Assembly (NCBI GenBank): GCA_965287045.1
Contig: OZ336876.1
Span: forward strand, 62,496,001-62,560,000
Source: Carcharhinus amblyrhynchos
Lineage: Eukaryota
DNA: 64,000 nt
Direction of reading: 5' to 3'
The stretch's first letter is position 1. Each line of letters opens with the position of its first letter. Made by a program: the position numbers and the translations under genes. This document shows positions 1 through 64,000 of this stretch, piece after piece. The notes below the pieces were generated by a model. It ran no database searches. It was not told the origin of the DNA and worked only from the letters and a program-made list of their open reading frames with translations.

Positions 1-1139
1 TAACAATGCCCTTCTCCCACAAATGATTTAACAATTGATGGATAAGAATAGATCAGATTTTCTAGGTCATCCAATTCCTGTCAACATCCTGGGAAAACCC
101 TGAATAGGATTATATGAAACACAAAGAAACATGGTTTGGTAGCAGAAAATTAACCATCGTAGCACTAGGTCATCACTAAAGGAGTTCCTTGAGTTCAGCC
201 ATCTTCAGTTGCTTCAATGACTAACATTTCATTTAATCAATGCAACTGGACTGAATATCCACCTTCTCCATCACTGATGAATGAATCAGAACCCTGAGCA
301 CCATCACCAGGAGGATTGCACTGGACTAAGATCACTAGCAGGCAATGATAAATCTGGCTGTGATGCTACTGCTGCGGCTGATGAGAGGAAAACACAGATC
401 TGGCAATGAAACAGAAGTTGTTCCAATTTTCCTTCATTCCACAGAATTTATTCAGCTTAGGTTAAAGAGCAAGAAAGAGCTGTTACATTGCTGGAAGGAG
501 AAAGATGAATAAATACATTGGCAAATTTTCAAACTAAACTAAAATACAGTCTCCAAATCTCACTACTCTTGAGTGCTGGATTTTCACTGCCAAGGCAATC
601 AGCTCAAGTCAGTAAATTTCCCAAGTCAGTAGACTCCCCTTGGCTTAAAAGGGCCATACATTTGGAACAAAAACCATTGGATCCTATAGCCCCTCACACC
701 AACTGCCTCCTTAGCCAGCTCCCACTCTCCAGGGTCCCTCTGCCAACTCGAGCCCCCACCTATTATAATGCTGCCTAGCCATGTTTATTACAAAAATCAT
801 ATACAATGGAAAAATAAATTTAAAGTTAGTCTTTTCCCTCAAGCAGATTTGCTCATGAGACATTTAACAAAAGTGGCATACTCTCCTCATTTCTTCAAAC
901 TTCACTGTTACAGTTGTGTCCATTATACTCTTCAGAAGCAAAATGAAATAAATGCGTCCATTTATAGGTTATACAATGCTTGTCACATGCCTTTAACGAT
1001 GCAATTGGTTTAACAATGTAATTGTTATATACTGTAATTGCAGGACCCAATCACAGACCTTCCCTTGCTGTTTAAAGTAATCTCTTGTTTATTTCATTCT
1101 TGAAATTGTGGAAAATATGTAAATTCCTTGAATGGTTAT

Positions 1140-2020
1140 CACCCCCATATTTGCTGACCTACATTGACTCCCGGTCAAGCAATGTCTTGATTTTAAAATT
1201 CCCATTCTTGTTTTCAAATCGCTCTTCATCTTCACGCCTCCCTACCTTTGTAAACTCCTCCAACTTCACAACTTGCAGCGGTACCTGCACTCCTCTAATT
1301 CTGGCTTCTTGCACACTCCCAATTTAGCTACTCCACCATTGGTGGCTGTGCCTTCAGTTGCCAAGGACTTAAGTACAGCAATTCCTTTACTGCACTGCTC
1401 CATTTTGCTTTTCCCTTTAAGAGACTCGGCCTTCAGTGGCCACCACCTGACTTTTCACAGATCTCTTGATTGGATGCAGAATGCCTGACTGCTAGGTGCC
1501 CTCTCACCGGGAGGCCAACAGAGCTTGCTGGGCAATCATTCAAGTGTGCTGGAAAGCCATTTAATCTGTATGCCACCACTAATGTGTGATGGGCTCAGGA
1601 TACTGGGTGTCAATTGTCTCATTAATAAGCCTAATTGACATTTCACCCTAAATATTGGATGAAGCCTAAGATGGGGTGCGATGCCTTATCTTATCAGCTT
1701 GGATTTTGTCTCCCTTGTGAAGACCAAGAATTGGAGTTAATTTGAATTTGAATTTGGTTTTTGGAGCAAGGAAGGAGATGGATTCAAGTCTGCCCAGTCC
1801 ACTCTGAGCATTGGCTTTGCAACTTTAAGAAGGAAAACTGACACAGGGCCTCTGCCATAATTAAATGGGCCTGGTCACTCATTTTCCCCATATTAATAGG
1901 ATGCATTAAATATAACCCCATGTCTGGAAATGTGGCTCAGTCTCATTTTTATTTTGTCATCCTCCTGTGAAGACCACAGAGATTATATTAAAGGCGCTTT
2001 ATAAATTTAAGGTGTTGTTG
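1140..2020 (+). mobile_element. old L2-clade LINE 3' end, interrupted at ~1440-1860
   Basis: Degenerate L2 ORF2 C-terminal sequence and the L2-type tail cctgtgaag…aaaggcgctttataaat…tgttgttg. Confidence 0.6.
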
Positions 2021-3259
2021 ATTAAGTAACACCGAGAAACTGAATTGCATTTTCACAAGTCTGTGAAGTATTTCCAAAAGTGTCTTGTTCAAATGAGTAC
2101 TCTGTAATAGAATTGGAAGATAGAAAGATGGTCTGTTTATGGAAGTTCAACTTTTTAAATTAAAGTAACATTTCCGTTTAAGCCTATTAAAAATCTAAAT
2201 AGATTGAAAATGCTGGTAATGATGATTTGACCAATAAATGTTTGTATTTGATGTGATCTGTGAACTGATTGGATATGCATGCAATAAACAGACAATGTTT
2301 AACCACATTCAGAGCAATGCAGTTGACATGGACCAAAATGTTAGTGGAGTCATTTCAATCCTTTATCTTTGGTTTGCCTGATTGGTTTCATCAGTACCTG
2401 CACCTGTGAAATAATCTTCAAAATGCTACCCTATTTCTTAAAAGCGCTCTGAACATGCAACACTTTCCTGTTGTGTGTATTATATGACATTATAATTTAG
2501 GTTGGGGGTCCCTGATTACAAATCCGTTTGAAGAGGAGTCTGTGAACCAAAATACTTTGCAAATCACTACATTAACATCTCAAAGAAAAAAAAAAGTCTT
2601 ATTTCCTTAAACTGTTTATGTGCATATAACAGTCTAAAAATTGGTAGAAATCTGTAATACTGGAGCATGCCAGGTGTCTACAACTAAGATAAATCTAGGA
2701 TGAATATTAGGGACAAAAGATTAAAGTTTCTGAATGCTCCTTTATGTACTTTCTGTCATTATTTTATATTTAATTTGAACACAGGTTCGAAGAGCTGAGA
2801 GAAAAGTATTGCACATCATATGACAGTTTTGGCAGACTGGTAAACAAACACTTACGATAGTCTTTAAAATGTATACATCTAGCATTCTTGGTAATTCTCT
2901 GCATCACATAACTTCATGTGAGAAATATTCAAAAAATAAGTTAAAATGCCAATAGGATGAATAAAAACACTGCCCAAACACAGAAGCAGTTGCCTGATAG
3001 TACAGCATTTGAATATTGATGAAAAATGAGAGAAGTTATTGAAACTTTTCACCTCATTAGGACAGAGACAAGAATGTCAAATTTTAAAAGGAAAAGCAGT
3101 TTGTTCTGCATAAGAAAAGTCTGTTGGTCGGCTGGCAAGTCAACTCAGGGTGATATGTTACCGTGGAGAATGTACCAGGGAACTTTTGGCTCCCGTGCTT
3201 TTGTTTAATTTGAACAGTCACAAAACTTGCACATGTTGTTTCGCCCACCCACCGCAGTG

Positions 3260-3606
3260 GGAGGCATGGTAGCAGCCCAGTAGCACAGTGGTACTGCTTC
3301 ACAGCTCCAGCGACTTAGGTTCAATTCCTGGCTTGGGTCACTGTCTGTGGGGAGTTTGCACACTCTTTTTGTGTCTGCCTGGGTTTCCTCGGGGTGCTCC
3401 GGTTTCCCCCCACAGTCCAAAGGTGTGCAGGTTAGGTTGATTGGCCATGCTAAAAATTGCCCTTAGTGTCCTGAGATGCATAGGTTAGGGGGATTAGTGG
3501 GTAAATATGTAGGGATATGGGAGTAGGACCTGGGTGGGATTGTGGTCGATGCAGACTCAATGGGCCAAATGGTCTCTTTCTGTACTGTAGGATTTCTATG
3601 ATTTCT
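3260..3606 (+). mobile_element. HE1-type V-SINE
   Basis: tRNA-derived head (ggttcaattcc B box), V-domain ggagtttgcac…gggtttcctcggggtgctccggtttcc, CR1-like tail ending in tctatga repeats. Confidence 0.9.
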
Positions 3607-4071
3607 TGTTTCTGCCCATGGAGGACAGATCCCTGTGCATGTAGCTTTGAGCAAGTCTAAGTGAGCCACAAGTCAACTGACTGATAATCTTAAATCAGCT
3701 GTTAGTGTAATTCTTAGCATATTCAGAATTGTCCAGCAAGCAGTGTCCAATCGTGGAATCATATCACAAAATGTCAGTTAGGATGTTCTGAATTTTACAT
3801 GTGCATGTTAATTGAATATGATCAGTGCAGTGCCTACTGTGAACAGGCAAAGGAACATACAGTTTGATATGGGTTACTAATCGTTGGAATGTCTATCCTA
3901 CGTACCTGGAAATTTAGATACCACATTATTTATTTGTGTGGTAGGCAGATGTCTCATTGGCTTGTTGACAACATTCTGTTACTGAAACGTGTAAAAGTAT
4001 CTGTTTATGGATACATGGACTAAAAATGGGTAGAAATCTGTAATCCTGTCTGCAGTCCTGTTACTGCCTTA

Positions 4072-4270
4072 AAGCAAAGATGTGCAGCTTATGTGGATTG
4101 ACCATGCTAAATTGCCCCTCTTACTGTCCCAAGATGTGTAGGTTAGATGGATTAGCCATGTGCGGGTTTATGGAAATAAGGCAGAGGAGAGGGCTGGGTG
4201 AGACACTCTATCAGAGTTGGTGCAGACTCGATGGCTGTACTGTACTATAGGGATTGTATGATGCTATGAT
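4072..4270 (+). mobile_element. 5'-truncated HE1-type SINE
   Basis: aaagatgtgcag…ccatgctaaattgcccc…gcagactcgatgg…ctatgat tail. Confidence 0.8.
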
Positions 4271-4329
4271 TACCTGCTGCCATGTTAAACTTCTCACAGC
4301 CAGTTTGTGAAGGAGGAGACCAGAAACCA

Positions 4330-4730
4330 ATCTTTATTCAGTTTTTGAACAAAGTGATATATTGTGAGAAAACTAAAACAAATGACCAAATTAACTAATG
4401 AACAACCACTTAATAGGGCACTGCAACTAAAACAGAATTTGAAAGGAAGCTTATCAAAATTAAATGTCATTTTAGGGGGTGTTGATATACTCCAGCCTCT
4501 GTGGCACCCACAGTCAGCAGAAGGCTTCAAGAGCGCTGGTGGAAAGTGTCTCTTCATACTCTTTAGAGTAACAAGTAAACAATGAAAAAATAATCAAATG
4601 ATTAGCCCTTATAGGGACACTATAAAAGAAAAAGACAAAACTTAAAAAAAAATTAAATTAAAAACATATTTGTGGGGCTGATGATGCAGCACTTCAGCCC
4701 CTGCAGCACTCACTGGCTGCAGAAGCCTTC
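4330..4730 (-). mobile_element. two stacked Tx1-like LINE 3' ends
   Basis: Minus strand carries two related degenerate ORF2 ends (…STSALEAFC*LWVPQRLEY at ~4485-4555; …KAFCSQ*VLQGLKCCII at ~4670-4730), each followed by an AT-rich 3' UTR. Confidence 0.55.
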
Positions 4731-4988
4731 AAATATATTGTTGGAAAATGTCTCTTTATATTTGCACAATTTACTATCAAATACGTGCCCGCCTCCAACC
4801 GCTAGACAATTAACCTTAATTTATACAATTATCATAAGTTTTCAAACATTCTTTGATTTTACTTCATGAGTTTCTGGGAAGAAAATACATTTTTGCTGCA
4901 GTATGCCTGATTATAACATTGTAAGTTGATAAAGTTTGCTTTTGTTGTTACTTGAATGATTGCACCATTATCTTCCTGTATCTTTCAG

Positions 4989-5114
4989 TCATCCTGGTCT
5001 CAATGGAGATGACTTACTTTGTCAGTGGGTTGCTGTTTGCTGGCTTGGTTAAAGAATGGGTTTGGGATTATGCCATTACAGTTACTCTCATTCATGTCGC
5101 AGTCACCTCAACAG
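4989..5114 (+). CDS. TMEM244: TMEM244 internal coding exon (126 nt, phase 1-1)
   Basis: Acceptor tctttcAG (4987-4988), donor GTaag (5115). Translates (V)ILVSMEMTYFVSGLLFAGLVKEWVWDYAITVTLIHVAVTST, matching the recalled TMEM244 segment VLLVSTEVTYFVCGL...VEEWVWDYAISVTILHVAITST. Confidence 0.95.
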
Positions 5115-6664
5115 GTAAGAAATGTATTCTGTATCATTTGAATGCTCAAAATATGATATTTTCTAAGAGATATCTAATATTGATGTAAACAAAACTTCAT
5201 GCCTCATACACTCAGGATAACACCATAAGTCTGAGCAGAAAAAGACATATTGTACCACCATTTGAAGTGCAAGAAGATTCCTTTTCAACAGAGAATACAT
5301 GTGAGAGTTGGGAAGTGTAATGTGTTGAAAACTGAATGGCAGAGGGAATCTTAAATGAGGAAAAAATCAATGTTCTAACATGCGCAGTTCTGACTACAAA
5401 TACGTTTTGGTGAATCTTTTTTTTTCTTCCCAAGAGCATCACAGGAAGTGACCTAGTGACCAGCATGATCTATGGGTTAAGGGCTGGGGAAACGTAATGT
5501 GGCAAATACCTTTTTGTGGAATTGTCTTTGCATCATCCCTAGCACTACACTGAAGTAATGGTGGTGGGGAAGTTTATTAGGGTGAGGTGCCTTGAATACA
5601 AAGAGTAGTCCTGATGTCCCAAGAACCATTGTTTCTGTTATGACCAAGCAGATGTTAATTGCCATGCAAACAAAGTCACAAAGAGAAATTTGTGCTACTT
5701 ACCATAATTCTATTTTTTCTTGAATTTTGACCGTAGGATGGTAAGTTTACCAAAGTTGGAATTTAAAAATTACAGTAACATGTGGGATTTAACATTATAT
5801 AAGAGCATTTATTTCCAAATGAAAGAAAACATAAACACATAAGATTACATTTACACAGTTAAAATTAGTGTCTCAGAAATTCCCTCTCAAAAACCTTCTT
5901 ATTTGGTTATACTCACAAATGAGCACCCTTTTAGGCACAATCTCTTATGCTTGATTATACACAAGGCAAACCCATGTCTGCAATAGGAAAGATATATTGT
6001 AGCACTTCTCATTCTCTGTTCCACTTTGCTATGGAAATTCAAGAAACTTCAAAATACCAGACTAATTCTTTGCAGCCTCATGATATTTCTGGCTCACCTC
6101 AGTGGTGGATTTCACTTTGCCTCTTCACAGTTCTCTTCTGTACACAGAATAGCATCCCAGGGTGACTCACATGGTCACTCTCAACACAGCTCTCACATCT
6201 CTCCTGAAATATTTTTTCCTTTCATTTTTATTTCATTGTCTTTAATCCTTTTTTGATACTTAACTTTCCCAGGATATAACATTTTTCACGTTCTGTCAAT
6301 TGCCCCAACTTTCAGGTCAAATAAAATTTAATAACCTTGCCTTACTTATTTATGACCATTTTCAGGTTGTAAACCTCTCTTACTCCCCTTTGAAATTTCA
6401 CAATGGAAAATAGACCTTTTTTATTTCCTAATGCAAATTTCCACCCTTGGCTCAATATTTTATAGAAAATTCAACTTGGCCATGCTTACTTCAAGTGCAC
6501 GCCTTGCATATCTATCCCCTTGTGATGCCCTAAACATTGCAGCTCATCTGTCTTCCATTTAATTAAATTCATTTTATACACATACACAGACACAATACAG
6601 CCTCAAACCTATTTCACAGAATAACACAATAAACCCCAAAAATATATTTTTTATATCTTTAGTC

Positions 6665-6860
6665 ATAGCCAGCATATCAAGGAAATGGAATGCATTAGAC
6701 TGCTCCATCTCAAAAGTGATTTTGAGTGTGGGTTGGAGCATCTTAAGGTGCGGAAGGAAATATTGTATCAGACAGCATGTTCCTTCCATTGATTGCAATA
6801 GGCAGGGTGCAGGCTCTACTCAACCAGCCAATACTTGAAAACCCAAAACAAAATATCTAA
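6665..6860 (-). mobile_element. degraded Penelope-like RT fragment
   Basis: ORF 6574-6798 contains LQPTLKITFEMEQSNAFHFLDML, matching the PLE RT motif LHPxLKFTxExE…LPFLD. Confidence 0.65.
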
Positions 6861-8302
6861 CTCTAGATATGATTCTGAGATTGGGCTGCACTTGCTGAAT
6901 AGTTTTGAGTACACTAATAGCTATAACAATCAATCTAAATTAGTTGAGCTCCTAACATGGTTCATCTGTGCATGCTAGAAGTGACATATTCACAGGCACA
7001 TACCAATTCTCTACAAACAAAATAAGTACTTTCAAACCTTGTGTATTTTTTTTAATTACCAGAGAGCTTGGGGAACCCCTGTTCTGTTCTCCATAGTGTT
7101 GTTTTAGCCAACCAGTGTCAGCTTACCATCTAACCATAACCACTTTTGCCTATGGCATCAATTATTACGATCATTTGAAATTTGGCATTCTTGCATTTGT
7201 CCTGATGAGTGCAATCACATCTCCCACAGGTTTTTGTTCCTCTGCACAGCATCAGTGGCTGGCAGCTTAGAGTCAAGGGTTATTCTCTGAGGACCTGGCT
7301 GATGAATCCTGGAAGAGTCCCTGTCAGTGACCCATACCACTAACCCAAAATATATCATTCCCACACTCAGAAACCTAGCCATCATGTTTGACATTGTTTT
7401 CTCACCCTCTAACCTGGTGACACCAATCTCCTGAAGGCCATTTAAAATTCAGGAAAGTGCATTACAGGCAAATGAAGATTTCAGATAAAGTGTTTGAATC
7501 AGAGAAATCAACAGATAAATTAGATCATTAAACATTGTTAAAAACACTCAAATCCTCTTGTGTGACTAAGTCTTTCTTATTCACTTCTGATTCCTCCTAT
7601 TATGTGATGCAACCCATGTGGCTTCAGCAGAGCTGGAGACAAGCTGTCCATTCCCCTGCTCTGAGAGTTGAGATGTCTCTTGCTGACAGCTTCTGGGATT
7701 GAAAACAGTGAGGACCCACTAAAGGGATCCTCACCTGCACTGGTGCGGGGTTAACTGTCATTAGGATAAGAACCAGCAGAGGCTGACGAGAGGTGATGGA
7801 ATAAGGAATGAGTGGTGGGAGAGAAGAATTCCCACTGCATCTTTCCTCTCACATCTTGCCTGCTGTCCGAGGGCTGCAGAGAACCTGGCTGCGCTTCAGT
7901 GAGTCACTGAGTCACCACAGTGAGGCTTTCCTCCTTCCTGTGTAATGTGACAGACTGAGTGTGCAGATCTTCAGTCATGGCCAACCTGCAGTCAATGATT
8001 TGCGTTGTCTGGTTCTTCATGCAGATGGTCACTCATGAAGGACGGTAAGAACAGACCAGTTGAAGTAAAATTTTGCCTTTAGAGTGGAATTTATCTGAGA
8101 TCGTCAAATATAATGTTAAACTTCAAAAACCTCAGAAATTTTTGGATTCATAAGTAGAGGCATAAAATATGAAAGCTTGGTAGTTATAGTAAACCTTTTT
8201 AAACACAGGTTATTGTATCCATTTCTGAGCAACATGTTTTATGGGGAAAGTCAATAGCTTGGAGAAAATGTAGAAGCATTTACCAGAATGGTAACAGAGA
8301 CA

Positions 8303-8429
8303 GGGGCCAGAATTTTATCATTCCACCCCACGAGGATTGGAGAGGAAGAGAGGTGGACCATGGAAAAGTCTGTTGACCTCAGGCGGCATTTTCCAGTTTT
8401 GGGATAAGCGAAGCCATAAAATCCCGGCC
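8303..8429. mobile_element. short Harbinger-type MITE
   Basis: Terminal inverted repeats ggccagaatttta … taaaatcccggcc. Confidence 0.7.
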
Positions 8430-8484
8430 AAGGGATTTCAGTTCATGGGAAGATGCTGGAGAATGTGAGATTGTTCTGCTTCAA

Positions 8485-10856
8485 CTGTGTAATGAGGCAG
8501 GTAGAATACTGTGTAACGAGGCAGGTAGAATTAGGGGTCTTCTTGTGAGGGATCCTCTTGGGATGAGTGATCATAGTATGGTTGAATTTCTGATGCAGAT
8601 AGAGGATGAGAAAGTAGGGTCCTGAGCCTGTGTCCTCTGTTTGAACAGACGGGAGTATGAAAGGATGAGAGCGGAATTGGCGAATGTAGATTGGGAGCGC
8701 AGATTGGTTGGTAGGACGGCTGAGGAACAGTGAAGGATTTTTAAGGAGATTTTTTTCGGTACTCAGCAGAAATATATTCCAATGGTAAAGAAGGACTATA
8801 GGAGAAGGGATAACCAGCCGTGGTTATAGAAGGAAATAAAGGAGAGTATTAAATTAAAAGCTGATGTGTTTAGAGCGGCTAAAAATAGTGGGCAATTAGA
8901 AGATTGGGAAAGATTTAAAAAACAACAAAGAATGACTAAGAAAGCGATAAAGAAAAGAAAGATAGAGTATGAAGCTAAACTAGCTCTAAATATAAAAAAT
9001 GATAGTAGAAGTTTTTACAAATATATAAAGAAGAAGAGACTGGCTAGAGTGAATGTTGGACCCTTGGAGGACGAGAGGGGGGATTTAGCGCTGGGTAACG
9101 AGGAAATGGCTGAGGCTTTAAATAAGGTTTTTGTGTCGGTCTTCACGGAGGAGGACACAAGTAGCTTGCCGGATATTAAAGATAGAAGGATGGTAGGAGA
9201 TGAGGTCCTTAATGCGATTACTGTCACTAGAGAGGTAGTACTTGATAGACTAACGGGACTGAAGGTAGACAAGTCCCCAGGACTGGATGGAATGCATCCC
9301 AGGTTTCTGAAAGAAACGGCAGAGGTGATAACGGATGTCTTAGTAATTATTTATCAAAATTCACTGGACTCCGGGGAAGTGCCAGAAGATTGGAAAATGG
9401 CTAATGTTACGCCGCTGTTTAAAAAGGGTAGCAGGCAAAAGGCAGGGAATTATAGGCCGGTTAGTTTAACGTCCGTAGTTGGAAAAATGCTAGAATCCGT
9501 CATCAAAGAAGAAATAGTGAGGCACCTAGAAAAGAACGGTTTGATCAAGCAGACGCAGCACGGATACATTAAGGGAAGTCGTGTTTAACGAGTTTATTGG
9601 ATTTCTATGAGGATGTGACTAGTGCGGTAGACAGAGGGGAACCTGTGGATGTGGTGTTTTTAGATTTCCAAAAGGCGTTTGACAAGGTGCCTCACAAAAG
9701 ATTGCTGCAAAAGGTTAGAGTGCACGGAGTTGGGGGTAAGGTGTTAGCGTGGATAGAGGATTGGTTATCTAATAGGAAGCAGAGAGTTGGAATCAATGGG
9801 TACTATTCTGATTGGCAGTTGGTGACTAGTGGAGTGCCGCAGGGATCGGTGCTGGGGCCTCAACTGTTTGCCATTTACATAGATGATCTGGAGGAGGGGT
9901 CTGAGTGTAAGGTAACGAAATTTGCTGTTGACATGAAGATGAGTGGAAAAGCAAATTGTGTGGAGGGTGTGGAAAGTCTGCAGAGAGATCTGGATAGGTT
10001 GAGTGAGTGGACAAGGACCTGGGAGTTGGAATACAATGTTAGCAAGTGTGAGGTTATCCACTTTGGTAGAAATAATAGGAGGGATTATTATTTAAAAGAC
10101 AAAAAGCTGCAGCATGCTACGGTGCAGAGGGACCCAGGGGTCCTTGTGCATGAGTCGCAAAAACCCAGTCTGCAGGTGCAGCAGGTGATCAAGAAGGTGA
10201 ATGGAATGCTGGCCTTTATAGCAAGGGGGATAGAATATAAAAGCAGGAAGGCCTTGCTGCAACTGTATAGGGTACTGGTGAGGCCACAACTGGAGTACTG
10301 TGTGCAGTTTTGGTCGCTGCATTTGAGGAAGGATATATTGGCCTTGGAGGGAGTGCAGAGAAGGCTGCATTAGGCTAATACCGGAGATGAGGGGGTTGGA
10401 CTATGAGGAGAGTTTGAAGAGACTGAGTCTGTACTCGTTGGAGTTTAGAAGGATGAGGGGGGATCTTCTAAGAGACATATCAGATAATGAAGGGGATAGA
10501 TAGGGTAGAGGTAGAGAGATTCTTCCCGCATAGAAAGGATTGCAGAACTAGAGGGCACAGCCTCAAAATAAGTGGGGGGCATGCAGTTTAGATCGGAGTT
10601 GAGGAGGAACTTCTTCACTCAGAGGGTGGTGAGTCTCTGGAATTCTCTGCCCATTGAAGTGGTGGAGGCTACCTCGCTGAATATATTTAAGTCACAGGTA
10701 GATAGGTTTCTGATAGACAAGGGAATTAAGGGTTATGGGGAGAAAGCGGGAAAGTGGAACTGATCCACTTCAGATCAGCCATGATCTTATTGAATGGCGG
10801 GGCAGGCTCAAAGGGCTAGATGGCCTACTCCTGCTCCTATTTCTTATGTTCTTATG
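8485..10856 (+). mobile_element. young 5'-truncated CR1 LINE (ORF2 RT, frameshifted)
   Basis: ORFs 8866-9588 and 9597-10373 carry KSPGLDGMHPR, GNYRPVSLTS, FLDFQKAFDKVPH and GVPQGSVLGP; (tcttatgt)n tail; probable TSD TTCAA at 8480-8484 and 10857-10861. Confidence 0.95.
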
Positions 10857-11407
10857 TTCAAGTGGGAAGATTGAGGGAAGGCTTAATTAAGGTGTACAAA
10901 AGTATAACTGAGAAAGTGTTTCCATTGGCAGGAGAGTCAGTAAACAAGGATATAGATTCAAGATAATTGGCAAAAGAATTAGAGAGGAGGTGAGAATTAT
11001 TTTAGGCAGCAATTTGTTCTGAGCTAGAATGCATTGCCTGAAAGTGTGGTGGAAGCAGATTCAATAGCAAATTTCAAATGGAATTAAATAAATACTTGAA
11101 AAGGAGACAAATTGCAGGGGTGTGAGGAAAGATCAGGGGAGTGAGGCTAATTGGATAGCTCTTTCAATGAGCTGGCACAGACACAGTGGGCCAAATGATC
11201 TTAATAATTGAACAATTCTAATGAAGCTTACACTTGCTATAATGAAGCTCATTTCATGCCTGAAATTACATATTGCAAAATGCTGCCAGAGTAAAATGAT
11301 TTCATTTCCAATGCTGTGAAGGGGCATTGTACACTCAGGCTTGCATCTTGACTTCTTTATCTACTATATCTAATATTCTTCAATTCAAAGCGTTGATTCC
11401 ATGATAT

Positions 11408-12700
11408 GGGGAGCAATTCTCCAGGCTCGCTGCACTGCTCGAGTAGTGCAGCGGGCTGGGAGACATCAGCAGGGACCATTTCACGGGCTTCCGCTGGGTG
11501 TCACAACATCCGCGCATCTCCAGAGGTAAGTTTATCAGCCTAATCAGCTCTGCATTGGAAATCAGCACAGAGCTGATTACAATATGGAAATCAACATTTC
11601 CATCTGATTAGTGGGTTAGGGAATGAAGTCTCCAGGCCAGCGAGCATCTCCACGCACCCCCCACCCCCCTGTCGGGAGTTGTGCACCCCAGCAAAATTTG
11701 CTCCTGCTCCCCACTAATGGGGAACAGATGATCGACCCCGCTTGAGGGAACAAAGGCCATTGAGGCCCCCTGATGAAGTTGGGGGCAAGGGGGTGATAAC
11801 CCTTTGACAGTGCCAGCATGGCAGTGCCAGCCTGTTATTGCTCAAGGGGCAAACTGATACTGCCCAAGAGGCACCTTGGCACTGCCCACAGGCCATCGGG
11901 CAGTGCCAAGGGGATGGGACCAGAGGGGGTGGAGCCTATTTGAGGGCAGGGCCTATTGGGGTTCAATCAGTGGGGAAGGGGTACGTGCTGTCACTCTGCA
12001 TTGGGGTCAATGGCAGAGGGAGAGAAGAGGGCAATTGGGGCTGACCATCCGGATGGGGGGTGAGGTCGGGATTGCCGGGGAAGAGCTCACGGATAGTCAT
12101 TGGAGGTGTGGGGCGGGTCAGGACTGTTGGGGGAGGGAGACCTTGGGGCTAGCCGATGGGGAGGTGGTGGAGGCAGGGGTGGTGGGGCCTTCAAGGGTGG
12201 AGACATTGGAAGTGGCCCACGGGTGGGGGTGATGGGGGAGGGTTGGGACTGTCAGGGGGGGACAGGCAGCGGGGAGACTTTGGGGCTGGTCAGGGGGCCA
12301 GGGTATTGGGGCGGCCCGGAGAGATCTGGGATGTCAACAATTTGGGGATGGGTGATTGGAAGGCCAGCAATGAGGGGTTGCAGGGTTGACCAGCGATTGG
12401 GCTGGCCAGCAATCTGGACACCAGCAAGGTGGGGGTGGTTGGGAGGGGTCACTGTGCATGCGCTGATCTCTGCACTGACAGATCGGAGCATGCACAGTGA
12501 CCTGCTCAGTGTTATGCTGCTGGCCTCTCAGGCAGGAATAGGCCCTGTCCCCAGATTTCCAGACTGAATCCCGTAAGGACACTCCATGATGCACAGAGTA
12601 TCAGAGATTCATTCTGGGAATCGTGCTGAAAATATAGAGGGATTTACTCCCATTTTCCTGCATTTTGGGGACTTCAAATTTCTTTGGGGAAATCCCGGCC
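11408..12700. mobile_element. non-autonomous Harbinger-type element, G-rich interior
   Basis: Ends ggggagcaattctcc … gggaaatcccggcc resemble other Harbinger/MITE termini here; subterminal palindrome at ~11421-11460. Confidence 0.55.
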
Positions 12701-13010
12701 ATAGTGGTCTCAGCAGAACCTAAGGTGTACTTCATGAAAATGCTGCTCTCCAATGCTGGATCAAATGATCAGCCAGTTGTTTGTTGGTAAACCTGCTGAG
12801 TTTTTCCAGCACGTTCTTTTTTTTATCTCCAACTCTCCTGATTACTACTCGAAACCACTTCTGAATTGCAGTCTTTCTCAGTTTCCAGGGATTGTTTCCT
12901 ATATTGGCCAATTATCCCCTCCCTAATCTGCTTCCACCCTGGCTGTGATCAGCTAAGTAAAAAGTCTGACAACACCAGGTTTTAGTCCAACCGATTTATT
13001 TGATAATAGA

Positions 13011-13047
13011 CTCACAAGCTTTCGGGTTAGTCCCTTCATCAGGTGAA
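13011..13047 (-). ncRNA. minimal type I hammerhead ribozyme (inverted arm copy)
   Basis: Reverse complement reads UUCAC-CUGAUGA-A-GGG acuaa CCC-GAA-AGCU-U-GUGAG. Confidence 0.8.
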
Positions 13048-13404
13048 TGGAGAGTTCTGGCCTCAGACAGAGCATATAAAGCACAGACAGTTTACAGATT
13101 ACTGATTAGAATGCGAATCCTTACACCTAACCTACTGTTCAAGACCTGAAGTGGCTGACAATGTGAGTGGAAGGAGCACTGATCACAGGTTACAGAGATG
13201 TGTATTGTCTCTAGACAATACAGTAAGTGAGGTTTTGCAAACCCAGGCAAGTCACGGGGGTTACAGATAGTGCGACATGAACCCAAGATCCCTGTTGAGA
13301 CCGTCCTCATGTGTGCGGAACTTGGCTATCAGTCTCTGCATTCTAATCAGTAATCTCTAAACTGACTGTGCTTTATATGCTCTGTCTGAGGCCAGAACTC
13401 TCCA

Positions 13405-13441
13405 TTCACCTGACGAAGGGACTAACCCGAAAGCTTGTGAG
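13405..13441 (+). ncRNA. minimal type I hammerhead ribozyme (PLE pseudo-LTR)
   Basis: UUCAC-CUGACGA-A-GGG acuaa CCC-GAA-AGCU-U-GUGAG: catalytic core, stem II, palindromic stem III and stem I all present. Confidence 0.8.
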
Positions 13442-14220
13442 TCTATTATCAAATAAATCGGTTGGACTAAAACCTGGTGTTGTCAGACTTTTTACTGTGT
13501 TTACACCAGTCCAACGCCGGCATACCCACATTGTGATCAGCTAACTCAGTGAAAACCTTGGATTTACCAACACCTCCAGCTCAGAATGGCTCAGTTATTC
13601 ATTGTGTAAATTTACTGGATCCAGTGAGACAATGCACGGAACAGGACTTTAATAAAACAATTCTGACAGCTCCTTTTCTGTGACTGACACGCTCAGCACC
13701 TCTTCTATATGTTCATCACCATCTCTGGATCTTGGTTGTGACATTGGATCTCTTCATTGACTTATCAAAGCGAAGGCATTTTACCTGATTAGCTGAACTG
13801 TACATTAATTATCTAGGTGCATGTATATGCTGAAAAAGAAAATGTATTTGTTACATGTGTTATGGATTAATACTTGTACTTGCATAGGTGCAATATTAGC
13901 ATGGGTTCAACCAGTGAAATAGAATGATGAAATGATGATAAGCTAATCACTGAGACAGTTAAAGGACTGTAAATTAAATCTTTCACTATATAGGCAATAA
14001 TCCTGAACATTTGGATGCATAACATGCATTCATTATACCTAACTGTATGCTGCAATGGGGTTTGACTCAATTTCTATATATTGATTGTGAGATTTAACAA
14101 CTGGCTGATCATTTGATCCAGCAGTGGAGAGCAGCATTTTCATGGAGTGCATCTTAGATTCTGCTGAGAACACCATGGCCGTGGTTTTCCCAAAGAAATC
14201 CAAAGTCCCCAGAAAAAAGC

Positions 14221-14388
14221 AGTAAGATTTATTTAGAACCACAGCTTTCGGAGCGCTGAATGATTCACCTGATGAAGGAGCAGCACTCCGAAAGCTCGTG
14301 ATTCCAAATAAACCTGTTGGACTTTAACCTGGTGTTGTGAGATTTCTTACTGTGCCCACCCCAGTCTAACACTGGCATTTCCATATCA
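14221..14388 (+). mobile_element. solo PLE pseudo-LTR with a short inverted 5' piece
   Basis: Shares aaataaacctgttggactttaacctggtgttgtgag…ccagtc with the other PLE ends; 14227-14257 is an inverted partial copy. Confidence 0.85.
14262..14304 (+). ncRNA. minimal type I hammerhead ribozyme
   Basis: UCAC-CUGAUGA-A-GGAG cagca CUCC-GAA-AGCU-C-GUGA. Confidence 0.8.
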
Positions 14389-14519
14389 GAAAGAAACAGA
14401 ATAAACAAGCTTTTACACCTTTGTGCTTGGTGTTTTGTTGCTCTCCCATAAAATTCACAGCAAGATGGTCCATATAATTCTGTGTATCCATACACATATA
14501 TCTGTAACTATTAGTACTG

Positions 14520-15040
14520 ACTGCACCAACCCCCTCCCACCCCCCGCCCATTCCCGCACCAGTCATTCACACTGGCTAGCCAATATTCCCTGGCTAGCCA
14601 ATTAATCCCCTTTACCACCTGACCAACCCCCTGACACTTCTGACTACTCTATGAATCCCCAACACACCTGACTGGTCTCCACCTTCCATGCCCCCGAGCA
14701 CCTGATTGCCCCATCAATCCAATTTGACCAGCCATCCAACCTGATCTGACTAATCCCCGACCCAACCCCACACCCTTTCAATCCAGCCTGGCCCAACTTC
14801 CCACAACCTACCTATCCACTCACCTACCTACCACCTTAACCACCCCCCACAACTACCCACCTGGCACTTCACTCATCTCACCTACCTAGCCACATGCCAC
14901 CCTATTCTCCTCACCCATCCTACCCACCTGCCATCCGATCCACCTCGCACATCTACCCACCTCACCCACCTACCATCCCACCCACCTGTCATCCTCACAA
15001 CTCTGTCACCCTACCCATCTACCACCCTATCACTTTACTC
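14520..15040. repeat. C-rich low-complexity tract (ccacc/ctacc units)
   Basis: Degenerate repeats of acccacct/ctacc; probably the interior of a non-autonomous DNA transposon. Confidence 0.6.
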
Positions 15041-15868
15041 ATTTAACTTACACATTTACCTTCCCTCTGTAGTTTTTGGGACATTTAAACTCTTTATTTA
15101 GAATATGACAGCTAGTGGTGTAAAAAGAGGATGTAGTTTCTACACAAATTCTCTGCAGATTTCCCACACTGAGTCGCATGTGAAAGGTCTTCGATTGGAA
15201 GATCACTCAGAAAAATTGGAGGAAGCTATGTGTGTATTCTTTCATCTGATCAGAGTCAGAAATAGGGGCCAAAATCTTGCACTCACCCCCTGGTGAATTC
15301 TGAGATGGGTAGGGGCGGAAGTGCAGGAGTGGGGTGGGGGGTGTTGTGGTGGTGGGGGCGGGGGGTGGAGAATATGAAGAGTGTGAAATTTCATGGAGGT
15401 GTTTCCCTCTGGGATCCCACTTGCACCAACTTGGTAGCCATTTTACAGTGGGGTGGGCAGGACCTCTGGCAGAAGACCATCTTTTCCCCAATTAAGGTCC
15501 TTAAGCAACCAGCCTCAATATTTAGGCTGATGAGTGGATGATGACTCAGGGGGTGATTTTTAGCAAGAAGGGAAAGGGAAGCCTCTATCAGATGTCCCCT
15601 TTCGCTTCAAGGTAGGTGCCCTCCTCTTGAGCCCAATGACCTCTGGACCTTTTTCACTCCCACCCCGCCCCCGCACCAGCTTACCCTCAAGACCCTGATC
15701 ACCCAGGAAACCTACCCTCCCCACCCAGAGGCGCCTGCCATTTACTTGTCCTTCAGTTCCCATCACTTATTTCCAGGCAGCTCCCTCTTCCGGCCAGTGC
15801 AGCGCTCTACCTGGAGGGAACGCAGAGCTACTGGCCAACCTGGCTGGCTGAGAACACACCAAAATGGG

Positions 15869-17049
15869 ACATAGAACATAGAACATTGTGCGGCACAATA
15901 GCACAGTGGTTAGCATTACTGCTTCACAGCTCCAGGGACCTGGGTTAGATTCCTGGCTCGGGTCACTGTCTGTGTGGAGTTTGCTCGTTCTCCTCGTGTC
16001 TGCGTGGGTTTCCTCCAGGTACTCCTGTTTCCTCCCACAGTCCAAAGATGTGTGGGTTAGGTTGATTGGCCATGCTAAAATTGCCCCTTACTGACCTGAG
16101 ATGCTTCGGTTAGAGGGATTAGCAGGTAAAATGTGTAGGGATATGGGGGTAGGGCCTCTCTGGGATTGTGGATGGTGCAGACTTGATGGGCCGAAGGGCC
16201 TCTTTCTGTACTGTAGGGTTCTATGATGATTCTATGATTACAGCGCAGTACAGGCCCTTCGGCCTTCGATGTTGCGCTGACCTGTGAAACCAATCTCACG
16301 CCCGTCTAACCTACACTATACCAATATCATCAATATGTTTATCCAATGACCATTTAAATGCCCTTAATGTTGACGAGTCCACTACAGTTGCAGGCAGGGC
16401 ATTGCATGCTCTTATTACTCTCTGAGTAAAGAACCTACATCTGATATCTGTCCTATATCTATCACCACTCAATTTAAAGCTATGTCCCCTTGTGCTAGCC
16501 ATCTCCATCCGAGGAAAAAGGCTCTCACTGTCCACCTTATCGAATCTTCTGATCATCTTATATGCCTCTATTAATTCACCTCTTAACCTTCTTCTCTCTA
16601 ATGAAAACAGCCTCAAGTTTCTAAGCCTTTCCTCATAAGACCTTCCCACCATATCAGGCAACATCCTGGTAAACCTCCTCTGCATCCTTTCCAATGCTTC
16701 CACATTCTTCCTATAGTGTGGTGACCAGAACTGTACACAATCCTCCAAGTGTGGCCACACTAGAGTTTTGAACAGCTGAGCTTATAGTTCATCTGCACCA
16801 AAACTCCATTTAGCCACCTTTGCCTCACATTCCTTAATATGCTTGGTTAACCAATAGCTACTCTCAGTTCAATAATTGATCAATTGCCATTTGTATAAGA
16901 GCATTTCAAACATCAACCGTACTGTGTGCAGAAGAACCTCTTGGCTCTGAAACTCAATCCCTCTACCAATAAAAGCTAACACACTGTATGCCTTCTTAAC
17001 AACCCTATCAACCTGGGTGCCAACTTTCAGGGATCTATGCACATGGAAC
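15869..17049 (-). mobile_element. CR1 LINE 3' fragment containing a SINE and a foreign insert
   Basis: ORF 16311-16760 (PHLEDCVQFWSPHYRK…LFSLERRRLRG…TRGHSFKL…FFTQRV); (atagaac)n tail at 15870-15886. Confidence 0.9.
15888..16239 (+). mobile_element. full-length HE1-type V-SINE inserted into the CR1 tail
   Basis: A box (tagcacagtggttagc), B-box-like ggttagattcc, V-domain and tctatga tail; CR1 tail sequence resumes at ~16240. Confidence 0.92.
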
Positions 17050-17401
17050 TTCCTCCTGTGTGGAGTGGAGGTCCCACCTTATGCTAATCAATGCTTATTG
17101 GAATGTGAAATTGAACCACGGCTGCTGAACTGGGCAGGGATATATCCCCCCACTGACATTTCAGCATCCTTGCCTACATGAAGATTTATGCCAGCATATC
17201 TGATTGTGGGCCCCTAATCAAAGTAGCCTTCACTGTTAGTATCAATTAGAAATAGATGTTCAAAGCTATGACTGAAAGTATATTAAGCTTTTATTGAAAT
17301 TTATTCAGAGTTAATATTGATGAACTATTTTGCACGTGGGTATCTTAGAAGTGCCTCAGTAAAGACATGAAAAATCGATTTATCTCAATTATATTTTTCA
17401 G

Positions 17402-17446
17402 TTATGGCTGAGTTTCCATTGGTATGGCATTGGTGGTTGGCTCTAG
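17402..17446 (+). CDS. TMEM244: TMEM244 coding exon (45 nt, phase 1-1)
   Basis: Acceptor atttttcAG (17400-17401), donor GTaag (17447). Encodes (V)MAEFPLVWHWWLAL(G), matching TMEM244 VMLEFPLTSHWWAALG; phase fits the previous exon. Confidence 0.95.
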   Translation, partial: LWLSFHWYGIGGWL

Positions 17447-17555
17447 GTAAGATTTTCAATTTAAATACAAATATTGTTCCAGCTATAATATGATATTAGT
17501 AAATCTTTCAATTTGCTTTGTCATCCTGGCATCCTTGTCCAAAAGTGATATTTCC

Positions 17556-17838
17556 TGCCAGGGACCCAGATTCAATTCCAGCCTTGGGTGATTGTTTGTG
17601 TGGAGTTTACACATTCTCCCTGTGTCTGTGTGGGTTTTTTCTAGGTGCTCTGGTTTCCCCCCACAGTCCAAAGATGTGCAGGTTAGGTTGATTAGCCATG
17701 CTAAATTGCCGCTAATATCAGGGGGATTGGCAGGGTAAACACATGGAATTATGGGGATAGGGCCTGGGGTGGGATTGTTGTTGGTGCAGGCTCGATGGAC
17801 TAAATAGCCTCCTTCTGCACTGTGGGGATCCTATGAAT
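17556..17838 (+). mobile_element. HE1-type SINE, slightly 5'-truncated
   Basis: gccagggacccag…V-domain…ctccttctgcactgtggggatcctatga. Confidence 0.88.
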
Positions 17839-17956
17839 CCAAAGGTACAGCTCTGCACATAGCACACAGGCATTAAGATGTTTTCTCACTGGGCTGAACT
17901 CCTGGAACTTTTTGAGTTGGCCAATAAATATCTTATTATCTTGTGGTTCTCAGCCC

Positions 17957-18052
17957 AGTAAGAATCCTCATAACACCAGGTTAAAGTCCAACAGGTTTAT
18001 TTGGTAGCAAATGCCACTAGCATTCGGAGCGCTGCTCGTTCGTCAGGTGAAT
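17957..18052 (-). mobile_element. PLE pseudo-LTR fragment with mutated hammerhead
   Basis: Reverse complement tcacCTGACGAacgagcagcgctccGAATgctagtgg…aaataaacctgttggactttaacctggtgtt; GAAA mutated to GAAT. Confidence 0.8.
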
Positions 18053-18454
18053 CAGCCATTCTCAGCCCTGTCAGGGCATAATAATTGTTAAAATTTAAAG
18101 GGATATCCCCACTTGTAGGTAAGTGAACATATAGAGAGGGAAAAGTTTTTTTATCAAGGCTGTCAGTATTTCAAAAGTATATTTTATTTTTTCCAAGAGG
18201 CAAAAAACTGTATGTTTTTAATTATTGAGCCTTGTAATGGAAAAGCCATCACCTTAGATTACAAAGCAGAGGTTCTGTTGCATCTGTTGGATGCGAAGAA
18301 AGTTGCTTCACTTGACAATCCTGGCATCCCTTTTCAAGCATTTAACTAGCCTGGCAGAGTGTGACAGTTAGATCCAATACCGTATTAACTTCCTGCATCA
18401 CTTGAGAACAAATACAAAAGAATCTTAAGAAAGATGCCAAAATATGATTTTTAA

Positions 18455-19090
18455 AAATGCACTTACAGGATATGGGTGGGCATCACTGGCTAGGCCAGCA
18501 TTTATTGCCAATCCCTAATTCCCCCTCCAGAAGATGGTGGCAAGCAACCTTCTCGAACGACTGCAGTCCCTGGGGCGTAGGTACACTCATAGCGCCGTTA
18601 GGAAAGAAATTCAGGATTTGAACCCATCAACAGTGAAGGAACATTGCTACATTTCTAAGATGGGATGGTGAATTACTTGGAAGGGAAACTCCAGATGGTG
18701 GTGTTTCCAAATCTCTGCTGTCCTTGTCCTTCTGGATAGTCATGATCTTATGTTTGGAAGGTGCTGCCTGAGTAACCTTGGTAAGTTCTTGCAGTGCATC
18801 TTGTAGATGGTACACACTACTGCCACTATTTGTCGGTGGCAGAGAGATTTAATGTTTGTGGAAGGGGTAGCAATTTAGTAGATTGCTTTGTCCTGGACAG
18901 TGTTGAGCTTTTTGAGTGTTGTTGGAATTGAACTCATCCAGCCAAGCAGCAAGTATTCCATTATGCTCCTGGCTTGTGACTTGTAAATGGAGGACAGGCT
19001 TTGAGGGGGATCAGGAGGATTCCTAACCTTCAACCTGCTCTGATAGCCACTGTATTTTTCTGGCTAGTCCAGTTCAATTTCTGGTCAATG
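18455..19090 (-). mobile_element. old CR1/L2-group LINE 3' end
   Basis: Tail ggccagcatttattgcc…ccctaatt plus degenerate ORF2 C-terminus; same tail recurs near 43770, 59445 and 61390. Confidence 0.7.
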
Positions 19091-20744
19091 GTAACCCCCA
19101 GGATGTTGAAACCACTTAGCACCTTAGAAATCTCTTCTATTGAATCATAAATAGGGAACAAGGATAGCATCCTTCATTGGCGTCTGCTTTCTTCCAATAA
19201 TTAAACTCTAACCTGAAAAATAAAAAGATTCATCAAAATACATGAAAACTAGCAAAAATCCTGTTGAGTTTAACAAATCATTTGATAACCTGATTAAACA
19301 TATAAGTCTATAAGACATAGTAGTAAGCCATTTGGCCCATTGAGTCTGCTCTGCCATTCAGTGAGATCATGACTGAACTAATCTGATAATCCTCAACTCT
19401 ACTTTCCCTCCTTATATTCTGCAGTTGTGACATCGTAATTCACAGAAATTGCTCATTTTAGTACAACGGCAAAAGCACTTGTTATGCAACAGCCATAATA
19501 ATGGAGTCAACAAATCAAAACTTATAAATATATAAAGTTAACCTGTATTAAAAATAAACAATATAATTAAAAACTCCAGTTGGCACTGCCAATGATTATT
19601 TAAACAAGGTATAATAATTTACAAACATCCAAGGAAAAACTGTGATAGGAAAGGACATTTGTAAAATAACTAAAGCACTGAAGTGTTTAAATTTAAGCGA
19701 TAAAGGAACTAGAATGCTAGAACAAAATAGTTTTGCAGCAAAACCAGTCAAATATAAGTACAAACATGAACTATTGGACTCTGCCTGCCATTGCTTGTGT
19801 AATGTTGATAATTCTTTTGTGGTGTGTTGGGGGTGGGGGAGATTGGAATCAAAAAAAAAGAACCTTCACTCATGTAGTTGATATTGAAAAAGATGGGTAA
19901 ATGTCTATGATTTGGCAGCTGGATGGAAAAAGCAATGATTATTACTAGCAGATCTCTGGTAATATCAAAATCAGCTAGAAGAGCATAACAGGGAAAGTGT
20001 GATTGCGAGAGTGTTACAAGAAGCAAGTAAGGTGCAAAGAGTGTGTGATACACATAAGAGTTTAGTATTATTGTGCTGACAATAGAAAATCTCAGTGTCA
20101 CACATGATAAGTAAGACAAAATAACCTTAGAACTGAGTCAGAAGAAGTATGGACTAGGAAGTAACTAGGGGCACATTTATTTATTATTTTGCAGCAAAAA
20201 AATATTTTTTTTAATTTACAATTTAAATTTTAAAATTTCAATTTGTTTCTTGTACTTTCCTTAAACTGATTTCCTGCCCCAAAAACTGCATGCAGCAGAT
20301 GAGACTTTTGGTTTAAGAGCAGCCAAGGAGATTACAGCAGCTCTATCGATGGGCTCAAGTCTACAACTACAATATGATGCCATGTTGGCATGTAACTTTT
20401 TATTTTAAATGTTGGCTTGAAAGTGTGACATAAAACGATGCTTACGTGCAAAATAATTTGACTGGCTTTCTTCCCTTTAGAGAGACTGGGCATGTAGAAT
20501 ATGCTTGAAGTGGACTAAGCCTGTCCATGCCACTTTGGCTATGACTCACTGCTGGTCTATCAGCCAGCTCCTCACTTCCCCACGATCCCTTGCTACATAA
20601 ACATCAAAATCACCCCTTTATTACTATTTAAAGTAATATTCACATAGCTATGAAGTGCAAAAACTAAAAAAATTAGTGACTTTTGTGTTAAAATGTTAAA
20701 TGTTCAATAGGAAGTTAATTTACTTTTTTTTCTATGTTCTTACA

Positions 20745-21055
20745 CAGGATGAGGGTGTCACAGGCAAGGCCAGAATTTGTTGCCTATCTCTAATTGCCCT
20801 CAAACTGAGTGGCTTATTATGTCATTTCTGAGGGTAGTTAAGAGTCAGCCTGTGAGTGTGGAGTCACATGTAGGCTAGACTGGGCAAGGATAGCAAATTT
20901 TCTTCCCTTAAGGGCTTTAATGGTAGCTGTTATGGCCACCATCACTGATTTTTTTTGCCCGAATTTAAATTCCACCAGCTGCTTTGAGTGCCGCTATAGT
21001 GTTAGACTGGACCTGCAGATTACCAGTCCAGTGGTATTATCACTATACCACAATC
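20745..21055 (-). mobile_element. tRNA-derived SINE sharing its tail with the 18455-19090 LINE family
   Basis: Minus-strand head tggtatagtgataataccactggactggtaat…; body and tail are similar to the + strand copy at 47365-47555. Confidence 0.6.
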
Positions 21056-21369
21056 ACCCCTTTTCCATAAACAGGATAGATGAGAGCTGAATAGTACCAT
21101 CTTGTGGTGTAGTTATGTAATGTTTATTGTGAAGCTGTAGTTACTGTGAATTGTAGACAGATTTTAAGAATTGAAATACTTATTTTTGCTTACTGTTTTA
21201 TTTCTGTTCTTTAAAGTATATTTTGAAACGTTTGCATCAGGTTTTATTTTTAAGAAATTTTACAGTTGAGATGTTCTTCATGTTCATTAAGGAGCATTTC
21301 TCCAATAAAGGGGATTTACAATCGTAGCCCATGAAGAAAACCTCAGTTCATTATGTTGATAACACAAAA

Positions 21370-22035
21370 GGGGGGATAGTCTCCTAGTCTGAGGATAGGT
21401 TCAATGGCGATGCAGGAACATAGAGTGTTCCCCACTGCGGAGTTGTGCCAAATCTTCTGACCTCATTAATTGTGAAATTGGATGTTTTGCGCAATACTCT
21501 GTAGCAAAACACCTGATGGCATGTAGTCTGCCATCTTATCTGGGCACCCCATAGAAAAGGTGGCCAATAGTGACTCACTATTGAAGAAAGAAGACTCCTG
21601 AAAATGACGTTTGGTCTCCAAGAGCACTCTGAGGCTGGAAGATGGACTCCTCTAGGACACTGAATCAGGATAGTCCACCTGCAAGTGTTCTCCCCACCCG
21701 CTATTGTGGTGTTCCACGGTCTAAGGTTGCCTGCTGCCTCCACCCTTGACATCTGCATACCATGTTGTTCCAGGTATGTTTTTGTGCTAGCGTGTATTAC
21801 TGACACTGCGGAGAATCAGGTGTGGGTGGTTGAGTTTTCATCTACATCCCGTTAACAGGATGCAAATAGGTTTTGTGCCAGCCTCCAGTGAGTTTCCCGA
21901 TTCACCATGACAGGCACAAGCAGAAGATACTGTGAGAAATTCACACAGAATAAAACCAATTTTAGAGTCTTTTGACAAATACTTACCCCACCCTCCGCTC
22001 ACCAGTGAATGGATGGAGCATGGGAGAATTCCACC
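21370..22035. mobile_element. possible non-autonomous Harbinger-type element with unidentified interior
   Basis: Left end gggggatagtctcc; right end ggagaattccacc (reverse complement ggtggaattctcc). Confidence 0.4.
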
Positions 22036-22141
22036 ATAGCCTGACCTCCAACTTCAAAAAAGCAAAACAATTTCTTCATCAAAGAAAGAGCACATTGTAA
22101 CGCTACTATACTTAATTATGAACTTCTCCCTCCTTTGGAGC

Positions 22142-23540
22142 CACAGAATCACAGATTATTACAGTGCAGCAGAAGCTCTTCAGCCCATCGAGTCTGCACC
22201 GAAGTATGAAATGCCCTGACCTGCCCATCTAATCCCTCTTGCCAGCATTTGGTCCATAGCCTTGAATGTTATGGCGTGTCAAGTGCTCAACCACCCACAC
22301 CTGATTCTCCGCAGTGTCAGTGATACACGCTGGCACAAAAACATACCTGGAACAACATGGTGTGCAGATGCAAGGATGGAGGCGGCAGGCAACCTTGGAT
22401 CGTGGAACACCACAATAGCGGGTGAGGAGAACACCTGCAGGTGGACTATCCAGATTGTAAAGGATGTGAGGCATCCTGCCTCCACCACCCTCCCAGGCAG
22501 TGCATTCTAGACCATCGCTGCCTTCTGAGTAAAATAGTTTCTCCTCAAATCCCCCAAAACCTCCCACTCCTCAGTTTTAACTTGTGTCTCCTTGTAACTG
22601 ACCCTTCAATTAACAGCAGCTTCCTATCCATCCTGTCCATGCCCTTCATAATCTTGAACATTTCAATCAGGTCGCCCCTCAGTCTTCTCTGCTCCAGTGA
22701 AAACAACCCAAGCCTATCCAACTGTTCTTCATAAATTAAATGTTCCAACCCAGGCAGCATCCTGGTAAATCTCCACTGCACCACCTCCAGTGCTTTCACA
22801 TCCTTCCTCAAATGTGGCAACCAGGACTGTACACAGTTTTCCTGCTGTGGCCTCACCAAACTTGTATACAACCCATCATGACCCCTCTGCTTTTGTTATC
22901 AATACCCCGATTGATAAATGCAAGAGTGCCATATGCTTTTTCACCACCTTATTAACCTGCCTTTCTGCCTTCAGCAATCAATGAACAAACACTCCAAGGT
23001 GCCTCTTTCTTCAGAACTTCCCAGTGTCAGACCTTTCACAGTATATTTCCTTGTCAAATTACTCCTTCCAAAGCGCATCACCTCACATTTTTCAGGGTTA
23101 AATTCCACCTGCCATTTATTCGCCCATTTGATCATCTCATCTGTATTTTCCTTTAACCCAAAATACTCAGCCTCACTGTTAGTCACCCAGTCAATCTTTG
23201 TATCATCGGTAAACTTACTATTCATACCCCCAAAATAGTCATCTTTGTCATTTATATAAATGACGAACAATAGGGGGCCCAGCACAGACCCCAGTGGTTC
23301 GCCACTGGGCATTGGCGTCCACTCACTAAAACAATCATCTGTCATCGCCCTCCAACTCCTACTGTCAAGCCAATTATGAATTCACCTTATCAGATCACCC
23401 TGTATCCCACGTGCATTCGCCTTCTCAATAAGCCTCTCATGTTCGACTTTGCTAAAGGCTTTGCTGAAATCCATGTAAACTACATCAACCACACTATCCT
23501 CATCCACACACTTCATTACGTGCTCAAAAAATTCAATCAC
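22142..23540 (-). mobile_element. degraded CR1 LINE (RT to 3' tail)
   Basis: ORFs 22971-23345 (GSVLGPLLFVIYIND…SKFTDDTK…WQVEFNPEKC) and 22545-22871 (LVRPQQENCVQSW…LFSLEQRRLRGDL). Confidence 0.92.
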
Positions 23541-24384
23541 TTAGTCATATTATGGTACGTTGTTCTGACTATCAACAGCCACCCAGTTCCTTGCGCATTC
23601 TTCTGAAGTGACAATGGCTGTTGACAGGTAATTCAACTACAGGGGATAGCACAGCTCAATCCAATGCTATTCTCAGTCAGCATCCACACATGTACAAATG
23701 GACTCACTGAATTGTGATCAATGGAAGTCTCAGCTAATTCTCCCTCATTGTTACAGAGACACCCGGAGCCAAACACAGCACAGCTACCACTTCCCAAACC
23801 AATATTAACTAACTGAACAAATGCCAGTGGTCACTTCTAGGGCTTTCATTGTAAGACCCAACACTCCATAATACACCTCTGTGGATAAAGTTGCTATTTA
23901 ACTTCATGGAATGGCTGGAAAATTGCTCAGGAAATAGAGATAGTGAATTGATAAAAAATGGAAATCCATGGATAGGGGGAACTGAATCCCCATTAATGAG
24001 ATCTGAGATACTTGACTCTCTCTGCTTCCCCCTCTCACTCACACATATGAGCTGGGCGAGGGAATAAAAGGTAATGTGTTCCTCTTTACTCAGGACATAG
24101 ATATATTGATCTGTGAAAAAGAGAACTGAAATCTCGCAGTGAACGTAGATAAATTATGTGAATGAACAGAATTATGACAATTGCAGTTTCATGTAACAGG
24201 TGCAAGGCTGTAAACTTTATTCATAAATTCAGAACTAGGACTGCTCAATGACATTTCCATAGCTTTCAACTCTACTTGTGACTACTCTGGTCATAGCATA
24301 GGTCATGACAGCCTATAGTAGAACTTGGACAATTTACAGACTTTGTTTGTATGATGACTTCTGCCGCTGCTACCACTACTATAC

Positions 24385-25700
24385 CTACTGCAACTTGTAT
24401 TTCTGTTGTGTATTTATGTAATAAGATGCCCCAAGGTGCTTCACAGGATCGTTAGAATACTAAATATGACACCAAGCCACATGGAGAAATTAAGTCAGAT
24501 AACAAAGGCTTAAACAAAGAGATAGGTGTTAATGAGTTTCTTAAAAGACCCAAGTGAGGTAAGGATGTGGATAGGTGTAAAGAGGGTTTTCTAGCGCTTC
24601 TAGGCAACTGAAGGCATGGCCACCAGTAGTGGGGTGACTAAAATCTAGGATGCTTCTAGAGGTCCTAATTGAAGGAAAGCAGGCATCTCAGAGGATCGTG
24701 AGGCTGGAGGGGATTACAGAGGTAAGGAAGAGATTTAAAAACGAGGTGAACATTTTATAATCTCAAGTTGTTTGAGTAGGAGCCAATGGACATCAGAGTG
24801 CACTGGGGGTTGCAGAACAGAACTTTGATGAAACTAAGATGTGGCTTTTGGATGACCTCAAGTTTACAGAAGGTACCAGGAGTCTGTTGGAATAGTTGTA
24901 TCACAAGGTAACAAAGGCACAAATGAGGGTTTCATCAGCAAAGGAGCAGAGACAGGCAAAGTTGGGTCATGTTACAGAGGTGGAAAAAGCAGTCTTAGTA
25001 ATGGTATAAATATGACATTGGAAGATCATCTCCAGCTCACATGTTGCAAACAGTCTCGCTTAATCTCAAGCTGTTAACACAAAGGTGGGTGGAGTCAGTA
25101 GCCGTGAGAAAGAGTTTGGAGTGGAGACTGAAAACAATGGTTTTACTTTTAACTATATATAATTGAGAGTAATTTCTAGTCATCCAATACTGGGTGATGG
25201 ATAATGAGTGGCTTAAAGGAGCCAAATGAGGTAAGCATGTGGAGAGGTGTAAGGAGGGCATTCTGAGCATAGAGTCTAGGCATCTGAAGGCATGGCCACC
25301 TGTGGGTCTGATAATTTAGCAGCAGCAGAGGAGACGAGGGAGGTGTTGGAGAAGTAGAGCTGGGTATTGTCAGTGTACATGTGAAAACTAACACTGTGCT
25401 TTTGGATGATGCCACTTAAGATCAGCATGAAGATGAGAAATAGGAGTGGGCCGAGGATAGATCCTTGAGGAAAACAAGTGGATGTAGTGGGGAGCTGAAA
25501 GAGAAGCCATTGCAAGTGATTCCCTGGGTATGGTTGGATAGGTAAAAGTGGAATTAGGTAAGTACAATCCCACCCAGCTGAACAACAGTTAAGAGGCATT
25601 TGAGGAGGATGGTGTGGTCAGCCATATTAAATGCTGCAGACAGGTCAAGCAGGATGAGGAGGGAAGTTTACCTTTGTCACATAGGATGTCATTTTGTAGA
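24385..25700 (-). mobile_element. old L2-clade LINE
   Basis: ORF 25276-25599 PQGSILGPLLFLIFM…FHMYTDNTQLY (L2 YADD region); L2-type tail near 24390-24447. Confidence 0.8.
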
Positions 25701-25724
25701 CAACATTCAAAGAAAAAAAGAAAT

Positions 25725-26250
25725 AAGCAAATTTATACAATGCTTTTCAGGACCACAGAGTGTCCCAAAGTGCTTCACAGCAAATAAACTACTTTTGGAG
25801 TGTAATCGCTACTAAAATGAAGGAAACATGGTGGCATTGTGGTTAGCACTGCTGCCTCACACCGCCAGGGTCCTGGGTTCAAATCCACTGTCTGTGTGGA
25901 GTTTGCACGTTCTCCGCTTGCTCTGTGTGGGTTTCCTCTACAGTCTAAAGATGGTCAGGTGGATTGGCCATGCTAAATTACCCCTTAGAGTCCAGAGATT
26001 TGGAGGTTAGGTGGATTAGCAATGGTAAATGTGCAGGGTCACGAGGATTGGGCAGGAATTGGGCCTGGGGAAGATGCTCTTTTGGAGAGTCTGTGAGATG
26101 CGATAGGCCAAATGGCGTCTTTCTGCACTGTAGGAATTGCATGGTTCTATAACTTTCACACAGCAAGCTCCAACAAATAGCAATATGATAATGACCAGAT
26201 AAACAATTTTGAATTGTTATTGAGGGATAAACATTGGTCAGAACATGGAC
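25725..26250 (-). mobile_element. old L2-tailed SINE (Deu-SINE-like) split by an HE1 SINE
   Basis: Tail tgtcccaaagtgcttcacag and body cacagcaagctcc…aatgaccagata; a related + strand fragment lies at 62750-62915. Confidence 0.55.
25828..26151 (+). mobile_element. HE1-type V-SINE
   Basis: ggtggcattgtggttagcactgctgcctcac head, V-domain, CR1-like tail. Confidence 0.88.
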
Positions 26251-27509
26251 CACAATTTTACATTCCTCCACCTCACCACTCCCCTGCGTGGCTATAGCCA
26301 CAATAATACTTATGATGTTTAACACCATTAAGGTCAATGCATTTGATTAGGGCTTCAGCCACTGAATTCAATATCACAGACACACTGTGCTAAAGTAAGC
26401 AGTCTAACCAGGATGCACTATAGTAATGTATCTAATTTATATCTCATTTTGAAAATTTAAAAAAAGTTTTACATGATTTTTATCTAAAACATGCTAGGTG
26501 TGTGCTAATTAAGTTGTGCCCCAGGGTATGATGCTCTGCATGCTGGAGCATCAAACTACAATGCAGTGGAGCTGGAGAATATTGCCTTCTTTCCATAGCT
26601 CCTCACTACACAATACCCCTGCTCACCACCATCCCATCACCTCCATTCAATTGATCATCTGCATGTGTATGGGGAATGGAGATCAATCCAGGATAGAGGA
26701 AAGAGGACATCTTGCTTTGGCGGTTGATTGCCTGTATAGACTACTGTGGCTAAACTCTCACTATTTCTGTAGGCTGGACTGATGATGAGGAATAAATATA
26801 TGGGGACACATTATCGAGGAGTAGTGAGCTGCCAGTATTATCTTCAAAGCACAGAAGGGCTTATGTTCACCCGAACTGGGCCAATTATAATTCTTGCACC
26901 CATAATGGCTCCAGCAGCTGATAAATGTGTCACTGTTTTCTCTTTCACAGTGCACTGATCCTGCAATTTAAAACCAAATATAGGAGATGATTTGAAGCAA
27001 TGATGCCTTTTGACATCCCACATTAAACACTCACAATCATGTAGGACAGGGCAAGAGGAGCTAGTCTGGTCAGGTGAATTCTAGCCTCAGTGTCAGTCTC
27101 CTGCTACAATTGCTCAATGTTCAATTTCTTAAATAGTGAGTCATACCTCAGATCTCTAAGTAAGATTATAAACTAATTATTTCAGTGTACTCCATTAATG
27201 GAATGCAGTATGTATATTTCAAATTCCACGATAAGATTAAAATCATTGAAACCTTCAGTAAGTGCAGTATGCACCTGGCTGAAATTTTCCCTTGTTCCTT
27301 GCTATTGGTTTGTCTGAGTCATGATTGCTAACCGCCCATCGACCGATTGGATTCAGCATCATGATTTCTTTTTAAATCGAGTTTTGTGTGCCTGTTTCGT
27401 AGTTGAAAATTGTTAACTTCCATTTCAGCAGGTCACAAGCTGTTGGTTTATTCTGTCTTTAGTAAGGCAGTAGGCTTTGCTATCATTTAGAGCTGCTTTC
27501 AATTGGATG

Positions 27510-27707
27510 CAGCATGGTGGCACAGTGGTAAGCCCTGCTACCTCACTGTGCCAGGGACACGGGCGATTGGCCATGTTAAATTTCCCCTTAATGTCAGGGA
27601 GATTTGCAGGGTAAATATATAGGATTACAGGGATGGGTCTGGGTGGGATTGTTGTCAGTGCAAGCTTGATGGGCCGAATAGCCTCCTTCAGCACCGTAGG
27701 TATTCTA
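27510..27707 (+). mobile_element. internally deleted HE1-type SINE
   Basis: Head gcagcatggtggcacagtgg joined directly to gattggccatg…; tail present. Confidence 0.85.
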
Positions 27708-28277
27708 AATTGAAATAATTGTGAACGTGGTTGGTTAGAGGGAATAGATAAGCAATGGGATTTAAGGGCAAGATAGCTGAGAAAAAAGTTTTTAGGCGGA
27801 AGAAATAAGCAAACAGGTGGCAGGTTTGTTAATTTTAGAGTTTAGAATCTTAAGACAACAAAGCATTGCTAAATCGTGTCTCTATTAGGGGAGAATTCAG
27901 TTTCATACATTCCCTATTGTGTTTATTTTTGGGTGTCCCATCTTAGGAAGTATACTCTGGCCTTGGAGACTGATCTATATTCAGAAACTGGGTTACTTGG
28001 ATTATGTTTCCTAGAGATGAGGTCTTTATGTGGTAAGTGGATTAAGCTGTTCAATAAAATGAAGGTACCTGCTAAGGGAGATAGGGAACAACTGGGGGAA
28101 AGAAACAACAGAAAATGATGAAAACACTCAACTGTGGAGAGAGAAACAGAGTTAATGGGCAAGATTATAACTCACTCAATGTTCATCTATTTGCACAAGT
28201 GATTGGCCATGTTAAATTTCCCCTTAATGTCAGGGAGATTTGCAGGGTAAGTATGAAGGGTTAAAATAGGACCTGTT

Positions 28278-28423
28278 GAGTGGGATTTTCCACCCCCTCA
28301 CCCCATGTAGGCAGCCCAACATTGGGGTTTCCCATTCTATGCACCCCTGCCATCAGGAAACGCGCGGCATGATCTTGCTGCTGTGGAAGATCCTGCTGCA
28401 AGAACAACCAGAAAATTCCACCC
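28278..28423. mobile_element. short Harbinger-type MITE
   Basis: TIRs gagtgggattttc … gaaaattccaccc. Confidence 0.65.
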
Positions 28424-29581
28424 ACTGTTTACATTGATTTCTGCCAATTCCAACACTATAATAACAATCAATTGACATTAGTTTATATTGCAATCTTAAC
28501 TATTTCCAATTAAAAACATCTAATACATTTTCTTTCTAATCTCTACTGGCAAAAATAAATTGGAATGTCAGATTTCTTCAGGCAAGTTTACTTTTACAGA
28601 AGGGAATGATACTTCTATAATGTTGCTATTGTAATTGATAACGTATTGTGTTTCCAAACAGGGAGAGTCAAGGCAAAAGAACACTGACTATCTGTCACAC
28701 ACAAACTGAGCAAAATGTGGCTAGGGGAAGTTGGTATGCTGTGCAGCCTTGGAATTAGTTGCCAGACTCTGATAGAGAATGAATGACTTGTTAGATTGAA
28801 GCAATCCAGGCAGATGGACATGGCAATGTATCATCTCCTTCAGCATGAACAACAAACTTTCATTGAACTCTAACCTCTTACAGCTCTTGTTATGAGTGCA
28901 AGATTTTATAAATGGTTATGTTTTTGACTGTATTTTAAATTCAAGATAAAATGGAGTACTGAACAGAGAAATATGTGGTCTGCTATGAGCTTTATCTAAC
29001 AAGAAACCTTTGTGGCTTGGTTACCTTGCAGACCTGGGGCCCAGGTTGAGACTCACTGAGAATGAAGGTGCAAGATGTTCACATCAAGAAACAAAGGAAT
29101 ACATTTTCTGTCTGAGTTTTTAGTTAGAAAAAGAAACAAAGTGAGAGAGAGCGACATGTCTCAGAGACAAAAGGTTGCAGCCAATGTGGTTAGCAGGAGA
29201 GGAGAAGGCTGCTGTCCTCTGTGAACTACTAGGCAGAATGTCAAAGGGAGGACAGTCTCAAGTTGAAGAGATGCATACCATGGAAATCTAAAGACACTTA
29301 AAGATTTGTCCTAGCTTGGCCAGGAAAAGCAATTTCTGTCATGGGCCTATCTCTGGTAGTTGATTTGGGAATTTATCAGAAATCTTATAATGGTCATGGG
29401 ACATTGTAACTCACTGAATTGAAGAGAACTTAACCCACTGGAAGCTGGGACTGACTATGGATGGTTTTCTATGAAGACTGTAATCCTGTGGAGAAAGTGC
29501 TGTTTCAAATTATACGTGTAGAGTGGGATTATTGGTTATGTTAAGTCATTATTAAGGGTAATTGTTTCTGTAGTTGGAGTA

Positions 29582-30080
29582 TTAGCTCACCAACCACATC
29601 TGCAAACTTCCACCTCCCCCACCCACCCCAGCCTGGGAGACCATTGCCCAGGTGGTCAGCACGACTAGTAACCTCACTAGAAGTATCACGCAGTGCAGGA
29701 AGCAAGTGAATGATCTCATCATCTCCACCAGGGTAAGTCCTCTTTCAGTTCCCTTCACTATTAAACTCTTATCATTGCATCATGTACTCAAAGAGCAATG
29801 CTTTTCACGGATTTCACGCATCCATTAATAGAGGACATTTATCAATCCTCATTTTCTCATAGACATTTTCACATTACCATCATCCCATCTGTCATCGTGC
29901 TCACACTCCCTCCTCTAGTCCTTCTGTAGAAAATTCATCTCTTTACACAACCAAATTGTGAGAAGCACAGCAAACTGATCATGCAGGAAGTCTCTCCAGT
30001 GCATATTGCAGAGAACCGCCTGAGCGGTCCACACATATGAATCGAGGCACTGGTGAAGCAAAGAGTCAGGAAAAACAAGA
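29582..30080 (+). pseudogene. Harbinger Myb/SANT-like DNA-binding gene fragment
   Basis: 29628-29732 reads PAWETIAQVVSTTSNLTRSITQCRKQVNDLIISTR followed by donor GTAAGT, at the same exon junction as the Harbinger gene at 34158. Confidence 0.75.
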
Positions 30081-30141
30081 GGTCAGGAAGCTAGACCTGG
30101 GAAAAGCAAGGAGCTGAAGAGCAGGATTGGAGGGTAGCAAG

Positions 30142-30966
30142 TGTTGTGGTTTAGGTCGGAAACTCCAAAGCATTTTATGGAGCCCACCTGGATCATAAGT
30201 TTTGCATCTTGAATTTGGATAGGATAAGCATGATATGTTTTACTACAGGTATGATTTAAATGACTCACTAGGGAGTTTTTAATCAAACAAAGTTTATTTA
30301 AGAATATAGTTAACATATATAATAAGAACATTAGCAAGAACTTTTATCAATTACAAGTAAGAAACAAAACAACCACTTTAATGTATAACCCTTAACAAAT
30401 CCATCGAATGTGTTCCAATCAAACCAATCCCATAGACAAAGGACCATTTTCACACGTTTAACACTGCAAAGACTAATGCTCACGTGATACTGGACTTGAG
30501 TCTTTTGGATGATCTATCTCTGGATAGATTCAGAACAGGTTGAAGTCAGAACAGCTTCCCAAAATATCAGGGACTCTAGGCAGTCACCAACACAGATTCC
30601 CCCTTTCAGAAAGGCAAGATCTTGCTTTCAGATAACCAGCAAAATTTTCAAAACCATGGAGAGAGAGAGACTTCTTTTCAGTTTGCTGTCCCTTCTAAAA
30701 CTCAACTCCATCTGCAGCCAAACAGAAAATTAAACCTTAAATTTATTGGAAAGAAAAGAAAATCTATCCAAAAACACATGACAATCCTCCCTAACAATGC
30801 AGGATTGTAAAACAACCTAGATTTAAAACAAACAGACACCTTTTAAGCTACTGACGGAGCAACAAAAAGACCCCTCATTGACACTTGGAAACTGAAAAAG
30901 GTCTGCTTACAACTGCAGAGAACAGGATTTTAAAAAAAACTTTATTAAAGGTATGCTAACTTCACA
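30142..30966 (-). mobile_element. solo LTR (825 bp)
   Basis: TGT…ACA termini; 4-bp TSD CAAG at 30138-30141 and 30967-30970; AATAAA on the minus strand near 30295. Confidence 0.8.
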
Positions 30967-31079
30967 CAAGGAGCCAAAGAGTGGGACCTGGGGGAAGGAA
31001 GGAACCTGTGTGACCAATTGGGCCATTACATTAGAAAATTCCTGCTGAGTGGCAGAAGGATCTTTTGTCACCACGGCAC

Positions 31080-31350
31080 TGGATGACGATTGTGTCATGG
31101 TAAGGAGCCAATCATTCAGGACTGAAATCAGGAGAAATTTCACTGAAAGTTTGTGAAGTTTTTGAATTCTCATCCCAGAGGGTTCTGGAAACTTCCATTG
31201 TTAAACGCAGAATGGAATTAAGAGATATAGGGAGCAGAGAGGAAAATGGAACTGAAGGCCAGGATCAACCATGATCAAATTGAATGGCAGAGCAGGTTAT
31301 ACAGACTGTATAGTCTATTCCTGCTCTTATTTCTTGTGTTCTTGTATTAT
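31080..31350 (+). mobile_element. CR1 3' tail fragment
   Basis: ttcaggactgaaatcaggagaaatttc…ccatgatc…gaatggc…cctgctcttatttcttgtgtt. Confidence 0.75.
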
Positions 31351-33912
31351 CTTTTCACAAAAATGACCACCATTTTGTAACTGTTAACAAGAGATCAGAA
31401 CACAGGTCACTTCCTGCTAAATTATTCTTTGTGACCTTTAGAAAGAATGTGTTTGTGCTTTTTAGATACTGTTTCATTTAATATTGTTGAGTCAGCGAAA
31501 GATATGATTGAGGTCATTGTTGAATTCTCAGAGGATGAATATGACCTTTAACTCGGAGTACTTTCAGTTTAGAATGCACATCTGAGCAAAAATAAAATTA
31601 TACATCATCCTAGTTTGTATCAATGGAATCACCCATTGCTGTGACATTTTACTGGTGAGTACAATTTAATGTATGCAATGCCAGATGTAATACAATTATT
31701 AAAATCATGTGATAGGAAAACATGATGGGCACCAAATTCAGTGCTTCAGTGCACATTTTCTTGGCGCTACAAGTGCTGTTTTGACTCAAAAATGAAATCT
31801 GCAGTGCATGTGCACACACTTGGTGGGGTTGTTGGTACCCATGCAATGAGGATCTGCTGGAGGTATAAAGCTATGCAGATCCTTATGCCAGTCAGCGTGT
31901 ACCGCTGAATTGGCACCATTCTGGAGATCCACACTCAAATTATTGCCCTTCCCTAACCACACACAGCCAACCACATATTCAGCAGCAGAGAAGCCATTTA
32001 GAGGGAACATCAACAAATCGCAGTTTAGTTGTAGAAGTGTTCACTGGTTCTCAAAGTTGTTTAGCATTGCTGACATCTACAGGGAGTGATGTGGCACATG
32101 CTGAAGGACTTTGCTCTGACTTCAAAGATTCTGTACACACTGTGTGTTCTGAGACATGGGTGCAATAGTTTGCATTCGCCTTGGTCTACACTGCGGCATG
32201 GCAGGAAGAATGAGCGGTTGTGACACAGAGCAGGAAAAACTGCTGGAGATGTAAAGGGGGAGAGGAGAGGGGTTGAATGGCTCTCAGTAGGAGGAGAGGA
32301 TGCAAATGCGTTGGGTATTCAGGGAACAATGATCTTACCTGACTTCTGCAGTTCACCATCCACTATTGCTTGAGAGAGATCACTGAGCCTCTGTATTCCA
32401 AGAGAGATGAATATGTCTTGGCAGCGAGTGCAAATGGCTTCACAAAGATTGCAGTCTTCCCCCTGATAGAGGGTGCCATTAACTGCATGCGCATTGCTTT
32501 GTGGGCAGCACATGTCAACCTTGAGATGTACCACAACTGAAAGGAATCCAATTCCTAATATCCAGCAGGTGTGCGACACACATTAAATATCATGCAGTTC
32601 CTGGCAGTATTCGTGATGCTTCCACTCTGCAGTACTCTGCTGTACCATCTGCATTTGTGATTCCACAGAAAATCAGAGAGTAGCTGCTGGGTAATAAGGT
32701 TTATCCTTTTAAGTTAAGGTTCATGACATGACGTCAGTGTGCAGCTTACACACAGCATGCACAGAATGAAACCCAAACTGCCATACATAATGTGATGGAG
32801 TAGCTTACTGGGGCGCTTAAACAGCACTCCTGCTGCTTGACGCACACTGAAGCAGTCCTGTATATTTTGTAAAGCTCATGTCAAGATTTCTGATGCTCTC
32901 CTGAAAGCTGCATGACTTCATCATCATGAGGGCACAGTCCTTGCCACCAACTATATGGCAAGTAGCTGAACTGCAGGAAGAGGAAGAGGGGTAGACACCA
33001 GCCCCTTTCTGGACAGTAATATGGACAGCAAAATGCGCCTGATGTTGGATATTTGAAATGGAAACCAAAATTGATGACAATGCTAAACAAATCAGGAAGC
33101 ATCTGTGGAGAGAGGAACAGAGTTAATGTTTCAGGTCTATGGGCCTTACTTTACCATTTTGATTCGAACTGCTGGGCGGAGTTGAAACTGGGAATGTTTC
33201 AGATCTGTTCTCAGGTGCCCCCGTATACACTCTGCCTGAAAAATATCAGCAATTCCGAATCGCGCTGCACAAGCCTGTGGGCAGGGCTTAATGCGCTTTA
33301 AACCCTGCAGTTCTGATCGATGCCTCCAACTGCATGAGCGCAGAAAATAAAATGATAGAATGTAGCTCCCCCGCCACATCCCTCCAGATAATGCTTCACC
33401 CCAACAACGTTACTGACCCCCTTATCCCCTCCCCTGCCACCCAGGCCAATCGTGGGCCTCTTCCCCCCACCCCACCCTCTGATCTCAGGGAGCATGTCAG
33501 CAGACCCCTTTCCTCCCACCAATCTCAGGCAGAGTGACAGCGGATCCCCCCCTTCCTCCCCTGATATCAAGCAGAGAGATCCACCCACACCCCTCCATCT
33601 TACAGATGTCAGGCAGAGTGATCCCCCTCTCCCCCACCCTGGACCCTCCTGCAGAAGGCCCTCATCTCCTACGGATTCTGATGGCTGTGTGACCCTTCCC
33701 TCTCTTTCCCCTGTCCCCAATCACTGAGGCACTGATCCACCATCTTACCACCCCCCCTTCTCCCCCAACCCCCAATCAGCACTCCTGCAAGTGCTCACTT
33801 GCCTTCCCCTCAATGCTAACAATCAAACTGCATGGAACTTGCTGGAATGCTCTGCCAAACTGCCTGCAGCTGATCTGCCCTAATGAGGGGCAGCTCCATT
33901 AAAAACTCAAGA

Positions 33913-36603
33913 ATGGACAGACGGGCAGTGCAGGACAATATGCGTATGAGCAGCCCTTGTTTTGCTGAGGGCGATCTTGGGAGGATACTAGGTCCAGCAG
34001 AGACAAGGCGGGGGGGAGCCCAGGAGCATGCAGACTCGGGGGGCTGATGGAAATGCGGCCTGGGAGGCAGTCGCTGTCTTGGTCAGTGCCAGGGCACTGG
34101 CCCCCGAACCGGGAAGCAGTGCTGCAAAAAGGTCAATGACTTCATACAGGGAGCAAGGGTGAGTTTCTAACCCCATCTTGCATCTTTCCCCAAATCTCCC
34201 CCAGACACTGCCATGTCCAGCACTCTGCATGCACCCCAGCCCCAGATCCCCAAGCACCTTCTTCCTGTCCCCCCAGTGATCCTTATTGTGCTTGTCCTCT
34301 AAGGACCACCACCTGATACTCTGCAGTAGTCATGCCATCATTTATTTTCATGGCTCCTTCTGTCTCCACAGGAGAAGACCAACCATAACAACAGAGAGGG
34401 CAAGGACAGGGGTGGTCAGCCAGACCTTCGGGTCTTCATCGCCTTTGAGGAGCAGGCACTGGAGCTCTCAAGGGAAGGGGAGGTGTGGGCTGTAAGCAAC
34501 AGCATGGTCGGGCTGCTGTCAAGATGTGAGAATCTGTCATTCCTCTTTGAAGCGACTTCCCAGGGACATGAGTTTTCGATGTGAGGGGCAAGGTTTAAAG
34601 GAAATGTACGAGGCATGTTTATTTGTACAGAGAGAGTGGTGGGTTCCTGGAACTTGCTGTCGGGGGAGGTTGTGGAGGTAGATACGATAGTGACCTTTAA
34701 GAGGCATCTTTACAGCTACGTGAATGGGATGGGGGTAGAGCAAGGGTCCTAGAACAGATCCCTGGGGCACTCCACTGGTGACTGACCTCCATGCCGAAAA
34801 AGACCCATCCACAACCACTCTCTGCCTTCTGCAGGCAAGCCAGTTCTGGATCCACAAGGCCAAAGGCCCTTGGATCCCATGCCCTCTCACCTTCTCAAGA
34901 AGTCTTGCATGGGGGACCTTATCAAACTCCTTGCTGAAGTCCATGTACACCATGTCCACTGCACTTCCTTCGTCAATGTGTTCAGTCACATTTTCGAAGA
35001 ACTCAACTAGACTCGTAAGGCACGACCAGCCCTTGACAAAACCATGCTGACTATTCCTAATCATGTCAAACTTCTCCAAATGCTCGTAAATCTTGTCCCT
35101 CAGGAGCCTCTCCATCAGCTTACCAACCACTGAGGTCAGACTCACCGGTCGGTAATTTCCCGGGCTATCTCTGTTCCCTTTCTTGAAAATAGGAACTACA
35201 TCTGCAATCCTCCAATCTTCCGGAACCTCTCCCGTCTCCATTGACGACGCAAAGATCATCGCCAGGGGCTCTGCAATCACTTCCCTCGCCTCCCACAGTA
35301 TCCTGGGGTACATCCCATCTTCTCCCTCCCTTGCACTTAACCTTGTGTCCTATGTTGCAGGGGCAGAACCAGTTATCCCGGGGCCTTCTGGATCCCAGGC
35401 CCCTTCTGCAGCTCCTGCCCACCCTGTTCAGGACAGCTCGGATGAATCCTCGGAGGATATGGCTGAAGGGATCTCCGAGGGTGGCACAGTTTTAGCGCCA
35501 GCTTCCACTTCACAACTCACATCCCAGAAACTGACACATCAGTGGGTCCAGTTAGTGGTGAGGCTTCTGGGTCACTCTCTGGTGAGCACGCCACATCTGA
35601 TAATGTATATCGGGTGAAGGAGGGAACGTCCGAGACCTCTGACACGCAGGGACCCATCGGAGGCGAGGACTCAGCTGTCCGCAGGCTACATGCTGGGCCT
35701 CTGTCATCACTTCTCCCTCAGCTGCTAGAGATGCAGCAACAGAGCCAAGGAATGCAGGAGGGGCTGACGGCCACACTGGACCAATTGCGAGGCTGTTCGG
35801 AGGAGTCCCAAAACTTTCAGGTTGTCCAGCTATTGCCTGTCTTGTGAGCTTCCCAGGCCAGTACTGCAAGGGTGGCATCTGCAGTGGAAAGCTTGGGGCA
35901 GGAGATCCTCACCATGAGTGACAGGCTCCAAGCAATGGCCAAGTTACAGCAGGCCACAACTGAAGGACTTGAGATACTGCGGCGAATGGCTGAGAGGCTC
36001 AAGAGCTTGTAGGAGACCCAGCGGGGCAATGCTGATGCACAGCAGACTAAGGCAGCAACCCTTTAGAATGTGGCCCAATCATAGAGGGTCATGGCTGAAG
36101 GGCTACAGAGCGAGGCCCAGTCTCAGAGGGCACTTGCTACAGCCATTAACCAGGTGGCCCTCCACTCAGCTGGCCATCGCAGAAGGCTCGACCACCATGG
36201 GTAGGACGCAGGTGTTCCTCCAGGACTGGCAGTGCCAGGTAATCTGGAGCTCACTGCAGAGGCACCACCCTCCCCTGGAAGACCTAGGGGCCCACAGGAA
36301 CCCCAAGGGAGGAGGAAGGGGCCTTTCAGCCAGGAGACTGTGACTGTGGCTACACTTTCTGACTTCTCCCTTCCTCACACCAGGGCATCTCAGGATCAGC
36401 TGGATGAAGAGGGTGTCATGGAAACATCCCAGACACCTGGAAGCAAACCAGGGCCCTCAAGGTTCAGGGCCGCCAAAGGATGCCCGCCACATGCATCACA
36501 GGCCACAGGGTCAGGTAGGCAGCTGGCCCCCTCCAATTCTGAAATACATTCTGGGGAGTTATTGAGACATAGTGGTAGACCATGTAAGGTTAGGAAGTTG
36601 TAG
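33913..36603 (+). pseudogene. Harbinger Myb/SANT-like gene, 3 exons (33913-34158, 34372-34525, 35361-36603), frameshifted
   Basis: AAWEAVAVLVSA…RTGKQCCKKVNDFIQGAR|gtgagt; ag|EKTNHNNRE…PDLRVFIAFEEQALEL; acidic/low-complexity third exon. Confidence 0.8.
34550..35320. mobile_element. two CR1 fragments joined tail-to-tail in the Harbinger gene intron
   Basis: 34550-34740 is a + strand CR1 ORF2 end; 34737-35320 is a - strand RT segment (GNYRPVSLTS, YMDFSKEFDKVPH, GVPQGSVLGPLL). Confidence 0.9.
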
Positions 36604-37129
36604 TTGCACTGAGATGGCATGGGTGAAGGGCTGCACTTGTTAAATAGATATTTAAGCACCTTAATGTTTTCCATTCTCAAGTTTCTATGTTTGAACTTAT
36701 TTAAACACCTTTAATGCAATTATTAAATGTTTTTTCACCACCCGCCTATGACAGATTTGTCTTGAATAGGAATCCTCTTCCACTGATGAATGCCGGAGGG
36801 ATGCTTCATGTTGATGTCAGCTGGGGAGGCCCCTTAATGCAGTGTCACTGAGAAAAGGAAGATAATTGGTTCCCAGAACCCACAAATGATTCCCACCCCA
36901 AGGCCTAGTATGGGATTTCAGATCCCTTAACCACTACACAGACATGGGCCCCGGTGCCATTGTGCACGCGGACCTCAGGTAGGAGTCAGACTAGTTTGCA
37001 CCAGAACATCATCACCATACTGGTGCTCAGAGAGTCATCATCACACTGCTGACTGCCAAAAAACTCCCTAACACAGACTACCCAGGCCCACCACTCTGGT
37101 GTGACGATGTTGCAGGAGATAGAAGGACT

Positions 37130-38330
37130 TGGATGGGGATGAGGGATGAAACACAAGCCATTGAACCAACTGGATGATCAGGGCCTCCCTAGCTGTCCTC
37201 ACATGCCTCATTTGAGCTGCCAATGCTCCAGTGCCTGGGTGATATTCCAAGGCTTGCTCTTCCTCTGCTTCCTCCCCAGCAACGCCCAGTTGGTCAGCCT
37301 CCACGTCCTCCTCCTCCTCCAATAGGCCACCTCTCTGTAGAGCCAGGTTGTGCAGGGCACATCACACCATCACAATGCGGGAGGAGATCACAGGGCTTTA
37401 TTGAAGGGCCCCACCAGGGAGGTCCAGGTATCGGAATCTCATTTTAAGGAGCCCTGTGCACCTCTTCACTATCACGCGGGTGGCTCCATGGGCCTCATTA
37501 TAGCAGGACTCCGCCGCAGACACAGGCCTCTGCACAGGCATCATCAGCCATGTCCAAAGTGGGTAACCCATATCAGCAATGAACCAGCCCCGCAGCCTGA
37601 GTTTCTCCTCAAAGGCCTCTGGGACATACAAGCTCCTGGCAATGAAGCTGTCATGCATGCTGCCTGAGTGTCCTGAGCAGATGTGCATAATGTTCAACTA
37701 GTGAACATGAACATTCAGGGAGTGGAACCCCTTTCTGTTGATGAATCTCCATGGATTCTGTAGGGGGTCCTTAAGGGCAATGTGGTGCAGTCGATGGCCC
37801 CTGCACATTAGGCATGCCCACAATGACCTTGAAACCTACATCTCGGGCTTCCTGATAGGTCTGGTCCAGGTTAAATTGACGTTCTGGCCATCCCAGGGCT
37901 TCTGTGACCTGCTTGACATAGGTGTGCACAGCTGATTGGGAACTGCCACATACATCTCCGCTCAGGGTCTGGAAGGAGCCAGTCACATAGAATTTCAAGG
38001 TGGCTGTCAATTTGACAGCACCGAGAGTGGGTGCACATCCCCCCACCCCCCCCCACTCCCCCCACCCCCTCCCCCCACCCCCCCCACCCACTCCCCCACC
38101 AACCCCCTCCCCCCACCCCCACCCCCCCCACCCCCTCCCCCCACCCACCCACCCCCTCCCCCAGCCCCCCCACCCCCCCACCCCCCCCTCCCCCCACCTT
38201 CGAGGTGCCAGGTCCTGCAAAGGTTGCGCAGGAGTTGCACTGTCTCCTTTTTGGAGGCAGAGTCGTTGGCGGAACATGGTGTCCGATGTCTGTTCAAATG
38301 ACACTCATACACGGAACTGCCGGGATCTCT
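37130..38330 (-). pseudogene. Harbinger (HARBI1-like) DDE transposase, disrupted
   Basis: VKLTATLKFYVTGSFQ…, NRKGFHSLN, GSMHDSFI, GWFIADMGYPL…YNEAHGATRVIVKRCTGLLKMRFRYLD in ORFs 37771-38304 and 37398-37697. Confidence 0.9.
38038..38197. repeat. poly-C-rich tract (G-quadruplex-prone on the minus strand)
   Basis: ~160 nt of C-runs separated by single a/t, inside the transposase coding sequence. Confidence 0.9.
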
Positions 38331-39840
38331 GCTTCCTCCTTCTTCCGCGCCACCCCCACCTCCCCACCAGGCTTGTTGCAGCTTGCCCCTAGCCCATCAA
38401 CAGTCACCGTCCATACTGCCCATTCCCCCAGCCACATGTTCCTCACAATCTCAGCCCTCCTAATTCCCCAGCCACATGTTCTCCACAATCACAGCTCCTT
38501 AAAGTTGAGAGGCTGCAGCAGTGGAATTTCCAAGGGCTTTATGCACATCCTTCAGCTGGGAGAGTGCTGGGTGCACTGGGACCCAGCAACACCACAAGGC
38601 ATGAGGTCAGTGCTGAGACCTGGTCCGTGCTGCAAATCAGACATCGGAGACCCTGCTGAGCAATAGCCCCCCCAACCACCCCCACCACCACCACCACCCC
38701 GCCCCCCACCAACACACTCGCAGGGCCACCACTGACCTGAGAAAGAAAATGGCCACAATGAAAGGACACGTGTTAGCAGCAGAGAGCCATCAAACTCTTT
38801 GCACTTACCTCCTCACTAACCTTTCACCGATGGAGTGCCCAAATCAGACTTTTATCGAGCGAACACAGTGGTAAAGGGTGAATTCCTGGTAAAGTTTGAT
38901 GTGCAGCCCATTAAGTCAATTTAGATACATACAAATACCCAATTGCATCCATTTTCAGGCCTTGGTAAAAGGGGAACTAGTGAGGATGCAGGTGCGGATC
39001 ACACTACTTGCCTCACATCCTACTTTCACAAGTTTTCACGCTCGTGAACGAGCGCACCTTGATGGGAAAATCGAGCCTTATGTTCTGATGAGAGGGTACA
39101 GACCTGAAATTTTTGTCTTGTTTCTCTCTCCGCAAATGGTGCCAGACCTTCTGAAAATTTCCAATGTTTTTCCTTAATGGATTAGTTATCTGTGATTGAC
39201 ACATCTGACTGTGATGCCAGCAAATGTTTCGCCTATTCCCCATTTACCACATGCTACCTTTCTGCTGTCAGGGACATTGTGGCCTAGCTACAATGCAAAA
39301 AGTAAAAATCAACACAAATTTATAAATCAAACAACTGCCATATTGTATACACAAGTCAATGAATCACTTGGGTGTCTGCCTTCCATGTACCTTTACCCGT
39401 CCAAGTGCTCATGCACAGTGCTTCTCCAATGGGCTGCATTTCTGATGGAAGGCTGTTGAGAGTTTCAGTGAGGAAGATTGAAGATAGCCTTGCAGGGTGA
39501 CCACAAACAGCTCTCGCCCTAAAATGGACGGCACCATGTCAATATGAGCAGCAGAAATCTGGGCTAATTGGTTGACAAACAAATATAAAGCTGAGTTGAC
39601 ATTGTGGGAAGAATGATGCTATCATCCTGAGAATGGACAGCAGTTTTATGCTCCACAGAGCCATTGCCATTAAGCTAGGAATGCTTTAGAGGACAAATTG
39701 CTGGACAGTTGTGGAGGCCTCTTTGAACACTGGGATCAGCAGCTATGATAGCAACAATCTAAGGCTGAGATGACTTTGTAGAAGACTGAGCATCAACTGC
39801 AGCATCCAAATATTGGGTGTCTTTGCTTTGAGCTTTTGGT

Positions 39841-40410
39841 CATTGTGGCCATTTTCTTTCTCATGTCAGTGGGGGCTCTGCGAGTGTTTGGGGGGGGGGG
39901 TGGGGGGCTCCTATGTCTAATTTGCAGCACAAACTCGGGTCTCAGCACTGACCTTGTGTATTGTGGTGCTGCTGGGTCCTAGTGCACCCAGCACTCTTCC
40001 AGCTGAAAGATGTGCACAAAGCCCATGGAAATTCTACTGCTGCAGGCTCTCAATTTTTCAAGGAGCTGTGATTGTGGTGAACATGTGGCTGGGGGAATTG
40101 GGGGGGCTGTGATTATGGGGAACATGTGGCTGGGGGAAATCAGCAGTATGGATGATGACTATGAATGGGGTAGGGGCAAGCTGCAGCAGGCCCGTTGAGG
40201 GAGGGGGATGGGTGCAGAAGGAGGAGGGAGCAGAGACCCCCAGTAGTTCCGTACACGAATGTCATTTGAACAGATGTCGGACACCATGTGCTGCTGACGT
40301 CTCCGCTCCGAAAGGAGACAGTGCAACACCTATGCCACTTGTTGCAGGACCTGGCACCTAGAGGCAGGGGGCAGGGGTGTGTGGGGTGCATGCACCCACA
40401 CTTGGTGCTG
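39841..40410 (+). mobile_element. inverted homolog of Harbinger segment 38016-38760
   Basis: Colinear reverse-complement similarity, e.g. cattgtggccattttct…, atgtcatttgaacaga…cggacaccatgt, gcaggacctggcacct. Confidence 0.85.
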
Positions 40411-42062
40411 AGGAACCAGAGACATCAACCATTAGATGTTGCATCATGGTTGGACCCACAAGTGTGCTAATGGAAATAGACACCCGTTCCATGCTGCAAA
40501 GGATTATCTCTAAGCTCTGACAAAGCCCTGTGCCATATTAATGCCAGACTCTTCCCTGCCCCTTGACACTGCACACAGATTTTCTAGAAGACCTGGTAAT
40601 GTGCCAAACATCTAATTGTATATGCTCATCAGTCGTCTTCTATCAGTTAGCCTATCCTAACAAGATGCTCACTTAAGTCATCTGCAGCAAAACTTATGAG
40701 CAACCTTACCATTCAACAAATGGGTGCCTGGTTGCAGGCCACTTATACCCATTGCCTCACTATAATCCCATCTCTAAGCTATCCTCGATTATACAGTGTA
40801 TCAGAATCTGATGAAGTGACTGCAACCATGAGAGCGAATGATGGTGTTTTTTCTTCATTGTTATCTACCTGAACTTCCAACTTATGTTTCACCATTTCTG
40901 TCTGGCCAGAGTTCAAAATCTCATGTATCTGAAAGGAGAAAGGCAAAATCATAGGGAGGTGAGCTTGCTTACACAAACTTCAATTTATATATTTGAAAAG
41001 ATTGTGGGATAAGAGAAAAGTGGGAAATGCGAAGGAAGATTGGATATGAGGATACCATTGTCTTTGAAAGTTCAGCCTTTTTACTGTTCACAGTCTCAGC
41101 AATGGTATTTACTCTCTCCCCCAGGGATATACGCATACCTGTTTCCTGCTGGTTAGTTCCTGCTGCTTCTGGTTATGCATCATCTTGTCAAGAGAGAGGA
41201 ATTTGAGTGTGATGCAATTTGTGTGGGCAATGTGCCTGTCATAGTTAAATAGTTGGCAGTGAGTGTGAGGAGTGAAATAGTGCCAAGTGTGTGAGAGTGA
41301 GGTGACACAATCATGACTCGTAGTTAACATTGATTGATAGAGATTATTGGTAGATGAGTGATGGGAGCATGGCTCATTGAGGCTATTGATGTGGTTGGTA
41401 GGATGTGACATTGAAAATGCATTCACTGACCAGTGACAGTTAATCGTGCAACACAATCCTTTTTTCAGGATCAATTCCCGCTAGTATCTGAGACAGTAAC
41501 GCTACGTATCTGTAGTCTGATGAGTCATTTTCTGAGAAGTTAGAATTTATTTTAACTACTTTATACCATCATTATTGATTTTCTTTTTAGCCTTTGCCTT
41601 TTTATTAGGTCTTTCTGAAAATCGCATCAGAAAATACCGACAGGCAACCTGCACTCAAGACACTGTAATAATAAAACCAGGCACTAAAATGCATGTAGCA
41701 GTGCTTAAATGACTCTTCTCTGATTTTCCCTGCACCCTAATGGAAGCATCTTTGGCCTCTGGTGCATTCCCATAACAACATGACTAAGGTTTGTAATTCA
41801 CTGGGTGAATGACTGAAGGCATGAAATCTGCTTTACAGCATTCACTGAAGCACAAACAACATTGTCCTCTAGAATGCTGTTCTATTTTAATTGGGGTGTT
41901 TCTCTGTACACGAGCTTACTGACTCCAGTTAGTATTATGTGTTCCTTCTGTAACCCTATCTGAATGGATTTCCCCTAATTAGCCCCCACCTCTTAAACAG
42001 ACCTGAAATCTGTATTATTTGATGGCTGTCATTATATCTTCAATATATCAGAAAAGCCTTAA

Positions 42063-42870
42063 AGCCTGAATTTTATGCTCCCCCACCAGTGGGCTTTTTG
42101 GCAGAGGAGTGCATGAAACTGAATGGATGAGATTCCCTCCAAGTTCACGTCCACCCTGACTGCATAGAGGTTTTACGTAGGATGGGCATGGCCTCAGAAG
42201 CCGACCGTCACCCCACTTGTGGCTTTTAAGTGGCCAGTAATTGGCAACATAAGGGCCGTTTCTTGCCCAGCTACAATTTTTAAGCTGGTGGAAGGAATCT
42301 ACATCACTGGAGGTACCGCCCCCAAAAAAAGTTAATTCTTGAGCAGGAAACGGGGGGCCTCCATCAGAAACCCCATCTGAAGCTAAGTGTGAAATGACTG
42401 TGGGGCATTTGGAGTTGGCAGGGATGAATTCCCTTACCACCAGTGGCCTCTGGATCTCACTCCACCTGTTCCTTGCACACAACACCCTCATTTCCCAGCC
42501 TCTCCCCCAAGACCCCAATCGCCCCCTTTGAACACCCAGACCTTCCCAAACCTCACTGTCCTAGGACACCTTGAACTTACCTGGGCTTCCGGTGCTTGGA
42601 ATTAGACTCAAACTCCTCAGGCTCCGATGTTTTCTGAACTTCCACTTCTGTCCACTGCAGCACTGTTGCTGCAGTGCCTGGAGAGCTGTCAGTCAGACTG
42701 GCCAACAGCTCTAAGTCAGGACGTCCTCCCAAATAAAAGGTGGAAGTCCTGTCTGCAGCCAATCAGCACTCGGAGCATGAATTGGCTCCGAGCACTTGGA
42801 GTTGAAGTTAGCAGGGATTTATTCTTCAGATGGCAGAAAGTGAAACCCCATCATCCGAAAAATTTAGGCC
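42063..42870. mobile_element. Harbinger-type MITE
   Basis: TIRs agcctgaatttt … aaaatttaggcc. Confidence 0.65.
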
Positions 42871-43309
42871 TATTTTTATGTAGATTTCCTACTTGCATTA
42901 CTTGACTTCCTGTTGTCATGTTTTTATCACAATTTTTGAGTCATCATTTCCTCATTATAAATTCATTTGTCAACTCTTACAAAGTAATTTACTTTTGCAA
43001 CTTGCTAGACTTTTAATTGTACCTCCTAGTAGCGATGACACTGTAGCACTTCTGTCTCCTGTTGCCAACACTCACAGCAGTGGTGTCACTGACTACTTTC
43101 CATTGCTGAACTGCTGTTCTTGCCAGTGTCAGTCATATTCTTATTTCTACTGAACCAAAAGATGGCTGGATGTTTCATATCCTACTTCAAGAAGTAGTAG
43201 CCCTTCTTCTTTAGTGTTGATAGGCCACAGTGGTGAGGATGGCTAATGGCAATTGAAGGCGTTGAGTTGAAAATTAAATTAATATTTAAGTAACTGTAGC
43301 GGTTAGAAA

Positions 43310-43575
43310 TATTCGTTACTCTATAAAATCTAGGGAGAAATTCAAAGAAATTTCTTAATCTCAAAAGTTGCTACAATGTGGAATGCATTGCACCAAAGGA
43401 TGATGGAAGCAATTTCAACAGTAACTTACAAAGAGAATCAAATAAATACTTAGAGGAGAAATTTGCAGGACTATTGGAAAAGAGCAGAGAAATGGCACTA
43501 AGTGAAAGCTCTGTCAAAACATGAGCGTAGATACAATGGGCCAAATTGTCTCCTGTGATGTTAATTTTATGATTT
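43310..43575 (+). mobile_element. old CR1 3' tail
   Basis: agaaatttctt…tgtggaatgcattg…gatacaatgggccaaa…tttatgattt. Confidence 0.65.
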
Positions 43576-43914
43576 CTTGAACTCTAGAATTTAGCTAAAA
43601 CAAAAGGCAGTTTTAATTTTAATGCTAAAATCTTTTTCTTAGCATTTATTGTGTAATACTCAGCTCAATCAATTTTTCTGAAAATCCCAGGGAGTTTTGG
43701 ATTTGAAACAGCTCACGAGGGTTGCAGCAAATACAAAAAGACAGCCCACCACCACCTCCGAGAGAGCAATTAGGGATGGACAATAAATGCTGGCTGAGCC
43801 AGAGACACCCATACTCCATAAACAAATTTTAAAAGTTGTTTTGCAACTGGAAAACAAACTTGGTGAGCCTCATTACTTGACAATAATTGGTTTCTTCAGC
43901 TGATTTTATTTTAT

Positions 43915-44275
43915 GCATTCGTGGGATGTGGTCCTTGAGAAGGTGATGGTGAGTTGCCTTCACTGCCGTCAATGTGGTGTAGGTACACCCTCAGTACTCC
44001 TTTACTGTCACTGGGTGACCGTGAAGGAGTGGTGATACATTTTCTAGCAGTCATGGGTTTTGAAGGTGCTGTCTAAGCAGCGATGGTGAGTTCCTGCAGT
44101 GCAGATTGTAGATGACACACATTGCTGCTGCTGTGTCAATGGGATGCCAATGAGCAGACTTCTTTATTGTGGATGGTGTCAAGCTTCTTGGGTATTCCTG
44201 GAGCTGTACTCATCCAGGCAAGTGGAGAACATCCCATCAGACTCCTGATTTTGCCTTGCAGATTGTGTACAGGCT
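43915..44275 (-). mobile_element. old LINE 3' fragment (same family as 18455-19090)
   Basis: ccttgagaaggtgatggtgag…gtaggtacaccc…catccaggcaagtggag. Confidence 0.65.
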
Positions 44276-47200
44276 GTATGGAAGACAGCACCAGTGAGAG
44301 GTTACTTCAATATATGAAATTGGGGCCCTATTGCAATTTTTGGAACTTGCATGAAAAGATGTGCATAACATCTGAAGTGCATGCTAAGTCACAGTTTGTC
44401 CAGATGTGGAGCAGCAAGTGGTCTTTAATGGGACAACTGAAGGGTGGGCAAATTAATCTATCAACATATTGCCAGCCTGTTCGGTGCCCTGCCCTCCAGC
44501 ACCCCAGAATATGCTCTCCTCCTCCCTAAGCAGATCCTACATAACAAAAATTCAATGATCTTCTAAAGCAGGCAAATAGAAAATTGTTTGATGCCCAAAG
44601 CAAACTGGTAAAATTCAAATGAGGCTTAAATCTCAACCTGATTTGGGCCTCCCCATTGTGATCTTGGTTAGTAGTTGTGGATGCATCATCAATAAATGTA
44701 CGTTTTGGATGGAATCCAACCAGAAAATCTCGTAAACTTCCTCCCAGAATTAGAACACTGCTACTGGGGTTCAGATGTAAGCAAAGTCTCTGCTCCCCTC
44801 AAAATGTCCACCTTTTATTTATCTTTAACTTATTTCATTATTTTTAAGGCCTATATGGTTTAGTTTTTAGATTTTAGTTTAATTATTTGTTTTGCTTACA
44901 TCTGCTCTGACCTTCATGCCGGGGTTAATGGGAAGCCACATCTATCACATAATGGCACATTTCATCCTTGCTCCTTGTCTTATTTATATTTGTTTCCAAG
45001 TTATGCTCCCACCCTTTGGTCTTTCATTTGTTTTCTTTCTCTTGATGTTTCCTTCTCCTAATTTTTCTGCAGGGTTAACACACCTCAGACTTTCTGTTTT
45101 AAATTATATCCTTAGCTGGTTCTTTTTAACTTGTGAAGTTTACTTTTAGCCCCACTCTCTGTTTGTGGCTTTCTTTCATTTTTAATCTAATTATCGTTTT
45201 ACTACTCGTTCCCAGTTCTTCTGGATTGTGGTTTAAAGAGTCTCTTGAGTGACTCTGTTTTTAACCATTCTCTGCTATTTCCTTTCAAGTTCTATTCCCT
45301 CTATTTTTGCTTCTTTTAGCTTGCCTCCAGTCTGGCGTTCCCACTTTCAGCAAATGTAATTTCCCAATTCCACTCCTGGGGCTTTTTATTTTCTGCCCCT
45401 GTTCTTCCTGTCCTGATTTCGAGCCTGTTTTATATATTTTCTACACTGTAACGTGATTTCTTGTCCTCAATTCTTATAATTCTGTTACACCTACGCCTGA
45501 GTGCTGGCTGGGGCAAGAAAACCGGCGTGCAATTCTCCAGCTGCATAGCTGAGTTCTCTGTCCAGATTCTTTGGCACTCTGTGCGCAGAAAATCTGTTTA
45601 CGCTGTCACGCTGGCAGGACAAAGTCTGGTAGAATCTTATGTGGGGAACACATGGCGGGGAAGCTGTTTAACTACATTTATATTAATTTAAATGACGTTT
45701 GTTACATCACCGGCAAGGGGCTGGAGAGAAGGGGATGGAAAATGAGAAGCCGATGGCAAAAATCTCATTTTCTGTCTCTCCTGATATTTTGGCCTCATAT
45801 CGCTCAAGGCTAATGTGGGCACAAAATCACCCCCTGATTTTTATCATTCTCCATGACATTTTCATTCATGATTCTCTTCATCATAATCATCCTACTTGAA
45901 CCTCGCCATCTTCCGTGATTTGCGTTCACTGATTCCCAAGTTCTGAGAAACCCTTCAAATTTATTTCCGAGAGTTTTCATTCAACATTTCCTGTCAATCA
46001 GCCCTCCCCATCCATTTAGCGCCACCATCTTTTCTGCAGTAGCAATCGCTGACCACTATGCAGCCCATCTGTTTCCTCTCCAGATGTTTCTAACCCATTC
46101 ATCACTTAAGCACTACTCCAAACCCCTGCCCTTTAAACATTGACATGTTTGCTTCAACATTTGTACTTTGACTAACAGAGCAGTTTTTATAAAAATCTTA
46201 AATTGTATTGATACTTTTAATACAGCAGTTTTATACAAGATGTGATATACAAATTACATTCAGTACCTTATACATGCAGTAGAAATATATTCTACAAGAT
46301 CTTCAATAAGTATATGTCCATATTTCTGGTTAATTTTCAACCCACCATAACTGATGTTGCAGCTTTCTGGCCCTGCTTCATTTTAATTTCCATTCCAATT
46401 CCATTCCTACATCTATAAATACGTTTACGCTATAACTTATATATTTTACATTTTCTCTTGCTTCTACTTCATGCCTCCATGACAGTATAAACCCTAATCT
46501 GCTCTGATATTCAAAACTGAAATTGCTTCCATTCTTATTATAGTTCTATTCAGCATTTTTTTATTGATTTACAGTAACACATTCCATTGGAACATTCTTA
46601 TGCTGCTATCCTTGTCAGATACTTATTATCTGACTTCCTATTTGCAATACTGCAAGTGATCAACAAAAAATAAATAACAATCTCATACCTGCAAGCACTT
46701 CATGTCATTCTTTCCATTGTAAAATTCCTTGCCCACTTTCATACTAAAAATAATTTAAGTAAACATGTAACATTATAATAACACCATCCCACCAGTGAAA
46801 ATATTGCAGTGCCATTGCTGCCAGTAAGGTATAATTACAGCATAGTAGGTTTACAGTCGCAGTCCCCATTGTATATGGGCACTTATAGATTTGCAGGGAA
46901 ATATAGAATTAATGACTTTAAAATGGTGGCGTGTGTACCAACGGATTTTACTGTTGGATGTTAATTTAAATGTAAACATGCACCTTGGCAGGAATTACAG
47001 TTTTTACTGTTGAGCAAATGTAATGAGAGATTTGGAGAATCTTTTTGCTGGTGTCCCTTATACTGATGCACAAACTGCATTATTGTTGTTATATCTCATA
47101 TATGACAATAGATTTTGTTAATACTGACCACAAAATTGCAAAACTCAAAACAGAAAGATGCTTGACAAGCTAACAAATTAAAATAATGCCTCTAGACTAA

Positions 47201-47364
47201 GGAAGAGGAGGAAAAGTTGGGAAATAATTTTCAGAATGAAAAAAGATGGCCCAAGGTTACACAATTTGGGAGGAGCATGTATACACTACCCATAATACTT
47301 GTGCAATGAATATTCACCATATATGATTTGAGCTTTATCATGAGATGCCATAATTTAATGCCAT

Positions 47365-47555
47365 TTAGGTAAGGAAATCTGCCATCCTTACCTGCTTTGG
47401 CCTAGATGTAACTCCAGACCACCAGCAATCTAGTTGACTCTTAACTGCCCTCTAAAATGGCATAGCAAGCCATTCAGCTCAAGGGCAATTATAAGTGGGC
47501 AACAAATGCTGGTCTTGCCAATGACACCTACAATATATGAAAGAATAAATAAAAT
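47365..47555 (+). mobile_element. SINE 3' half (family of 20745-21055)
   Basis: aaggaaatctgccatccttacc…gttgactcttaactgccctct…caacaaatgctgg…aagaataaa. Confidence 0.7.
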
Positions 47556-48045
47556 TTAAATGGTCGCAACAAATAATTAATAACCCACTAAACTCCTAGC
47601 ACATTTTGTCTAATTATAATCTGAAGAATTTCAATTAGAAGATATGTTTTAAAGTGCTCCAGGAAATGTAACTTAATTTATGCCAATTAATGCTAGTTTA
47701 AAATGCCCATGTGTTTCCTGATTATTAGGTAATTAGAAATTTGTTCCTGCTTATACTATGCTATGGTATAGCTTTGTGAAAGTCTGATCATTTGACAGGG
47801 GATTGTGGGTTTCTCTGTCTAATCAAGGAAAAAGATTTCTGTGTGATTTTCCAGAAAAAAGCCTACAAAGAATTGGCTCATAATTTTTGCACACAGAGAT
47901 AATCTCCCCTCCATTTAGATTGTTAAATAAAATGGTTAGTTTGAATCTAGAAACGAGGATGCCTGTCTGCTAGAGCCAAATTCTGATTATGTTTCAATAT
48001 TTGTTTTAGTGCACATGCTCTAAGTCTTTTATTATTTCTACCTAG

Positions 48046-48140
48046 GTGGTGCATTGTTAATAATGATCTGCAGTGGACACCTTCTCGTGCATTTTGCATT
48101 CCAAGATAACCTCATTTATCCACTTCTGGATGACTTTTAA
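48046..48140 (+). CDS. TMEM244: TMEM244 last coding exon, to TAA
   Basis: Acceptor tttctacctAG (48044-48045). Phase-1 frame gives (G)GALLIMICSGHLLVHFAFQDNLIYPLLDDF*, resembling the recalled C-terminus of non-human TMEM244 (…DNFIYPILDDF). Confidence 0.9.
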
Positions 48141-48475
48141 ACAGAGAAGACACTTCTCACAAGAGCTGCACTGCTGAATTGTTGCTGTTTTTTCCAAAGT
48201 GCTGTTGAACTGTTTTTGGAATTTCTCACTGCATCACATTTGGCTTTCTTGGGACTCTTTCTGTAACATAAAAATGTAGTCATGAGAAAAGGCCATTTAA
48301 ATAAGGCAGTTTACTCTGTCCTCTGGATTCTGTTTGAGAGCCAGATCAAAACATGAAAAATCTATCTCAATATCAGCAATATTGAGGTAGATTTACAACT
48401 TATCAACCTGCAGTAAACTGGCACTGGGGCCTACTATATGTTAGAGAAACTAACTCCAATTCTCATTTCAGTTGG

Positions 48476-49636
48476 AATAAATTGAAATTAATATCGGGCA
48501 GTTTCTGTAACAATCGATTGATCCACAATGGCAGTCTTTTACTGGGTGACAAGTTGTGCAATCTCTACTCTTGGCTTAATTGGGAGTTATTTCTGTGGAG
48601 TGTGCATTGCTGCACTAGGTGGCAGTTTATTCCACAAGCTGACAAATTATGTACAAAGAAGATTATTTTGTATTCTGGATTGATCAAATAGAATTTTTTC
48701 AGTTTATTACACGAGCCTCCGATTTTGTGCGCTGATTATGCACAAACACCTTTGGGCCCATATCAGCTGCTTTTAATGTTTGAAAAAACTGGATCGCATC
48801 CCTTAACCTTGTGTTTTTTCTCATGCATAGACAACAGAGAGGGGTGTGATTAGGCTGTGTCTTTCACTTCAGCTGTACTGTTTCCTGACGGGGAATCAAA
48901 ATCCAACCTGTTGAGCAGTTTATGTCACACTGAATCAGCGACTGCCCAGTGACTTTGGTAACACAATTGATAAGAAAAACTGTTTCAGAAATTGTGAATT
49001 TCAAATAGATTTCTCATCAGATGAAGAGAAGAGAAAATGAATCAACATTTTTATTCAACAATTTTGAGAGCAATCCTTTGTAGGCATAGGCAGAAAATTG
49101 TTGCTGACAGACTCTTTGTTATACTCTTCTCTCGCTCTGTCTTTCCTTTCAGAAATTTTTTTCAATATTTTCAGGAAAATGCTGGTGTAATCACACACAC
49201 TGCAACCTGGTTGGCCTCTCCATTTGTAACAGTAACACTGGCCCTCCCTTGAGAGTGGAAGGGTTTAATTTTAATATCTTGGATGGTGTCATACTGTACA
49301 GCAAACATTACATATTCTAAACACAGAGGAATTGAATAGCTCACATGTAAAACAACCACAGTTGACCTATTGATGTTATCGTGCTTTAAAAAGATCACAA
49401 GGAACCATTGAACAAAAGTGAATGACATTAAATTTAAAAATATTTGTGTTTTTCTCCAGGGCTACAAGATCAATTGAAATGTTGTAAATACTGTCAAGCA
49501 ATTGTTTAAAAGCAAATATTTGTAACGAAACCATAATACTCTAAGTTCAGAAGAAAAATCAAGATCTAAAAATAATAAATTGTATAGTTGTTTACAGAGT
49601 ATAATACTGTAATAAAATACAAGTGTGAGAAATAAA
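48476..49636 (+). promoter_or_regulatory. candidate TMEM244 polyadenylation signals
   Basis: AATAAA at 48476-48481, 49611-49616 and 49631-49636 downstream of the stop codon. Which is used cannot be determined from sequence. Confidence 0.35.
48611..48626 (+). promoter_or_regulatory. CTCF-like motif
   Basis: TGCACTAGGTGGCAGT closely matches the CTCF core CCASYAGRKGGCRS; lies in non-repetitive DNA 3' of TMEM244. Confidence 0.45.
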
Positions 49637-51794
49637 TCTGCCTTCAATTCGAAAGTGTGTTAAATATTAAAGCTATAAGATTATTATGTTTTGGGCTGTC
49701 TCTCTACTTTCTCGGATAAAGCAGAAGAATGGAGAGGTCATGTAACCTGCTCTGAATTCTGTACAACAAAATTCCTGGGTGGCTTGGTTGCTATGGGGAC
49801 AAGTTGAATAAGATGCAGAACTTTGACACCTGTAGATATGATAACAGCATTTGTGCTGACTGTGGACAGACTATCAATCTCCAAGTCTCACTATGAGGTG
49901 TTAGGAATATCTGGTCTTATAAATGGTTAAACTTTGAATGGTCTGTGTAATTCCAAAATAGAATGGAATTGGGGGTCCAGAGAATAGCTAATTAGTATTG
50001 CTAACTGGATACAGGGCAAGTGTGATTTGCATTGCCATGGATATGGGTTTTGGGAAGGAAGAGTCCAAAGCAAGACACTGTGATAGTAGGTTACAGAGTT
50101 TATAACGTATATTTGAAATTCACGGGGAAAGTCAGTTTGAGAGCCAGAGCAAGGGATAGAGGCAGCTAGTCCTGCACCCTAAAGCAGAGAAAAGCCACAC
50201 AGAATATGCATGGGAGCTCATTCTCTGATTCAAAAAACTGAATTCACAAGGGCTTAAAGGAGGTTGGAGGTTGTTCAGCTTGGGCTAGAAGGAATGAATC
50301 TCCAGTGTAACTCTCAGAATGAAAGTCCCTTCTAGGATTAAAAGTTCTAGCTGGGAAAGGCAAAAAGAAGCAAACTGTCAGGAGCAAATAATAGCTTTGG
50401 ACTTGATATGGGAGAATGAAGTATCTACTTGACGAACAGTGTGAAATTTGACCTTAGCGGGAGAACGTTAGTCATGTCTACAAGTTGCCTACAAAATGGT
50501 ATTTAGTCAATGTTGCTTTATAGTTTGTTTGTTAAAGTAAAAGTCTTAAAACTTGAAACCTTTTTGTGTGATCGTTTCTGTTAATCACTTTGAAAGTGAT
50601 CTTTTTTTTAACAGAGATTATAGCTGATGACTGGTAATGAGCTTAAACAATCCAATTATTTGAGATTTGTACTGCTGCTGTTTCTTCTCTAACACTGATA
50701 GATACCAACTGGATAAATATTAAATAAATATGTCTGCTCTTTGTCATTTGTAAAAATACTCTATTGGGCTCAACATTTGAGACTTAAAGATCAGAAAAGT
50801 TTATTCCCTGGCTGCAGTCCGAAACAACTACTGTACTCAGCTGAGAACACCATACATATCATTAACATAGACCTTAATTTCATTTGACAAAAATCCCACT
50901 TCGATTGACAAACATACATACATAAAAAACCCACTACATCCAAATTATTCAAATCTGTGTCTTAACATTGCATATTAACTGTTTTCTATTTAAATAAACC
51001 CTGGTCCATAATTAAGTGTTTTTAGTATCCATCTTTTTTTAATCATCTTGTTTCCATTGCTCAGAGTTCAGTCCTGACCATTGTAACAATTTAAAGTATC
51101 AGCAACACTTGTGGACTAAATGCTAGAGTCATAAAACTTGCATATCTGAGAGGGCTGTTGGCTTGGACATACTTTATAACGTCCCAATGTTGTGCAAGAT
51201 GTTGCATAAATGACTAACATATTAACTTTCTCCCTCCTTTCCTTCCATAATTACTTTTTAATGTAGAGGAGTCACAAAGATAACCATTTGAATCATATGT
51301 ATTATTCTGCCTGGCATCAGCAGAGGGGCAAATGGTCACTGGACCAATCTCCTCGAGCTCCCATGGAGCCAAAGGCACCAGGCCAGGGTGCCAATGGGGT
51401 GTGCACTGTTGGCACTGCCAATGTGTGTGCCCTTAAGGAAGGCTGAGTGAGGATGGGGTGGGGGGTAGATCTGAGGGGGAAAGATGAGTAAGTGGGAATT
51501 TGAGGATGAAGAGGGACTGAGTGGGGGTCTTAGAGAGAATCCCACCCAATAAATGCTGCTAATGCCAGTGGGAAATCATCCAGCTTTCCAGCTGGCATTG
51601 GCACTTAGTCGCAATTCAGAAGGATCATGGCCCATGAGTAGCAAGGGACACAATAGTTAGCTCTGTGAAACACCACTGGAAAGACCCCTCCATTTATAAA
51701 AACATCCATCAACCTTAACTCTGTCTCTTGCTACTGAGCCAATTCTGGATTCAACTTGGCACTTGCTTTTAAATCCTATAAGCTTTTAATTTTC

Positions 51795-53790
51795 TGATGT
51801 AGAGATGCCAATGTTGGATTGGAGTGGGCACAGTAAGAAGTCCCAAAACACCAGATTAAAATCCAACAGGTTTATTTGGAATCACGAGCTTTCAGAGCTC
51901 TGCTTCTTCATCAGGTGAATGGAGAGGTGGGTTCACAAACATGGCATATATAGACTGACACACAATTGCAAGGTAATAGTTGGAATGCGAGTCTTTACAG
52001 GTAATCAAGTCTTTATAGCTATAGACAGCGTGAGTGGAGACAGGGATAATCATAGGTTAAAGAGGTATGAATTGTCTCAAGCCAGGACAGTTAGAAAGAT
52101 TTTGCAAGCCCAGGCCAAATGGTGGGGTTTACATATAGTGTGACATGAACCCAAGATCCAGGTTGAGGCATGCGTGTGGGACTATTATTTTCTGCTCGGT
52201 AATTCTGCATTGTCGTGCGTCTTGAAGATCTCCTTGGTGAACGCTTACCCCAAGATCGGAAGCTGAATGCCCTTGACTGCTGAAGTGTTCCTCGACTGGG
52301 AGGGAACTCTCCTGCCTGGTGATTGTCGCATGGTATCCGTTCATCTGTTGTAGCGTCTGCATAGTCTCATCAATGCACCACGCCTCGGGACATCCTTTCC
52401 TGCAATATATGAGGTAGACAATATTGGCCAAGTCGCTGAGTATGTACCATGTATCTGGTGGATGGTGGCCTCATGTCTGATGATGATATCTGTGCTGTTG
52501 ATCCAACATGCCTTGCAGAGATAGCAGGGTTGTGTGGTGTTGTGATCACTGTTCTCCTGAAGGCTGGGTAGTTTGCTGCAAACAATGGTCTGTTTGAGAT
52601 TGCACAGTTGTTTGAAGACAAGTAGGGATGGCCTTGGCAAGATGTTCATCTTCATCGATGACATGTTGAAGGCTCTGAAGAAGATGTAATTTCTCCACTC
52701 CAGGGAAGCACTGGATGACAAAGGGTCCCATGTTTATCTTTTGAGAAGGTTGGTGCAGTTTTTTGCTATGGCATGTCAGAACTATTGATCGATGAGTTGA
52801 GCACCATATTGAGGGCATCTTTCAGCATCTGTAAATGCTGTTGTGTACCTCCTCATCTGAGCAGATCTTGTGTATAGAGGGCTTGTCTATAGGGGATGGT
52901 TTCTTTAACGTATTTAAGGTGGAAGATGGAGAAATGGAGCATCATGAAGTTATCTGTAGGCTTACAGTAGAGTGAAGTGTTGAGGTGACTGTCCTTAATG
53001 GAGGTGTGCGTGTCCAAGAAAGCAGCTGATTCTGGAGAGTAGTCCATGGTGAGTCTGATGATGGGATGGAACATGTTGATGTTATCATGTAGTTGTTTCA
53101 GTGATTCTTCGCCAAAGGAAGAAAATTTCATCAATGTATCTAGTATACAGCATTGATTGAAGGTCCTGTGCGGTGAAGAAGTGTTGTTCAAATTTGTGCA
53201 TGAAGATGTTGATATATTGAGATGCAAATTTGATCTCCATGGCTGTTCTGTGTGTCTGGATAAAGAACTGGTTGTCAAAAGTGAAGACATTGTGGTCCAG
53301 GATGAAATGGGTAAGTTGTAGAATTGCATGTGGAGATTGGCAGTTATCAGTATTGAGTACTGAGGTTGTTGCAGCAATGCTGTCATCATGGGGAACACTG
53401 GTGTAGAGTGCTGAGATATCCATTGTGATGAGGAATGTTCCTGGTTCAACTGCTCCACGGGTTCTGAGTTTCTGTAGGGAGTCCATAGCGTTGCAACAGA
53501 AGCTGGCGGTTCCTTGTACGATGGGTTTCAGGATGCTCTCGACGTAGCCAGAGAGGTTCTCACACAGGGTCCCATTGCCTGATATGATGGGATGGCCTGA
53601 TACGTTGGCCTTGTGTATTTTCGGGAGGCAGTAGAGATCTCCAACATGGGGAGTACGTGGGATGACAGAACCGAAGGTGCTCTGAAGATCCGGATCCAAG
53701 GTCTTGATCAGTCGGTTCAGTTGACGGGTGTGTTCTTTGGTCGGATCTGCAGTAACTGTCTGTAGTGTCCCTTGTTGTTCAGTTGTCAGT
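51795..53790 (-). mobile_element. Penelope-like retroelement (RT + GIY-YIG + pseudo-LTR), 5'-truncated and degraded; Neptune-like
   Basis: LYCLPKIHK…PIISGNG…MDISALYTSVPH…YTRYIDEIF (RT); Cys-rich linker QPCYLCKAC; NIVYLIYCRKGC…HFSSQGH (GIY-YIG with CCHH); pseudo-LTR at 51795-52130 with decayed hammerhead at 51882-51920. Confidence 0.93.
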
Positions 53791-53977
53791 ATTAAATTTA
53801 ATGTTCTGGGCAGTATGCCATGTGTACCATGTCAAAAACCTTGCTGAAGACTGCAGTAGACATACTAACCTCATTACACTTCTTGTTATTTCCTCAAAAC
53901 AAAATAATCAAGCGAGTCTGACATGACCTTCTCTTCAAAAACGTTTATTGACCATCCTGGAATCATTCATGTCATCT

Positions 53978-54240
53978 GAATAGCACAGTGGTAATACTGC
54001 TGCCTCATAGCACCAGGGTCAATTCCCTGCTGGGGTCACTGTCTGTGTGGAGTCCGCACATGCTTCCTATGTCTGGGTGGGTTTCCTCAAGGAGCTCTGG
54101 TTTTCTCCCACAGACCGAAGACATGCTAGTTAAGTTCATTGGCCATGCTAAATTCTCCCTTAGTGTACCCGGATTGAGATGATTAGGAGATTTTCATAGT
54201 AACTTCATTGCACTGTTAATGTAAGGCTACTAGTGACACT
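53978..54240 (+). mobile_element. V-SINE with HE1-like head and a different 3' tail
   Basis: tagcacagtggtaatactgctgcctc…V-domain…attggccatgctaaattctcc, then tail ttttcatagtaacttcattgcactgttaatgtaagg…gtgacact. Confidence 0.8.
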
Positions 54241-55524
54241 TCCAATTACTTTCCCACCACTGAAGTTAGGCTAACTGATCAGTAATTATTCAGGCTATCC
54301 CTTCCTCCATTTTTGAACAATGAGCACAATGTTACCAGTTTTTCAGTCCTGCAGCATTCAACTTCAAAAGTTATAGCTTTAGGCAAAAATATAAGCTCAG
54401 ATTTTGCAACAGCTATAAATCTGATTGATTTTTTTTTATTTTGCCAGGGTGTTGCTGATAATGATGTAATTGAAGGCAATGGGTCACCCAGAACCTTTGT
54501 AACAATGGAGTAAACAATTTGGGTAAAACTTTCTACTGCAACCAGGCATCATTTTCTGTAAAGTGCAGCACTGCCAACCTCCTCTGGTGCAGCCCACATG
54601 GCATTCCCTCTTGAGAAGGGTATTCCCAGTGTGTGCCAATAGCCTAAGAAGGAGCATTATTCTAACTCCACACCGTCCAATTGCCTTGCTTAGTCCACGC
54701 AAGTCTAGACCACAACTTTATAGATTGCACTGGAAATAAGTGCTAAATTTAAAAATGGCTGCCACGCTGGTGCTAGTTAAAGGAACAGACTCCCAAACTG
54801 TAAGTAAGGTAATTTATGAGAACCTCTGCGATTATGAAGTGTTTGGAAGTATTCTGGAAAGTTAGAGGTGCTGTTCCTGGAATTGCCAGAGAATACTGCT
54901 GCATCCTCACAAGAAGGCAGAGGATTGGATGACCTGTCCACATAAAGGCTGTAATAAGTGTGGGGCAGTGATGGTTATGTCTTTGTGATGATAACACAAC
55001 AGGGAGATAGACCAAGAGGTCCATGCTAATATCAGCAGCAGCTTGCTTATTATTATTAGGTAGTAGGATGAGGATGTACTAAATATTGAGGAGAACTCAT
55101 AAGACAAGAACTTACCATGATCCTTAATGTTTTCAGTTATGACAGATGCCACATGCTCCTTCAGAGCTGGGCCAATGATGCTGAGAACCATCTCCATCAT
55201 AAGCGACTTTGCCTCCCATCGGTTCTGCAACGCCACTTTGTTCTGTGAAAGGCCAAAATATTAGTGATTGCATTGTGCTGTCATTGTGTGATGTGCCTGC
55301 CACAGCTGAACAGTTAGAGACATGTGGAGGCACTGAAGGATGGGTGTGAGTCTGGCAGTATTGGTAGCTATGTGGAGGTGAGATGAGGTGAGGTGAGGTA
55401 TCTATGTGTTAATAAGGAGCTCTGGAAGTGCTGCTGTGTGAGGTGAGTGATGAGAGCATTGAGCAGTGTGAGAGGCTGGTGTTGCAGTGGGTAGATGTGA
55501 TGATGCACTCAGTGAGTTGATTGC

Positions 55525-55690
55525 CTGATTGAAAAGATTTAAAAAGCATTTGGATAGCTATATAATGGAAAGGATTCGAGGGATATGGGCCAAACAGAGG
55601 CTATTGGAAGTGGCTTGGAGGGCACCAAGGTCGGCATGAACTGGTTGGGCAGAAGGGTCTGTTTCCGTATTGTGTTGCTCTATGACTCTA
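55525..55690 (+). mobile_element. CR1 3' tail fragment
   Basis: tttaaaaagcatttggatag…gagggatatgggccaaa…gaagggtctgtttccgt…ctctatgactct. Confidence 0.8.
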
Positions 55691-55788
55691 AGAGACCATT
55701 AGACATCTTATAGCACTATTTCCAAGTCTTCCAGTCAAGACTCCTCCCTAGCCACCTTCACTCGTTCCATGCAGAGGTTGTTTTAGAG

Positions 55789-56070
55789 CCCTCCCCCCCA
55801 CTCCCAAACCCCCCCGACACCTCCATCCCACACCACCCCCTGCCCCCCACACCACCACCTGCTCCCTGCCCCCCCACCCCCATCACCCCCTATCACCCCC
55901 CTGCCCCTTCCCCCCACCTCCCTGCCCCCCACCCCTCACCCCCACACCACCCCCCTGCCCCCTCCACCCCCTACCACCTCCCTGCCCCCATCCCCTCACC
56001 CTCTTGCCCCCCACCCCACAGCCCCCCATCCCATCCCCCCCACCCCCCATCTTCCATCCCCCCATCCCCC
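55789..56070. repeat. C-rich low-complexity tract
   Basis: Imperfect repeats of ccctgcccccc/caccaccccc/ccccatcc. Confidence 0.85.
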
Positions 56071-57379
56071 AAATCAAATCAGGTACAGAAAATAAATAAA
56101 TTGTGGGAAAGATGGATTGAAAGGGAAATGTGGCAGAAAACAAACATTAAAAAAACTTACGAATTTAACTCTTTTAAATCACCTAAAATAATTCATAACC
56201 TGGAGAAATTAAACTTCTGTTTACTTTCTGGGTAGAAAGAGGTTTCTTCACCGTCATAAACAATCCTCATGTCATTAAATAGACACCTATGCTGTTAATT
56301 ACTACATCTTGATATGGGAAATGTAATGGGCAATTAATGTGCAAATGCAGCAAACTCATAAATCTGTTGGGGAGTTTAAGCATGACATTGTATGGAGCAG
56401 TGCGTTTATTCAGCAACTGGCGCTGATTCACAATTCCTCCCTGCCAGCAAGTTGCTAGTCGTCTTTCTCATAATTAATGGTGTGCATCCTTCGGATGTGT
56501 TATTCCTTCAACAAAATATGCGACATCACGTCCAAGTCCTGACTTTTGAGAGAGATTTTCAAAGTCAAAACTTTAACAAAGGATCAAGGGCAGGAGAAGC
56601 AATCGCCTTCTTCAATTATGTTTACGCGATTCTTTTTTAAAAAAAGTTTAAATTGTATTGTGCACATTAAACATCCCACTAATACCTTGCAATCCTAACA
56701 GATGTGAAAAATGAAACGTTGATTTAATAGCACGGCATTTCCCCTAAAATAACTTTATTAAAGGGGCTGTTTTCATGAAGAGTTTGATTTGCTTGCAACG
56801 CAGCGATGGAATTCATGGACATAAAGCTCCTTTATAACTCCTGTGAACTTTTTCAGGGAACCATCCTTGCTAGAGGTTCTTGAAGAGCGCCATCCCAGGG
56901 GGACTGTTGGGCGTGTGTGTATGTGTGTGGGTGGGTGGTGGATGGCTGGGGGGTGGGGGAGCGGTGGTAAGAGCTAAGCTTCTTCCTCTGGACGTTACAA
57001 GGGATGTGATCAGATTCTCCTGGTCTGGGACCAGTCGCTGCTCCTGTTCCTGTGTTGCCCGAGGTTCTGCCGGCGACAAGCGTTGTTATCCTCAATAAAA
57101 CTAAGCTGGGCTTCAGCAGCTGTCCCTTCAGATCGTGTAATTCGGCACATTCAACGGGAAAGTGGGAGAGAGCCCTGCCACTGATCAGGAACAGCATGTG
57201 CAGTTACTGCTACTCTTTAAATCGTGTTTGTTCCTTTAGTTATACATTATTGTATTTTTAGAAAGGATTTCTAGAGGGATTACAGTTTGTTATGTTCAGC
57301 TCCCTAAGGAAGATAAATATTGTTGCAGTAAAGTGACGAATGCTCTGAGCTACTAAGAGGTGGAAGAGGGATTCCTAAA

Positions 57380-57423
57380 ATGGTCACGATGTGTACTAAA
57401 CTGGTACATTGTCTTCACCTGAG
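57380..57423 (+). CDS. candidate short first coding exon (MVTMCTKLVHCLHL, phase 2) of the downstream gene, probably ARHGAP18 by synteny
   Basis: aaaATGG Kozak context at 57380, open frame to a strong donor AG|GTAAGA at 57424, inside the CpG-enriched region. No protein homology recognised; identity rests on gene order only. Confidence 0.4.
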
Positions 57424-57879
57424 GTAAGATTTATTGCTTTTGGAATGCTCGCACAGCCGGATTTGTCTTTTCTTTTGTTGCAACATTATTCATTTCCTGC
57501 CTTTATTGTTGTTTGAACACTGAAAAAAATCATTTGGGTCTGGAGTGGTGTTAAAGCCAAAGGAACAGATGACACTGAGCACTCTGTAAAACGTAAATGA
57601 TCCACTGGCGATGTTTGGAGGCACTATCCATTTTGAAGCTTCAACTGTTTCCTGTAATATAGTTTAACTGATTTTGTTCTGATTGTTTCTCTGTAAGCTC
57701 AGTTGACATATCAAAATTACGTGGTTGAAAATTACTGTGAGACATAGGTTTGCAAAAGAGGGGATTGATAAAGTGGGTTACAATCTGGGGATTGCAAACA
57801 CATAATTGTGAAAGGATTTAACTTGACCGCACGCCTTTTGCACCTAACTTTCGACAAGCCCTAGCGTTCTCCTAAATGG

Positions 57880-58915
<1,036 letters not shown>

Positions 58916-61900
58916 ATTGCATATGATATCAAAAGGTAAGAAGAACACCACAAATGTTGGGACTCCAAAATAAAAATTAAAACAGTTTAGCACACTGAAT
59001 AGATCAATTAGTAAATGGAAGAGTAAAGTAAAACAGAGTAGGTTTCCATCTTTTATGCAGCACCTGTATAAAGCTTAGAAAGGGAGACATGCCCCTTGTG
59101 CAACTCCTGGTAAATGGTACAGCAATAACGCTTGACAGTGACATTAGATCAACACGTGCATGAACTTCCTGTGAACTCTCTGGCAGGAATGTCAGTGTCA
59201 TTCCCTCCTGGGGTTGGTTCCAGCGAGGCCCAGAATACAGTTAAGAATAGGTGAAAACATCAGGCAGTTGTGGTATGGCTTCCAGGCAATACATCAGAAA
59301 CCAAGCTGCTGAACTAAAAAGAAAAGATCAGATTGAAAAATTACAAAATGGAAAATGTAAACCCATCTTTCAAAAGCACAGTAATTTTCATCCGAATCAT
59401 TTTCATGTATTCATTTTGTACTTTGCGACCTTGGTGTCGCTGCCAAGGCCAGCATTTTTATTGCCCATCCCTAATTGCCTTTGAGAAGGTGTTGGTGAGC
59501 CACCTCTTTGAACCACTGCAGTCCATGTGGTATCAGTTCACTTACTCTTTGGGATGGAGTTCTATGATTTTGACCCAGTCAGTTTTGAAGAAGCCTGAGA
59601 AATGATTTTGAAAAGCGATATCCACTGAAACATTTTAAAACTCTGATAAACCATGCTTTAAAAAAATGTTACTTCTTAACAAGATTTGCCAGATGTTTCA
59701 TGTTAATCTATTAGCAAGATTCATCTGACTTATAAACAACAGGAAAAAGCATGATAAACATCCCTAAAAGATCTTAAAAGTCAAATTAACAGCCGGCAAT
59801 TTACATAGAAAGTTCGGATGCACACCCGACCCGAAGTGTGTAAAATCATTTGGGAAGGTGTCCCAATGTCGCACTCTCGTATGATATTCCAGTTAGCAGG
59901 CACAGGCGTAAGTCGGAAGTGCACCCGCCAACAATCAAGAAGCCAATTTAAATTAATTAAATAGCAGTTGGCTTGGCTTTTATGTTGCCCTCCTGCCTTT
60001 ATGGTTGGATAGCAGGTCAAATGGCAAGGTGGCCTTTATGTTTAAGCTGCAAAGTCAATCTAGAGCAGGATGAAAGGTCCGGGCTCAAATAAAATCTGAG
60101 AAAATGTCTCGGGACTGAGATCTGTGTATGGTTGTGCTGCCTGGATGCTCGTGGCATAGTTTTAACATCAATATTTATTTTTCACGGATCAGCAGTTCCC
60201 TGAGATAGCTCTGCAGCAGAGCACATTGGAAACACCAGCCTATATTCTCTTTCTTGGTGCTTGCTCTTTTCCACCTTCCCTAGCAAAATCTTTTTATTTG
60301 AAGATACTCTTCAACTGTTAATTAATGTTTGAATTATGTTGAGTTAGTTGGTTTGTTACAATAAAAGTTTTAAAAGTGAAATCCTGTCTCATGGTTTTCT
60401 TTCTGATTTGTAACGGTTCCTTTCTTTTCAAAAACTTATCAAAGTCCATGGGGATCATAACAATCTAAGAATGGTGGGTGCTGAATGTGTTACCATTATT
60501 AGAATCACAAAACCTGGTTATTACCATGAGAATGTAAATGACTGTCCATTGCTGTATTTTGTATGTGAATCCAAGCAGTGTGCGAAATGTCTCACAGAAT
60601 GTCAGTGCCATAATTGCTTTTCTTCACTATGGGAAGAAAACTGGTTAGGTGTTTTTGAGGAAGAAGCGAATATTCCAATTCTGAAATTAAAAGAAGAAAT
60701 TGTGTATTTGCTCACTGTAAGAATGATTTCTAAATTATTCTCAATGTGTTGAATCTACAATAATGAATCTGTGAAATTATGTACAACAATAACATTTATT
60801 TCTGCATGTGTACCAGCTAATGAAAAAATAGGATTGTGAATTATTGCTCTGTTTTGTTTCAGTTCAGTGTAATAATCTGTCGCGGCACAGTTTACCCATT
60901 TGGTTATTTGTGCTGTTCTGTTATGTTTGCTGTCTTGTGATTTCAAAGTTTATATAGTGGATGGAGACTGGAAGTGATAAAATCTAATCAGTAATGGTCT
61001 ATACCTAATGACAACTCAGCAAGTTACCATCATGTTTTCTCTACATTTATACTTAGTAAAACAAAATAATGAGCTTCCTGTCTTCCCTACCCACACCCAT
61101 TTACACAGAGAATTGCTTTGTTTAGTACTATTTTCCTTGAACTCTAAACAGCGTAGGAATGCAAGCCTTGCTTCTTTCTTTGCAGATTGTAGTTTTAATA
61201 AACTATGAAAAATCAGATCTTGTTATAGCTCCAATTCACACATGATCCTGATGTGGACATATTTCTTTATTGCACTGGATCAAGGTACTGAAATGCTATT
61301 CCTACCAGCATTTTAGGAGTGCCTTCACCACAGGGACTCACCAATGGTCCAAAAAGATGTCTTACCACCACCTCCTTAAAGGAAACTAGGGATGGACAAT
61401 AAATGCTGGCCTCGCCAGCATCATCCACATCCTAAGAATTTACAATCTTTTGGGAAATAAAGTCAAAGTCTGGTTCATTAACAACTAAATACTTTTTGAG
61501 CTAATGGGGGCGAAGTTACTCTTGGGTGGTAGCATAACATGTGAATATGAATTGGCAGCCGGGTTGTCCTTAGCCCTATTTACTTTCAGTTTAACTTCAA
61601 TAATAATAGTCAGGAGGAGTGTAGAACTAGTGAATATCGCCAGATTTGTTAGCTTTGATTTCATGTGACTATTTGAGACTAACTTCATCCCCAGTTTTTT
61701 TTTGGAACTTGTATGTTTACTCTTTGCTCTGAACCACAATCTTTGAATGTAGCCTTTCAAAACTATTTATTCATGGCTAAAGGAAGATAAAACATTATAT
61801 CTGATTTATCATTCTCTATCTTCCTGAAGGGTGGTGTTATATTAGCTTCTCTCGAATTCTGCAACATTATTTGCATATTTCTAGAGTTGCAAATTTCAAC

Positions 61901-62269
61901 CAGAACCTTTGCTATCCTTTGTTAAGATACAAGGCATCAGGGCTGCTGACCTACTTACCTTCAGTTCTACTAAATACTTCCACAATTATTTCAAACAATT
62001 GTTCAACATCCCACTGAATCTTCTTCAATACACCTACATTTTCATTTCCACCATTATTTACTTAAATTCTTCACTTACAAACTCTTTTTCTGCAACATAT
62101 GCTCTTTTCATTTTTTTAGTTTTTAGGCACTTAAATATATCCTTGCTATTTCCTATTACATAATCTAATAGCCTTTTCTTATGTGCTGATTTCATCTTTC
62201 AAATCTCAGATCGATATAAAAAAATCCCAAGACACTTTATGAAGAACAACATGAGAATTTTCCATAATA

Positions 62270-62570
62270 AAAGCAAAACTTCTGGAAAACCACAGCAGGT
62301 CTGATATCGTCTGTGAAGTTAACGTTTTAACATTTCATGTGTTTGATCTTTCATCACAACTGGGATAATTAGAAAAGAAATAAATTTTACATTCATCAAA
62401 CGGAAAGGGTACGAAAAGAACAAAAAATGTCTGTCATAAAGCAAAAGGGTGGGTGAACTGAAATGACAATATTGTTTGAGAGAATAGCCAAAGGAAATAA
62501 TAATGGGACAAAGTTGTGTCCAGAGGAGTGGTGACTGGCAGAAAAATGGACAGCTGCCCTCCCAGAGGTA
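62270..62570 (-). mobile_element. old PLE pseudo-LTR fragment
   Basis: cagcaggtctg…tctgtg…gttaacgttt…ctttcatc resembles the arms at 33045-33140 and 39082-39172. Confidence 0.55.
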
Positions 62571-63182
62571 ATGTAATCACGAGTCAATCCAAAATGTGGC
62601 GAATGGCATTTTAGTTCATGTCCACATGGGATAAGTTAGAGATGGAATCAATTGCTAAGGAAGTAGCTGTGGCACTGAAAGTACGTTTTGATGGATATCT
62701 GACCAAATATGAGAAGAGAAATATAAGGTATTGAATGTGAAAAACATATCAACCAATATTATTGAAAAACAGACATCTCATTACTGTTTGTGGAATTTTG
62801 CCTATGTGCTTATTGTCAATTCTGCTTATTCAATTACAATCACAAATACATGTCAAATCATTTGTGAAGCACAATTAGGACATTCTGAAGTCATGAAAAG
62901 CAGTTTATAAATGCTCATTTTTCAATTTCCTTGTTGGTATGGAAACATAAGTTAAATTCCTGGATATATTCTGAAAACACTGCATGCTTTGAGGACCTAT
63001 TATTAGCTTTATTCCAATTTAATTTGTAATAATTAGCATTATTCCTTATTGTTGTCCTTGTATGTCTCTACAAACTGCCTGAATATGTCTATAACTTTAT
63101 TAATGGCCTATATTGGACACCAAGATTTGTACTATTTCCTTTCTGATCTTTTAACTCTATTCACGTGCATTTTATCCAAAAG

Positions 63183-64000
63183 TTATGTCATTGTCAGGAG
63201 AAAAGACAGGCAGGATGTCAGAGTTACCAAGGCCATGTGCGGTGCTGACTGCTGGACAGATCACAGGCTCATTGTCTCCAAAATGAGGCTCTGCATCAGA
63301 CCCAAGAGGCGACCACAAGGAAGCAAGGTAATGATAAGAATCAAAGCGGCCAAGCTAAAGAACCCCAGCATAGCTTCAGCACTGGCTGAAGACCCAGAAA
63401 TCAAGCTTGCTGACCTACACCTCGCAGGCAGCGCTGAGGACAACTGGGAACGCTTCAGGGATGCTGTCCATTCATCTGCACTGAAGATGCTCGGGCCCTT
63501 TACCCGCAAGCAGCATGACTGGTTCGATGAGAATGATGAGGATTTACAGCTCTACTTGTTGAAAAGCACCATCTTCATCGGGCCTGTCAGAATGACCATC
63601 ATCAGCTGCCAAGAAAAATGCCTTTACCAGTGCACGCAGGACAGTCCAGAATAACCTGCGTAAAATGCAGGATGCCTGGCTGAACACCAAGGCAGATGAA
63701 ATACAGGGATACGCTGACAGAAACAACTTGAAATGATTCTATGAAGCCCTCAACACTCTCTATGGACCTCAATCTCTTGGGAGATCCCCCCTCCTGAGTA
63801 CAGATGGTACAACTCTCATTACAGAAGGCTCAGATCCTCCAGAGATGGGCTGAACACTTTGAAGCCGTCCTCAACCGACCGTCATCTATTAGCGATGAGG
63901 TAATAGATAGGATTCCCCAGGTCGATATCAACAGCGCCACGGATGACCCACCGGTAGTAGCCAAAGTCACAAACTGTCAGTCAGCTATACAGTGGCAAAG
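63183..64000 (+). mobile_element. RTE-clade LINE, 5'-truncated in the endonuclease; runs off the window
   Basis: YVIVRRKDRQDVRVTKAMCGADCWTDHRLIVSK…WERFRDAV…RKQHDWFDENDE, then LRKMQDAWLNTKADEIQGYAD and RWAEHFEAVLNRP across frameshifts. Confidence 0.92.

Follow-up and report, generated by a model that had tools for sequence, protein, structure and literature searches.

Two hammerhead motifs in an intron of TMEM244

The window (the whole 64,000-nucleotide stretch analysed here) contains part of the gene TMEM244, one intron of which carries two motifs, here called H1 and H2.

4989–5114, + strand: TMEM244 exon 5′ of the host intron, 95% identical to Mustelus TMEM244 (tblastn), with a GT donor at 5115
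5115–17401, + strand: host intron, 12.3 kb, predicted from the sequence, with GT at 5115 and AG at 17400–17401
13404–13442, + strand: H1, minimal type I hammerhead with AGCU stem III, predicted to cut after 13436
14262–14304, + strand: H2, minimal type I hammerhead with AGCU stem III, predicted to cut after 14297
17402–17446, + strand: TMEM244 exon 3′ of the host intron, 16 of 16 residues matching Chiloscyllium TMEM244 107–122

The two exons code on the + strand for neighbouring parts of shark TMEM244, and the interval between them runs from GT to AG, which places H1 and H2 on the transcribed strand of the intron, as the earlier note on this DNA had proposed. Pfam named no family for the 41-residue TMEM244 exon. 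Scyliorhinus TMEM244 (P0002) scored barely over the Pfam SYS1 cut-off (22.5 versus 22.3 bits), a match that hints at kinship between shark TMEM244 and the Golgi membrane protein Sys1. We also observed two candidate last exons of TMEM244 (31435–31548 and 48030–48137, both + strand), one of which fits the C-terminus of the Mustelus model and the other the C-terminus of four other cartilaginous fish models.

In H1, stem I is formed by AUUCAC (13404–13409) and GUGAGU (13437–13442), and the core CUGACGA (13410–13416) is followed by an extra base (A13417), a 3-bp stem II with a 5-nt loop (GGG/CCC, 13418–13428), and the 3′ core GAAA (13429–13432), which overlaps a loopless palindromic AGCU (13432–13435) and leads to U13436 at position 17, in the cleavage triplet CUU. 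H2 consists of stem I strands at 14262–14268 and 14298–14304, the core CUGAUGA (14269–14275), an extra base (A14276), a 4-bp stem II (GGAG/CUCC, 14277–14289), GAAA (14290–14293), AGCU (14293–14296), and the cut site C14297 in the triplet CUC. Both motifs have the core CUGANGA…GAAA…UH with stems I and II, a palindromic 15.1–16.1 without a loop III, and an extra base between positions 9 and 10.1 next to a G10.1–C11.1 pair (G13418–C13428 in H1 and G14277–C14289 in H2). The two cores lie 859 nt from each other.

A stem-aware descriptor matched four positions on the two strands of the window (13410+, 14269+, 13042−, and 51914−, the last accepted only with the register of stem II shifted) and matched nothing on either strand of 100 dinucleotide-shuffled 64-kb sequences. 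At gathering scores, no Rfam family reached threshold anywhere in the window; at E values up to 10, the segment 12900–14450 gave ten weak matches, none to a hammerhead family and none near a gathering score. The minimal motif is simply not modelled in Rfam. Two complete minimal type I hammerheads about 860 nt apart on the sense strand, sharing UCAC/GUGA stem I strands and a palindromic AGCU, had been described in the earlier note, and both parts of that description stand.

Both motifs lie in Penelope-like insertions

A single repeat family occurs 3′ of both motifs and has five copies in the window (13410+, 13042−, 14269+, about 18040−, and 51914−). These copies belong to two insertions around H1 and H2, a fragment in the next intron, and a decayed Penelope-like element (PLE).

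12944–12956, + strand: left target-site duplication of insertion 1, 13 bp, perfect
12956–13114, − strand: tail-less pseudo-LTR of insertion 1, which forms antisense arm 1 of the pre-mRNA and has its own intact hammerhead (core 13042–13020)
13115–13337, − strand: 3′ remnant of the PLE body of insertion 1, with the last GIY-YIG endonuclease codons, the stop, and the 3′ UTR
13338–13531, + strand: inverted pseudo-LTR copy of insertion 1, with a 35-nt tail (13497–13531)
13532–13544, + strand: right target-site duplication of insertion 1
14220–14258, − strand: short inverted arm of insertion 2, or antisense arm 2, 5′-truncated inside stem II and ending at the tail-less end
14263–14388, + strand: 5′-truncated pseudo-LTR with tail, insertion 2, second subfamily, 88% alike to 51920–51791 and 75% to insertion 1
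17953–18054, − strand: pseudo-LTR copy of the same family in the next intron, with GAAA mutated to GAAT
51790–53830, − strand: decayed Penelope-like element with RT, Cys linker, GIY-YIG remnant, and a tailed pseudo-LTR with a degenerate hammerhead at 51914

In the decayed element, the RT and endonuclease frames are frameshifted, are 73–76% alike to shark retroelement proteins, and matched Pfam RVT_1 at an E value of 1e-4, below the curated cut-off; a search for a target duplication of this 51.8-kb element found none. By tblastn, the window from 53.8 to 52.1 kb and the stretch 13347–13264 matched proteins P0011 and P0018, the latter stretch being 86% alike to the last 28 residues of the Heptranchias protein P0011 (E 4e-10). 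Both relatives have an RT followed by a C-terminal GIY-YIG endonuclease, the second domain read from the motif VYLIRC..YIG/YVG and Pfam naming only RVT_1, and the RT–endonuclease linker contains a zinc-finger-like CxxxxCxxC (CHSNLCKTC in P0011 and CNSILCKTC in P0018). At 13264 and at 52132, the end of the endonuclease ORF is followed by the same repeat, which puts the motifs within a PLE pseudo-LTR, and the body remnant at 13115–13337 is 77% alike to 52024–52167 of the decayed element.

An inverted 5′-truncated copy beside the element and a 30–40-bp tail at one end only, as found here, are a described PLE layout (PMC8557442; this and the other PMC papers below are drawn on in excerpt). The family is an EN+ Penelope-like one, apparently of Neptune type, its clade placed by the linker motif only; a Cys-rich linker marks both the Neptune and Nematis clades (PMC8557442) and therefore cannot separate the two.

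Arm 1 ends at the tail-less end of the family and is identical to 13338–13496 at 156 of 159 positions (98%), and the 13-mer of the target duplication occurs in the window only at 12944 and 13532. Insertion 1 is a single event with the known inverted-arm PLE layout and a 13-bp target duplication. Antisense arm 1 is part of the insertion mechanism and not a separate regulatory piece. Because its arms differ at only 3 of 159 positions, insertion 1 is young. Both arms point outward, and thus a transcript of either direction reaches an antisense arm before it reaches a hammerhead.

Insertion 2 has its own inverted arm immediately 5′ of H2, which was absent from the earlier note. Arm 2 is a minus-strand copy of 14281–14354 that has three substitutions and has lost H17 within its first 31 positions, after which it has a 32-nt deletion; Rfam hairpin models matched 14228–14311 below the gathering score, at the same stem as the arm 2–H2 hairpin. 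Insertion 2 is probably older than insertion 1, as its arms are more diverged. As a target duplication for insertion 2, we considered 14210–14219 and 14387–14396 and rejected the pair, which has mismatches and whose first two bases equal the family tail. The earlier note had attributed both hammerheads to Penelope-like pseudo-LTRs, on the evidence now of the endonuclease ORF end and a decayed element ending in the same pseudo-LTR; it had also posited independent insertions, which the different subfamilies, 75% likeness, and different ages of the two support, and an antisense arm for the H1 copy, which is arm 1.

A further inverted repeat, likewise missing from the earlier note, spans much of this region.

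12663–12781: left arm of the outer inverted repeat, 119 nt, 88%, predicted to pair with 14096–14214 in the fold of 12640–14400
14096–14214: right arm of the outer inverted repeat, partner of 12663–12781

With its arms 1.3 kb apart, the outer repeat encloses H1 and insertion 1 and leaves H2 outside. It is possibly an old non-autonomous DNA transposon that hosted insertion 1. In runs from related sharks the repeat is low-copy, with few contigs matching its right arm at 80% identity, and we set aside the idea of a high-copy MITE.

Predicted folding masks both hammerheads

All folding energies are nearest-neighbour predictions at 37 °C that leave out Mg2+, tertiary contacts, and proteins. As bare cores, H1 and H2 can swap strands through their common UCAC/GUGA and AGCU segments, and the resulting double hammerhead was predicted at −18.5 kcal/mol, inside the range of the corresponding homodimers (−16.7 and −19.5 kcal/mol). 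Bare-core dimer ensembles gained only about 1–4 kcal/mol over monomers.

In the predicted fold of 12940–13560, H1 paired with arm 1 with a probability of at least 0.98 at every position from 13404 to 13442 except the N7 mismatch. In folds of transcripts of increasing length, arm 1 had already captured 13 of 13, 71 of 73, and 105 of 108 of the bases just transcribed. Arm 1 is transcribed before H1, and H1 is thus predicted to be zipped at once, long before H2 exists. Arm 2 (14220–14258) was predicted to form a hairpin with 14281–14320, and eight of nine tested positions in H2 (the 3′ side of stem II, GAAA, AGCU, and the 3′ side of stem I) paired with it at probabilities of 0.988–1.0, the exception being the bulged C17. 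Opening H2 cost 25.5–26.7 kcal/mol, compared to 5.9–6.9 kcal/mol with arm 2 blocked.

The earlier note had suggested that H1 and H2 form a heterodimer that cuts the nascent TMEM244 pre-mRNA, with arm 1 acting as a folding-dependent switch. In the segment 13330–14390, which excludes arm 1, the active heterodimer was predicted to be penalised by 28.5 kcal/mol (MFE) or 29.7 kcal/mol (ensemble), because arm 2 independently masks H2. The penalty rose to 124.7 kcal/mol in 12940–14400 and to 239.6 kcal/mol in 12640–14400 with the outer repeat (MFE), and 8.6–9.5 kcal/mol remained even with both arms out of play. By these models, a penalty of about 9 kcal/mol could be within reach of Mg2+, tertiary, and protein terms and figures of 125–240 kcal/mol would lie beyond it. 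A switch requires two states of similar energy; with a gap of 125–240 kcal/mol, and with arm 1 made first and pairing at once, arm 1 would act as a lock. Thus, the strand swap proposed in the earlier note is compatible with the bare cores, pre-mRNA cutting by the heterodimer finds no support given the masking of H1 and H2, and the switch likewise finds none.

Some observations weigh on the other side. Proteins, helicases, or A-to-I editing could open the diverged and mismatched arm 2. Both cores, their stems, and their cut triplets are intact, the bare heterodimer scores like the homodimers, and the H2 core has stayed intact although arm 2 has diverged at 4 of 31 positions and carries a deletion.

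The family is abundant in related sharks and the pair is probably not conserved

We aligned contigs of related-shark runs to 13115–14510 at 80%; run X2 represents organism B, and runs X5 and X6 represent one sample of organism C. The numbers of matching contigs were 5,631 (X1), 86,500 (X2), 122,723 (X5), and 170,943 (X6). Summed depth in X2, X5, and X6, which is not copy number, was about 10^5–10^6 on the PLE parts compared to 4–20 on the unique spacer, some 10^4–10^6-fold higher. The hammerhead-bearing pseudo-LTR family is high-copy in these runs. Family ends piled up at 14351–14354 (tail-less) and at 14388 and 13531 (tailed). Among the 15 joints listed of 417, 13 were opposite-strand joints at the hammerhead, represented by 50, 43, and 80 contigs in X2, X5, and X6, respectively, and within these 15 inverted arms look common in the family.

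Orthologous contigs of organism C aligned over 13532–14290 with 27 and 22 differences in about 753 positions, and carried arm 2 and the 5′ half of H2. The alignment broke off at position 13532, where the right duplication begins, leaving 395 and 422 letters unmatched. This end point suggests that organism C has an empty site for insertion 1 and likely lacks H1; the junction with the left flank was beyond the compared stretch. A contig of organism B (X2, record 13) spans 13508–14211 and includes the tail junction of insertion 1; it leaves the window at 14211, just 5′ of arm 2, with 148 further letters, and 14239 is uncovered. Arm 2 may be missing, deleted, or rearranged in organism B, which would free H2. 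This contig counts against extending the masking of H2 to organism B, and it also shows no conserved pair. A clean skip is inconsistent with the depth beyond 14453, which led us to reject an empty insertion 2 site in organism B. Across these sharks, conservation of the H1–H2 pair is unlikely. Run X1, whose RNA origin is a guess, gave zero cover of the unique stretch 13585–14242; contigs cannot show RNA ends, strand, or level, and this result thus has no bearing on expression or cleavage.

At the density of four motifs per 64 kb, a same-strand neighbour within 1 kb is expected for 6% of motifs, or for 1.6% if only the motif outside the cluster is counted. These rough values, from one window, correspond to about 120–1,900 close same-strand pairs per Gb. 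The proximity of H1 and H2 is therefore not special, such neighbours being expected by hundreds per Gb. PLEs are also said, in a review, to insert beside earlier copies.

Comparison with known systems

H1 and H2 resemble the minimal hammerheads of PLEs (Cervera and De la Pena 2014, PMC4209133) in lacking a loop III, in their palindromic 15.2–16.2, in the extra base between 9 and 10.1, in G10.1–C11.1, and in a short stem I, as well as in their pseudo-LTR position and in the occurrence of thousands of dispersed truncated copies and of opposite-strand pairs a few hundred bases apart, which that paper reported at 100–700 bp. They differ in having a stem II of 3–4 bp compared to 7–8 bp in the schistosome motifs and in belonging to a shark family, sharks not being named in the excerpts of that paper. 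In that paper, a minimal motif by itself did not cleave, and its activity as a dimer or trimer was low. A shared resemblance to Neptune-type EN+ PLEs (PMC8557442; PMC11167929) lies in the RT, Cys-rich linker, and C-terminal GIY-YIG-type domain of the relatives, in the inverted arm and the tail at one end only, and in two family 3′ ends about 35 nt apart; unlike those elements, insertions 1 and 2 are short remnants without coding capacity. The anole PLE hammerhead required the element's protein for cutting, insertion in vitro did not depend on cleavage, and, in the excerpted results, the cut site coincided with neither the start nor the end of any RNA-seq read (PMC11167929).

The ultraconserved intronic hammerheads of amniotes (RECK and others; PMC6155905) are also type I, on the sense strand of introns, and derived from retroelements. 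Those motifs show conservation between species and are depicted with tertiary contacts, whereas H1 and H2 are minimal, embedded in repeats, and predicted to be masked by arms 1 and 2 in the pre-mRNA, and H1 is likely lineage-specific, going by one sample of organism C whose join lies outside the compared stretch. Non-LTR retrozymes (bioRxiv 10.64898/2026.07.22.740005) share PLE-related type I hammerheads that need a neighbour, and one of nine Xenopus dimers tested in that study cleaved. Retrozymes are head-to-tail tandem monomers, unlike the two dissimilar insertions here, which lie about 700 nt of unique DNA apart (spacer 13545–14219) and whose copies are 75% alike and of different subfamilies.

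In the literature collection searched, no paper joined TMEM244 with a ribozyme and none dealt with orientation bias of Penelope hammerheads in introns, and the sole match for Penelope hammerheads in sharks uses "shark" for a shape. For variants of this kind, Lunse et al. are said, going by the title of their 2017 paper, to have found cleavage as dimers, and rates could exceed those reported elsewhere.

The hammerheads are most likely passengers

The reading that we prefer, at a probability of roughly 0.86, is that H1 and H2 are passenger motifs in two PLE insertions, predicted to be zipped by their upstream inverted copies, and likely never dimerise or cut pre-mRNA. Insertion 2 (14220–14388) would be the older, and the proximity of insertion 1 would be a coincidence, that insertion having occurred once the lineage had separated from organism C. 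The pre-mRNA would form a 159-bp helix over H1, a hairpin of about 30 bp would cover the 3′ half of H2, and the 119-bp outer helix would keep H1 apart from H2. Like other double-stranded RNA in introns, this RNA would probably be removed by splicing and broken down, perhaps with A-to-I editing or dicing as well. Hammerhead-cut introns were reported to be spliced nonetheless, whereas a fast HDV ribozyme in an intron blocked splicing (PMC2995048), so even a slow cut would probably not silence TMEM244.

It is improbable, if somewhat less so than the alternatives that follow, that the inverted arms serve as a safety catch. Unmasked sense copies would then cut nascent RNA as cross-family dimers, shark introns would keep sense copies mainly when these are gagged by an upstream arm, and arm loss or editing, which arm 2 may have undergone in organism B, would arm the ribozyme. 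Both sense copies in TMEM244 have arms, and the opposite-strand copy at 18 kb has none nearby.

A second alternative concerns a promoter in the pseudo-LTR of insertion 1, and a TATA-like box lies 32 nt 5′ of the first stem I base in H1, in arm 1, and in the 51.9-kb copy, across two subfamilies about 70% alike.

13372–13404 (+), 13080–13048 (−), and about 51952–51920 (−): TATA-like box to stem I start

If RNA started at about 13404, with a mirror RNA from about 13048 on the other strand, H1 without arm 1 could dimerise in trans with other PLE RNAs and would cut a small RNA and not the pre-mRNA; insertion 1 may be a divergent promoter pair if the pseudo-LTR starts RNA at the ribozyme 5′ end. The pseudo-LTR promoter of Drosophila Penelope can drive downstream sequence, yet that promoter is TATA-less and internal (PMC2377424). 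H2 would stay masked at a predicted penalty of 27.0 kcal/mol, and the small gain of bare-core dimers over monomers applies to dimers in trans. We regard this proposal as quite unlikely, and the pseudo-LTR promoter as a lead only.

It is very unlikely that the locus acts, with the hammerheads incidental, as a source of long intronic double-stranded RNA that serves as an editing substrate, gives rise to small RNAs directed at the PLE family, or alters how the neighbouring exons are spliced. The nested helices predicted here (159 bp at 98% and 119 bp at 88%) would provide such RNA, and Drosophila Penelope inverted repeats yielded small interfering RNAs (PMC3681739). Against this, the inverted-arm layout is common in the family (43–80 contigs per DNA run with opposite-strand hammerhead joints, among the 15 of 417 joints listed), and thus nothing singles out the TMEM244 locus. 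This alternative is compatible with the passenger reading and differs from it only by claiming an effect.

Least probable of all is cutting of the TMEM244 pre-mRNA in cis by the strand-swapped H1–H2 heterodimer with arm 1 as its switch, for which the intact swappable cores, the bare-core energy, and the view that PLE hammerheads act as dimers (PMC4209133) speak, and against which stand the predicted penalties with and without the arms, the order of transcription, the separate masking of H2, the likely absence of H1 in organism C, and the low activity published for the class.

Under the passenger reading, the motifs are real, of a known kind, and most likely inert. As such they matter little, being two of very many PLE hammerhead remnants with a layout described since the first Penelope papers. 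For any hammerhead motif of this kind, it is useful to look for an inverted copy lying 5′ of it; an inverted insertion whose arms point outward provides one whichever strand is transcribed. If the cis-heterodimer or safety-catch proposal were true, remains of different retroelement families would prove able to join as working ribozymes that modulate host genes, and thousands of test cases for in vivo cutting by minimal hammerheads would be available in shark genomes, a question left open in the excerpts of PMC4209133 and PMC11167929.

Other features in the window

Short palindromes at 11418–11463 and 12447–12502, with 23-nt arms 0 and 10 nt apart, respectively, edge a G-rich, repeat-like stretch. 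Long frames that read like remnants of LINE reverse transcriptases occur at 8830–10370 (+), 16314–16781 (−), 34540–35349 (−), and 22974–23381 (−). A dispersed repeat of about 300 nt, 70–83% alike between copies and probably a SINE, was found at 3272–3602, 15890–16227, 17558–17836, and 53979–54165.
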